A DNA stretch of 64,000 nt from positions 86,368,001-86,432,000 of the forward strand of contig NC_086108.1 of assembly GCF_963921235.1 (NCBI RefSeq), written 5' to 3'. This DNA is from Mobula hypostoma (Eukaryota). This document shows positions 1 to 64,000 of the stretch, in pieces. The position numbers and the translations under genes are program-made. The notes beneath the pieces were generated by a model. The model searched no databases. It was not told the DNA's origin and worked only from the letters and a program-made list of their open reading frames with translations. Each line of letters starts with the position of its first letter. Position 1 is the stretch's first letter.

Positions 1-2815
1 TAAAGTATCAATCAGCTCCATTACTGTGTCACTGAGCAGACAACATTTGAGAGTGTCTGTGGCAAAACTGACATGTAGCAAAGCCTAATATGTTGGCTTT
101 ATATTATCACTCAATGTCAAAGTCAAAGTTAGTTTCCTATCATATGTACAAGTGCATATCTGCAGAGGTGCAATGAAATACATACTTGCACAAGGCATAT
201 GTGGTAGGGAATTCAGAGTATTGGAGACTACGTCTACCTTGCGCATTGGTGACGAGGATGCTTCACTCCCTGAGAGGCTGCATGTCTTCTACACCCGGTT
301 TGATGAGTAGAACAAAGAGCTGGCGAAGAAGGAACGAATACCACCCCCCCCGCCCCCTAAGGGGATCAGGCGCTGCATCTGGCTGAAGCTGAGGTGAGGA
401 AGACCCTGGCCAGAGCCAACCCATGCGAAGCTGTGGGGCCCAATAATATACCAGGTCGGGTTCTGAAAGACTGCACAGCCCAGCTGATGGGGGGTGCTCC
501 AGGTATCGTCTGGTGGCATTAACCTCAACCATTATGAAATGCTTTGAGCGGCTGGTCATGGAGCACATTAAAGCCCTTCTCCCGACTACACGGGACCCTT
601 TCCAGTTCGTTTATCACTCAAATCAATTCACTGACAATCCAATAACCTCTGCCCAGCCCCACTCGGAAAGTGGGATCTCATATGCTAGGCTGCCGTTTAT
701 TTACTGCAGTTCAGTGCCCAGCACCATCTTACCCCAAAAACTAGTGGGGAAACTGTCCTTGCTGGGTCTCAACAACCCCCTCTGCAACTGGATACTGGAT
801 TTCTTAACAGTAACGCCACAGTCAGTCCGTGCGAGCAGCAAAGTCTCCAGTCACATTACGCTGAACATCGGCACTGCCCCAGGGCTGTGTGCTCAGCCCA
901 CTGCTGTTCACACTGTTGACAAATGACTGTGTCGCAGGATATAGCTCAAACTGTGTCATCAAGTTTGTGGATGTCACAACAGTAGATGGCCTTTTCGAGA
1001 ATAATGATGAGGTGAAGTATAGAGGGGATGTGGAGCTACAGGTGAATTGGTTAAGAAGAACATCCTAAGCCTGAACATGGAGGAGACAAAGGAAATCATT
1101 GTGGACTTCAGGAAGGTGTAGATGAACCACCCCTTTCTGTGAATACATGGCCTCTCTATAGAGAGAGTTAAGAGCACAGGGTTAGACCATAAGACATAGG
1201 AGCAGAATTAGGCCATTTGGCCCTTCAAGTCTGCTCCACTATTCAATCATGGCTGATCCATTTTTCCCCTCCTCAGCCCCGCTCCCTGGCCTTCTCCCGT
1301 AACCTTTGATGCCATGTCCAATCAAGAACCTATCAATCTCTGCCTTAAAAACATTCAATGACCTGGCCTCCACAGCTGCCTGGGGCAACAAATTCCACAA
1401 ATTCACCACCCTCTGGCTGAAGAAACTTCTCCGCATCTCTGTTTTAAATGGATGCCCTTCTATCCTGAGGCTGTGTCCTGTTGTCCTAGACTCCCCCATC
1501 ATGGGAAACATCATTTCCATATCTGATCTGTCTAGGCCTTTCAACATTCAAAAGGGTTCAATGAGATCACCCCTCATCCTTCTAATTTCCAGTGAGTACA
1601 AAGCCAAAGCCATCAAACATTCCTTGTATGATAACAGTTTCATTCCCAGAATCATCTTTGTGAACCTCCTCTGAACCCTCGCCAATTACAGCACAACTTT
1701 TCTTAGATGCAGAACCCAAAACTGTTTACAATACTCAAGGTGAGGCCTCACCAGTGCCTTATAAAGCCACAACATCATATCCCTGCCCTTGTACTCTAGA
1801 CCTCTTGAAATGAATGCTAACATTGCATTTGCCTTCCTCACCATTGACTCTAACTGCAAGTTAACCTTTAGGGTGTTCTGCACAAGGACTCCAAAGTTCT
1901 TTTGCATCACAGATTTTTGGATTTTCTACCTGTTTAGAAAATAGTCTGCACATTTATTTCTACAACCAAAGTGCATGACCATGTATTTTCCAACATTGTA
2001 TTTCATGTGCTACTTTCTTGTACATTCTCCTTATCTGTTTAAGCTGCCTCATGTGTGGCATCATGTCAAAGGCCTTCTGAAAGTCCAAGTATACAACATC
2101 CGCCGCATCCCCCATATCAATCCTATTTGTAATCTCCTCAATGAATTGCAACAAGTTCATCAGGCAAGATTTTCCTTTAAGGAAACCATGCTGACTTTAT
2201 CCTATCTGTTTATGTGTCACAAAGTAGGCCATAACCTCATCCTTAACTATTGACTCCGACATCTTCTCAACCACTGGGGTCTGGCTAACTGGTCTATAAT
2301 TTCCTTTCTGCAGCCTTCCTCTTTATTACAGAGTGGAGTGACATTTGAAATTTTTCAGTCCTCTGACACCATGCCAGAATCCAATGATTTTTGAAAGATC
2401 ATTACTAATGTCTCCACAAACTCTACCACTACCTCTTTTAGAGCTTCTCCTATCCACTTTAATATTGCTTGCTAGCTTGTTTTCATATTTCATATTTTCT
2501 CTCCTAATAATTCTTATAGTTGCTTTCTGTAGGTTTTCAAAGATACTCAGTCGTCTATCTTCCGGCTAATTTTTGCTCCATTATACGCCCGCTTTTTTGC
2601 TTTTACATTTGCTTTGACTTCCCTTGTCAGCCACATTTGTACTATTTTGCCATTTAAGTACTTCTTGATCTTTGGAATACAACTATCCTGCATTTTCCTC
2701 AATTTTTCTCAGAAACACATACCATTGCTGCACTGCTATCATCCCTGCCATCATCTCCTTCGAATTTACTTTGGCCAACTTGTCTTCATACCACTGTAAT
2801 TTCCTTTACTCCACT

Positions 2816-5709
2816 TCCATACCAGATGTAGCAATTCAGATTGACAGGTTTACTATACACCATCAGGATAGATGCAGAGCAGAGGTGGAGGAGTATGCCT
2901 CATGATCAACTCTTCTTGGTGCACAAACATATCAGTGCTGTCCCAATTCTGTGCATCAGACCTGGAATATCCAGCAGTAAAGTGCCATCCTTTTTACCTA
3001 GCACAGGAATTTTCTGGGGTCATTTTGTTTACATTTCAACTCAGATCAATGTCAAGCAGGCTTTAGATGATCTGAGCAATGGGACCAACATGCATGAAAC
3101 AGTGCACCCTAACGCCTTCACCATTGTTTTGGGAAATTTTAACCAGGTCCGTCTGAAAAAGTCACGAAGCAACAACCACCAACAGATCACTTGCAATACC
3201 AGAGGAAACAACAGACTGAACCATTGCTACACCATCAAGAATGCCTATCGTGCTATTCCATGCGCTCACGTTGGGAAGTCTGATCACCTAACTGTGCTTC
3301 TACTCCCTGAATATAGGCAGAGACTATAGGCAGCACCAGCTGTGAGGACCAAGAGGATATGGACCAAGAAGCACAAGAGCGTCTACAGGACTGCTTTGAA
3401 TCGGTGGACTGGACTGTATTCAGGGATTCATCTTCAAACCTGGATGAATATGCTGCAGTTGATACTGACTTCATTAAAACCTATGTGGATGAGTGTGTGC
3501 CCACAAAGACTTACTGTACATTCCCAAACCAAAAGCCATGGATGAACCAGGAGGTACGTTGCCTGCTGAAGATCTGTGGCATTCAAGTCTGGCGACCCAG
3601 GCCTGTACCAGAAAACCAGGAATGATTTGTGGAGGGCTATTTCAAAGGTGGAGAGACAATTTCAAATGAGGTTGGAGGTGACATTGGATGTATGGCAACT
3701 CTGGCAGGGTCTGCAAGACATTACTTCCAACAAATCAAAACCCAATAGCATGAATGGCAGCAATGCTTCACTACCAGATGAACTCAACACCTTCTATGCA
3801 CGTTTTGAAAGGGAGAACACAACTACAGCTGTGAAGATCCCTGCTGCTTCCTATGACCCTGTGATCTCCGTCTCAGAGGTCAATGTTAGGCTGTCTTTAA
3901 AGAGAGTGAACCCTCACAAGGTAGAAGGTCCCGATAGAGTACGTGATAAGGCTCTAAAAACCTGTGCCAATCAACTAGCAGGAGTACTCAAAGACATTTT
4001 CAACCTCTCAATGCTATGGGAGGAAGTTCCCACTTGCTTCAAAAAGTCAACAATAATACCAGTGCTTAAGATAAATATTGTGGGTTGCCTTAATGACTAT
4101 ATCCTGGTAGCACTCACATCTACAGTAATGCAATGCTTTGGGAGGTTGGTCATGACTAGACTGAACTCCTGCCTCAGCAAGGACCTGGACCCACTGCGAT
4201 TTACCTATCCCCACAACAGGTCAACAGCAGACACAATCTCAATGGCTCTCTACACAGCTTTAGACCACCTGGACAACGCAAACACCTACGTCAGGATGCT
4301 GCTCATTAACTATAGCTCAGCATTTAATACCATCATTCCCACAATCCTGATTGAGAAGTTGCAGAACCTGTGTCTCTGTACCTCCCTCTGCAATTGGATC
4401 CTTGACTTCCTAACCAGAAGTCCACAATCTGTGCGGATTGGTGATAACATATCCTCCTCGCTGACGTTCAACACTGCTGCACGACCGGGGTGTGTGCTTA
4501 GCCCACTGCTCTACTCTCTATATACACAGTACTGTGTGGCTAGGCGTAGCTCGAATACCATCTATGAATTTGCCAACGATACAACCATTGTTAGTAGAAT
4601 CTCAGGTGGTGATGAGAGGGCGTACAGGAGTGAGATATGCCAACTAGTGGAGTGGTGCTGCAGCAACAACCTGGCACTCAACGTCAGTAAGACAAAAGAG
4701 CTGATTGTGGACTTCAGGACAGGTAAGACGAAGGAGCACATACCAATCCTCATAGAGGGATCAGAAGTGGAGAGTGTGAGCAGCTTCAAGTTCCTGGGTG
4801 TCAAGAACTCTGAGCATCTAACCTGGCCCCAACATATCAATGTAGTTATAAAGAAGGCAAGACAGCGGCTATACTTTATTAGGAGTTTGAAGGGATTTGG
4901 CGTGTCAACAAATACACTCAAAAACTGTAGTTGTACAGTGGAGAGGATTCTGACAGGCTGCATCACTGCCTGGTATGGAGGGGCTACTACACAGGACCGA
5001 AAGAAGCTGCAGAAGGTTGTAAATCTGGCCAGCTCCATCTTGGGTACTAGCCTGCAAAGTACCCAGGACACCTTCAGTGAGCAGTGTCTCAGAAAGGCAG
5101 CATCCACTATTAAGGACCTACAGCACCCAAGGCATGCCCTTTTCTCACTGTTAGTATCAGGAAGGAGGTACAGAAGCCTGAAGGCACACACTCAGCGATT
5201 CAGGAATAGCTTCTTCCCCTCTACCATCCGATTCACAGAGAGAGTGGTGAATCTGTGGAATTCTCTGCCACAGGAAACAGTTGAGGCCAGTTCATTGGCT
5301 ATATTTAAGAGGGAGTTAGATATGGCCCTTGTGGCTAAAGGGATCAGAGGGTATGGAGGGAAGGCTGGTACAGGTTTCTGAGTTGGATGATCAGCCATGA
5401 TCATACTGAATGGCGGTGCAGGCTCGAAGGGCCGAATGGCCTACTCCTGCACCTATATTCTATGTTTCTATGATTCCTAAATGGACATTGGATCTTTAGA
5501 CACTACCTCATTTTTTTAAAAATATACATTATTTCTGCTTTTGCACTTTTTAAAAATCTATTCGATATACGTATACCGTAATGGATTCACTTATTTATTA
5601 TTATTATTATTTTTTCTCTCTGCTAGATTATGTATTGCATTGAACTGCTGCTGCTAAGTTAACAAATTTCACAACACATGCTGGTGATAATAAACCTGAT
5701 TCTGATTCA
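2816..5709 (+). mobile_element. Rex1/Babar-clade LINE (APE-RT), 5'-truncated and non-functional
   Basis: APE fragments (RGGGVCLMIN, GKSDH). The 601-aa ORF 3576-5381 has RT motifs, but the catalytic FADD is mutated to FAND. Ends AATAAA + (GATTCT)n. Confidence 0.9.
5235..5471 (+). mobile_element. CR1 3' fragment inserted in the Rex1 ORF end
   Basis: RVVNLWNSLP motif, (TTCTATGT)-type tail, and GATTC duplicated at 5230-5234 and 5472-5476. Confidence 0.85.
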
Positions 5710-6194
5710 GAAATACTACTACCTCAGACTTTACCTTCTCCATATCAAAGTTCAAGTTGAACTCAATCATTTTGCGATCACTGCTTCCTAAGGGTTCTTT
5801 TATTTTAAATTCCCTAATCACCTCTGGTTCAGTACATAACACCCACCCAGATCCTCTAGTCAGTTCAATGATAAACTGCTCTAAAAAGCCATCTTTTAGG
5901 CATTCAGCAAACTCACTCTCTTGAGATCCATTACCAACCTGATTTTCCCAATTGACCTGTGTCTTAAAATCTCCCATGTCAATTATCACATTGCCCTTTT
6001 AACACACCTTTTCTATTTCCAATTGTAACTTGTGTTCCACATCCCAGCTGTTGTTTGGAGGCGTATATATAACTGCCATCAAGGTTATTTTACCCTTACA
6101 GTTTCTTATCTCAACCCACAAGGATTCAACATCTTTCAATCCTATGTCACATCTTTCTACTGATTTGATGCCACTCTTTACCAGCAGAGTCACA

Positions 6195-6267
6195 GGAGTG
6201 TGTGGGCCACGGCAGTCAAAGCTCAATCTGGGCATGGCACCTGATGATGATGATGATGATGATGATC
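6195..6267 (+). mobile_element. Very short non-LTR 3' end with a (GAT)n tail inside CR1
   Basis: About 45 bp of unrelated sequence followed by (GAT)8, at a CR1 deletion junction. Confidence 0.5.
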
Positions 6268-8393
6268 CCTAATGCACTGATACTCACCCTGCTGGCTGCA
6301 ATTTTCTCTTATCATCTTCCTGACCTTCCTGACAGTCTGACTGTACCCTATCTTTGTGTTTTTTTTACCATATGTCCTATCCTGAGTCTCTTCACCCCAT
6401 TTCCCACCCCTCTGCCTAGTTTAAACACTCCCCAACAGTCTAGCAAACCTGCCCGCGAGAATATTGGTCCCTCTCAGGTTCAGGTGCCACCCGTCACTTT
6501 TGAGCAGGTTATACCTCCCCCAGAAGAGATCCCAATGATTCAAGAACCCGAAGCCCTGCCCCCTGCACCAGCTTCTCAGATATGCTTCTATCTGCCAAAT
6601 CTTCCTGTTTCTACCTTCACTGGCACGTTGCACAGGTAGCAATCCAGAAATTATTACTCTGGAGGTTCTGCTTCTCAGCTTTTGTCTAGCTCTCTAATTC
6701 TCTCTCCAGGAACTCTTTGCTTTTCCTTCCAATGTCATTGGTACCATTATGTACCAAGACATCTGGCTGTTCTCGCTCCTCCTTAAAAATGCTGCGGACA
6801 TGATCTGAGACATCCCTGACCTTGGCACGTGGGAGGCAACATACCATCAGGGTGTCCTGTTTACATCCACAGAATCTCCTGTCTGTTCCCCTCACTACTG
6901 AGTCCCCTATCACTACTGCTCTCCCCTCTCATCCCTCTTTCCCTTCTGCACCAACGACCCACGCTCAGTGCCAGGACGCATGCATTCCTCTGGGAGATCA
7001 TGCCCCAGAACAGTATCCAAAACGGTATACTTATTATTGAGGGGAATGGCCACCGGGGTGCTCTGTGCTAACTGCCTTTTTACCTTCCCGTTTCTTTTCC
7101 TGACGATCACCCAGCTACTTGCCTCCTGCAACTTAGGGGTGACTACTTTCCTTTAACTCCTATCGATGACCTCCTCACTCTCCCGTACAAGCCGAAGGCC
7201 ATCCAGCTGTTGCTCCAGATCGCTAACACGGTCTTCAAAGAGTTGCAACTGGATGCACTTCACGCAGATGTAGTTCCCTGGGAGTCTCACAGAACTCCAG
7301 CATTCAGTATGAAGAACACACAACAGCCATTTACTACACTCGGTACAGTAAGAGAGAGAAAAAGGGAACCTTAACAGAAACTTACCCTGAGCCAATGCTT
7401 CATTCCTGGGAATTCACTTCATGGATTACCTCAATTGGTCCTTTAATACGCCTCCCTGAACAAGGCGGCACAGTACTGCCTCAATTTTCTCAAAAGATTG
7501 AAGCAAGCAAGGCAACCACACCCCGTCCCCATCATCTTAACTGTGTTTTACAGTAGCGTCATTTACAGTGTCCTGACAAGTTGCATCTCCATCTGGTATG
7601 GGAACAGTTGAGCATTAGACCAGAAGTCCCTACAAAGGACTGTGAGAACAGCTGAGAAGATCATAGGGGTCTCCCTACCATCCACTGGGGGTAATGATCA
7701 GGAGTGCTGCATATTGCATATACAGCGCCCTTAGAACTATTAAGGATCCCACCCATCCATCCAGCATCCTCTTTGACTTTCTACCATCAGGTAGGAGACT
7801 ACGATGCATAAAAACAAGAACGGTCAGGATGAGGAACAGTTTCTTCACCCAGGCCATTAGGCTTCTGAGCTCCCTGCCGCATCGCATTCGAAGTGGGTAG
7901 GTTAATTTGTTCCGTACCTTACAATATTTAATATTAATGCACTTTAGTTTGTTATCATGTATGATTCAGCTGTAGATTTTAACCTTTCTTCATAAATTAT
8001 CATGTGTTATGTGTACTACACTGGTTTGGAGAAATGTCTCGTTTTTATATCCATTATATTGTTTATATATGTTAACATTTATACTGTAGAGTTAAATGAC
8101 AATAAACTTGACTTGATTTGACGTAGCATTATATCAGCAGCATTCAGATGAAAAACAAAGATATATACAATTTTACAAGCAAGAACACAATTAGAACATA
8201 TTGTTGCTAAGCAGTAGTGATTACAGATTTGCTGGTTGGTTGAAGAACTGAATAGCTGAAAGCAGGTAGCTGCACTTGAAGCTGGTGATGTGGGAATTCA
8301 GGCTTCTGTACCTCCTGCCCAGTGGCATAGCCCAAATGGTAGGGAACTTTGATGATAAATGTTGCCTTCCTGAGAAAGCACCTCCTGTGTGAT

Positions 8394-9050
8394 GGTATTG
8401 GGTTTGCTGACCACAAAGTTCTCAACTCAGAAGAAGACCTTAAGCCCTATTGGATATAAATAGCCATGAGTACTCTCACTATACTATACTATAAGTACCC
8501 AATCTTCAAAGACTAATTGACTTCCCCATTTATTCCATGGTGAGCTTAGCTACCAATGCCCACTATTTGAGGGGTGGGTCCCCTCTCCGTACCATGGCAA
8601 GGATACTTCCAGCTAACAAAGTAATTTAAAAGCAGTTTATTTATTTTCAGTGATAGACGTTTAAGTCCAAACAACATTCTTCACACACATTTAAAACTCA
8701 CAGGGGATTTTTATCTTAAACATTTCCAAATTACAGACTATTTCTAAAACACAAAGCATTCCCAAAACACAAGGTACAATTCCTATAAACTAAAAAGACA
8801 TACCAACAATGCGGATGAATGAATCATCCATTACAGAAATCGAAGTGAGAGGAATGGATTTTAGTTTTCTTTCTTTAATGCTTCCTGATGTTCCTTATTC
8901 CATTCCTAATAAGCCTGAACTGTTCTTGACATTTATACCCTTTTTTTTGCCATTTGGGTGACTTTGCACATGCACATATGATATTTCCTCAGATTCCCTT
9001 AGGAGTGGAACTGTATACAAAAAGCAGAAGTCACCAAACTTCCATTCTTG
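8394..9050 (-). mobile_element. Putative 3' LTR remnant of the foamy-like ERV
   Basis: Follows the env stop directly. On the minus strand: TATAAA at 8937-8932, AATAAA at ~8645-8636, and an ...AATACCA end next to an unrelated LINE fragment. No second LTR is available to confirm. Confidence 0.45.
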
Positions 9051-9057
9051 CAGGCTT

Positions 9058-10392
9058 CAATGTTTCAGCAGAAAGAGCACCACAAAAACAATAGCTCCAA
9101 TGGCTAGGGGGAATTGGCCCATTGAAAAACTGCAAAAAACAATACCTGTAACCCAATTTAATGTCATGCCAATCTACCCAAAAACTACATTTTCCACGAC
9201 AGAAGCTAAATCAGCAACAGCTGGAAAGGTCTTAACTATTGTTTCAGCTACAGCAGGGGTTCTCAACCTTTTTTATGCCCTGGATCCACACCATTAAGCA
9301 AGGGATCCATGGACCCCAGATTGGGTACCCCTGAGCTAGAGTGTTAAGTCAGCCCAGGTGTTAGTATGGGTCTCCAAAGGAAAGTTGTGAAAGGAGATGC
9401 CTCGCTCCTCTGATTGTGTCAGTTTGTTACTCTCGCAATGTATAGAGAAATGCTCTTTTGATTTGACTGAGTTTCTTCGAGCCATTGTTGATGAATATCA
9501 AGTCTTCCTCAAATATTCTTAGTAACATCTATCAAAAATCATTCCTTAAAACTGCACTTGCGTTTCTGTCTTGAGATATGCAATAGAGATTAAATCGTCA
9601 AATCAGGCCGAGTCATTTCCTCTCTAAACCTCAAAAAGTGTGTAATCCTCTGAGAGCAGTACATCTAAACAACATTTGTCATCAGTAATTTCTACCTTCT
9701 GAGTGTAACAAAGGAGCGCATTGATGCTATTATGAGAGTGAGGATTGTCATGGCATAGGAGTACAGCCAGTTCTATTGTATTATTAAAAAAAAATCATGA
9801 AAATTGTTTACAGCCCGATCGTGATTTACTCTCTGCCTGTTGATGATAACACCATGTGACTGAATACACAGCAATAATTGAAGGCTTGCTTGTGTAAGTG
9901 ACGTTGTCTACTTGAGGAGTAATGTTATCTGGATAACCCCAAAAATTAACATTATCAATCGATTTCCAACAGTAAAATTTGCCATAGGCTTGTTTCTCCA
10001 TTCTTCAATTTATGGTCAAAGTCTACCTGAACTGTAATTGAACTTGTAAGGACACCAGTAATTCTGAACTAATTTTTGTTGTATATATTATTCACACAAC
10101 AGAACAAATTATCCAAGACTGTTTGACTAAGGGAAAATTGGAAATCTAGGTAGTCTATGGGACTAAAATCTCTAAAAATAATATTAGACTTATCAGTTTC
10201 AGTTGAACAGAGAGGAAAACATTTTTGCTTTATTTTAACTTCTGCTTTCCTGCATTTTTCCATTTTGTCTTCCTATGCAAAAACCTGGAACAAAGACTTC
10301 TCTGTACCATTTAGAATATAACCCAGAAATGCTGAAAATTGTCATGTTACTTTGGACATTTAAAATGGAGTAGAATAGTATCCATAAATAAA
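9058..10392 (-). pseudogene. env: Foamy-like ERV env, TM ectodomain and membrane anchor (decayed)
   Basis: Minus-strand translation gives IYGYY..T*QFSAFLGYIL; PSIIAVYSVTWCY (ORF 9795-10001; cf. foamy PSIVTVNETTSCF); IRGARHLLSQLSFGD; and KTFPAVADLAS...FPLAIGAIVFVVLFLLK (cf. foamy DVWPAAASAL...PILIGVGVILLVILIFK). Confidence 0.75.
9254..9333. mobile_element. hAT-type MITE (80 bp) inserted in env
   Basis: Termini CAGGGGTTCTCAA...TTGGGTACCCCTG. 8-bp TSD AGCTACAG (9246-9253) / AGCTAGAG (9334-9341). Confidence 0.85.
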
Positions 10393-13300
10393 GTAATGGA
10401 AGTGTCTGAAAGGTCTGAAGGTAGATAAGTCATCTGGACTAGATGGACGACATCACAGAGTTCTAAACGAGATAGCTAAAGGGATTGTGCAGACATTATT
10501 AGTGCTCTTTCAACAACCATTAGATTCCGGCGTGGTTCTGGAGGACTGGAAAGTTGAAAATGTCACTCCACTCTTCAAGAAGGGATGGAGGCAGAAGGAA
10601 TGAAGTTATAGGCCAATTAGCTTGACCTCGGTAGTTGGGAAAATGTTGGAGTTGATTGTCAAGGGTGAGGTTTTGGCTTACTAGAATGGACGTGACAAAA
10701 TAGGCCAAAGTTAATATGGTTTCCTTAAAGGAAAACCTTTCCTGACCAATCTGTTAGAATCTTTTGAAGAAATAACAAGTGAGATAGACAAAGGAAATTT
10801 GGTGGATGTCGTGTACTTTGATTTTCTGAAGACCCTTTACAAGGTGCCACAAATGAGTCTCCTAAACAAGATAAGAGCCCGTGGTATTAGAGAAAAGATA
10901 CCAGCAGGGATAGAGCATTGGCTGATTGACAGGAGGCAAAGAATAGGAATAAAAGAATCCCCTTTGGATTGGCTGCTGCTGATTAGTGATGTTCCACAGG
11001 GGTCTCTGGTAGGACTGCTTCTATTTACATTGTATATTAATGATTTGGATGACAGAATTGATGGCTTTTTGGTAATTTTGCAGATGATATGAAGATAGGC
11101 GAAGGGGCAGGTAATATTGAAGAAAGAGACAGGCAGCAGAAGGACTTAGATTAGGAGAATGGCAAAGAGGTGGCAGATGGAACACAGTGTCAGAAAGTAT
11201 ATGGTCGTGTGCTTTGGTAAAAGGAATAAAAACGTAAACTATTTTCTAAATGGGGAGAAAATTCAAATATCAGGGATGCAAGCAGTTTTGGAAGTCCTCG
11301 TGCAGGATTCCCTAAAGGCTAATTTGCAGGTTGAGTCACTGGTTAGAAAGGCAAATGCATGATCTGAGCAATAGGATTAACATGCACGAAACAGCGCACC
11401 CTGACACCTTCACCATCATCTTGGGGGATTTTAACAAGGCCAGCTTGATAAAGTCATTACATAATTATCATCAACAAATCACTTGTGCTACCAGAGGAAA
11501 CAACACACTGGACCATTGGACGTTTGTTACACCACCATCACAAATGCCTACCATGCTATTCCTTGCCCACACTTCAGAAAATCTGATCAGCTGACTGTAC
11601 TTCTACTCCCTGAGTATAGGCAGAGACTGAAGACTGCAGCATTAGTAGTGAGGACCAAGAAGGTATGGACAATTGAAGCACAGGAGCACTTACAGGACTA
11701 CTTCGAATCGGACTATATTCGGGGCATCATTTTCGTATTTGGATGAGTGTGGCACAGTTGTTACCGACTTCATTAAAAACTTGCTGTACATTCCTAAACC
11801 GAAAGCTGTGGATAAACCAGGAGGTTGGTCATCTGCTGAGGGCCAGATCTGTGGCACTTGGGTCGAGTGACCTAGGTCTGTTCAAGAAAAACAGGCATGA
11901 CTTGATGAGGGCTATTTCAAGTGCGGAGGAACAATTCAGAGTGAAGTTGGAGACAACATCCTTTGCATGTAAACTCTCGCAAGGTTTGCAGGACATTACT
12001 TCCTACAAAGCAAAACCCAATACATGAATGGCAGAGATAGTTCACTACCAGATGAGCTCAATGCCTACTATGCCTGCTTTGAAAGGGAAAATGTACCTAC
12101 AGCTGGGAAGATCTATGTTGCACCCAGTGACCCTGTGATCTCTGTCTTGGAGGCTGATGTTAGCCTGTCTTTAACAAGGGTGAGTTCTCACTAGGCAGCA
12201 GGCCCCAAAAGAGTACTGTACTTGGTAGGGCTCTGAAAACTTGTACCAACTAACTGGCAGGAGTATTCAAGGACATTTTCAACCTCTCACTGCTATGGTC
12301 GGAAGTTCCCACCTGCTCCTAAAAGGCAACAATTATCCAGTGACCAAGAAGAGCAGTGTGAGCTGCCTTAATGACTATCATCCAGTAGCACTCACATCTA
12401 CGGTGATGAAATGCTTTGAGAGGTTGGTCATGGCTAGAATGAACTCTTGCCTCAGCAGGAACCTGAACTCACTGCAATTTGCCTATCAGTACAATAGATC
12501 TACAGCAGACGCAATCTCAGTGGCTTTTCACACGACCTTAAATCACCTGGACAAAACAAAAACCTATGGCTGGATGCTGTTCATTGACTTTAGCTCAGTA
12601 TTTAACACCATCATTTACACAGCACTGATCAACAAGCTCTATACCTCTATAGCTCTGGGCCTCTATACCTCCCTCTGGAACTGGATCTTCAACTTCCTAA
12701 CTGGAAGACCGCAACCTGTGCGTATTGGTGGTAATATGTCCTCCTCGCTGACGTTCAACACTGGTGCACCTCAGGGGTGTGTGCTTATCCCACTGCTCCA
12801 CTCCCTCTATACCCATGACTATCTGGCTTAGTCTTGCTCAAGTACAGCTATAAATTTGCTGATGCTGGTAGAGTATCTCAGATGGAGATGAGGGGACACA
12901 CAGGAGTGAGATATACCAGCTAGTGGAGTGGTGTCACAACAACAGCCTTGCACTCAGTGTCAGTAAGACGAAAGAGATGATTGTGAACTTCAGGAAGGGT
13001 AAGATGAGGGAACACATACCAATCCTCATAGAGAGAGCAGAAGTGGAGAGAGTGAGCAATTTCAAGTTCCTGGGTGTCAAGATCTCTGAGGATCTAACCT
13101 GGTCCCAACATATAAATGCAGCTATAAAGAAGGCAAGACAACAGCTATAATTAATTAGGAGTTTGAAGAGATTTGGTTTGTCACCTTCTCCACTGCAAAC
13201 CTTCTATAGATGTGCTGTGGAGAGCATTCTGACAGGCTGCATCACTGTCTGGTATGGGAGGCTACTGCAGAGGACTGAAAGAAGCTATAGAAAGTTGTAA

Positions 13301-13546
13301 AATTAGTCACCTCCATCTTGGGCACTGGCCTCCGTAGTATCCAAGACAACTTAAAGGAGCGGTAACTCAGGAAGGCGGCATCCATTATTAAGGACCCGCA
13401 TCACCCAGGATATGCCCTTTTCTCATTGTTACCATCAGGTAGGAGGTACAGAAGCTTGAAGGCACACACTCAATGATTCAGCAACAGCTTCTTCCCCTCT
13501 GCCATCTGATTCCAAAATTTACATTGAACCCATGAACACCACCTCA

Positions 13547-13552
<6 letters not shown>

Positions 13553-13578
<26 letters not shown>
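13553..13578. repeat. (TA)n microsatellite
   Basis: Direct reading. Confidence 0.95.
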
Positions 13579-13579
<1 letters not shown>

Positions 13580-13646
13580 CTGTTTTTGCACAATTTTTAA
13601 TCTATTTAATATACATATACAATAACTATAATTGATTTATTTATAA

Positions 13647-13845
13647 ATTCTTAAGTTTCCAGCCGGGTACAGGTATCAATTATAACGGACCTTTCAATGA
13701 CAAACTCTGCCATCCTCATCAGGGATGATCTGTGGTGAAATTGGCAGAGTTTGTCCTCCAAACGTTGGTTATAATTGATACCTGTACCTGGCTGGAAGCT
13801 CAAGAATAGTTTATTCATTATATACACCGGGAAAGCACTAGATCC
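13647..13845. mobile_element. Penelope-like family B terminal fold-back (inverted) insertion
   Basis: TTCTTAAGTTTCCAGCCGGGTACAGGTATCAATTATAAC pairs with GTTATAATTGATACCTGTACCTGGCTGGAAGCTCAAGAA. The minus arm has CTGATGA-GGATGGCAGAGTTTGTCATT-GAAA. Matches the PLE termini at ~17570 and ~37640. Confidence 0.8.
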
Positions 13846-13957
13846 ATTTACATATCTGTTATTTTTTATTTCTCTATTTATTTATTTATACATTTATTTG
13901 TTCTTTCTATATTATCATGTACTGCATTGAACTACTGCAGTTAAGTTAACAAATTTC

Positions 13958-14348
13958 CATTGCAAGGACGAGGCTGAGGGTGAACCCAAGTGCAGGACAC
14001 AGGCACAGAGGCAGAGTCATAAGGCATTAGCACCACCGCGAATAGGGAACCGGTATCCAGGAGAGTCTTTACACAGAGACAAGGTTTAGGTAGGGTATCT
14101 AGGAAATGATGCGGAGCTTAGAACTGACAGTCCCACAGAATCAGGAAACAAGGTTTACTCACAATAGAGTCAACCAACAAACTGGCAAAGCATGGCTGTA
14201 CCGCATGGTTTTACCCTATGTTTGCTAATGGGAATCAGGTGTGCTGTAATTAGCGGAACTAGGAATGACTGGAAATCAGACGAGGGGATTAAGGCCCAAT
14301 TTAAGGAGCTAATAGCAAGATGGGGAATTGCTAGACGGGACCATGACA
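13958..14348 (-). mobile_element. Solo LTR (Gypsy-like), same family as 44673-45942
   Basis: 5-bp TSD ATTTC (13953-13957 / 14349-14353). Shares the end GGACCATGACA and similar opposite-end sequence with the 44673 LTR. Confidence 0.75.
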
Positions 14349-14899
14349 ATTTCACAACACATGCCAGTGATAATAAAGCTGATTCTGATTCTGATTCAAT
14401 GTTAGCATTTATTTCAAGGGGACTAGAATATAAAGCAAGGATGTAATGCTAAGGCTGTATAAGGCATTGGACTGGTGAGGCCACACTTGGAGTTCAGTGG
14501 AGGTTCACGAGAATGATTCTGGAAATGATAAATTTATCATATGAGCAGCAATTAGTCTCGCTAAAATTAGAAGAATGTTGGGGGGGGGCGTTATGGGTAG
14601 AATCTCTTGATATCTATCGAATGTTGAAAGGCCTAGATAGAGTGGATGTGAAGAGTACGTTTCCTCAGGTGGGTGAGTCTAGATCCAGAGGCCACAGCTG
14701 CCAAATAGAAGGCTTTCCATTTAGGACAGAGATTTAGCCAGTGAAGCTAAATCCTGGAATTTATTGCTGTGGAGACCAGGTCACTGGGTGCAGTTGAGGT
14801 GAAGGTAGATAAGTTCTTGATTAGTCAGGGCATGAAAGAATATGGGGAGAAGGCAGGAGAATGAGGTATGAGAGGGAAATGGATAAGCCATAATGAAAT

Positions 14900-15553
14900 A
14901 AGCCAGATTGACACTGTGGTTAAGAAGGCGTACGGTGCATTGGCCTTCATCAATCGTAGAATTGAATTTAGGAGCTGAGAGGTAATGTTACAGCTATATA
15001 GGACTCTGGTCAGACCCCACTTGGAGTACTGTGCTCAGTTCTGGTCGCCTCACTACAGGAAGGATGTGGAAACTATAGAAAGGGTCCAGAGGAGATTTAC
15101 AAGGATGTTGCCTGGATTAGGGAGCATGCGTTTTGAGAATAGGTTGAGTGAACTCGGCCTTCTCTCCTTGAAGCGGCGGAGGATGAGAGGTGACCTGATA
15201 GAGGTGTATAAGATGATGAGAGGCATTGATCGTGTGGCTAGTCAGAAGCTTTTCCCCAGGGCTGAAATGGCTGCCACAAGAGGGCACAGGTTTAAGGTGC
15301 TTGGGAGTAGGTACAGAGGAGATGTCAGGGGTAAGTCTTTATGCAGAGAGTGGTGAGTGTGTGGAATGGGCTGCCGGCAACGGTGGTGGAGGTGGATACG
15401 ATAGGGTCTATTAAGAGACTTTTGGATAGGTACATGAAGCTTAGAAAAATAGAGCGCTATGGGTAATCCTAGTAATTTCTAAGGTAGGGACATGTTCGGC
15501 ACAACTTTGTGGGCCGAAGGGCCTGTATTGTGCTGTAGGTTTTCTATGTTTCT
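14900..15553 (+). mobile_element. Younger CR1 3' fragment inside the older CR1 tail
   Basis: ORF 14985-15356 LYRTLVRPHLEYCAQFWSP. Tail TTCTATGTTTCT. Confidence 0.9.
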
Positions 15554-15616
15554 AAATGGTGGAGCAGGCTCGCTGGGTCAAATTGCGTAATTCTGCTCCT
15601 ATGTCTTATGGTCTTA

Positions 15617-16246
15617 AAGTCTAAAATCTTCATAATAAGTATGTTTACATAGCTGTTGACCATAAGGGGAGAAGTCTTCATTTTAAAAATTAGTGTTTTT
15701 CACAACGTTCTAGTTTAGCGCTTTCAATGCCTTCTTCCCATGAGTGGGATCATTCATTAACATAAGTATAGTATCTATACTTTTCTTCAAATGTAGAAGG
15801 AATCAATTGCAAGGGATTCCTCTGTTCGTTTACTTTCAATATCTGGCTGGAATCTTTCAGTTTTGTCATGGTGTTATTAATCATTTCTGAAAGTGATTCC
15901 AGTGTATTAGTTCACATATGACCAAGAGGTAAGGACCATTTAGTATTATTTAAATTAGAATCATCATTGCTCGCAGATCTCCTTAATCTAATATTCTCTG
16001 AGTCATTAAGTTTTAGGGGTGTTTGAGCCAGATGAGATAATTTCCATAGTAAGTGCAAATTCATCTGCAAAAAAAAGCAAATGGCAAGTCAGGCAGCACT
16101 GAACAATATTATCATAAATATTAAAAGTAAAATACAGCAAAGGCAACATTTCTTCCTGGTGTCTGTCTGAAAAAAAACAACACATTCTGTATGTATTATC
16201 CTGAGGCAATGTTGCTATGAGATCTTCCTCAAGTGAATAAGAATTT
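15617..16246 (-). pseudogene. env: Foamy-like ERV env, SU/TM junction with furin site
   Basis: NSYSLEED; ENIRLRR|SASN (RLRRS at 15989-15975); GHM*TNTLESLSEMINNTMTKLKDSSQILK, in register with remembered foamy GYALTGAVQTLSQISDINDENLQQGIYLLR. Confidence 0.75.
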
Positions 16247-17732
16247 CTCAGCATATCATTCTCTGCAACTCCCACCACCTCCAAAGGAATCCTACTGCCA
16301 AACACACCTTTAACTCCCTCCCCACTCTTCACTTTCCACAAGGATCACTCCCTCCATGATTCCATTGTCAAATCGTCCCTCACCACTGATCTCCCTCCCG
16401 GCACTTATCCCTGAAATTAGCCAAAGTGTTGCAACTGCCCATTCACCTCTTCCCTCACCTCCATTTAGGGTCCCATGCAGCCTTTCCAGGTGAGACAACA
16501 CTTTACCTGCAATTCTGTTGGGGTCACCTATTGTGTCTACAGCTCCCAATCCGGTCGTCTCTACATTGGGGAGAGCATCATAAATTGGGGGACTGCTTTG
16601 GCGAGCACCTGCAGTTTACCTGCCAAAAACGGAAATCCCAGTGACCAAACATTTTAATTCCCATTCCCATTCCTGTTGTGACATGGCGGTCCATGGCTTC
16701 CTCTTGTGCCATGATGATGCCACCCTAAGGATAGAGGAAGAATGGCTTATATTCCGTTTGGATAGCCTCCAACCTGATGGCATGAATATCAATTTCCCTT
16801 GCCAGTAAAAAAAAATTCTCTCCCCCTCCTCTCTTCTTCTATTCCCCACTCTGACCACTTATCTCACCTGCCTATCACCTCCCACAGTGTCCCTCCTCCT
16901 TTCCTTTCTCCCACAGTGCACTCTCCTCTCCTATCAAATTCTTTCCTCTCTAGTCCTCGACATTTTCTACTCACCAGGCTTCACCTATCACCTTCTGGCT
17001 ATTCTGCTTCCCCTCCCGCCACCTTTTTATTGTGGCATCTTCACCCTTCCCTTCTAGTCCTGAAGAAGGGTCTCCGCCCAAGATGTAAACTGTGGATTAA
17101 TACCATCCACACACCGGACAGGAAGCTCAAATTTCAGTTTATACGGGTCAAAGGTGACCAAGAACTCAGGTCAGCTGGCGTTTACAGGATTCCCTGTGAA
17201 TATGGAGCAGTATATGCTCGCCAGATGGTATGCACAGTGGAAACTTGCATCAAGACGCACAGGAGATTTGTTACCCAGAGAAATTGATGATAGCAGAACA
17301 TTGCATTCGCAATGGCCATAGGATTGACTTCGACAGCATAAAACTATTGTGCCACACCAATGGCTTTGGGGATTGTCTGGTGAGGGAAGACTTTTAAATA
17401 AAACTAGAGGAAAAGAATTTCAGCAAAGATGGTCTTGCTCTAAGTAAGAACTGGAACTCAATTCCAAGCAAGATGGGAGAGCAGAAACTTGATTGGATGA
17501 GGACTAATGAAGCAGGAGGGACAGACTAAAGTGTAAATACCACCGCACTAGACATACCCAGCCACTATCCCTGATGAAGATGGCAGAGTTTGTCATTAAA
17601 ACAGCAGTTATAATCAATATGTGTACCCGGTTGTAAGCTCTTCATTTCCATGGATGCTGCATGACTTGCTGAGTTCCTCCAGAATTTTGTGTGTTGCTTT
17701 GGATTTCCAGCATCTGCAGTATTTCTTGTGTT
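16247..17732 (+). mobile_element. Penelope-like element family A, 3' part (GIY-YIG plus terminal repeat), with family B nested inside
   Basis: FTCNSVGVTYCV..LYIGES..LGDCFGEHL (GIY-YIG). Decayed hammerhead at ~17056-17090; the terminus resumes at 17641. Possible TSD TAAGAATTT / TAGGAATTT. Confidence 0.85.
17093..17640 (+). mobile_element. Penelope-like element family B, 3' part (GIY-YIG plus hammerhead-bearing terminus)
   Basis: GVYRIPCEYGAVY..TVETCIKTHRR. CTGATGAAGATGGCAGAGTTTGTCATT at 17571. Homologous to the minus-strand copy at 37544-38355. Confidence 0.85.
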
Positions 17733-18330
17733 TAGGAATTTTTTCATTGCTTTTCAGATCTATTTTTTATCTTTTCAATACATCTCATTTCCCCCTTCCC
17801 ACTGGGGAATAGGGGTTCTGTGGTGGACCCTAATTTCAGTGTTCCACTCACCCTGCAGGGATAAATCCTCCTGGGACAGGTTTGATGGTATCTATAGAGA
17901 CAGTTTACTCATAGTCTTGTCCTGGCCCCCTTCTCAATGATCTCAGATCTATCATTGATAACCTGGGTAACGAGACAAGGAGGTTTCCAGTAGAATTTAA
18001 ACTAGGGTCACAATTTTATGGAATTTGTTTTTCTTGTACTCAGTCCCCTTTTTGTGGTCTCTAAAATATCTTGTCTGGTCCCTTTGCTTTCCCTTGAATT
18101 CTCATAAACTCTCTCAGTTCCTTGAGGAGAAATGTATAGGATATAGGGAATGGTTGCCTTGAGTTAGCGATCGGGGTGTATTTCGATGAACATTGTACAT
18201 TAGAAGTTCTAACGTTCTTGTGTCTTCCTACTTTTGAAATTGGCACTTTGTTTACTGGCAATTGCTCTTCAGGGACAAGTGTAGCCTACTTGCCTCTAGA
18301 ATAGACCAATCATTTGCAACTAGAATGGAG
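17733..18330 (-). pseudogene. env: Foamy-like ERV env SU fragment
   Basis: EDLSLQGEWNTE, then RCIEKIKNRSEKQ*KNS, which joins in frame to YSLEED across the PLE insertion (cf. foamy PICIEQQKIRDQDYEVYSLYQEC). Confidence 0.55.
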
Positions 18331-18334
18331 TGTT

Positions 18335-19189
18335 TTCATTGAATAGTAGTCTGAATGCCTTTACCACTAAAGGAAGATCTTGGTCGGCATGCATGCAGGC
18401 GGGGGTGCCAGCGTATATTGTTCTGGGGTGCTGTGATGGTTGTGGTCTCACTACAGGAAGTTGTGGAGACTATCCACGTATATCCTGTACAATGACTGTT
18501 GTCACAAGAATATATTTATTAGGCTTCCAATATGTGGGCTTCCTGGGATGCAAGAAATGGGCCTATATAATCAATTTGCCACAACTGCATTGCAGTGGCT
18601 GGTTTTGCTTGTCTTACAGGAGTTGGTCTTGTGACTGCTCCAACAAATTGCTTCAGCATGTAAGGTCACCTGTATAACATAGTTAATTTTGCATGAGTGG
18701 CTTGTCCACCACTATCATTGTGTCGGAATCCTTGAATCAGTGCTTCCCACTTGTGATCAGTGGGTATTTGCTTCTTATCTATTTTAGGGTGGCATGCCCA
18801 AACCTCACCTTCTTCATCAGCTTCATATTTGTACTGTGTGGGAGATCCTTTAAAACTGGGTATAGTAGTATCTAGGAGAACTCCTAAAACGTTATCCTGG
18901 TTATTTTTTATTTGTTGCTCAGTTACTACAAAAATCCTGGCCTCCCTTGCCATAGCAAGGACCATCCCAATAGCTTGTTTTGCTTGTTCATTGGCTTGTT
19001 AATTACCAAAATTGTGTAAGAGGCCTGTAGTATATCCCAGGATGTGTAACACCTGTATAGTTCAATAATAGTTCATAAATTTTCTTCCACGTGGACAAAT
19101 ATGGAAGCAGTTTGCCTCTGTGTTCTCCATCTGGTAGTTGACCAGATGGGAAGATCTTTTTCTTCCATATTCCTAAAATAACTAGAGTC
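18335..19189 (-). pseudogene. pol: Foamy-like ERV pol, RNase H C-half plus integrase N-terminal and core region
   Basis: DSSYFRNMEEKDLPIW..KLLPYLSTWKKIYELL..GN*QANEQAK; FKGSPTQYKYEADEEGEV; GGQATHAKLTMLYR*PYM; WQIDYIGP (18581-18558); TGYTW; PACMHADQ. Colinear with remembered prototype foamy virus Pol motifs. Confidence 0.85.
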
Positions 19190-21364
19190 CATTTCTTCTT
19201 GATCTATAGTAATGAGTTCAAGGTGTGGAGCGCAGTACCCCATCTTGGCATGAACCTATTACAGTGACTAACAAATCCTAAAATGAACTGTATATGTGCC
19301 ATGTCCTTTGGCCTTGGCATCCCCTACTGCTTGAATTTTCTCAAAACATTTGCCTAATCCTCATGCGTCAATGGTATGACAACAGTAAGTGATGCTTAGT
19401 CTAAATAATTCACACTTGCTGTATTGTGCTCTGAGCCCATCATCATCTTCTCTTTTTACCACTGTCTTGAGTTGTTGGAGATGTTCCTTGTCATCCTTAC
19501 CATTAACAATTACATCATCCATGTAACACTAAGTGCCTGGGCAGCCTTGCAGTACCTGGTCTGTAGCTTTCTGCTAGAGTGCAGGTACAGGTGTTACTTC
19601 AAAATTAAATCCATTATAGTGATAAAGCCCTTTGTGAGTTTCTTTAGTGAGCAACAATTTGGACTCTTCTTCCATCTCCACTTGTAGGTATGCTTCAGCT
19701 AATTTACCTTCCCACACCTGGATTTTGTTTCTTTGTTTTTGAGTTAATTCTGCACCCATTCGTACACCTTCACCTGAATCCCTACCTCCTGTAACTTGAT
19801 TATTAGCCCTTGTGGGGTACCTTGTCAAAAGCTTTCTGGAAGTAAATTATATCCACTGCTCTACTGTTATCATAAATTTTAGATGTTTCTTCACAGAACT
19901 CCAGCATATTAATAAAACATGATTTCTCCTTTCTGAACCCAATCTGGCTTTCTGCTAACATGCCTGTTGTTATCAGCTGCTTTCCATCTCATTCTTTATT
20001 AATGTTTCCATTATCTGACCTACGATATGTGTTCAGCCGATTGGTCTATAGTTACCAGGGTCAGTGCAGTCACCCTACTTGTATACCGGGCAACCCGCCC
20101 ATTTCCAGTCCTTAGGGATTTCACCAGTCTTCGCTGACTTTTGAAAAATACATTTTAGGGGTTTATATATATAATCACAGACCTTTTTAAGTACCTTGGA
20201 TAAATGTTGTCTGGCCCTGGAGATTTACTAACTTTCAACCTTTTAATCTGAAGCTGGATCTCACTTTCTAAGATCTCTAAGTCACTTAAAACAACCTTAT
20301 TTTTCTCTACACTTACTGGCACGTTGCTAACATCTTTGGAGGTGAATACTTCAGCAAAATACGAGTTAAGGTTATCTGCTATGTCCTTCTCTGCATAATT
20401 TAACTCTTCACTATTATTCCATCCTGACTATAGCTCTCATACTTTCATTTGCCCTATGGTTAACATAATTACTATTTTTTTCTACATTCCTTATATAGCT
20501 GTCTTTTCTTCAATAATTTTTATGCATAGCTTTAATCCATGTAGTTCATCTATTGTTTTTATTGCTTCTCCCAACCTTGGGTATGAACTTTTTTCTGCAC
20601 TGCGCGTATTACCTCTTTAAATTGACTCCATTTCTAACCAGTTTCTAACTGACTAACCAGTTCCTCCCAGTTTACCTTTTGATGTCTTTGCCGCATCTGC
20701 ACAAACTTTGCCTTTCTGAAATTGAATTTAATGGCTTCCATGGGCTAAGTGTTCATCATTAAGTTTTTAAGTGCATCATTAAGCCCATCACTGAACTGAC
20801 AATGCTCAGACAACCTCTTCAATTCCGCCATGTTCACTGAAATGAACTCCTCTTTCTTTTGATTCTGCTTTTGAAACTTAAAGCATTCTGCAATGATCAG
20901 TAGTTTCCATTTTAACTGTTCCTGCATTACTTTCACAATATCAGCAAAGCTCATTTCGGCTGGTTTGGTTAGAGCAGTCACACTTCTAAGCAAACTGTAT
21001 GCCTTTAAACCCAATGCATTCAGTAAAATTCACACTCACTTCTCACTGCCTATTTTGTTTGCTTCAAAATACTGCTCATTATACAACACACAGTTATCTT
21101 TTTGTGCAATCAATTGCGTCAAACTTTCTGACCTTTCTACTTTCTTTATTGATGTTTATGAACCTGTGAACATCCATTTTCTGCCTTTTTTAAAAACTCA
21201 ACCCTATCTTTTTCTTCAAAAGAAGGACATGCTGTGCTGCTTTATTTTTTTGAAAGAAGAATACACTGTGCAGCATTTCTCACTGCACTTTTTTAAAAAC
21301 TGTTTTTCTGCACTTCAACTGGTAGATGGCCGTGTCTGGTTCATTATAAACTTATTTTTGCTAC
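19190..21364 (-). mobile_element. Ty3/Gypsy internal fragments: gag ~20640-21130 and RT ~19190-19710, split by a CR1 fragment ~19810-20640
   Basis: gag GLKAYSLLRS..KPAEMSFADIVKVM..ELKRLSEHCQF. RT LAEAYLQVEM..THKGLY..CYMDDVIV..KEHL. Confidence 0.85.
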
Positions 21365-21605
21365 TGTTGTTTTGTAACTTCAAAACATATAACTAATTAG
21401 AAGCAAAAATACAGAACTGGGAAGGTAAGTCTAATTTCATCTTCACTTTAAGGGAGCATGCACATCTGAAATGGTGGGGTGATGACGTATGTCATTTGCA
21501 TACTTTTACCTATAACACGTAATGAATTATTTAAGCAAAGAATACTTAATAAACAACATATTTACAATATTATTCAAATATTATTGAAATATTAAAAGCA
21601 CAACA
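21365..21605 (-). mobile_element. 5' LTR of the Gypsy element
   Basis: TGTTGT...ACAACA termini, immediately upstream of the gag region on the minus strand. Confidence 0.7.
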
Positions 21606-21900
21606 ATGGTGCTGATCTCCTCTAGTGCCTGCCTGACATTGGCCAGGGCTGGAACATACACCACCACCAGGATGACAGAGGAAAACTCCCTCGGCAGATA
21701 AAATGCATGACACTTGACCACTAGATGTTCCAGGCCAGGTGAGCACCTCTGTGCAGCACAATGATTTAATCATGAAGCATACACTGCACCTTCCACTGTT
21801 CTCTCCATGTGAAGAACGGCGAAGCCCTTGAGTTACAGCGCTGTGTCTGAAATTGTAGGGATGAACCATGTTTCCTTGAAGCGAAGTGTACAGAAGTCAT
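21606..21900 (-). mobile_element. Rex1-type APE fragment
   Basis: LEHLVVKCHAFYLPREFSSVILVVVYVP..NVRQALEE, homologous to 2900-3070. Confidence 0.75.
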
Positions 21901-22145
21901 TGATGTCCCTCTGGTACAGCAATCTTACTTTTAGGTATTCAGTTTTACTTTCCAGAGACTGTAAATTTGTCAGCAAGATGATAGAGAATGGGGGGGGGGG
22001 GGTCTAAGGGCTCTGCATTCCAATCTTCCAAAATATGCGTTTGCTTGCAGCACGATGTAAATCTAATGTGTGTTCATGGCATGGATGAATATTCAGTCTG
22101 TTGCTTTTCAAACTGAGTGTTAAATCAAGGTCCCAGGGACCCTAT

Positions 22146-22465
22146 CAAGTCAAGTCAAGTCAAGTCACGTTTTATTGTCATTTCAACCATAACTGCTGGT
22201 ACAGTACACAGTAAAAACAAGACAACATTTTTCAGGACCATGGTGCTACATGAAACAATACAAAAACTACACTGAACTACGTAAACCAACACAAAAACTA
22301 CACGAGACTACAGACCTACCCAGGACTGTATAAAGTGCACAAAACAGTGCAGGCATTACAATAAATGATAAATAAGATAATAGGCACAGTAGAGGGCAGT
22401 AGGTTGGTGTCAGTCCAGGTTCTGGGTGTTGAGGAGTCTGATGGCTTGGGGGAAGAAACTGTTAC
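22146..22465 (-). mobile_element. Rex1-type LINE 3' end
   Basis: (CAAGT)n tail next to TTTATT, with a 3' ORF remnant. Confidence 0.7.
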
Positions 22466-24279
22466 AATATATGCTTCACTCCTGATGTTCTGGGCAATAC
22501 TCTCTGTATTTCATATCCAGTTCATTAATCACTTTGGGTCGAAATTTATTCACCCAATATTGAAAAGAATGGTACTGTGCTGATGAAAACTGGATTAAAT
22601 CAATTCTACACAAGCTTTTTGCTGTTTTGGCCCACGCTAGGAAATCATTTCTGGTTTTCAGAGGGATTTGCTTTCTCGTTAATGTTCTCTTTTTCAGTAA
22701 AATAACTCCTCTCAAGAAGGGGCAGGGCTTAGAGGAATATTAGCCAGTGTCAGGCTCCCTCCACTGCTTAATCCTGGGTTCAAAAATTGTCCTGTGGGGG
22801 CATACCTTATTCTGATTGTTGAAAGTCACTTCCACTGTGATTGGTTAGTTTGGAAGCTGCAGCTGCTTTTCCCATTGGATAACTGTCTGGTGTCCGGTTT
22901 TAAATATCCTGGGCATATAAAATAGCATGTGAAAGGGGCTTGAACTCTTCTTCCTTTCTTTAAGCAAGAATGCACATAATGAATGGGAAGGTATACTCTA
23001 TGTGCACTTCTAACTAAGTATACACCTATTCGCAGACAGTGCTCTCTGTATCTCTTGCCAGACCCACAAATCTGATTGAACTTTACAAAGATCAAACAAG
23101 CTCCAGACATAAGGAGAGGAATCGTCATCTTCACTTGCTTCAATTATCAGGAACAACGATAGTTATTTACAGGCTGTCCCATATTGCAGACATTCCTAGA
23201 AAACACTTATATCCTTACTGAGGTCTCCCTGGTGATTATCTGTTGCAGACTAAAGGCTCTCTGACATTCCTTTGAACAAAGATCAGGTCTCCTGCAAAAC
23301 TGGTTCTTAGTTCTGCTCAGTACCCTCTGACCCCTTGGGAATCCCTCCCATCATTGCAGCATTCATTCATTCAGTGGCAATGCTGCCCTACAGCTAAAAG
23401 GAAGTTAGTTCAATTGCAGTATGTCGCGTTAAGAACTGCTTGCAAAGATTGTACCTGTTGAGCTAAATACTGACAATGGTGGAAGTTTCTAACACTGAAG
23501 TGGGAATCCTGTGTAGACATTTCAAAACAAACTTACACAGGAAAACATGTCAGTTTGTTCTATGAAGCTCACAAATGAAGAACTTAATCTTTACGGAATT
23601 TTCCTCAAAATGCAGTAATGTGGGCTACTCAGTACCAATTATCTTGAAATAAAAAAATTAATTGTATTGCGCTACTGGACAGGCTTCACTTGCCTCAGTG
23701 CTGAACACACTCTACAGCAGTGCACTTACTTTTGGGGACTCTGCACTTCATGCTCCTTGTGTTTTTATTTTACTTTTTTACTATTTACACAATTTGATCA
23801 AAGAACTTGAGCGCTAAACTGGCTCTACCTCGCCTCAGCGGCTTCGTGGCTTGTGGTCTCACTTTTGCGGACTCTATGGTTAATGTTATTTGTTTACAAT
23901 TTATTGTTTGCATGATTTGTTCTTTTTCTCACACATTGCAATTTTGATGGTCTTGTGTATTTTTTCTTAAATGGGTTGGAGTGTTTCTTGACGTTTCTAT
24001 TCTGTTTCTTTGTTTTGTGGCTGCCTGCACAAAGATAAATCTCAAGGTTATATACTGTATACCTTCTTCGATAATAAATGGATTTTGAATTTTGAACTTT
24101 GATCATACAGTGGCTTATTTTTACAATTCACATTTTTCATAATGCAAACGATTTTGATAGAAGCTTCCCTAATGATTTAACTGAGGTCTTACACTGCAAA
24201 AACTATTAAAAAGCAGTAAGCTACTGTGACTTTGCCTATATATTGAGTTGAATTAAATTCCAATGTTGATATCTGCTTC

Positions 24280-24496
24280 TGTGGCGACCCACTTTCTACA
24301 CAAGCGAACCAGCTCACAAAATAGCCCGCGCAGGGAGAGACTTTTGTAATGCACCTCTGACGTCACTTCTGTCCAGAGAGGGCCGGAAGGGAACTGCTTA
24401 AAAGCCAGTGCCACGAAGTTTGAATAAATGAGTCTCAAGTGCGACTTATAGACTGCGTGTCGTTATTTCTAGCTCTGTGTGTAGCACATCGCTACA
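24280..24496 (+). mobile_element. Solo LTR (217 bp)
   Basis: TGTGGCGA...TCGCTACA termini, perfect 4-bp TSD CTTC, internal TTAAAA and AATAAA. Confidence 0.9.
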
Positions 24497-24719
24497 CTTC
24501 CTTTATATCACAGAAATGGATAAAATAGGTACAGGCTGCTGATGCCTTTCCTCTTTCAAATCCATTCAGATCACTCAATATACAAGTATTTCAATGATTT
24601 AAGTTATAGTTCCATGCATGTCTAGTGCAGAGGGCAACCCACTGCTGCTTTTGGAAACAAGCCTAATCGCCACACCCTGCAAAGTTGTTCTATAAATTTT
24701 TGGGTTTCTGCAGGAAATG

Positions 24720-25090
24720 TCAGTATTGAGGAGAGATTGAGTCACCTGGGATTTTACTCACTGGATTTCTGATGAATGAGAGAGGACTGTAGAGAAGCAT
24801 GTAAAAATATAAAAGGGAAAGGTAAAGTAGAGGCAAGAAAATTGTTTCCGCTGGTAAATGAGACTAAAAATAAGGCACATAGCCTCAAGACTTGCGCGAA
24901 TAGATTTAGGATGGACATGAGGTGAAACTGCTTTTTCTGCAGATAGTAATGAACCTGTGGAATTCTCAGCCCTAAGGTTCCCTCATGAAATATATTTAAG
25001 ACACAATTAGACAGACTTTTTCCATAGTAGGAAAATGAAGGGTATGGGGGAAAAGGCAGGTAGGTGGAGTTGAGTCCATGGTCAGATCTA
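24720..25090 (+). mobile_element. CR1 3' fragment
   Basis: Decayed GHSLK / VMNLWNS region and CR1-type 3' UTR. Confidence 0.7.
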
Positions 25091-25094
25091 AGAA

Positions 25095-25400
25095 AATGGG
25101 TGCCGGCAGGAGATACGTCTCAACCAAAGGAGTTTTAAGGCACTCCTTCCCTCCACTAGCCTACAAGTCACCCTTGGACAAGTGTAGCACCTGCTTAGCC
25201 CCCTGATCACATGAAGCCATGGGAGCAGGTGGCAAATGGTCTTATGAGCAGCTGGTCTATATTAGACATCCTGGTTATGCGACCATTGATGCCAGGGAGA
25301 CAATCTCTGAAGTCTATTGATAATGGCTGGGGTCACCTATCCTGTAAAGACACTGCCCAGAAGAAGGCAATGGCAAACTAATTCTGCAGAAAAATATCTG
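25095..25400 (+). mobile_element. RTE-related SINE or non-autonomous element
   Basis: GAAGAAGGCAATGGCAAAC motif near the 3' part resembles the RTE/BovB-derived motif. Confidence 0.5.
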
Positions 25401-25882
25401 TTTCTGGAGTGCTTTTGGACTTAGCCATGAGTTTAGTGTGGAATGAGACACTTGATGCATCTGCACCTGCCTTCCTGTTTGTTCCCCATTGAGGAGGCAA
25501 AGAAATGTAGAACACATGGATATATAAACTACAGATGACTAGCTGTTCTTTACTGATCTGTTGGCTAGCTGTCAATGCAATATTATTGAATGACTAAAAA
25601 ATGTTTTAACAGTTTTTTGAAGAGATGAAAGTAAAGATTGATGGATTAGAAGAAAGGAGAACATCATAAAGTCATCATCAAATAACATGGAGTGATATAT
25701 AACTGATCATAGTTTCTTATTTATATCTTCTTTGTTCTCTTTCAACTTCCTTCATGTTCCTCACTTTTGTTCCACCACGAAGACCTCTTACTTGTACTTC
25801 TCTCTTCCTTTGGCTTCCACACAATTGAAATCCTGCTCCTATTTATATCTTATATATGAGCCCTGATGACGTGTCTAGACTT

Positions 25883-27318
25883 GTAATATGAAGAGCATTT
25901 GATGGCTCTGGGCCCATATTCGCTAGAATTCAGAAGAATGAGGGGTGGCCTCATTGAAACCTATTCAATGGTGAAAGCCCTTGATAGAGTGGATGTGGAG
26001 AGTATGTTTCCTTTGGGAGAGTTTAAGACCAGAGGACACAGACTCGGAATAGAGGGTGTCCTTTTAGAATGAAATGAGGAGGAATTTCTTTAGCCAAGGT
26101 GAAACTCAAGTTAATTAAACACAAAGATGTAATTTTAGAGCTCCACCTGTGAAGGATGAAAATGAGGCTTACTGAATGTAAAAAAAAAAGAACTTGAAAA
26201 AAATAGCAAGAACGAGGCGTGGCTGACGCAAGTGTGGATGAGCGTCACAAACACACCAAACTATCGAAACCAACAAAAGATACATAAACTGTTAGAAGTT
26301 GAATTAGTAACTAGTACCTCTACCCTACTTATTGGAAATCCTCAGGTGAAAACCCCTGGAGGATTGATGATATTGAGAAAATATTTATTGAAGCTACGAC
26401 TATAATGAGCATCAGCTATAGTGAGACGATAGCGGCAAAGAGTAGCACCCAAGATCTCTACCGTGTAACTGGAAATTAGCTCTGTTAAATCTTGCCAAGG
26501 GATTTAGTGAGTTAAAACGCTTTTACTATTCTGAGTGTATAATTTGTATCTGAAATATGTTCAGTAGTATTATAACTGAGATATATATAGGGGGGGGGGT
26601 GAATTTGAATTTGTAGACATACTGATCTGAAACTGAGGTTAACTACAATATTTAAAAATAGGAATTCAGTTAGTTTCCTAACTAACTAGGGATAAATAAG
26701 AAGGCAAATGTTAGTCTGTAAACCTTTAAATAGGGAACACCATTAGATCTAATTAGTTAGAGAAATTGGAGTTATAAAGGTTATTGTAATGAATCTCACT
26801 GATTCTAACTAAAAAGGAATTTAGTTTTCATTTGATATTTGAGATTTGGAACCTAAAACTGAAAGTTGGAATTTTGATTTGTTCTTACTCTTGTAAATAT
26901 TTTGTGTATATTGTTATATTTTTTATAAACCTACTTTCAGAGGAATGTGTTTTCTATTAACTGTTTGCTTTTGAAACCCAGAGCTCCTGATGGCCCACTA
27001 GCCCTGGAGTAGTACTGAGTAATTAGATTTTTCTCAGAAAGAGTGTGGCGACCAGTCACACAAGATCAGACCAGCACTACACAGTTGTTACAAGAGAACA
27101 GTGAATCTGTGGAATTCTTTGCCACAGGCAGCTGTGGAGTTCAAGTCCTAATGTATATTTAAGGCGGAGATGATAGATTCCAGATTAAGGGATACGGAGA
27201 GACGGCAGGAGATTGGAGCTGAGAGGAAAATTGGATCAGACATGATGAGATGGCGGAGCAGACTAGATAAGTCAAATAACTTAATTCTGCTCCCATGTTA
27301 TAGTCTCACGGTCTCATG
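25883..27318 (+). mobile_element. CR1 3' fragment inserted into a PLE-A terminus and itself split by an LTR
   Basis: LMALGPYSLEFRRMRG...RNFFSQ|VNLWNSLPQ. The flanks CCTGATGACGTGTCTAGACTTG and AAAAGTTGAATGTTTATTCCCTTCCATAGATG rejoin into the PLE-A terminus. Confidence 0.75.
26100..27092 (-). mobile_element. Putative solo LTR (~990 bp)
   Basis: TG...CA boundaries (TGTAAC...TTTCA on the minus strand) interrupt CR1 precisely. Imperfect 4-bp TSD AAGG / AGAG. Confidence 0.65.
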
Positions 27319-27616
27319 GAAAAGTTGAATGTTTATTCCCTTCCATAGATGTTGCCTGACTTGCTGAGTTTCTACAACAATCTGTGTGTGTCGCTCAATA
27401 TTTGCAGAATTACCTGCGTTTATGCTATTGAAATCCTGATCCATTTTCTGATTACCTCAACTTTAACTGGTGAAACATCCTCATTTTGTAGAATTACAGA
27501 GTAGAAGCTTCGACTTACTCAAAAATCCTCAGCTATCAACCCTTTCCTTGTTCTGTTATGCTCCCTCATATAGTTATATTTCTTTATTTATTTATTGTGT
27601 TTGTCTCAGCAGTATA

Positions 27617-28953
27617 GTAGATCCCAGTTAATTGGGTCTATCAGTTAATCAGGGCAGGCACATATTTGGTACAACTCCAAAAGAACAAATTGGGAAAATA
27701 GCTGGGATTTCCTTCATTTATTTGGGACATCATACCACTTAATTGGGACAGGAGATGGTTGCTGAACATTTTCCATCTAGTGTCAGTCATGTGCATGTCA
27801 TGTGGTCATTAGACACTACACCGCGCTTGGAGTGATCAGTTTATAAACAGCGTCACTTGTATGTTTATGTTCAAAAAGCAGTGGATTTTTGTCACTGATT
27901 GTTGGCGAGCAGTAAAGGTATTGACAACCATCGGAAGTCCACTATCTGCACTGATTTTATTCATCCACAGTCAATCGAAAGTACTCATCAAAGTTTTTCA
28001 CCCAGAGAGTGGTGGATATATGGAATGTTCTGCCCCAGAAGGCTGTGGAGGCCAAGTCTCTGTATGCTTTCAAAAAAGAGATGGATAGAGCTCTTAAAGG
28101 TTATGGGGATAAGGCAGGAACTGGATACTGATCGTGGATGATCAGCCACAATCACAGTGAATGGCGGTGCTGGCTCGAAGGGCCGAATGGCCTACTCCTG
28201 CACCTATTGTCTATTGTCTATTATCTATTGTCTAAAAGAACATGTCAGCATACACTGAATGAATTCCTCCATCAATAACTATTAGGAACAGTTTTATAGA
28301 ATAGTACTGTAGTAGTGCAAACACGAGGAACTCTGCAGATGCTGGAAATTCAAGCAACACACATTAAAGTTGCCGGTGAACGCAGCAGGCCAGGCAGGGA
28401 AGAGGTACAGTTGACGTTTCGGGCCGAGACCCTTTGTCAGGACTAACTGAAGGAAGAGCTAGTAAGAGATTTGAAAGTGGGAGGGGGAGGGGGAGATCCA
28501 AAATGATAGGAGAAGACAGGAGGGGGAGGGATGGAGCCAAGAGCTGGACAGTTGATTGGCAAAAGGGATATGAGAGGATCATGGGACAGGAGGCCCAGGG
28601 AGAAGGAAAGGGGGGGGGGGAGACACAGAAGATGGGCAAGGGGTATAGTCAGAGGGAGCAGCAACTTTGATGAGTACTGTAGTAGCTTTGGTAGTGCTCT
28701 AATTTACTCTGTATTTCATTTAAATACCTAATTTGTTACTCAGCTAAATGGTAGTTTGTCCTTTTCATACCTCTTTAACTATTTCTATGAAACTTCAGCT
28801 AATTGGGGCAGCTGCTCAATTGGGCTAAAATGTAGTGGTCTCTTGCTTCCCAACATCTGGTCTCATATACTTTGGTCCTATATTATGTCCCCCTATTTTC
28901 TATTTTCCTGCTCATTCATAATTAGGCACATTGGTGACTTCCCGGAATCCCCT
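27617..28953. mobile_element. Tc1/mariner (Tigger-like) non-autonomous DNA element, with CR1 (~27994-28233) and PLE inserts
   Basis: Left end AGTAGATCCCAGTTAATTGGG, repeated TAATTGGG motifs, right end CCGGAATCCCCTG. Confidence 0.5.
28316..28672 (-). mobile_element. PLE family A terminal insertion with a short inverted end
   Basis: 13-bp TSD AGTACTGTAGTAG (28303-28315 / 28673-28685). Minus strand AGTC-CTGACAA-AGGGTCTCGGCCC-GAAACGTC-AACT. Ends with inverted CAGCAACTTTGATG. Confidence 0.9.
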
Positions 28954-29259
28954 GTCGTAAAACAATGTGTTATCCACCTTTAAAATCAGGTTCAAAACTA
29001 TAGTTACTCAAGATGCATTTTTTTTGACCTTCCTTCATTCTCTTTACTGTTGCCCACTCTGCTAATGCTCACCCGTTCCGCCATTATCTGACATACTGGT
29101 GTGCTTTTAATCTGATATTTCTAAAAGAAGCCCTGTTTATATGGAGAAGCATACAAAAAGGCCTCCATCACTAACAACAATCTTCCAAACTATAGTTCTG
29201 TGAAGATTTGCATTTAAGTAGCACCTTTCCCACCTAAGTAGATACCCAAAAGCTCTTTG

Positions 29260-29520
29260 CAACTAATGAAGTTCATTTGGTCTGAAGACAGTGCTCTATC
29301 TTTCAAATGTGCCAGCAAAGTTGTGCACAGCAATCTCTTATAGCATCAATATGCTAATGAGTGGATCATCTGTTTGATATTACTGAATAAGGAATAAATA
29401 TTGGCCTGAAGACCAGAGACAGCTTCTCAGCTTTCCTTTGAAATAGTGCTTTTATGTATATCTGAAAGAGCAGATGAGGCCTAAATTAATGTTTAATGTC
29501 TGACTTCTGACAAAGCATAG
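29260..29520 (-). mobile_element. Old Deu-domain-like SINE remnant (similar remnants near 22090 and 60320)
   Basis: Degenerate resemblance to the CTTTCGGATGAGACGTTAAACCGAGG core, clearest at 60321-60345. Confidence 0.4.
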
Positions 29521-29769
29521 TGAGGCAGGCTTTTAACAACTCATGGCAGTGGAAGCATGCAAGTTGAATCACCTCTTAAAATCCCTACATGAATACAAAT
29601 GCTGTATTTTTCTCCACTGGTCACACAGTATAAAATAAGAAGGGGGACTTAGGGCAGCACAGTATTACCGTCAGTAGGAATAATGCCTCAATATTCCAAC
29701 AACTTGGGTCTAATACTGACTACTAGCGCTGGCTGTGTAGTTCTCCCTGTGACCACTTGGATTTCCATT

Positions 29770-32460
29770 AAGACCAATAACACATAAAGCAGCATCAGGC
29801 CGTTTGGCCTGTTATTTATGCTCAGCCATGTGATCATGGCATATTTATTTTCCCTCTCAACACATTCTCTTGCCTTATTCCCGCAACCTTTGATGCCCCT
29901 TTATTAATTAAGACCTATCAACCTCTGCTTTGAATATACCCAAAGACCTGTCCTCCACAGAACTCTACGACAATGAATTCCATAGGTTCAACATCGTCTG
30001 GTGAAAGGAATTCCTCCTCATTTCTGTTGTACAGGGACATCCTTCTATTCTGAGACTGTGCCCTCTCATCCTAGAGTTTCCCACTGTTGGAAACATCCTG
30101 TTGGAAATAGACGCTAATAATTACATTTACCCTCCTGCATGTTAACCTTTAGGGAATCCTGCACCAGGACAGCAAAGTCCCTTTGCACTTCTGATTTCTG
30201 AATTTACTCCCCATTTAGAAAATCATCAATGCCATTTCACCTTCTACTGAAATGCATTACCATACAGTTACCTACATTGTATTACATCTTCCATTTCTTT
30301 GACCATTCTCTTAATCTGTACGTCCTTCTGCAAACTTCTGCATCCTCAACACTAAATTCCCCTTCATCTATCATTGTATCATCTGCAAATCTGGCCAAAA
30401 GCCATCAATTTCATCATCTAGATCATTAAAGTATAACATGTAGAGTAGCAGACACAACACCGAGCATTGAGGAACGCCATTAATTGCTGGCAGCCAACCT
30501 GAAAAGGCTCCATTTATTCCTACTCTTTGCCTTCTGCCAATCAGCCAATCTCCTACTCATGCTGGTATCTTAGCTATAATACCATGGACTTTTATCTTGT
30601 GAAGCAGCCTCATGTCTGGTACCATGTCAAAGGGCCTTCTGAGGATCGAAGTAGACAACATCCACTGACGGTCTTTTGTCTATCTTGCCTGTTATTTCCT
30701 CAAAAAATTCCAATGGATTTGTCAGGCAAGATTTTTCCTTAAGAAAACCACGCAGACTTAGAACTATTTATTAAGTGCCTCCAAGTACCCCAAAACTTTT
30801 ACTTTAATAATGGACTCCAACACCTTCCCAACCATGAAAGTCAGGCTATAATTTTCTTTCTTCTGCCTCCCTCTCTTTTTGAAGAATGAAGTGACATTTG
30901 CAATTTTCTAGTCCTCAAGAACCATTCTTGAAAGATCACATCTAATGCCTCTGCAATCTCTTTAGTCACGTTAATCAGAAATTTGTGGTCTAACCCATCT
31001 GGTCCAAGAGACTTAATAACCTACAGACCTTTTGGCTTCTCAAGCACCTTCTCCTTATTAATAGCAACTGCACTTGCCTCGACCCCAAAACACTCCAGAA
31101 TTTTTGGCATGCTGCTGCAGTCTTCCATAGGGAGGTCTGACACAAAATATATTCAATTCATTTGCCATTTCTTTGACCCCATTATTGCCTTTCAATTTCA
31201 TTTTCCAGTGGTCAGATGCCCACTCTTACCTCTCTTTTACTCTTTGTATATCTGAAAAACATTTGTCATCCTCTTTTATATTATTGGCTAGTTTACCTTT
31301 GTATTTAATCTTCTTTCTCTTTATTGCTTTTTTGTTGCTTTCTATTTTTTTTTAATTCACAATCCTCTGACTTCCCATTAGTTTTTGATAATAGTGTATG
31401 TCTTCCTTTTTGCTTTCATGCTGTTTTTGACTTACCTTGTCAGCCATAATTTCCTCATCCTCTCTTTAGAATGCTTTTTCATTGGAATGAACCGATCCTG
31501 CATCTTCCAAATTACCCCAGAAATTCTAGGCTTTGCTGCTTTAAAGTCATATCTACTAGTGTCCCATTCTAATCACCTTTGGCTAGCACCTCTCTCATGC
31601 CTCTGTAGTTGCCTGTTCTCCATGCTAATACCAATACATCTGATTTTAGCTTCTCCTTTTCAAACTGCAGGTTGAATTCAATCATATTATGATCACTGTC
31701 TCCTAAGGTTCCTTTATCCTAAGCTCTCGGATCAAATCTGATTCATTTCACAACACCAAATCCAGAATTACCTTTTCCATGGTGGCTATGCCACAATCTA
31801 CTGTAAAAAGCCATCTCACAGGCATTCTACAAATTCCTTCTCTTGGGATCAAGCACCAACATAATTTTCCCTATGTACCTGCATAAGAAAATCCACCATG
31901 ACCCTCATAACATTACCCTTTTTGCATACCTTTTCAATTTCTTGTTATAATTTGTACCCCATATACTGGCTACTGTGGGAGGCCTTTTTTACCCTTGCAG
32001 TTTCTTACCTCAACCCACAATGATTCTACATCTTCTAACCTACGTCACTTCTTTCTAAGGATTTGATTACAGTGTTTTTAGTAACAATGCCACACCATGC
32101 CCTCTGCCCACCTGCCTGTCCTTTGAACAGGATATATATCCTTTCTTATTTAGCTCCCAGGTGTGATTTTCTTTCAACCACAGTTCTGTGCTGCCCACAA
32201 TATCAAACCTGCCAATTTCCAACTGCATCACGTTCATCTACCTTATTTTGTATGCCATGCATATTTAAATGTAAGACACTCAGTCCTATATTCATCACCC
32301 TTCTTTTTAAATTTTGTCGCCATGTCGCCTGAAGATGAATTTTTATCCCCTTCTAAACTTTTTGTCTTATTCTTTATTCTGGAAAATTCAGTAATCTTTT
32401 CTGCACTCTTCTTCACCTCTACTTTACCCACACTGATCCACTCCCTACGATTTAGTTTAT
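29770..32460 (-). mobile_element. Decayed CR1 ORF2, inserted in a tRNA-derived SINE (~29650-29768 and ~32490-32640)
   Basis: Colinear similarity to the CR1 at 1178-7402. The flanks carry the V-SINE-like core TTCTCCCTGTGACC. Confidence 0.8.
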
Positions 32461-33534
32461 TATATCCTCTGGTGCCTTCTATTTCCTCTTAATTTTCAAA
32501 GATCTTTTGGGTTGGTAGGCTACTGGAAATTGTCCCCAGTGTGAATGTGATTGGTAGAATCTAGTGGAAAGGGTGCTTGATAATCAGCGTGGGCTCGGTC
32601 AGCCAAAAGGCCTGTTCTCATGCCTTGCGGTTCTATTGATTACATCTGACCTGATTCCTGCTGTTTTAAGAGGATAAAAGCATCCTTCAGCTGAGTAATA
32701 AACAGGATTAGCAAGATAGTTCTATGCTGCTGTTGGCCATGGAAAATGTTTAGCCCATTACTATGGCACAGCCTTGATTGTCAGTAAATAAAGGGCTCAT
32801 TTCCAAGCCTGGCTTCAAATGTTTGTTCCTTTGCACATCCCTTCAAGGCGGAATCACTGCTGTGACCCATGTCTGATTAGAATGGTAAAATAAGCATATT
32901 CACAAATCTGAATTTATGAGGAAGTTAAGGTATGAGCAGAGAACACATTGTCAGGGCACTGGAATAGGTTAACAGTTCACCATCAAAGTGATGGAGATGC
33001 ATATGCAATGAGGGAGACTTCAGGAGGAATAAAATATTGAAAAAAGAATTTAGGACCTTTTTTGTTACTGCAGTTGTTATAATAAAATACAAAATGACAG
33101 CACAATAGTCTTTGCTAGTTGATTTTCAGAATTAGTGAAGCGAAGATTCATTTGAATGGAAGTGAAGATGTAAATTTTATTAAGGTGGTTAGATCTTATT
33201 GAACAACTATGAACTTGCTACCACAGATGGTATTAAATGCTTCATGCTGGGAAAGTCACTACAAAGTGTGTCCAGAATTTTGCCAGAATATATATTATAA
33301 ATTAATGGGATTTTACAATCTATCCAAATTTATGAAGTTATATTGGCACCTTTGGACATTTGTATGATACATTGATAAAAATTACTGGAGAGCATTTCAT
33401 GATAGTGATTTTTATGGTAATATTATAGTGTAATTAAGTGGCAATTTACCAGCTGAGTTTGAATGGATGTGAATGAAGTAAGTTTAGGGTAAGTAAGGTA
33501 TTGTAGGTATTATTTAAATAAGTGGGTTTAACAT

Positions 33535-33535
<1 letters not shown>

Positions 33536-33572
<37 letters not shown>

Positions 33573-33589
33573 ACTAACCAATTTAATGC
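33536..33589. repeat. (GT)n microsatellite
   Basis: Direct reading. Confidence 0.95.
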
Positions 33590-35495
33590 TGGATTTGTGC
33601 ATAAGGTCAAAATTTTCAATTAGCTGAGAAATATATTTTCTTATCCTTATGAACGTTCTTTGGAAAAAGTCAAAATTTGTACCATAGACTCAGAGAACTG
33701 TAACACCAGCATATCATGGCACAAAAAGAAGTAATTCAGACCAGTGAATCTATATTTCTCTGAGTAATTCCATGAATCATAGAAACCATAGAAACTACAG
33801 CACAGAAACAGGCCTTTTGGCCCTTCTTGGCTATGCTGAACCATTTTCTGCCTAGTCCCACTGACCTGCACACGGACCATATCCCTCCATATACCTCCCA
33901 TCCATGTATCTGTCCAATTTATTCTTAAATGTTAATAAAGAACCCGCATTTACCACCTCGTCTGGCAGCTCATTCCATACTCCCACCACTCTCTGTGTGA
34001 AGAAGCCCCCCCCCTAATGTTCCCTTTAAACTTTTCCCCCCTCACCCTTAACCCATGTCCTCTGGTTTTTTTCTCCCCTTGCCTCAGTGGAAAAAGCCTG
34101 CTTGCATTCACTCTATCTATACCCATCATAATTTTATATACCTCTATCAAATCTCCCCTCATTCTTCTACGCTCCAGGGAATGAAGTCCTAACCTATTCA
34201 ACCTTTCTCTGTAACTGAGTTTCTTAAGTTCTGGCAACATCCTTGTAAACCTTCTCTGCACTCTTTCAACCTTATTTATATCCTTCCTGTAATTTGGTGA
34301 CCAAAACTGAACACAATACTCCAGATTCGGCCTCACCAATGCCTTATACAACCTCATTATAACATTCCAGCTCTTATACTCAATACTTTGATTAATAATG
34401 GCCAATGTTCCAAAAGCTCTCTTTACAACCCTATCTACTTGTGACGCCACTTTTAGGAAATTTTGTATCTGTATTCCCAGATCCCTCCGTTCTACTGCAC
34501 TCCTCAGTGCCTTACCATTAACCCTGTATGTTCTACCTTGGTTTGTCCTTCCAACATGCAATACCTCATACTTGTCTGTATTAAACTCCACCTGCCATTT
34601 TTCTGCCCATTTTTCCAGCTGGTCCAAGTCCCTCTGCAGGTTCTGAAAATCTTCCTCACTGTCTACTATACCTCCAATCTTTCTATCATCAGCAAATTTG
34701 CTGATCCAATTTACCATATTATCATCCAGATCATTGATATAGATGACAAATAACAATGGACCCAGCACTGATCCCTGTGGCACACTAGTCACAGGCCTCC
34801 ACTCAGAGAAGCAATTCTCTACCACCACTCTTTGGCTTCTTCCATTGAGCCAATGTCTAATCCAATTTACCACCTCTCCATGTATACCTAGCGACTGAAT
34901 TTTCCTAACTAACCTCCCATGCGGAACTTTGTCAAAGGCCTTACTGAAATCCATGTAGACAATACCCACTGCCTTCCCTTCATCCACTTTCCTGGTAACT
35001 TCCTCGAAAAACTCCAATAGATTGGTCAAACATGACCTACCACGCACAAAGCCATGTTGACTCTCCCTAATAAGTCCCTGTCTATCCAAATGCTTGTAGA
35101 TTCTGTCTCATTAGTACTCCCTCCAATAATTTACCTACTACCGACGTTAAACTCACCGGCCTATAATTTCCCAGATTACTTTTCGATCCTTTTTTAAACA
35201 ACGGAACAACATGAGCCACTCTCCAATCCTCCAGCACCTCACCAGTAGACAGCGACATTTTAAATATTTCTGCCAGGGCCCCCGCAATTTCAACACTAGT
35301 CTCCTTCAAGGTCCGAGGGAACACTCTGTCAGGTCCTGGGGATTTATCCACTTTAATTTTCCTCAAGACAGCAAGCACGTCCTCCTTTTCAATCTGTACA
35401 GTTTCCATGATCTCACTACTTGATTCCCTCAATTCCATAGACTTCATGCCAGTTTCCTTAGCAAATACAGACCCAAAAAAACTATTTAAGATCTC

Positions 35496-35733
35496 AAACA
35501 ACAGGAATTCTGCAGATGCTGGAAATTCAAGCAACACACATCAAAGTTGCTGGTGAACGCAGCAGGCCAGGCAGCATCTGTAGGAAGAGGTGTAGTCGAC
35601 GTTTCAGGCTGAGACCCTTCGTCAGGACTAACTGATTTAGTCCTGACGAAGGGTCTCGGCCTGAAACGTCGACTGCACCTCTTCCTACAGATGCTGCCTG
35701 GCCTGCTGCGTTCACCAGCAACTTTGATGTGTG
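35496..35733. mobile_element. PLE family A fold-back insertion (97-bp inverted arms, 5-nt loop)
   Basis: Perfect 14-bp TSD CTATTTAAGATCTC (35482-35495 / 35734-35747). Arms 35535-35631 and 35637-35733 differ at 2 positions. Confidence 0.95.
35638..35675 (+). ncRNA. Minimal type I hammerhead ribozyme motif (mirror copy on the minus strand, ~35593-35630)
   Basis: UAGUC-CUGACGA-AGGGUCUCGGCCU-GAAAC-GUC^GACUG: stem I UAGUC/GACUG, intact core, palindromic ACGU stem III, predicted cut after 35670. Confidence 0.8.
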
Positions 35734-37607
35734 CTATTTAAGATCTCCCCCATTTCCTTTGGTTCCGCACATAGCCGACCACTCTGATCTTCAAGAGGAC
35801 CAATTTTATCTCTTACAATCCTTTTGCTCTTAATATACCTGTAAAAGCTCTTTGGATTATCCTTCACTTTGACTGCCAAGGCAACCTCATGTCTTCTTTT
35901 AGCCCTCCTGATTACTTTCTTAAGTATTTTCTTGCATTTCTTATACTCCTCAAGCACCTGATTTACTCCCTGTTTCCTATACTTTTCATACAACTCCCTC
36001 TTCTTCTTTATCAGAGTTGCAATATCCCTTGAGAACCAAGGTTCCTTATTCCTATTCAATTTGCCTTTAATCCTGACAGGAACATACAAACTCTGCACTC
36101 TCAAAATTTCCCCTTTGAAGGCTTCCCACCTACCAATCACATCTTTGCCAGAGAACAACCCGTCCCAATCCATACTTTTTAGATCCTTTCTCATTTCTTC
36201 AAATTTGGCCTTCTTCCAGTTCAGAACCTCAACCCTAGGACCAGATCTATCCTTGTCCATGATCAAATTGAAACTAATGGTGTTATGATCACTGGAACCA
36301 AAGTGCTCCCCTACACAGACTTCCGTCACTTGTCCTAACTCGTTTCCTAACAGGAGATCCAATATTGCATCCCCTCTAGTTGGTCCCTCTATATATTGAT
36401 TTAGAAAACTTTCCTGAACACATTTTACAAACTCTAAACCATCTAGACCCCTAACAGTATGGGAGTCCCAATCAATGTATGGAAAATTAAAATCCCCTAC
36501 CACCACAACTTTATGTTTCCTGCAGTTGCCTGTTATCTCTCTGCAGATTTGCTCTTCCAAGTCTCGTTGAGTATTGGGTGGCCTGCAATACAATCCCACT
36601 AATGTGGCCATACCTTTCCTGTTTCTCAGCTCCACCCAAAAGGACTCAGTAGACAAGCCCTCTAATCTGTCCTGCCTGAACACTGCTGTAATATTTTCCC
36701 TAACAAGCAATGCTACTCCCCCTCCTTTCATTCCTCTGCCTTGATCACATCTGAAACATTGGAACCCTGGAATATTAAGCTGCCAGTCCTGCCCCTCCTG
36801 TAGCCAAGTTTCACTAATTGCTATAACATCATAATTCCACCTGTCAATCCACGCCCTCAACTCATCCGCCTTCCCCGCAATACTCCTAGCATTGAAATAT
36901 ATACACCTCAGAAGATTTTTACCACCACTCACAACCTTTCTATCAGCAGATTTGCTTGAACTTTTAACATCATTTATTTTCACCCCAGCCACACTGTCAG
37001 CTCTGGCATTCCTGTTGTCTTTCACTTTACTAATAATTTTCCATTTATTCTTTCTCAAGTGCTTATTCCTGATTAAAGATATTGCTATCGTCATTCAGTA
37101 AGTTGCTGATCATGATCAGCTTTGAGTAAAATTTTTCTCCTTGTAACTTTTGCCTAATACTTTAAATTGATGCTTCATGAAGCACCTGCTAATGTAACTG
37201 CTTCCTGACACTTGCTCTGTCTAAACTAGTTATGATCTATTTAAATCACTTCTTACTCCTCTTTGCTTGAAGGAGGACAAAAAACAGATTCACCAGTCTA
37301 ATCATGTAGCTGAAAACCCCTGCTCTTAGCAAAGTTCTGATAAATCTAGTGTACTCTATCAAGGAACTTTCTGAATTCTTCTGAAGTGAATAATAAGAAT
37401 TGCACCCAATAATCTAGTTGTAGCCAAATCAGTATTTTGCGCATTCTGTGACTTAGATGATGAGAAGTTTTTTTTTCTTTTAATTATTTTGCTTCATACT
37501 AATGTCTTACTCTAAGTGTTTTAGTATATTGTAATTAAAAAAAGGATCTATTGCTTTCCTTGCGTATATGACGAATGAACTCTTCTCAAGCTTCCAGCCG
37601 GGTACAA

Positions 37608-37655
37608 GTAACTGATGTTTCGATGACAAACTCTGCCATGTTCATCAGGGATGAT
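37608..37655 (-). ncRNA. Hammerhead ribozyme motif of PLE family B
   Basis: AUCC-CUGAUGA-ACAUGGCAG-AGU-UUGUCAUC-GAAACAUC. Long stem II and intact core; stems I and III are partly decayed. Confidence 0.6.
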
Positions 37656-38829
37656 GCCTGGGTATGTCTAGTCCGCTACTATTTATACTCCCATTATTCA
37701 TGTCTCCTGACTGATTAGTCCTCATCCAGTCAGGTGTCCACTGTCCCACCTTGTTTACAATTGAATTCCAGTGTTTGCTAAATTTTTTTCCTCTAGTTTT
37801 ATTTCAATGGCTTCCTTTATCAGGCAGTCCCATTGGCATGGCACAGTAGTTTCGTACCATCAAAGTTAATCCTATGGCCATTGCGAATGCACCCGACTAT
37901 TTCTCTGGGTAACCCAAATATATACACCTCCTGCGTTCCTTGATACAGGTTTCCACCGTGCGTCTGTCTGGCTGATATACGCTGCTCAAAAGATATACAT
38001 AGAGAATCATGTAAATACCAGCCGACCTGAGTCCCAGATTATCTTTGATCCACATAAACTGTGATTTGAACTTACTTACGGGTTTATAGATGGTATTAAT
38101 CTGGTATTTCTTAAAGATCCTGGCAATCCTTCCAGAAACCTTGGAACTGTAGGAATGATGGGCAGTAGCAAAATTTTCCTCCTCGTTGTTAGGTTTTCTG
38201 GTTTTTCTCTCACCTTTTTAAGAGTCCAATTGATTTCCTTCAGCTTTTTCCATTCTGTATGAACATCATGCGTAATTGTCTTATTCCCTCCGGAGAGTCT
38301 CTGGATCCAAAATAGTTTTTGCACGATTGATCAAGGTAGAAAGAACAATTCTACAGTGCCCCTAAGACTTTACGGGCTCCCGAAGGTACACAAGGAGGAT
38401 TCCCCCCGAGGCCTGTCATCATTGGGATAGACTCTCTGACTTACCAGCTCGCTGAGCATTTAACAAGCATGCTGTTTCCCTTTGGGGCTGTGAGCATCAC
38501 ATCATGAACTTCACCAACTTTGTTAGCACGATAACCAACATCCAGCTGAACCTGGAGGACATAATGGCCAGTTTCGATATGATGTCCCTGCTCAGGAGAG
38601 TTCCCATTAGGAACAGCTCGGTCCTTCCTCCTGCAGTCAATGTTTGGTATGGGTACCATTGACCTTTTTGAACACACCGCTGTAAGGGTAAGTACATGAA
38701 CGAATGGATGGAGTAGCTATGGGATTGCCCTTGTCACCGGCTATTGTTAATTTCTACATGGGGACGTTGAGGAGAGAGCTCTGAGTTCATCATTCTTATG
38801 CTGCAAATGTTTCTTCAGATACATCGATG

Positions 38830-39238
38830 TCGTCATCGTGGCTATCCCTCAAGGTCAAGGATGATGGTCTTTGTTCTGAAGAAGTGGCCCACAGAGTGAA
38901 GACGCCTGTGCGTGTATTTGTTTAACATGTACTTGACGTTGCACTCTAAGAAGCACACGATACTTCACAAATCAACCAACTGATTCCAATGGCATGGAAA
39001 CCACGACGACTGGAGCTGATGGATTTGTTGCAGACTTCACAGCCATTGAGTTCAAAGTAACTTCATCTGCCTGTTCCACTGTTGAGGTCTTGGTTGGATT
39101 GTTCTTTGTCAGGGACCTCACCCTCGACCTTACCACCATGGGTGACCCTACCAGAAGCATAGCTCCGGACAGCATTGCTCTTGGGATCACAGGACCACAC
39201 AAGCCTCTCCACCACGACAAAGTGACAATTCACGGAGA
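38830..39238 (-). mobile_element. Bipartite RTE-derived non-autonomous element (~410 bp)
   Basis: 13-bp TSD AGATACATCGATG / AGATACATCAATG. The 5' part (TTGTCGTGGTGGAGAGGCTTG...GGTAGGGTCACCCATGG) is RTE 5'UTR-like. The 3' end reads GGATAGCCACGATGACGA. Confidence 0.75.
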
Positions 39239-39744
39239 AGATACATCAATGACACCTTCATGATGTGGCTTCATGGCCTTCAGGCACACCAATAGTTCCA
39301 CAACCATCTGAACAGTATACACCCAAACATTCAATTTATAATGGAAATGCAGAAGAATGGTTGCCTCCCATTCCTGGACATTCTAATATGACACAAACCG
39401 GAAGGTAGTTTCAGACATGGCGTCTATTGGAAACCCTCTCATACGGACTTATACCTCAACAATAACAACCACCATCACATCTCTCAACGTAGAGGGTTCT
39501 TTCTACTTTGATAAGCCATGAGAAAACTATTTCGGACCCAGAGAGTCTCGCTGAGGAAATAAGATAATTAAATACAATGTTCCTACAGAATAGCTACAAG
39601 GTGAAGGAAATCACTCGAACTTATTTATCATACTGTAATTAGTTTTGTTTTTTAGTAATTTAGAATTATTTTTAATCTTCTAAAAACTTCACATTGAAGA
39701 AATAAGGATGGATGTGTCAAATTCCCCATTGCATAAGTTTAAGT

Positions 39745-40478
39745 TGAAATCAGAATCTGATTTATTATCACTGACATATGATGTGGAAATTGTCGTTTTA
39801 TGGCAGCAGTGCTTTGCAAAGGCAAATATCTAAAAAATACAGAGAGGGATAATTAGTGCTAAGAGAGGAATAAAAAGTATTCATGGGTTCATGGGCCGTT
39901 TAGATATCTGTGTTTTAAAAAAAATGTTGCCTGTTTTGATCATGCCTCAAGTTTGATAGTGGAGGTGAAGAAGATAGTCCTAAATCATTGAGTTTAGGTC
40001 TTCAGGCTCCTATACCTTCTCCTTGACAGTAGTACTGACAAGGAGGCATGTCTTGGATCATGGGGGCCCTCAGTGTTGGATGCCACATTCTGGAATCACC
40101 AGCTCTGGAAGATGTCCTCCACAGTGGAGAGGCTTGTGCCCATGATGGAGCTGGCTGTGTCCGCAACCCTCTGCAGTCTCTGGCAATCCTGTGCATTGGA
40201 AGCTCCTTTCAAGACTGCGATGCAACCAGTAAGAATGCTGTCCACTGTACACCTAGGAAATTTATACAGGTTATCAATGACAAACCAGATCTCCTCAAAC
40301 TCCCAACGGACCAGACCCACTGGAGTGACTCCCTCATGGTTGCATCAGTGCTTTGGGCCTGGGCTAGATCCTCAGAGATGTTGACACCCAGGGACATGAA
40401 GCTGTTGATCTTTTCCACCACCCATTCATCAATGAGGACTGGTGAGTGTTCTCCTTCCTGAAGCCCACAATTAATTCT
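39745..40478 (-). mobile_element. Rex1-type LINE 3' fragment
   Basis: RCTVDSILTGCI..DCQRLQRV, with a (AATCAG)n tail at ~39748. Confidence 0.8.
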
Positions 40479-42139
40479 TTGGGAAAATTTAAGGATTTGC
40501 GAAGCAGGTTTTTTTCCCCCTAAAGAATGGTAAATCCTGCCACATGTTGTCAAGAGAGAAGGTAAAGCCAATATGAAAGTGATGTTTAGGATACATTTAG
40601 ACAGAAAAATGAACAGATAGGAAATATAGGGATCAAGACCATGTTCAGGCAGAAGGGATGTATGGACTGGCTTTTGATTGGTGTGGACACAGTGACATGA
40701 AGTATCTGTTCCTGTACTGTATTGTTCTGTGTTCTAATTGAATAGCTGTGGATGTCCAAAACATGTAGAAACTATTCAGAGGACTGATAAGTATCAAACT
40801 GGCTAAGCCCTGTCACCAAATTTACCAGGTGTTCTGTTAAAGGCCTAAGGACAATGCTACCCTCCAGAGAAATCAGTCCTTTGCATCTGGACCAGGTAAG
40901 CAAAGGTGTGTTGGGACCACAGGCCCAGTTCACCATGATCCAAACCAAGAAATCAATGTAAAAATGAAGCAAAATGCAAAATGCATAAAACTTACTCAGT
41001 ATGTCAGGTAGAATCCATGGAGAGAGAGGCAGAGTTAACTTTTCAGGTTGATAGTCTTTCACCAGATGTGGAAAGAGATGCAGATGGAAGAAAAGTTGTT
41101 AAGATGATTGGAATGGAAGAGAGGCAGGGAAAACACAAAGAAAAATCTGTGATGAGATGGAAGACGGGAGGGATACAATAACAAAGGAAGTAATGGTACT
41201 GAGTGAAAGGTAGTGATAAAGAGGATGGGTGAATAACAGTAAGCAGGCCTGGAGAAAATGGACATGAGAGAAGCTGAACACTTACCAGTGTATCAGGAAC
41301 ATATTGCAATCCTTTTAGACAGAGGACTTAAGCAGTATGCCTGTTATGTGACAATGACACAAACTGGAAGAAACAGCAGGGATTTGAAGTCACATTATCT
41401 GGATGTGTTAACTGTTCAGCCTAGTAAATGAGCACTGCCGCTTTTATTGCCTATGCGCTCTGCATCGTTGCATTTGTGAGGATACATTCGGTTATGAGAA
41501 TAGAATTTCAAGCAGATGTTCTTCAGAATTTTTGAAGGACATAGATGATTCTCTCTTGGCAAGTTCTGGGCAAATGATTAAATCCAGTAAATTTCTGCAA
41601 TCGCTTGTTGAAGGCCTTGCATGTACCAACGAGAAGGTATTGTACAGCAAATCATTGCAGGAGGAAACATGTTGTTCACACCAGGATTAGCTGTGCCCGT
41701 GTTGAGTAACAGTAGAGCAACACAATTACCCAGACAGACTAAATTGGGAGCCTTATCACATACGATTGACCTCAGAAACCTTCCAGCTTGTGTACGAAAT
41801 GAAGACTGAAGAAAAAGTTGGTATCACGAGAACTCCAAATTGAAATCCAGATCCTATTAGAAAGAGGAATCAAGTGGTAGATCTGCTATGAACAATGACA
41901 CTAACTGGAACAAGCGGCAGGGGCCTGAAGTCTCAATGCATGTATGCATTAAGTGATTGGTCTTATAAATGTATGATAGGTGATCAAAATTTCTAACAGA
42001 ATTTTGGCCTGCAGCAACAGCACCATAACAAATCTCATGCCTGACAAAGCAAAATATGTTTTGCTTAGTCCAAAGCAGTGATAAATAGTTGTAATTTTGG
42101 GCAAAGAGACAGAAGCAAGGTGGGGAAACTATTGATTTA

Positions 42140-43390
42140 GTAATAGGCCTACGGCAGACTCAATTTCAATGGCTCCATGCAGCCTTAGATCAAATGGACA
42201 ATACAAACACCCATGTCAGAATGCTGTTTGTTGACTATAGCTCAGCGTTTAACACCAACAGTCCTGATTGATAAGCTACAGAACTTGGGCGTCTGTGCCT
42301 CCCTCTACAATTAGACCCTCGACTTCCAAAATGGAAGACCATAATCTCTGTGGATTGGTAATAGTATCTCCTCCTCACTGACAATCAACTCTGGTGCACC
42401 ACAGGGATATGTGTTTAGTCCACTGCTCTGCTTTCCCTAAACCCATGGTTGTGTGACTAGGTACAGCTTAAATGTCATCTATAAATTTACTGATGATATA
42501 ACCATTGCTTGCAGAATCTCAGATGGAGACAAGATGGCATTCACAAGCGAAATATACCAAGTAGTTGAGTGGTGTTGCAGCAATAATCTTGAACTCAATG
42601 GCGGTAAGAGGAAAGAGCTGACTGTGGATTTCAGAGACGGTAGGATGAGGGAACAAGAACCAATCCTTATAGAGGGAACAGAAGTGGATAGAGCAACCAA
42701 TTTCGAGATCCTGTGTTCAATACCACTGAGGATCTAACCAGGTCCCGACATATCGATGAAGCTATAAAAAAGACAGATCAGCAGCTATATTTCATTAGGA
42801 GGTTTAGGAGATTTGGTATGTCACCTAAAACACTCGAAAATTTCTACAGGTGTATTGTGGAGAGCATATTGACAGGCTGCCTCATTGTCTGGTATGGAAG
42901 TGGTAGGGCTACTGCGCAGGTTCAAAATAACTACAGACAATTGTAAAATTAGTCAGCTCTGTCAAGGGTTCTAGTCTCCGTAGTATCCAAGACATCTCGA
43001 AGGAATAGTGCTTCAGAAAGGCGACGATCATTATTAAGTAACCCCATCATCCAGGACATGCCCTCTTCTCATTGCTACCATCAGGTAGGAGGTACAGAAA
43101 CCTGAAGCCACACACTCTGCGATTCAGGAACAGTTTCTTCCCCTCTGCTATCAGATTCCTAAATGAACAATGAACCCACAGACACTACCTCACTTTCTTA
43201 TTATTTCTGTTTTGCACTATTTTTAATTAACTGTTCAACACACACACACACACACACACGCACACACAGTATTTACTGTAATTGACTTATTTTTGTTTTC
43301 TGTATTATCATGTATTGCATTGTACTGCTGCCTAAGTTAACAAATTTCATGACATATGCCACTGATATTAAACCTGATTCTGATAAACCA
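42140..43390 (+). mobile_element. Rex1/Babar LINE 3' part; contains (CA)n at ~43238-43268
   Basis: IYKFTDD.. and FYRCIVESILTGC. Tail ATTAAACCTGATTCTGA. Confidence 0.85.
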
Positions 43391-43872
43391 CTTATTCCTG
43401 CCTTGCAACATTTGCTTTTTCTAGATTGTGACTTGTGAAATAAGTTTCTGTGTAGGCTGGTAGAGATGGTGCAGCGTTTTACACAATTTTTTCCAGATCT
43501 TGGTCCAGTTCTAGCATAGCATGTCCAGCTGAAAGTAAAGGACATGAAATGAATTTCGAGCAAGGAGCACACACAAGGGGTAGGTGATGCTGTCCCTGTT
43601 TATCATGTGCATTGGGATTTGCATATGAGGCTGTATGTTATGGTGTGGGTGCAATCTTGAAGTATATGAATTATATGATGATATGACTCAAAAACTTCTA
43701 TAGTTGTACCATGGAGAGCATTCTGACAGGCTTCATCACTGTCTGCAGCTATTGCGCAGGACTGAAAGAAGCTGCAGAAGACTGTAAATCTAGTCAGTTC
43801 CATCTTAGGCACTAGCCTACAAAGTACCAGGACATCTTCAGGGGGCAGTGTCTCAGAAAGGCAGTGTCCATT

Positions 43873-46292
43873 ACTTTATACTTTATTGTCGCCAAACAAT
43901 TGATAATAGAACGTACAATCATCATAGCAATATTTGATTCTGCTCTTCCCGCTCCCTGGATTACAAATCGATAGTAAATCTTAAAAAATTTTAATTATAA
44001 ATCATAAATAGAAAATAGAAAGATGGAAAGTAAGGTAGTGAAAAAAAAAAACTGAGAGGCAGGTTCGGATATTTGGAGGGTACGGCCCAGATCTGGGTCA
44101 GGATCCGTTCAGCAGTCTTATCACAGTTGGAAAGAAGCTGTTCCCAAATCTGGCCATATGAGTCTTCAAACTCCTGAGCCTTCTCCAGGAGGGAAGAGGG
44201 ACGAAAAGTCTGTTGGCTGGGTGGGTCGTGTCCTTGATTATCCTGGCAGCACTGCTCTGACAGCGTGCAGTGTAAAGTGAGTCCAAGGATGGAAGATTGG
44301 TTTGTGTGATGTGCTGCACCATGTTCACGATCTTTTGCAGCTTCTTCCGGTCTTGGACAGGACAACTTCCATACCAGGTTGTGATGCACCCTAGAAGAAT
44401 GCTTTCTGTGGTGTATCTATAAAAATTAATGAGGGTTTTAGGGTGCAGGCCAAATTTCTTTAGTTTTCTCAGGATGTAAAGGCACTGGTGGGCCTTCTTG
44501 GCAGTGGACTCTACTTGGTTGGACCAAGTCAGGTCATTTGTGATATTGACCCCGAGGAACTTAAAGCTTTTGACTTGTTCCATTTGCACACCACCAATGT
44601 AAATTGGGTCATGCGGTCCGCTACTTCTTCTGAAGCCAACAACCAATTCCTTCATCTTGCAGACATTGAGGGTGTCACAAGTGGCGGGGGCATAGGGAGC
44701 AAGGGTGGACCCAAATGCAAGACACATCTTGTGAGGTTACTTAGATTGAGTTTATTGTTTGATACCAGGAGAGCAAGGCAGGAGCAGGAAATAGCGACCT
44801 GGACAAGGACTCAGGACTACGACTAGGCTGGGACCAAGGGTCTGGGCTTGGACTCGGACTCAGGATCAGCTCCCAGAACTAGAGGAGACATGAAGATGCT
44901 AAGGTATGGACTCCGAGCCAGAGACTGAGCAAGGACCCAGTACCTGGGTCTTGCCTCAGGCTCGAACCCCAGAACCAGGCAAGGACATGACATGGGCTGG
45001 GGAGAGGAGGAACATGGGAACACACAACCTCGGTCTCGGGGAGCAGGTACATGGACACATGCACAGAACACAGAGTCGGGACCCCTCCTTGGGTACAGGA
45101 CATAGGGCCGGGACTCGCACACAGAACAGAGAGCTAGGATCCCTCCTTGGGTACAGGACATAGGGCCGGGGCTCATGACTCTCCGCGGGGCAATGGCAAG
45201 ACGGCCAGACTTACCCCACGGAGGCGAGGACAAGGCGAGACAAGACACGACCCTCCGCGGGGCAATGGCAAGATGGCCAGACTTAACCTAACGGAGGCAA
45301 GGACAGGACAAGACCAACACGAAAGCACACCAGACAGTACCTGTCTAGCTCCGGCGATAGAACTAGACCAAGGTGTAGGCGAGGGCTACAGACGAGGGCT
45401 AGAGGCGAGAAGGGGCAGAGAAGGGATTCAGACGGCGGGGGGGCGGGGTAAGATAGGAATCACAGACCACCAGGGAAAGGACTTGACTCGGTACTTGAAT
45501 GCCCCTGGAGCCAGGACCTGACTTGGAGCCTCTGGGTAGTGGCGAGCTCTCGACTCGGCCTGGGGACAGTAGACAGTGGTTCTCGATTCCCTCTGGCGGG
45601 TTAATTGACGGACCCACCTTGATGAGGAAACTTTGCAGGCTTGCTTCGGTGGGGTAACTGAACTGGGTTGCTCCGGTGAGGAAGCGTGAAATACCGGCAC
45701 TCACTTCGGCAGAGACTAGGCTTGTTCTGGCCAGATGACATCGGCACACCATACCTTTGATGACTTTGCAGCTGCTCCCGCGCCGAACGGCTGAAAGCCG
45801 GAGACTATAAACTACTGGTTCAGCCGAGTGTTAATTGCCTCTAATCACCAAAGTCGAGGGACACAGGAAAACAGGGAATCAACGGTCCGGATCATAACAT
45901 AAACAAGGTAAATTTAAAGGGACCCCGATCTGGACCATGACAGAGGAATAGGTTATTGTCTTCGCACCATACCTCCAGGTTCTTAATTTCCTCTCTGTAC
46001 TCAAACTCATCATTACCCGAGATACGGCCTACAATTGTTGTGTCATCAGCAAACTCATATATTGAGTTCGATGAAAATTTGGCTACACAATCATGGGTGT
46101 ACAGTGAGTACAGCAGGGGGCTGAGTACACAGCCTTGTGGGGCACCAGTGCTCAGAGTGATTGTAGAGGAGAGCTTGTCCCCTATTTTTACAGCCTGGGT
46201 CCTGTCTGTGAGGAAGATGAAGATCCAGTTGCAGATCTGAGTGCTAAGGCCCAGGTTCTGGAGCTTAGGAATCAGTTTACTTAGGAATCAGG
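43873..46292 (-). mobile_element. Second Rex1-type LINE family (RT C-half), split by a solo LTR
   Basis: [29 protein letters not shown] (~46200-45945) continues in ORF 44098-44727. Tail AATAAAGTATAAAGT. Confidence 0.9.
44673..45942 (-). mobile_element. Solo LTR (1270 bp) with internal tandem duplications
   Basis: TGTCA...TGACA termini, TSD GAGGG / GAGGA. Internal ~58-bp (45061-45175) and ~73-bp (45175-45310) duplications. GC-rich. Confidence 0.85.
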
Positions 46293-46699
46293 TCATTATA
46301 GTCATAGTCATAGTTATAGTCCATGACTATGTAAGGACCTCCAATACCCAGGGCATGCCCTTTTCTCACTGCTACCATCAGGTAGGAGATACAGAAGCCT
46401 GAAGGCACACACTCAGTGATTCAGGAACAGCTTCTTCCCCTCTGCCATCCGATTTCTAAATGGACACTGAAGCTTTGGACACTACCTCGCTTTTTTTAAA
46501 TATACAGTATTTCTGTTTTTGCACATTTGAAAAAAATCTATTCAATATACGTAATTGATTTACTTGTTTATTTATTATGTTTTATTTTAGTTATTACTTT
46601 TTTCTCTCTCTCTGCTAGATTATGTATTGCATTGAACTGCTGCTGCTAAGCTAACAAATTTCACATCACATGCCGACGATTGATGGTCAAGATAAGCCC

Positions 46700-47900
46700 A
46701 TCATGACCTCATAAGGAGGGGGCCAATTAGAATAGTTTGGAATCAGGAAATTTATCAGCATTTATTTAGCAAATCTGCTACTTTAGTAAAAAGATGTGAG
46801 ATTAGGCCTCAAAGCAGAAATATCTGCTATAATAACATCAAAGATGCAAAGACAAACAATCCTTCTAACACAATTTGAGTGAGGGAGCTCCTATCAGAGA
46901 GCACTGCAGATGCTCTGTTGTGCCTATGGCATGAGATATCTAATGTTGGTAGTGAAAATCTAATTTACAAGTGAAATCCAATTAGAGAGGTTTTTCCGGT
47001 AACTGCATCTGAAATCATAGATAAGACTCCCTTAGACTAATTGTTAGAAAAGAGTGTGAACCGAGACGGAAAGGACTGTCTAGTATATAGCTGTAAAACT
47101 GAAATCGTTTCACAATTGTTGCAATGAAATAGCAAATGTGCAAGGGTGAAGTTCAGAGCGAGGTGATAGCTATGGCTTTGAGATTAAAGACTTTGGTTAC
47201 ATTTCATACTTCAAAGGCAGCTATCGTCAGTACAAAGCAATTTGTAAGGATCTTCATTAACTGACCCTGTTTGGATGGAGACCTCAGAATCATTGAGAAG
47301 CAAAAATAGTACTTGCCTTGAATATATCACAAAAACCTCATTTGCAATCTTGGCCATAGCCAGCTAATTGTCTGCATTGTGTTCATGTCGACTTCTGTGA
47401 GAAAGGGATTGACAATTTCCTAGTACTGATTAATAGTCACTCAAAGAGGATTGATATGACTTGTATAGGCTCATGGACAAACACTACTGTGTAGGGTTTT
47501 AAAGTCTATTGGTGCATGTCATGGCTCACTTGAAGTGGTCATTTCTGACAACTCCTTCCTAGTTTCAGTTCTTTTGTTTGCCAGTTTTATGAAACAGAAC
47601 AATTTGAGCCGTATTTCATATCATCTGTTTGGAAATTAAACAGTTGTGAGGTCAGTCATGGTAGTTGAAGCTCTCAAAAAATAAGTATTGCAGGTATATT
47701 CAAATCTCAGTGTGTGACATAATGTGACCATTTCCTATTAGTTTTCAGCACAATTTCTCACACTATACTGGGTATACACCTGCAGAATTCTTAATGATGA
47801 AAGGATTGAGACCATGCTTTATCCTTGCTCAATCAAATTTGACCTCTGCACTACAGGAAAAACAGTCTAGTCAAAATTCTTGTTGTGTCATTAATCAGAA
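46700..47900 (+). mobile_element. Old Gypsy pol remnant (RNase H end plus integrase)
   Basis: TADALLCL (cf. ADALSRL) at ~46905 and LQSWP*PANCLHCVHVDFCEKGIDNFLVLINSHSKRID at ~47340-47455. Confidence 0.65.
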
Positions 47901-48644
47901 TGAAAGCAGTGAGTGGTCATTGTCTCCATATCCCCTCATTCCCTGGTATGTCAGCTTCATACGAGTGGGAGACAGGAAACACAGTAGAAGTTGTGGACCA
48001 CAAGTGAGAGGAGCAGAATTAGGCCATTAGGCCAATAAAAGCTGCTCGAACATTTCATCATGGCTGATCTATTCTTTTCTCTCAACTGTATTCTCCTGCC
48101 TTCTCCCTGTAACCTTTCATTCCCTGACTAATCAAGAACCTATTGGCCTCTGCCTTAAATAAATCCAACAGTGATTTGGTTGAATTTGAAGCAAAATCCA
48201 AAGTGCTAATGTAAATCAAATAATCTCATCTAGAAATGGACTAAATTGGGATGGCGAATCACACGTTCATGATGCGGTGTCTGAGACAGATCCAGAAAGG
48301 GAAAAACCAAGTCCATGCCAACCTAAACAGAACAGGTCCTTCCTTAAGTCCAAATTGAGAACCAAACAATCTAGTAGTTGCTTAAACACCAAACCTGCCT
48401 AACCAGTATGAATGAACCACCAGAACCCTTTGTGTTCATAGTCATAACCAACTCTGTCTGCAGTAACCTGCTGCATGCAGTAAGTTCCTGTAAACCTTTG
48501 TGAGAATGGAATGGCAATTTCCTAGTCACTTGAAGTGGATTGATGTGAACTATATGGATTCAGCGACTACTAATAAACAAACTCTACAGGGCGTGAAATC
48601 TGAAAACTGGGAGAAAGATGATATTTAAAGTTTCTATCCACATA

Positions 48645-48830
48645 AAAGAGATGGACAGTAACAGCGGTCATTTTGAGTGAAGACCCTTCATCAGCACCTA
48701 ATGAAGGTCTCGTCACAAAGCAACAATGGTTTATTTCTTTCCATAGATGCTGCCTGACCTGTTGAGTTCCTCCAGCATTTTGTGTGTGTTACTCTGGATC
48801 TCCAGCATCTGCAGAATCTCTTGTGTTTAA
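48645..48830 (+). mobile_element. PLE family A terminus, decayed fold-back
   Basis: Fold-back centre GACCCTTCATCAGCACCTAATGAAGGTC, then the family A terminal sequence. Confidence 0.75.
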
Positions 48831-50929
48831 GGCAGTAACGGAATACTACCCTGTGATTCTTTTTTACGTACTCTTAAATTATTTATGTATTTTATATTAA
48901 TTTTATGTCTGCATTGTATTGTTGTCAGTAAACAACAAGCTTCACATCATAGAAATCACTGATGATAAAAATGATTCTGATTTATATCGACAAGTCACTT
49001 AGTCTTCTCTGTTGAATTTATGAAACGGGGAATGTAGAAAATACCTTTTTAAAAAACAAAAGGTATCTGTGAAATATGCCATTCTCCTTTTGGACAAAAG
49101 TCATGCAGTTCATCTGCTTTATTACAATGTAAAATGACAATGTCTTGATGAAGCAATTCGTAGCAGGAATCTGAAGGATTGACATGTGTATTACTTAAAT
49201 GTTTTGCCTCAAAAATAAATCAGTACCTTTTTGGAAGTATACATACTGTGCCTGAATCCATTTGTGAAGACTTAACAACCTGAAATTACCAGAAGGGAAA
49301 AAAGACTGAATCCTGGAAAGAAGACATGCTAAGGCTGAAACTGCTCATTATCAGAAATAAATGAACTCGGGGTCTTGAAGGCTATATTGCTTGTGGTAGT
49401 TTGTTTCATGCAGAATTTTGCAAGACTGAACCAGAATCTGATAAATCCACTGTAAAATAAGTTCCACGAAACTCAGTCACAACAGAACTTAAGGATACTT
49501 CCACAGAAAAGGCTCCCCAATGAATTGCAAAGGTGTGCAAGTAAGAGCAGACATGATTATGCAGCTGCCACTGGGAGTGAGTACTTTAGGGATCAATCTA
49601 AGCAGTGGAAGTGGGGGTCATCATCCCAATCACATGTATAGTTGTATCTTTCAAGGATCAATCGACTTTATTTGCTATATTCACTCAGTGGCCACTATAT
49701 TAGGTACTTTCTGATCCTAATAAAGTGACCACTATGTTCATGGTCATTGTAAATTGTCCTGAGATTAGGCTTGTATTAGATAGCTGGGTTGCTGGTAGTG
49801 CATCTTTCAAACACAAAGCATCCAGCATAATCAAAGACCCCACCTATCCATGACATTCTCTTTTCTCTCTTCCACTGGGCAGAAGGCACAAATCCCTAAA
49901 AGCACCTCCCACCAGTCTAAAGAACAGCTTCTTTTCGACTGCTATCATACTGGTAATTAGATCCCTAGTACGATATGTTGCACTCTTGACCTCGCAATCT
50001 ACCTTGTTAAGATCTTCCATCTTATTGTTTACCTGCACTGCAACTTTCTCTGTGGTTCTTATGCTTTATCCTGCACTGTTATTGGTCTACTTTGCTTTAC
50101 CTGAATGCACTGTGTAATGATCTGATGTGTATGAACAGTATGCAAGGAAAGCTTTTCACTGAATCTGGGTGCATGTGACAACAGTAAATCAATACCAGTA
50201 CGTAGTGTGGTACTGGGACAGAAACCATCGGCAGCTTTCAAATTTAATATAGTAAAGCTGGAACTTGGCACAAGAGAGGAGTTGGGCAAAGTTGATTGGA
50301 AGGGGATACAAGAACACTCTTTAGATCAGGGATGAGAAGGAGTTTCTTTAGCCAGTGGGTGGCAAATCTGTGGAAGTTACTGCCACAGATGGTTGTGGAG
50401 GCTAGGTCATTGGGTATATTTAAACCAGAGGTTGATAGGTTCTTGATTAGTAAGCATGCTAAAGGTTATGAGAAGGAAGGAAGGAAAATAGGGCTGAGAG
50501 TGAAAATAAATCCTCTGTGATTGAATAGCAGAGCAGAATTGATGGACTGAATGGCCTAATTCTGCTTCTACTGGATGGCTTATGGTCTTAACTTCCTAAA
50601 AAATGTATCAGCTTGCAGTTGTTTGAGTTAAATTTCATCCGCCGTTCCTTTTGCCCACTTTTCTAGTTGATGCAGGTTCTATTCTTTTCTCAGATAACCT
50701 TCTTCATAGTCCACTACCCTGCTAGCTTTGGAGTCACTTGCCAACTTACTAATCATGCCACCTGAATTCTCATCTAAATTTCTTAACATATACTGCATGA
50801 CAAAAAAGAATAGCATCTACTGCTGCTCAGAGGCCTCCAAAATGAAATGCTACCCTCTACGCTCACCTCTGACTCCTTCCACCAAGTCAGCTTTGTATCC
50901 AATTGACTAAATCCCCTTCTCTTCTCAGT

Positions 50930-53510
50930 CTAAGATCAAACTTCAAAGTAAATTTATTATCAAAGTACATATATGTCACCACATGCAAACTTGAGATTTA
51001 TTTTCTCATGGGCAAACACAGTAAGTACAAAAAACTCAAGTAATGAAATACCGCACCCAACAGGATGGACAACAACCAATGTGCAAAAAAAAAGCAAAAA
51101 AAAAAAAATGCAATTTGCAAATACAAATAAAAAGAGAAAAAATAAATAACAAGCATAATAAATAAATAAGCAATAAATATCGAGAACCTGAGATAAAGAG
51201 TCCATGAAAGTGAGGCTAGTCCAGTCATGGGCTGAGTGAAGATGACAAAAGTCATCCCCTTTGGTTCAAGAGCCTGATGGTTAAGGGGTAATAACTGTTC
51301 CTGAACCTGGTGGTGTGGGACCCGAGATTTCTGTACCTCCTTCCTCATGGTAGCAGTGAGAAGAGAGCATGCCTTGGGTCGCAGGTGTTCTTGAAGATGG
51401 ATGCTGTTTTCCTGCAACGACACTCCTTGTAGATGAGCTCAATGGCAGGGAGGGCTTCACCTGTGATGGACTGTGATGTATCCACTACTTTTAGAAGGCT
51501 TTTCTATTCAAGGGGATTGGTGTTTCCATACCAGGCTATGATGTAACCAGTCAGTATATTCTCCACCGTGCATCTTTGTTTAGGAACTTTGATCAGGTTG
51601 GACTTGGAGGATTGTGTGCATTTCTGGTCACCTCAAAGATGTAGAGGCTTTGAAAAGGGTACATAAGAGGTTTAATATGATGTTCCTAGATTAGAGGGTA
51701 TATGGAGAGATGAGACCAATTTGGTTTGTTTTCCCCGGAGCATTGAAGGCTGAGGGGAATCTAGGTAGAAGTTTATAAAATAATGAGAGGCATAGATAAG
51801 GTAAACAGTCAGAATTGATTTTTCCCTTATCCATGTACGAGAGGACATGCATTTAACTCTTGCAAGTTCTATAGATAATACGGTGGATATCCCTCTGACT
51901 GGTCGCATCACAGTCAGGTATGGAGCTTCTTATAGGCATTTCAAAGTTCAATGGCAGAGTTCAAAGCAAATTTATTATCAAAGTACATACATATACAGCC
52001 CAGAGATTCATCTTCTTGTGCGCAAACCTTAGTAAATACAAGAGACACAATAGAATCAATAAAAGGACGCGCCCAACAGGGCGGACAATAATTAATGTGC
52101 AAAATATTAACAAAATGTGCAAATAAAAAAACAAAGAAAAAAGTAATAAATAAATATGCAACAAATATTGAGAGCATGAGATGAAGAGTGTTTGAAAGTG
52201 AGTCCATAGGTTGCGGGAGCAGTTCAATGATGGGGCGAGTGAAGTTATCCACTCTAGTTCAAGGGAGTGATCGTTGAGGTGTAATAGCTATTCCTGGACC
52301 TGGTGGCGTGAGTCTTGAGGCTCCTGTACCTTCCTTCCTGAAAGCAACAGTAAGAAGAGAGCATGACCTGGATGAAGGATGTTGCTTTCTTGCAACAGCG
52401 CTCTGTGTAGATGTGTTCAGTGGTGGGGAGAGTTTTACCTGTGATGATTTATCCACTATTTTTTGTAGGATTTTCTATTCAAGGACATTGGTGTTTCTGT
52501 ATTAGTTAGTAAATGCTCCAGATCACATCTATAGAAGTTTGTCAAAGTTTTAGATGATATGCTAAATCTTCACAAATTTCTAATAAAGTGGAGGTGCTCC
52601 CATGCTTTCTTCATAATGGCACGTGTGTACTGAACCCAAGTCAAATCCTCCGAACTATTAAGGCCAAGGAATTTGAAGTTATCTCCCAATAAGAACTGGT
52701 CCATGGACCTCCGATTTCCTCCTCCTGAAGTCAATGATCATCTCTTTGATTTTGGTGATATTGAGTGAGTGAGACATTGAGTGTGACTTTGAATGAGAGC
52801 CAGATTTTGTTCTCCCTCCTATACTCTGAATCATTTAGCCAATGATAGTGTTGTTGTCAGCAAATTTAAATATGGCATTGGATCTGTGCTTAGTCTCACA
52901 GTCATTATAAAGCGAGTAGGGCAGGGGTCTAAGCACACAGATTTGTTGCGCACTTGTGCCAGTGGAGATTGTGGAGATGTTGTTGCCAATCTCAACTGAC
53001 AGGTTCATTTGTACAAGGAAGTATTGAGAACTTGAAGCTTCTTGATTAGTTTTGAGGAGATGATATTATTGAATGTTGAGCTGTAAAAACACCTCCGCTG
53101 TCCAGATGTTCCAGAATTTACTCAAGAGCCAACAAAATGGCATCTGCTGTTGACCTGTTGTGACAGTAGGCAAATTGGAGCAGATTCAAGTCACTTCTCA
53201 AGCAGGGATTGATATGTTTCATCACCAAACTCTCAAAGCACTTCACCGCCGTGGATGTAAATGCTGCTGGGTGATAGTGAATGAGGCAAGTTACAACATT
53301 CTTTGTAGGCACTGGTTTAATGAAGCCTGCTTGAGCAGGTGGGTACCTCAGACTGCCGAAGTGATATTGGTGAACACACCGGCCAGTGCATCAACAGAAG
53401 TCTTTAATACTTTGCCAGGTACCCCGTCTGGGTCGGATGCTTTCCGTGGGTTCACTCCCCTGAAGATTGCCCTCAAGTCGGCCTCAGAGACTGAAATCAC
53501 AGAGTCAGCT
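50930..53510 (-). mobile_element. Cluster of decayed Rex1-type LINE 3' fragments (50930-51575, 51940-53510) with CR1 scraps
   Basis: (TTCAAA)n tails next to TTTATT. ORF 53118-53312 [29 protein letters not shown]. Confidence 0.75.
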
Positions 53511-53959
53511 AGTGCTTGGGTAATGGTAACTCTGATCCGATTTCCATGCTCAGCACTGCAGTGAAGGGCTGGTTGGTCTAGGGAAGTTGGATGGTGGGCA
53601 GGCAGTGACTGGTGGACACATCTGCCTGTCCACCCACCTTTTGATTAGAAACTGTAGTAGCTGCCATTTGTTGGGCTGACTGATAGCCCAATGTGAGTAG
53701 GAATGCTGCAGGGTGTGGGAGATACTTGAAAATTGCACATGTGAGTAAGCTATTGAATATCATTTGCTTAAGTAAGTTGTGCCTGGCATTTATAAAATAG
53801 ATTGTTTACTAATGCTTTTAAAAATGAAAGATTAACTTTATTTGTCACACGTACATAGAAACATGCAGTAAAATGAGTCATTTTTGTCAATGAATAAGGT
53901 GTGCTGGAGGCAATCCTCAAATGCCGCATGCTTCTGGTTGCAAAATAGCATGCTCGCAA

Positions 53960-54135
53960 CTTACTGACCCTAACTCACACGTCTTTGGAATGTGGGAGGA
54001 AACTGGAGCACCCGGAGGAAACCCATGTGGTCACAGGGAGAACGTACAAACTCCACACAGACAGCGGTTTGAATTGTACCCTAATCTTAGAGATGGCACT
54101 GTAAAGCATTATGTTAACTGCTACAGTATTGTGTG
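53960..54135 (-). mobile_element. tRNA-derived V-SINE-like element
   Basis: Core GGAGGAAACTGGAGCACCCGGAGGAAACCCA..CACAGGGAGAACGTACAAACTCCACACAGAC. Confidence 0.75.
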
Positions 54136-55449
54136 CAATCAAAGATAATGTTATAAATCAAATCACTGCCAAAAAACGTGCTGTTGTTATCTTTTGCCAA
54201 TATCATTCTTTGATGTTATTGGTTATTGAAGCATCACACAACATGATGAAATCAAATAGTTCACTGGGGCTCTTGTTAAAGCCTATTGAGCTGATGAGAA
54301 AGGCTCGTTCATGAAGGTGTGCAATAATGCTTCAAATTCTTTCTGTCCACCAACACCACTGCAACCCGTCATCCTACTTGCACAGCAGAGGAAACCATAT
54401 ATTTCCCTTCTTTTGACAGACAAGTCATAATGTGGCTCTGTTGCTGGAAAATCTGCAGATACCTGGTGAGACAGGGTTTCAGTAATCACAGTACTGAAAG
54501 TCACCTCACTGTTTGACTATGAATGTTATTTTAGTTTAGGAGAAGTAAGGGACATTACCATTCTGCAGAACATACAGGCATCTAGCAGCCACAAAACAAG
54601 AAACTGAAAGAACTCAATTTAAAAATAAGACCAACACCAAATGCACAGAGAGAGAGAGAAAAGAAACACAAATTGTGCAACAAATAAAAGCAAGCAACAG
54701 CACTCAGAATGAAATTGAGTCCATAGACCCGAAGCCCGGAGCAGGCCCCATAGCCTCAGCTTCAGTTCATCACACAGTGAGGCAAATCACTGCACAACTC
54801 ACAGCCTCCGCGCCAGGGAGAGTGCAGTACATGTTGTGGAAGACCAAGCAGAATCAGCACCACCCTTGCCTCCAGTCCTGACTCCCTACCTTCTCAGTCT
54901 ATCAGGGCCAGCGTTTAAATAGTCCAAACAACATGACATCCCCTGCACAGGGACCCCAGCCACACCGTATCGACACACTCGGGCCTGGACCCTGCTGCCA
55001 CTTTCCAGCCTGTAGTGGACCTTTACACACCAGCTTAGTGCTTAGATCGATCCAACCTCACTCCCGGTTCAGGCGGACGGGCTCTGAAGCTGCTGCGCTC
55101 TGACTCCTCTCCGATTTGCTCACTCCAACACTATCTCTAACTCTGACCTACTGGAACATGCCTCAACCTCAGTCCGACCACTTACGTGCCACACTCCAGC
55201 TTTGTATCACACTCACAAGCCTCGATGCTCAGGTCAGCCTCACCTGCCCTCATCTCATCATTGTCTTTGGTGATAGCTTACCACAGAAAAAGTGTTATTA
55301 ATAAAGTATTTAGTCATATTTCTTGCTTTAAGAACCACCTGTAAGCTATCGCCCAACTTCAGAAATGCAGTGTAAACCAGAATTAAGGATACATTTGCTG
55401 CAGAACTTCCCCGAGCAAAAACGTTCACGGTGAGTTTCTTAAACAACCC

Positions 55450-56675
55450 CAAGATTCACTGTCTTGTGGGCATACTCCATAGAATAATCACCATTACAGA
55501 ATCAATAAAGCACTGCAACAACTTGAGCATTCAACCAAGTGCAAAATAAACAAACTGTGCAAATACAAGAAGAAAGAAATAATAATAATAATAATAAATG
55601 AATAAACAATAAACATTGAGAACATGAGATGAAGAATCTTTGAAAATGAGTCTATAGGTTGTGGGAACATTTCAATGATGGGGAAAGTGAAATTGAGTGA
55701 AGTTATCCTCTTCGGTTCAGATGCCTGATGGTTGAGGGGTAAAAACCGTACCTGAACCTGGTGACATGATGTCTTGGATGGTGATGCTGCTTTCCTACAA
55801 CAGCATTTGGTGTAGATGTGTTCAATGGTTGTGAGGGATTTTCCTCTGATGGACTGTACCACGTCCAGTACTTTTGGTAAGATTATCAATTCAAGGGCTT
55901 TGTGTTTCCATACCAGACTATGATGCAGCCAGTCAATATACTCTCCATCACACATCTATGGAAGTGTGTCAAAGTTTTAGAAGTCATGCAAATCTTTGTA
56001 AACTCCTTAGTTTTCTCCAACACCCACAGTGCCCAATTATGACTATGGGGTCAAAATTCTTTCCCACTGTTTACTCTACTTGAAGGGTATTCCAACTGTT
56101 AATACTCAGATTCCATCTGACCAAGAAACATCATCTTCATTCTGGCAGTTCTGTTGAGCTTGTGCCTTCCATAACTCATTGGTGACTTTGACAATGCACA
56201 TTGCAAAATCAAGATCAGGAAGACGCTATAGGGTAGATGCTGACACACTTGACTCCCTGCTTTGCTGACAGATTCACCCCCCAAATCCCCACCATTCAGG
56301 CCATAGTCTCTTCTCACTGCAGCCATCAGAAATGAGGTATTGGTCCTTTACCACCTGGTTCAGGGACAGTTATTAACCCTGAACTATCAGGCTCCTGAAC
56401 CAGAGTGGATAACTTCACTTACTGCGCACTGAACTGAACCTATTGACTCTATAGCTCATGTTCTCAATATTATTTCTTTATTTATTTGTTTATTATTTGG
56501 TTTTTTTGTGTATTTGCACAATTTGTTGTTTGTCCACCATTCATATGTGCAGATTTTCATTGATTCTTTTGTGTTTCTTTGTATTTACTGTGAATACCCA
56601 CAAGAAAATGAATCTCAGGACAGTATATGGTGGCATATATGTACTTTGCTGATAAATTTATTTTGAACTTTGAAA
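55450..56675. mobile_element. Two Rex1-type 3' fragments (minus ~55450-56010, plus ~56320-56675)
   Basis: Same 3' UTR family as 50930-52500. (TTTGAA)n tail at ~56660. Confidence 0.65.
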
Positions 56676-58144
56676 TCCAAGAGCAGAGCACAAAAATGCT
56701 GAGCTGATGTACTTCACATCTGTACCCTTACCTTTAGGCTAAGGAGAGCTGCTGACAGTAACCTTGCAAAGAATTAAACAAAATCAGATACTCTCTCAGT
56801 CAATACTTTCCTGTCCAGTAGAAAACAGATTAACTAGTCATTTGTCTTATTGTTCATCAGGGAACGTTGTCATAGAGTGGCTGTTACAATTGCTTACCCA
56901 ATGATGGTCACTGAATTCCAGTAAGTAACTAATTGCTAACAGTACCTTGTGACATTTTGATAATGTGATTCAACACTGATTAGACACAGCATGGAAATCG
57001 TCTTACTTGCATAACTAGCTTTTTTCATTTTATAGCACTGTTCATGTTAGCCTCCAGTTCCGTGATGACTGGCAATTTAAAGGAGTTTATAATCTAATCC
57101 TTAATTGGAGCACATTAAAAACAGTTTATTCTCATTATCATACTAATAGTTTTGTCAAACAAAACAAATGGCATCCTGTCTGCCTCATGGCAGAATTCAC
57201 CTTGCCCTAGATACATGAGAATCCTTTGTTAGCTGTTCACTGACATTTAGCTAAAATATGTGACTAGTGAACTTTGATTTACTTCTTTAACCTCTCATGC
57301 TTTAAGTGTCTTTAGTTCCTTGTGACAACACATTTGGTCGGGGACAATGTTTTATTTAAGAAGATCATAGAGAATGTAGACTATGGTTAGGCTGTGTTTA
57401 GAAGTCCTGGTGAACTCTTCAGCCAAGTTTAGGGACCAGAACCAATGAATCTTTTGCAGATTCAGTGCATATTAGCAGTATCATGGCTTAAGGGCTCATA
57501 TCCTTCACCAGAAAAGCACCATGTCTCTCCTACAATGCGTCAAATAAACTTCAATTCAGTGTATGACAACTGTAAGATTATTGAAATGGGGGGAAATAGT
57601 CCTCCTTTGTAAGTAAGGTAATTATTGTCTATTCTTTCACCCCAGATATCTCTCATTAGTTGTGCCCCATTGACACTCAAACAAAATGGCATGGTGTTTA
57701 TTAATTATTAATGTTTTGCTATTACTCTTAGCTCAAGATGCAGCTGCTAGGTTATGGACTCTGCCTCAGTCACGTTCTAGATTCCTACAGCTATGGTGGA
57801 AATCCATTGGTTTTGCTGCAGGGTTTCTCTCTGATTTTGAGGCACTTGTATTATATTGAACACTGGAGATAGCATTTGCTGGTATGATGCCTCATAAGGA
57901 AGAATCTGTTAACCACAGGAGTACATGAAGAATGAATGACATGTTAAGGACCTTGTGGAAACTTAAAGATATGACAAGAAGACCATCACGTTTTGTTGCT
58001 TCAAGGATCGTTATGCCATTTGCCTAGTCTCTCACATTGTATAGAAGTCTGGGATTTTATTGTAGAGTGGGTTGTTTTTTCTAACTTCTGAGCTTGGGAA
58101 TGAGCCACAGAGAATAATAAACCAAGGCATTAAGTGTTTCAATC

Positions 58145-58330
58145 ACAAACAAGAGAAAGTCTGCTGAAGCTAGAAATCCAAGCAACATTCATAAAATTCT
58201 GAAGGAACTCAGCAGGCCAGAAGACATCTCTGGAGAAGTGTAAACAGTCAATGTTTCAGGCTGAAACCCTTCATGAAGGGTCTCAGCCCAAAACTTTGAC
58301 TTTCTACTCTTTTCCATAGAGGCTGATGAA
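58145..58330. mobile_element. PLE family A fold-back terminus
   Basis: GGCTGAAACCCTTCA|TGAAGGGTCTCAGCC palindrome centred at ~58273, inside the hammerhead core. Confidence 0.8.
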
Positions 58331-60479
58331 AGCTGTCTGTCAGCTAGTCAAAGTGTCTGTCTACCATCAATGCCCATGTAACAAGAAACTTGTGGAATCA
58401 GATTGTCAAAATAGTTAAGGAATGCTGGAGCCTTCATCTTACTTTGCTTGGAACTTAGTTGCTGGGAATCAAGGGCTAGCTTTCAATCCCAAATATTTAA
58501 GCAGTATTGATTCATTTTATGAAGCCTTTGTTACTACATGAAGATAAAGCCTAAAACCATAACGGATTTTCCAGGCAACTAGGAATGTGGGACTATTTGA
58601 TAAACACACTGCTGTGAATTGCTGGGTTTATTGACGTACACATATGCTGTAATATTCTACAGCTCCAAAGATATTTTAGGCGTAGATATGTCAAACAAAG
58701 TCACCAAGGAGAAATACTGCAGAAGAAATCAGCAAGCTATATTTTTTCACAGAGGTATTGTATTAGGCAAATTTATAAAAAATTGGCAGCACGTTTTCAT
58801 CTTGCAGTGTAGATGAAAGATTTATGTGTCACTTAGAGAATGTAAAACACTTTTTTGGACTATTAATGCAGTAAGCACTTTTTCAGGTTCAATAATTCTG
58901 CAAGAACATATGCAGGGAGCCTACTGTGGCTTTCATCTGGGTTCCAACATAGATTGTATGTGTATATACTATGTGTCTGCGTGTACGTGTGGGTTTGTGT
59001 TTCACTTTCCCTCAAAGGCCTCTGGGTGTGGAGTAATATGTCCATCAGTGTCCAAAGCATAATTCGTATTACAGTTTCATATTTCAGTTTAAATACTTGC
59101 TTTGAGTTTGCCATGGACTTTGAACATGGGAGCAAGCCTTCAGAAGAGAGCGAGTTTTTGTGCCTGTTCCTGATGCATCATTAGTAATTGTTAAGGATAG
59201 TCTAGATGTTGTCTGTCTATTATGATCCCTGCCCAGCAGCCAACATCTTTGGCAAAATATTCCATCATTCTTCAGTGGTGCATAATGGGAGCCACTGTTT
59301 TAAAAGCTCCCATTATGTCGGCGCATAGCATGATATACTTTGGGCATCTTGTTTGATTTTGGAATGGGTGCACAATTCCCACATAATTCTGGGCTAAGTC
59401 CAAACATCGTGTTTTTCACTGGCATGGGACAGGTTTGAATAGTGCCACAGAATTGCCACAATGCTCCTCGGACTGCAGCAGAGTTTCTAAAACTTCCTGT
59501 GTTGCATTGTCGGTTCCACATCAACTCTCAGGGTGTCTTCTGTGATCTCTTGCGTAGATGCTGCAGCTGGCTTTCTGTGATAGTATGGAAATCCCATGAC
59601 TTCAGAGAATAAACATGATTATATATGAGGCACCTGCAGAAATTTTTTTGTCTCTCATCTATTTTTGGGACACAAGTGGAGCAACCTTAAAATGTGGTTG
59701 TTATAATAGCTGCCTTCAATGTGAGTATAATTTGCATAATAAAATACCAAAGGTTTAGAACAATATCTGTTCTGATGAATGGAAGTGATGCTGTTTGTGC
59801 AATGAAGCAAACAAGAGAGTACATTTGTATGAACTCAATAAATCTGATTCTGACCCAAGGACTGTTGGGAATCCTGTCATTGTTCATTCTGTTTTGCTTG
59901 ATGTTACTGGTGCTTTTTGTCCATGATAAAGAAAATGAAACTGAATATGCAAATAAAGAACTTGTCACCTAGTTCATGAATTTATATTTCATTCCCTGAC
60001 AACTGTGGATGATGAAGTTAGTACCACCCATAGCATGCAGAGGTCTAGGACTGCTGGGGACCCTTTTGCCACAAAGTTGATCAATCTCCAGCTTTCAGGA
60101 CAGTTCAATCACAGGTGCCAATAATTATCTCGTGTGAGCAGGTAAATGAACCAACCTCATCCCAATGGGAAGCCATGTGATTTCATGAAGGACATTCAAT
60201 ATTAGTGCCAGTGTGACTCAATAGAATTGCTCATATTTCTATGATTTACTGGTTTGCGCCTCTCTGAACTCTGATTTACAGAGCTATCCTGAGCAAATAA
60301 TAAATTGTGTGTGACGCACTCTTTCAGATGGGACATTAAACTGAATTCTCAGTGGCCCAATTAAATTGGATGTATAAAAATACATATTTTTAAAAATATG
60401 AACAGCAAATCCTTGTAGAGTCATGGTCAACATTCACCTCTCGTCAAAACCATAAGAAATAGAGTAAGTTGCTTTTCTT

Positions 60480-63400
60480 TACCATAAGACAAAGGAGCAT
60501 AATTAGGCCAGTCACCTCTTGAGTCTGCTCATCCATTTCATCATGGCAGATGTACTAACCCTCTCAACCCCATTCTCGTACCTTCTTGCTGTAACTTTTG
60601 ATGTCCTGACTAATCAAGAACCTATCAATCTCTGCCTTTAATATACTCAATGACTTGGCCTCCACAGCCGTCTGTAACAATGAATTGCACAGATTCACCA
60701 CCCTCTGACGAAAGAAGTTCCTCCTCATCTTTGTTCTAAATGGTCATCCATCTATCTGAGGCTCTGCCCTCTGGTTTGATTGCAGACTCATTTACTACAG
60801 GAAACTTAAGACTATAAGTCATAGGCGCAAAATTAGGCCATTTGGCCCATCGATCATGACCGATCCTTTTCTCCCCTCCACAACCCTTTTCCCGGCCTTC
60901 TCCCTGTAATCTTTGATGGCGTTGCAATCAAGAACCTATCAATCTTTGTCTTAAGTATACCCAATCACTTGGCCTCCACAGCTGCATGTGGTAAAAAATT
61001 CCACAAATTCACCACGGTCCGGCTCAAGAAATTTCTCCACATCTCTGTTTTATATGGACACCCCTCTATTCTGAGGCTGTGCCCTCTTGTCCTAGCCTCC
61101 CCCACCATGGGAAACATCCTTTCCACATCTACTCTGTCTAGACCTTTCAGCATTCAAAAGGTTTCAATGAGATCCCTCCTCATCCTTCTAAATTCCAGTG
61201 AGTACAGACCCAGAGCCATCAAACATTCCTCGTATGATAACCTTTTCATTCCCAGAATCATTCTTTGAAACTCCTCTGGACCCTCTCCAATGCGAGCATA
61301 TCTTTTCATAGATGAGGAGCCCAAAACTGTATACAATACTCAAGATGAGGCCTTCCTAGTGCCTTATAAAGCCTCAGCATCACATCCCTGCTCTTGTATT
61401 CAAGACCTCTTGAAAAGAATGCTAACATTGCATTTGCCTTCCTCATCACCAATTCAAACTTCAAGTTAAGCTTTAGGTTGTTCTGCACAAGGACTCCCAG
61501 GTCCCTCTGCATCTTGGATTGCTGGATTTTCTCCCCGTTTAGAAAATAGCCCACACATTTATTTCTCCTATCAAAGTGCATGACCATGTATTTTCCAACT
61601 TTGTATTTCATTTGCCACATTCTTGCTCATTCTCCTAATCTGTCTTAGTCCTTTTGCAGCCTACCTATTTCCTCAACACTAACACCAATCTTCGTATCAT
61701 CTGCAAAGTTGGCAGAAAAAGCCATCTATTTCATCATCTAAATCATTGATATACAGTATAAAAAGAAGTAGTCCCAACACCAACCCTTGCAGAACACCAC
61801 TATTCATTGGCAGCCAACCAGAAAAGCATCCTTTTATTTCCAGTTACTGCCTCCTACCAATCAGCCAATGCTCTAACCATGTTAGTAACTTTCCTGTAAT
61901 ACCATGGGCTCTTAACTTGGCAAGCAGCCTCATGTGTTGCACCTTGACAAAGTCCTGAAAATAACATCCACTGCATCCCCTTTATCTATCCTGCTTGTAC
62001 TGGTTCATCAGTCATGATTTTCTCTTAAGGAAACCATGCTGACTATGTCCTATCTTGTCCTATGTCACCAAATGCTCCATAACCTCAACCTTAACAATAG
62101 AATCCAACATCTTCCTAACCGCTGGGGTCAGGCTAACTGGACTATAATTTCCTTTCTGCAGCCTTCCTCCTTTATTAAAGAGTGGAGTGACATTTGCAAT
62201 TTTCCAGTTCTCTGGCACCATGCCAGAGTCTAATGATTTTTGAAAAATCATTGCTAATAACTCCACAATCTCTCACACTAGCCTAGGGTGCACTTCATCA
62301 GATCCAGGTGACTTATGGTCCTTAGGTCTTTCAGCTTTTTTGAGCACCTTGTCCTTCGCAATAGTAACTCACTTCTCTTCCTTCACACATTACAACATCT
62401 GTCACACTGCTCATGTCTTCCACAGTGAAGACAGATGCAAAATACTCATTTAGTTCATCTGCCATCTTCATGTCCCCCGTTGTTATTTGTCTGGCGTCAT
62501 TTTCTAATGGTCTTATATCTACTCTCATCTCCCTTTTATTTTTTACATACTTGAAAAAGCTTTTACTATCCACTTTGATATGGTTTGCCAGCTTGCTGTC
62601 ATATTTCATCTTTTCCCTTCTAATGATTCCTTTAGTTGCTCTCTGTAGGCTTTTAAAAGCTTCCTAATTCTCTATCTTCCCACTTATTTTTGCTTTGTTG
62701 TATGCCCTCTCTTTTGTTTTTACATTAGCTTTGACTTCCCTTGTCAGTCATGATTGTACTAATTTGCCTTTTGAGTATTTCTTCATTTTTGGAATACATT
62801 TTTGGAATACATCTGTCCTGCAACTTCATTGTTTTTCCCAGAAACTCAAGCCATTGCTGCTCTGCTGTCATCCCTGCCAGCAGCTCTTTCCAATTTACTT
62901 TAGCCAACTGTTCTCTCATACCACTGTAATTTCCTTTACTCCAATGAAATACTGTTATGTCCAACTTTACTTTCTCCATCAAATTTCAAGTTGAAATCAA
63001 CCATATTGCCATTACTGGTTCCTAAAAGCTCTTTTACCTTAAGCTCCCTAATCACCTCCGGTTCATTACATAACATCCAATCCAATACAGCTCATCCCCT
63101 AGTAGGCTCAGTGACAAACTGCTCTAAAAAGCCATCTTGTTGGCATTCAACAAACTCAATTTTCTTGAGAGCCATTGCCAACCTGATTTTCCCAATTGAT
63201 CTGCATGTTAAAATCTCCCATGGCTATCATAACATTGCCCTTTTGACTCGCCTTTTCTACTTCCCATTATAATCTGTGGTCCATCTCCCAGCCACTGTTG
63301 GGAGGCCTGTATATAAATCCCATCAGGGTACCTTTACCCTTGCAGTTTCTTGACTCAACCCACAAGGATTCAACATCTTCTGATCCTATGTCACATCTTT

Positions 63401-63815
63401 CCACTGATTTGATGCCATTCTTTGCCAGCTGAGCCATGCCTCCCCCTCTGCCTACCTTCCTAGTGATGACCACAACATCATACCTGACAAATTGCTATAG
63501 TGCAACAAGATTCATCCTCCACATGACCACTTTATCTAGGCCTTTCAATATTTGATAGGTTTCAGTAAGATCCCCATTCATTCTTAAAAGCTCCAGCAAG
63601 TTCAATTCCAGAGTCATCAAGTGTTCCTCATATATTAAACCTTTCATTCCAGGAATCATTCTTGTGAACCTCCTCTAGAACCTCTCCAATGGCAGTACAT
63701 CTTACCTTAGATAAGAGGCCCAAAACTGTGCACAACACACAAAGTGCAGTCTGACTAATGCCTTTTAAAGCCTTGACATTACATCCTTGATCTTATATTC
63801 TCATCCTCTCAAAAT
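60480..63815 (-). mobile_element. Tandem CR1 fragments: 60480-60775, 60790-63460 (APE-RT, decayed) and 63520-63815
   Basis: ORFs with ESLWVESRN, WKIANVTPLF, GRPHLEYC and TVVNLWN. Same family as 1178-7402. Confidence 0.9.
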
Positions 63816-64000
63816 GGCGAGAATATAAGCTGGTCTCAGTGCAGAACGACAGCCTTCTGCTGCTCAGGCAACAGCACCCTGTATACCGCACCACAGACGT
63901 TGAGCACCTCTCCCGTTGAGCATTGGTCTCTGGTCTCTGCATCCAGGGTGGAGACCTCTGCCCACTCCGTCTGCTGTCATGTGCTCAGTGGCTCCTAAGT

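Follow-up and report, generated by a model that had tools for sequence, protein, structure and literature searches.

An old, many-copied family of foamy-like endogenous retroviruses in Mobula hypostoma, approached from one decayed and interrupted locus

On sequence comparison, positions 8388-19189 of the window (the whole 64-kb stretch of Mobula hypostoma DNA that was analysed) are confirmed as the 3′ half of a decayed foamy-like endogenous retrovirus, lying on the minus strand and interrupted by three later insertions. The locus is dead, with no sign of host use, and it belongs to a family with about 200-370 candidate internal copies in this genome. New here are a short-TM form of Env in every informative copy, a shared RT deletion, the star of copies and an orthologous locus. 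How did such a family come about? The reading to which we give a probability of about 60% is that a germ-line infection of foamy type left a fusion-dead provirus, which would have given rise to one old burst together with RT-less dependants, with neutral decay thereafter.

What is kept at the locus is the end of RNase H, the integrase, env and part of the 3′ LTR, and this element-derived sequence comes to 4,030 nt in total, in line with the ~4 kb of minus-strand sequence that the first-pass annotation expected to remain once the inserts were removed. Its three-insert scheme also stands, with two limits shifted: the large insert ends at ~10407-10411 and not at 10393, and the LTR at 8388 and not at 8394. 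In window coordinates the features are:

8388..9000, minus strand: terminal ~610 nt of the 3′ LTR; matches sister 5′ LTRs, joined to env by a deletion
8998..9253, minus strand: env TM end, with amphipathic stretch, hydrophobic anchor, stop and short 3′ tail; sister-copy alignment down to 8998
9254..9333, unstranded: 80-nt MITE with short inverted ends; 8-nt target-site duplication, 7/8 identical
9334..10410, minus strand: env SU, second basic site and a short stretch after it; homologous sister ORFs match PF03408
10411..15615, unstranded: nested later LINE fragments inside env, RT and endonuclease pieces; absent from sister copies, repeats elsewhere in the window
15616..16246, minus strand: 5′ env, with leader peptide and its hydrophobic segment, RLRR and SU start; placed by copy alignment and motif spacing
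16247..17733, unstranded: later insertion between pol and env, one end SINE-like; ~8-nt duplication
17734..19189, minus strand: 3′ pol, RNase H end and integrase; PFV integrase PDB match, colinear with 5/5 copies
19190..19720, minus strand: RT remnant of Ty3/Gypsy type, from another repeat family; RVT_1 E 9e-10

Are these pieces one element? They are taken as such because in 5/5 other genomic copies compared they are colinear, over window 19189-17734, 16246-15616, 10411-9334 and 9255-8998, and from most of those five the window's inserts are absent at the places concerned. Decay is considerable, with 21-32 stops per minus-strand frame in 17734-19189; the peptide motifs quoted earlier for the element are indeed in minus-strand frames where they had been placed, distributed across several frames and interrupted by many stops. 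A Pfam scan of the window's own 12 frames found a retroviral family in none of them, and neither the window RNase H piece nor the env pieces had a significant database match, so that their assignment rests on sister copies. The provirus 5′ half was sought in the remainder of the 64-kb window and not found there, and a tRNA/Rfam search of the window gave 0 matches.

As to the inserted sequences, the MITE, which we take to be hAT/Charlie-like, has an empty site in four copies (L010, L011, L013 and L015), and L018 carries the same MITE as the window. The LINE cluster within env, presumably of CR1-like and L2/Rex-like fragments, has a Pfam RVT_1 match (E 3e-17) at 12229-12828 plus weaker ones. The insertion at the pol/env border gave no Pfam match; from a motif, we assume that it holds a Penelope-like GIY-YIG remnant. 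Beyond the other end of the element, the RT remnant at 19190..19720 has caulimovirus and Ty3 RT as its best PDB matches and belongs to a separate repeat family outside the foamy element. It is fused to the foamy RNase H at 19189/19190, where the provirus 5′ half was lost, and this junction is spanned in 0/39 other scored places.

The pol piece has many stops and frameshifts and small deletions of its own, one of ~65 nt near 18330 and another near 18600. Its integrase (18330-19019, stops read as X) nevertheless matched five distinct PDB sequences at E<=1, 5/5 of them PFV integrase, the best at E 5.1e-5 with the N-terminal part inside the alignment. The window RNase H piece gave no match in a PDB search; the corresponding stretch of sister copies L005 and L007 has RNase_H PF00075 at E 1.8e-5 and 1.3e-4. 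In the sister copies that have RT, this favours foamy viruses and not Ty3/Gypsy: that of L005 scores 105 bits (E 4.5e-29) against foamy Pol in the PDB search vs 46 for caulimovirus, 41 for Ty3, 33 for MLV and 12 for HIV, and that of L015 gives E 9e-13 for foamy vs 0.84 for MLV. The affinity of pol is foamy, where closeness is relative to a limited PDB set that is without ERV-L, snakehead, loki and fish foamy-like proteins; wide protein searches for named reference relatives gave 0 matches.

The LTR end at 8388 is well marked, 75-98 contigs per run stopping there with unrelated flanks, and full LTRs in other copies (L021, L016 and L028) are ~1.1 kb, inside the foamy range of 950-1,700 nt (PMC6955096). 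A Lys-type primer site follows the 5′ LTRs at seven loci (6 exact genome matches vs 0 for the control), its first 14 nt being identical, allowing for CpG decay, to the printed site of ERV-Spuma-Cbo (PMC6955096). There is a purine run before TGT in two copies, without an exact GGGTG motif; a purine run at ~8940 was rejected as polypurine tract as it sits inside LTR sequence. Though gag is absent from the window, Gag_FV_central PF20672 was found at E 0.001, below the Pfam cut-off, in 1/9 frames from three sister copies. Together, the PFV integrase matches, the RT, gag and env matches of sister copies and the primer site support the earlier call of a foamy-like ERV in pol-env-LTR order. The direct env-LTR junction that had been read as part of that order is another matter: the contact at 8998/9000 is due to a ~1.5-2.3 kb deletion. 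Sister copies have in common extra sequence between env and the 3′ LTR, deleted in the window, and the few ORFs scanned from it gave no informative match to accessory genes.

In env, RLRR at 15989-15978 on the minus strand had been taken for the SU/TM furin site. Because it lies ~30 codons past the hydrophobic segment of the N-terminus, with a second basic site 458-485 codons further on, it is instead the putative leader/SU site, with ARRN at 9482, assigned by spacing, as the probable SU/TM site. That spacing of 458-485 codons is found in 5/10 copies, four others being longer through inserts and one unmeasured, and foamy Env has its own pair of furin sites ~445 aa apart (PMC11468914). The tripartite Env layout, a hydrophobic leader and two furin-type sites at foamy-like spacing, is accordingly present insofar as spacing assigns the second site. 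Relative to sister copies, the 5′ env piece has ~100 nt missing at 15898.

Homologous ORFs of two sister copies match PF03408 Foamy_virus_ENV, that of L014 at profile positions 318-388 (E 0.0012) and that of L018 at 355-397 (E 0.0047). These matches, in 2/96 sister ORFs, are at consistent positions and below Pfam curated cut-offs, and the family is the sole viral envelope one at E<=0.2. The first-pass annotation had set foamy viruses against Gypsy and ERV-L for pol and looked to foamy Env for the env pieces: neither Gypsy nor ERV-L fits, but the window's own ORFs have no PF03408 match, the weak likeness being in sister copies only. Genome-wide searches with PF03408 (run with a stricter filter) and PF03539 gave 0 matches, with no control detected either. 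PDB searches with one window env frame and with other env pieces found no foamy match, and the leader-peptide ORF had in ESM Atlas one unnamed cluster at 0.76, which gave no lead. A chance Pfam match of similar strength, to PF22697 at E 0.0017, also came up in the ORF scan.

From ARRN to the hydrophobic anchor (~9110-9063, with the stop at ~9057) there are 89-98 codons in 8/10 copies, where the matching distance from second furin site to anchor in foamy Env is ~378 codons (PMC11468914); the Env TM is ~280 codons too short in every informative copy. No long-TM form was present in the 29 informative of 39 env places, 40 candidates being scored per search, a depth that might overlook an infrequent long-env class, nor in seven places located from both flanks. 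Three copies in which the env alignment breaks off near the second basic site were considered as long forms and rejected, one having a small deletion, one a large deletion and one an insertion. TM pieces had a viral family in 0/20 cases in Pfam and no PDB match, so that the missing part is placed by spacing only. The TM ectodomain of one teleost foamy-like Env is only ~227 aa (PMC5210030), so that in fish a shorter TM can be native, if not one as short as here. We infer that the short TM arose by deletion and that fusion was lost with it.

Endogenous foamy viruses had been called rare. A search of the assembly, as had been proposed, shows otherwise for this genome, with first-look candidates numbering 367 for pol, 291 for env and 4,108 for the LTR (40 scored in each search), i.e., hundreds of internal and thousands of LTR candidates. 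A ~216-nt deletion that removes the RT active-site region is common to roughly half of the copies: the RT junction gap is 17-34 nt in 30/34 places and 245-248 nt in 2/34, and equal-length queries gave 65 RT core vs 161 thumb candidates. The window copy sides with the RT-less class in 3/3 diagnostic columns, on a weak leave-one-out control and an unresolved tree. The copies form a star tree, with 0/17 inner branches supported and a median tip length of about 0.12-0.13 substitutions/site. An orthologous insertion was looked for in other organisms, and that of the window is shared with four of them; divergence and orthologues independently bear out the great age supposed at the outset.

On the history that we favour, a foamy-type (spuma-related) retrovirus would have infected the germ line and left a provirus whose env was without most of the TM ectodomain. 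The founder would still have been transcribed, packaged, reverse-transcribed and integrated, its own Env being unable to fuse membranes, and one old burst, most likely of intracellular retrotransposition, may have raised internal copies to several hundred and LTRs to thousands. A derivative without protease, RT N-terminus and RT active-site region would have depended on RT-bearing members for copying in trans. Every copy would then have decayed neutrally, the one in the window losing its 5′ half, the post-env region and half of its 3′ LTR, and gaining three insertions. For the presumed route, it is relevant that primate foamy genomes are able to retrotranspose inside cells, while feline foamy virus has no efficient retrotransposition (PMC3705263), and that env-less ERVs reach higher copy numbers, according to the available part of one account (PMC4643047).

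The same foamy-like identity and deletions could have had another sequel, spread by reinfection in particles that took their Env (and Pol for the RT-less class) from an intact virus circulating alongside, itself now represented by few copies or none. Budding of foamy capsids depends on cognate Env (PMC3705263), about half of the copies required RT in trans anyway, and env sequence survives almost as widely as pol (291 vs 367 candidates), but a helper driving hundreds of insertions should leave some long-TM copies and none was seen among informative places; we hold this to be distinctly the less probable course. Could the short TM instead be the native working Env of a fish lineage, its second cleavage site further upstream, with ordinary reinfection and only the RT-less class defective? 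The form is common to all copies, RT-core-bearing ones included, fish foamy-like Envs differ in size (PMC5210030) and the Pfam anchors span positions 318-397 only. The proposal is nonetheless unlikely given basic sites at ~130 and 594 by the Pfam anchor vs 122-126 and 567-570 for foamy Env (PMC11468914), and the long central helix and the domains described for it could not be fitted into ~95 residues (PMC11468914).

Less credible again is that the family belongs to another class III group (ERV-L, snakehead-like or lokiretrovirus) and looks foamy only since the nearest solved structures are those of foamy viruses. The wide protein searches gave no relatives, but the weak foamy-specific Gag and Env Pfam matches, the two-site Env layout, the Lys primer site and the long LTR all speak for foamy affinity. 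ERV-L is not known to carry env and has a Leu primer site, and with an env-like gene and a Lys primer site present, membership of it was rejected. The mark of lokiretroviruses is an Env similar to the PF00523 fusion glycoprotein (PMC7947760), which was found in 0/96 sister ORFs, short decayed ORFs limiting sensitivity. Two further readings, motifs arisen by chance in unrelated repeats and a Gypsy element, had in their favour that the Gypsy-type RT remnant adjoins the element in frame at 19189/19190 and that the window's own frames are without a retroviral Pfam match. Both are refuted: of 40 scored places only the window's has the junction, whose two sides are separate repeat families, sister copies have foamy RT at that position, as the L005 and L015 scores attest, and independent copies show the same colinear pieces.

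With prototype and simian foamy viruses (Spumaretrovirinae) the family shares best PDB matches for RT and IN, the weak Gag and Env family matches of sister copies, an Env with leader peptide and a similarly spaced pair of basic sites, a Lys primer site and an LTR within 950-1,700 nt (PMC6955096); it differs in being endogenous, dead and of several hundred copies, with a TM ~280 codons short and about half of its members without the RT core. High copy number, defective env and internally deleted dependants recall the env-less 'superspreader' or non-autonomous ERV subfamilies (IAP-like), but those described in the available part of that account are orthoretroviral, whereas the Mobula family keeps most of env and only TM is short (PMC4643047). 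Teleost foamy-like ERVs (AciFLERV, AliFLERV, DrFV and PpERV) likewise have a foamy-like Pol, in many a Lys site, and are long LTR elements. Unlike them, with their extra ORFs between pol and env, the Mobula family has the pol end contiguous with the env start in L015 and L016, and where their own Gag and Env are without detectable foamy homology, those of Mobula give weak foamy matches.

A cartilaginous-fish foamy-like element was reportedly described by Wang, Chen and Cui in 2023 (J Virol 97:e0181622). That the class is not new was rightly recognized, foamy ERVs already described from cartilaginous fishes, in what is available of the accounts, being CmiFLERV (PMC5512871) and the multicopy ERV-Spuma-Sca, with 293 elements (PMC10699275). 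All three are of the same general kind and from the same host class as the Mobula family, with which they are compared by the available descriptions; in those parts of the CmiFLERV and ERV-Spuma-Sca accounts, no mention was found of shared env and RT deletions. A bolder proposal, offered tentatively and at somewhat under even odds, is that an undescribed cartilaginous-fish foamy lineage, nearer the true (tetrapod and coelacanth) foamy viruses than are teleost foamy-like ERVs, became a genomic retrotransposon, with a fusion-dead founder, one Mesozoic or older burst of hundreds of copies and thousands of LTRs, and an RT-less parasite subfamily.

Foamy viruses anchor the deep retroviral timescale, with cartilaginous-fish members near the root, and hundreds of copies with insertions shared across species can yield minimum ages without an assumed rate. 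If the amplification was indeed by retrotransposition, the orthologous insertions would be many calibration points for foamy virus age, and the family would be natural evidence of foamy intracellular retrotransposition in the germ line; if the short TM is a true loss of fusion, it tests in spumaviruses the retrovirus-to-retrotransposon shift known for orthoretroviruses. Clade III RT loci have a mean of 474 per genome in 6 chondrichthyans (PMC11089739), and a census by RT would overlook about half of the present family.

The decayed retrovirus on the minus strand at 8388-19189 is, on good support, a real member of a repeat family with an interesting amplification history. The peptide motifs quoted in the first-pass annotation were found again at their minus-strand places, across several frames with many stops, and since its four segments are colinear in five other copies they do constitute, as had been proposed, a single element broken by three insertions, with element-derived sequence totalling 4,030 nt.

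Segments of the element in the window and the insertions that separate them
19189-17734, minus strand, element segment
16246-15616, minus strand, element segment
10411-9334, minus strand, element segment
9255-8998, minus strand, element segment
9254-9333, insertion 1, a MITE of 80 nt whose insertion duplicated 8 nt
inside env, insertion 2, a 5.2-kb nest of LINE fragments
insertion 3, a 1.5-kb SINE/Penelope-like piece

The pol, env and LTR pieces reported earlier are all present, but the adjacency of env and LTR was made by a deletion of ~1.5-2.3 kb, in which the post-env region was lost together with the LTR's first half. A search through the rest of the window for the provirus's 5' half found nothing. 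At 19190 a Gypsy-type RT remnant, of a family with ~1,900 candidates in the genome, adjoins the element and shares its strand, in frame with the foamy RNase H; as none of the 39 other scored places has the 19189/19190 join, it is probably a local deletion. The window's MITE recurs at the identical env site and orientation on a different contig, G000:C1 (copy L018, 2734-2815); the two are 80% identical, equal to unrelated MITE copies, and either a hot target site or carriage by a master copy would account for it.

Is the element foamy-like? In the PDB, window 18330-19019 has five matches at E<=1, every one of them PFV integrase (best E 5.1e-5). The other window pieces, too decayed, gave no significant match alone in Pfam or PDB, and for this reason sister copies elsewhere in the genome were used for identity. 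Against PDB proteins the RT of one (L005) scored 105 bits with foamy Pol, 46 with the caulimovirus enzyme, 41 with Ty3, 33 with MLV and 12 with HIV, and that of another (L015) matched foamy at E 9e-13 versus 0.84 for MLV. RNase H was detected in L005 and L007, and Gag_FV_central in one of nine sister-copy frames (E 0.001). Of 96 short ORFs two matched Foamy_virus_ENV, one over profile positions 318-388 (E 0.0012), the other over 355-397 (E 0.0047), both under the cut-off and weak, as chance matches of similar strength occur. The LTR, ~1.1 kb, begins TGT after a purine run, and directly 3' of sister-copy 5' LTRs at seven loci is a Lys-type primer site (six exact genome matches versus none for a control), whose first 14 nt are identical to the site that PMC6955096 gives for an endogenous foamy virus of birds. 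Unlike teleost foamy-like ERVs, as described in PMC5512871 and PMC5210030, pol here passes straight into env. From these resemblances the family is very probably foamy-like, as first read; another class III lineage is improbable, and chance motifs or Gypsy, despite the adjoining remnant, hardly credible given that the best sister-copy RT matches are to foamy Pol, not Ty3.

The family is not rare, as had been supposed: a first-look search of the 3.48 Gb host assembly, an animal genome in which the window is G000:C50:86368001-86432000 and whose repeat types suggest a cartilaginous fish, returned 367 pol, 291 env and 4,108 LTR candidates, of which 40 per search were scored, long matches being 68-80% identical. 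Cartilaginous-fish foamy-like ERVs are reportedly also the subject of a 2023 paper. Since CmiFLERV (PMC5512871), the 293 elements of ERV-Spuma-Sca (PMC10699275) and a mean of 474 clade III RT loci per chondrichthyan genome (PMC11089739) are on record, neither the class nor high copy number is new. The main-text literature searched turned up no paper describing env and RT deletions common to the members of one foamy family.

The furin-type site RLRR at 15989, downstream of an N-terminal hydrophobic segment, does lie in env, but not at the SU/TM border: a second basic site (ARRN, 9482) follows after 458-485 codons in the five of ten copies without inserts. As foamy Env has furin sites at 122-126 and 567-570 (PMC11468914), RLRR reads as the leader/SU site and SU as full length. 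In eight of ten copies 89-98 codons separate the second site from the membrane anchor (one other is longer through a MITE, one is without measured spacing), whereas the same foamy interval is about 378 (PMC11468914). Among 39 other env places 26 align through most of the stretch, three more are short and 10 are uninformative, so that the long form was seen in none of the 29 informative ones; nor did extra sequence appear at any of seven places that each flank had located on its own. RT-core-bearing copies also carry the short TM. Because TM pieces have no Pfam or PDB match, it is the spacing that suggests a founder deletion of ~280 codons, which would have taken out most of the TM ectodomain. 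Copy L061 has a ~640-nt insertion just 3' of the second basic site (90-727, element orientation) that carries a Tigger/pogo-like peptide motif.

In pol, the foamy RT alignment of L015 skips ~72 residues including the active-site motif. The RT flanks lie 17-34 nt apart in 30 of 34 places; their distance is 245-248 nt in two others and aberrant in two. This ratio is biased, 30 of the 34 having been found with a deleted query; less biased equal-length queries from one copy gave 65 core versus 161 thumb candidates. Also less biased, ten copies first found via RNase H/integrase comprised four with the core, five without and one unclear. The RT-deleted class also lacks the RT N-terminus and, by length, protease; core-keeping copies are likewise riddled with stops and frameshifts. 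The window copy's RT class is not firm. There are other variants with internal deletions: in L022 (9050-10000), RT-core-bearing, RT is reached within ~1 kb of the LTR, and at G000:C71:41693449-41694280 only ~830 nt separate primer site and RT thumb.

How might such copies have multiplied? A foamy provirus with a fusion-dead Env may have entered the germ line and amplified within germ cells in a single burst, an RT-less derivative being mobilised in trans; to this whole chain we give a probability of about 0.6. ERVs without working env often attain high copy number (PMC4643047), and intracellular retrotransposition is reported as possible for primate foamy genomes and poor for feline (PMC3705263). 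Helper-driven reinfection is unlikely; that the short Env is native and working is more doubtful still.

Twenty RNase H/integrase segments gave a star-shaped tree with a median tip of 0.13, in which none of the 17 inner branches has support. Mean Kimura distances from the window copy are 0.23 for RNase H/integrase (19 copies), 0.26 for env (nine) and 0.225 for LTR (five); the only 5'/3' LTR pair differs by 0.224, over just 181 nt. Contigs of all four other organisms examined cover the locus, differing by ~1.4-2.4% (B), 5-8% (C and D) and 8-10% (G). All four have contigs that run across the MITE border, and those of B and C also span the env-LTR deletion; G alone bridges the LTR/flank border by at least 31 letters, B, C and D by 27-28; thus the insertion and the later MITE and deletion events are older than the splits from those organisms. 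The great age earlier deduced is so backed independently, by copy divergence and by orthology. At 1.5e-9 per year, which PMC10699275 assumes for jawless fish, a tip of 0.12 corresponds to ~80 Myr; the 2.2e-10 that PMC4422223 assumes for sharks would give 550 Myr, which is implausible. The ~80 Myr is a rough minimum resting on an assumed rate.

Outside the element, a scan of 41 ORFs of at least 105 aa turned up no host gene family, and the window has the look of non-coding DNA rich in repeats. A 603-aa LINE RT open frame at 3570-5381 (plus strand; RVT_1 E 9e-17) ends in an ALKBH8_N match; a host gene was ruled out, as that Pfam match recurs at 44101-44736 and is repeat-derived. A comparatively young LINE occupies 33953-37094 (minus strand); its frames for endonuclease and RT are open over 460 and 385 aa, and an inverted repeat of 97 nt, near-perfect, interrupts it at 35535-35733.

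What the first reader, a model, noticed from the sequence alone, without database searches (positions are those of the whole stretch)
15617..17790. Env SU/TM junction reconstructs in frame across a Penelope insertion
RCIEKIKNRSEKQ*KNS (ends ~17735) continues as YSLEED (starts ~16240) once the PLE and its imperfect TSD are removed. Downstream come RLRR|S and GHM*TNTLESLSEMINNTMTKLKDSSQILK, which align without gaps to the remembered foamy post-cleavage segment GYALTGAVQTLSQISDINDENLQQGIYLLR. There is no classical strongly hydrophobic fusion peptide, as in foamy Env. An env gene means an infectious ancestor rather than an env-less retrotransposon (inference).
Basis: partly seen in the sequence, partly recalled or inferred. 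Interest (0 to 1): 0.7.

Follow-up and report, generated by a model that had tools for sequence, protein, structure and literature searches.

The report
Broken start of foamy-like envelope gene

Summary
The quoted peptides, the repeat insertion (16247-17733) and an imperfect 8-bp target duplication are real. The upstream RNase H-integrase is foamy-like (only PDB hit: PFV integrase; foamy Pol profile E 4e-10).

The junction is probably misassigned. RLRR follows a long hydrophobic helix and lies 420 nt (insertion excluded) after the integrase C-terminal motif. In 15 of 16 foamy viruses the leader-peptide/SU furin site lies 391-445 nt after that motif; the SU/TM site lies 1711-1957 nt after it in all 16. 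Region-level alignment favours Env 1-250 over 450-700. So this is likely the 5' quarter of env, and the rest is lost.

It is not one frame: the helix and RLRR are in a different frame from YSLEED and carry stops. Sequence-level Env homology is weak. The family is multi-copy and the locus is shared with other species. Verdict: a new member of a known kind.

The parts
15620..16246 (-). Env-like piece after the insertion; likely leader peptide and start of SU (foamy Env about 45-230), decayed, cut off by a LINE at about 15617; 15620-15750 not assigned
16068..16148 (-). Long hydrophobic helix, likely TM1 of the leader peptide (Kyte-Doolittle 19-mer 3.0; one stop at 16091)
   Evidence: aligns to Env 74-87; helix in model
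15978..15989 (-). RLRR furin motif, likely the leader-peptide/SU site
15921..15950 (-). N-x-T sequon then SLPLG, resembling the conserved N141...S-I-P-Q-G of foamy Env (seen by eye; not picked by the local aligner)
   Evidence: motif listing; one search placed WSLPLG at Env 210-215 instead
15852..15893 (-).
   Evidence: searches (0 of 300 shuffles within Env 30-230; 6 of 150 against whole Env; hhalign E 0.019, probability 2.5%), HRC 186-204 in PMC11468914
16239..16246 (.). Left copy of imperfect 8-bp target duplication
16247..17081 (+). Outer Penelope-like element, 5'-truncated, GIY-YIG-type 3' end with an upstream Cys cluster (Neptune-like by motif, read by eye)
   Evidence: (no Pfam hit), motif definitions PMC8557442 passages
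17082..17640 (+). Second Penelope-like fragment (Penelope/Poseidon-like by motif, read by eye) nested inside the first; another copy at 37609-38101
   Evidence: 71% over 535 nt; joints 17073-17081 to 17641
17641..17733 (+). 3' tail of the outer element (high-copy repeat)
17734..17741 (.). Right copy of the imperfect target duplication
17742..17865 (-).
   Evidence: env ATG 37-49 nt after the integrase motif in 15 of 16 foamy viruses; one search found no profile match to Env 1-20
17880..19189 (-). Foamy-like RNase H C-terminal part and integrase, frameshifted, with stops in all frames
   Evidence: Pol 668-921 at 19189-18429; integrase C-terminal domain
19190..19780 (-). Ty3/Gypsy-type RT fragment of a separate high-copy element abutting the foamy-like RNase H
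   Evidence: RVT_1 E 1.2e-9; 8R0S and Ty3 RT score above foamy RT; depth about ten times higher or more
14500..15616 (+). LINE 3' portion (CR1-like by recall) at which the env piece ends
   Evidence: (matches other LINE copies in the window)

Best explanation
The stretch is likely the 5' quarter of the env gene of a dead foamy-like endogenous retrovirus: a likely leader peptide with its membrane helix, the likely first (leader/SU) furin site RLRR, and the likely start of SU. In the ancestral virus this leader would have anchored Env in the membrane with its N-terminus inside, and furin would have cut it from SU, as in mammalian foamy viruses (inferred from layout). After integration the copy decayed: a Penelope-like element inserted into the leader coding region with an 8-bp duplication, a second one inserted inside it, frame changes and stops accumulated, about 30-35 codons are likely missing near 15897, the 3' three quarters of env and the LTR were lost at a LINE, and gag-RT were lost at a Gypsy fragment. 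It now most likely does nothing.
For: Shown: foamy-like RNase H-integrase directly upstream, same strand (the 5 PDB hits up to E 10 are all PFV integrase, E 3e-4; profile of foamy Pol E 4e-10). Distance from the integrase C-terminal motif, insertion excluded: 267 nt to the helix and 420 nt to RLRR, against 244-298 and 391-445 in 15 of 16 foamy viruses (L012 is an outlier at 466 and 613) and 1711-1957 to the SU/TM site in 16 of 16. Best hydropathy in the 70 residues before the site: 3.0 here, 2.6-3.4 before site 1 and 0.3-1.0 before site 2 in 16 of 16 Envs. Helix-to-site spacing 41 versus 39. Colinear block score with X at each break: Env 1-250 reached by 0 of 300 full shuffles, 0 of 300 other window frames and 6-9 of 300 block shuffles; Env 450-700 reached by 103-149 of 300 shuffles. 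Single natural frame: 3 of 400 versus 159 of 400. Sub-profile HMM E 0.003 versus 0.19 (null2 off, 6 sequences). Multi-copy in three other species' runs, up to 36-37 contigs at one integrase position.
Against: No hit to the whole-Env profile in 642 six-frame tiles, to Pfam, to PDB sequences, in two protein searches or in 1.84 billion representatives (2 repeat artefacts). With the helix left out the N-terminal placement is not significant (48 of 400), and in the single frame 76 of 400 block shuffles reach the score, so much of the signal is the helix. The breaks were placed by me after seeing the Env alignment. The motif-to-HRC spacing is 13 versus 46 residues and needs a deletion that I inferred but did not see. 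Only mammalian foamy Envs were available for comparison.
Confidence: 0.75

Rival explanations
1. One reading: RLRR is the SU/TM site and the GHM...SSQILK segment is the fusion-peptide/HRA start. This needs SU (about 440 codons) to be absent, either deleted or never present in this family.
For: Gapless placement at Env 584 is rank 1 of 959, 13 of 2000 shuffles; the longer 61-122 segment falls in the same register, 16 of 500. Family contigs hold helix, RLRR and the first 9 residues of the segment in one piece.
Against: A deletion would have to land RLRR within 30 nt of where the first furin site sits anyway. Site-to-segment spacing 19 versus 13. With gaps allowed the match is at chance level (37-42 of 300), as is region 450-700. 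The same residues score slightly better on Env 192-205. The segment straddles a family break point.
Confidence: 0.1
2. The piece belongs to the foamy-like element but is not env, for example an extra membrane-protein ORF between pol and env such as some fish foamy-like ERVs carry.
For: No significant sequence or fold hit to any Env. Ray-finned fish FLERVs have extra ORFs, and acc3/acc4 are tabulated between pol and env (PMC5512871, passages).
Against: Three spacings (motif to helix, motif to furin site, helix to furin site) match foamy Env closely; weak colinear similarity to Env 59-205.
Confidence: 0.11
3. A host exon using the polypyrimidine-AG near 16066 on the minus strand.
For: An acceptor-like T-run plus CAG is present there.
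Against: The stretch is multi-copy in three other species' runs and continuous with the integrase at viral spacing; the frame after the AG that carries RLRR has stops at 15914 and 15752; no protein relative was found.
Confidence: 0.04

Closest known systems
Mammalian foamy virus Env (Spumaretrovirinae; PDB 8OZH family; PMC11468914)
   Same: env directly after integrase; leader with a membrane helix; R-x-x-R site about 40 residues after the helix; N-glycan sequon shortly after; HRC-like helix; integrase with similarity over PFV IN 23-171 and its C-terminal motif
   Different: Sequence similarity of the env piece is below detection by whole-profile search; only about a quarter of env is present; spacing before the HRC-like helix is about 33 residues shorter; broken by stops, frame changes and insertions
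Fish and amphibian foamy-like ERVs (FLERVs; Aiewsakun and Katzourakis 2017, PMC5512871)
   Same: Decayed endogenous foamy-like elements in aquatic vertebrates, including a chimaera
   Different: That paper detected only pol, no env, in Callorhinchus milii (passage); here an env-like leader is linked to the pol. No sequence comparison with FLERVs was possible
Cartilaginous fish endogenous foamy virus (Wang, Chen, Cui 2023, J Virol 97:e01816-22)
   Same: By its title, an endogenous foamy virus of cartilaginous fish; it may be this family or a relative
   Different: Unknown: only the title was seen in reference lists; the paper is not held
Lokiretroviruses (PMC7947760)
   Same: Basal retroviruses with an F-like Env that has one RXKR site after a signal peptide
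   Different: The hosts listed in the passages read do not include cartilaginous fish; no match to paramyxovirus F (PF00523) here; the long cytoplasmic leader before the helix fits foamy layout

Membership tests
Endogenous foamy / foamy-like retrovirus | RT clusters with foamy viruses in a phylogeny | not testable with these tools
   The element's own RT is missing; the adjacent RT is Ty3/Gypsy-type
Endogenous foamy / foamy-like retrovirus | Pol (RNase H-integrase) most similar to foamy Pol | tested here: met
   Only PDB hits are PFV integrase; foamy Pol profile E 4e-10; tblastn E 1e-8. Not compared with ERV-L, lokiretrovirus or fish FLERV Pol
Endogenous foamy / foamy-like retrovirus | Env with a membrane-spanning leader peptide and an N-terminal furin site at about residue 125 | tested here: met
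   By layout: helix, spacing and position
Endogenous foamy / foamy-like retrovirus | Env sequence homology (Pfam Foamy_virus_ENV or profile of foamy Envs) | tested here: inconclusive
   No Pfam or whole-profile hit; weak N-terminal sub-profile signal, mostly from the helix; only a decayed quarter of the gene is present
Endogenous foamy / foamy-like retrovirus | Second furin site, fusion peptide and TM2 about 440 residues further on | not testable with these tools
   The element ends at a LINE at about 15617; no host genome is held
Endogenous foamy / foamy-like retrovirus | Spuma gag and protease, accessory genes, LTRs | not testable with these tools
   Not in the window: no other foamy Pol profile hit, no LTR-like pair in 13000-26000
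   420 nt, preceded by a helix of hydropathy 3.0
   Gapless rank 1 of 959, 13 of 2000 shuffles; chance level when gaps are allowed
Penelope-like elements (Neptune; Penelope/Poseidon) | C-terminal GIY-YIG endonuclease with CCHH motif; Neptune has an extra upstream Cys cluster | tested here: inconclusive
   Decayed motifs visible in translation and fit the definitions in PMC8557442; no Pfam or PDB hit; clade names rest on my reading by eye
Lokiretrovirus | Env similar to paramyxovirus F (PF00523) | tested here: inconclusive
   No Pfam hit up to E 1, but the piece is short and decayed

The most novel reading that the evidence does not exclude
This cartilaginous-fish foamy-like family naturally carries a miniature Env in which the leader helix and a single furin site lead straight into the fusion-peptide/HRA helix, with no SU or receptor-binding domain: a stripped fusogen or a widespread deleted form that spread to many copies, and a possible intermediate between foamy Env and paramyxovirus-type F.
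Probability: 0.07. Interest if true: 0.75.

Novelty: new member of a known kind. Interest (0 to 1): 0.3.

Why it matters
If right, a foamy-like virus of a likely cartilaginous fish had the same leader-peptide layout as mammalian foamy Env, almost to the codon. That would suggest the two-cleavage, membrane-anchored-leader design is very old; an earlier survey found only pol in a chimaera (PMC5512871). The family is multi-copy and this insertion is shared between species, so it can be dated and studied from longer natural copies. The locus itself is a dead fragment with no sign of function, and endogenous foamy viruses of cartilaginous fish are already reported by title (Wang 2023), so the gain is modest.

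Tried and rejected
No host genome is held, so paralogues could not be read directly. Pfam on 20 ORFs, 21 frames with stops as X and 7 repeat frames: no Env, integrase or GIY-YIG family. PDB sequence search with the env frame: 2 chance hits. Protein searches: env frame, longer proteins, 0 of 127 candidates; env 1-150, near length, 0 of 9; integrase 40-270, 0 of 509. Search of 1.84 billion representatives: 2 hits, both tandem-repeat proteins with short chance matches, rejected. The search for related loci with the integrase frame in viral contigs: none. L010 and L016 gave no Env-sized ORF among the 16 distinct Envs and were not used. Single-sequence fold: pTM 0.29; Foldseek PDB 0 of 2 and BFVD 0 of 87 matches at E 0.001, uninformative. 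The sub-profile HMM step returned nothing through an option error and was redone. tblastn with the 16 Envs: nothing better than E 0.28 in the region. The language-model atlas was not available for this reading, so that comparison is missing. Expression: no RNA holder listed; one run guessed to be RNA showed depth 0-7 over env and pol and no listed piece there; neither is evidence on expression. A direct joint across the empty site was not among the 15 joints shown of about 4035. Earlier scan notes: none near, none by sequence, none by words; one unrelated note in the same genome.

Full report
Setting. The window is repeat-rich vertebrate DNA; its long ORFs with Pfam hits are LINE-type RT or endonuclease. 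No host genome is held. I take the host to be a ray or shark from recalled repeat families; no call names it (an earlier scan note, e1-7812960, says only 'vertebrate'; unchecked).

Observation. All quoted peptides are present on the minus strand. A + strand insertion runs from about 16247 to 17733. Its 3' end is fixed by self-BLAST and by loose ends at 17734 in four runs. It is two elements: a Neptune-like Penelope fragment with a Penelope/Poseidon-like fragment nested at about 17082-17640 (joints 17073-17081 to 17641; second copy at 37609-38101). These clade names rest on motifs read by eye against PMC8557442 (passages); Pfam and PDB gave no hit. The flanking 8-mers match 7 of 8, which 422 of 20000 random windows achieve. 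The frames of RCIEK...KNS and YSLEED are those expected on the two sides of such a duplication. But the hydrophobic helix, RLRR and the GHM segment are in another frame, which has 9 stops in 208 codons against 17 and 18 in the other two frames. The gene is therefore broken at several places besides the insertion, and it ends at a LINE near 15617.

The element. Upstream on the same strand lies a decayed RNase H-integrase. All 5 PDB hits up to E 10 are PFV integrase (E 3e-4). I fetched foamy virus genomes from IMG/VR by an integrase motif, obtained 16 distinct Env proteins from 25 Env-sized ORFs, and confirmed with 9 of them that they are the PDB 8OZH family. The foamy Pol profile hits the window at E 4e-10, tblastn maps Pol 668-921 to 19189-18429, and the integrase C-terminal domain is at about 17995-17880. 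The RT further upstream scores better on PDB 8R0S and Ty3 RT than on foamy RT and is far more abundant, so it is a separate Gypsy-type element. No LTR pair lies in 13000-26000.

Which junction? Foamy Env has two furin sites, 122-126 after the leader's membrane helix and 567-570 after a linker (PMC11468914, passages). Position: from the integrase C-terminal motif, insertion excluded, the window's helix is at 267 nt and RLRR at 420 nt. In 15 of 16 foamy viruses these are 244-298 and 391-445 nt (L012: 466 and 613); the SU/TM site is at 1711-1957 nt in all 16. Hydropathy: the best 19-mer in the 70 residues before the site is 3.0 here, 2.6-3.4 before site 1 and 0.3-1.0 before site 2. Helix-to-site spacing is 41 versus 39 residues. 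Sequence: reading through with X at each break, a colinear block score against Env 1-250 was reached by 0 of 300 full shuffles, 0 of 300 other window frames and 6-9 of 300 block shuffles. Against Env 450-700 it was reached by 103-149 of 300 shuffles and 62-65 of 300 other frames; Env 230-480 and 739-988 were also at chance. I chose those breaks after seeing the Env alignment. The single natural frame gives 3 of 400 versus 159 of 400 full shuffles, but 76 of 400 block shuffles, and 48 of 400 once the helix is left out. The best local match after the helix is to Env 192-205, the HRC helix (0 of 300 within Env 30-230, 6 of 150 against whole Env; hhalign E 0.019, probability 2.5%).

Results against this reading. 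The whole-Env profile finds nothing at the locus among 642 tiles, nor do Pfam, PDB sequences, tblastn, two word-based searches, the search of 1.84 billion representatives (two repeat artefacts) or fold comparison of a poor model. The leader reading needs about 33 residues fewer between the SLPLG motif and the HRC-like helix. So Env identity rests mainly on layout and position, with weak sequence support.

Other genomes. Twenty runs of nine species labels hold part of the stretch; I laid 4 of 24 listed runs. Counting only contigs with 31 or more letters on both sides: the left insertion junction is bridged in X10 and X13, the right one in X13 (X9 and X10 fall short at 29 and 27 letters), the LINE junction in X10, and the Gypsy junction in X13 at exactly 31. 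The nested locus therefore predates the split from at least two other species (long pieces about 88-97% alike). The env and integrase are multi-copy in all three DNA-like runs. That fits a deletion in this copy of the size the leader reading needs, but it could equally be a deletion in the other copies.

Mechanism. Shown: order, strand, spacing, helix, furin motif, insertions, decay, multi-copy state, shared locus. Inferred: that the ORF was env; that the helix was TM1 of a leader retained in the membrane and RLRR the furin site releasing SU; the deletion near 15897; the order of decay. The locus has no intact frame and likely no function.

Literature seen. Passages of PMC11468914, PMC5512871 (only pol detected in Callorhinchus milii; extra ORFs in fish FLERVs), PMC10581153, PMC10699275, PMC12386078 (52, reference list only), PMC7947760, PMC6669660, PMC6955096, PMC8557442, PMC4422223; abstract, introduction and first results section of bioRxiv 2021.11.23.469661 (gamma-type Env only). 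Wang, Chen and Cui 2023 on a cartilaginous fish endogenous foamy virus: title only (not held); Chen et al. 2021 not held. No supplements were read; those of PMC5512871 and of Wang 2023 may hold this family. Searches listed no paper on this locus or on ray foamy env, but the most relevant paper could not be read, so I do not claim it is undescribed.

Verdict. Observation partly confirmed; interpretation partly supported. Likely the leader-peptide/SU start of env of a dead foamy-like ERV (0.75), not the SU/TM junction (0.10). New member of a known kind; interest 0.3.

Noticed in passing
window 19189/19190: A Ty3/Gypsy-type RT fragment ends exactly where the foamy-like RNase H begins (foamy Pol residue 668), same strand, so the locus looks like one element but is two. 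One contig of run X13 crosses the point by 31 letters. Deletion between nested elements is the likely cause; a true chimeric family was not tested.
   Followed up: partly
window about 15897: 7 of 32 listed contig pieces from three other species stop matching at 15895-15901, and 3 of them go on for 114-142 other letters. Either this copy or the other copies carry a deletion here.
   Followed up: partly
window 15853-16305 versus 17816-19174: Summed contig depth over the env leader is about 500-1650 against 60-610 over the integrase in three DNA-like runs. Not a copy number, but it may point to many deleted copies that keep the env 5' piece.
   Followed up: no
window 17082-17640; 37609-38101; 13647-13807: The inner Penelope-like fragment has another copy at 37609-38101 (71%), and its 3' end forms an 80-nt inverted pair at 13647-13807.
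   Followed up: no
window 35535-35733: A 97-nt, 98% complementary inverted pair made of the same high-copy repeat tail as 17641-17733, between the RT ORF (33950-35107) and endonuclease ORF (35712-37094) of a fairly well-kept LINE.
   Followed up: no
window about 20650-21100 and 19800-20600, minus strand: A Gypsy gag-like stretch (recalled resemblance; no Pfam or PDB hit) separated from its RT by a LINE RT-like piece (recalled resemblance).
   Followed up: partly
   Followed up: partly
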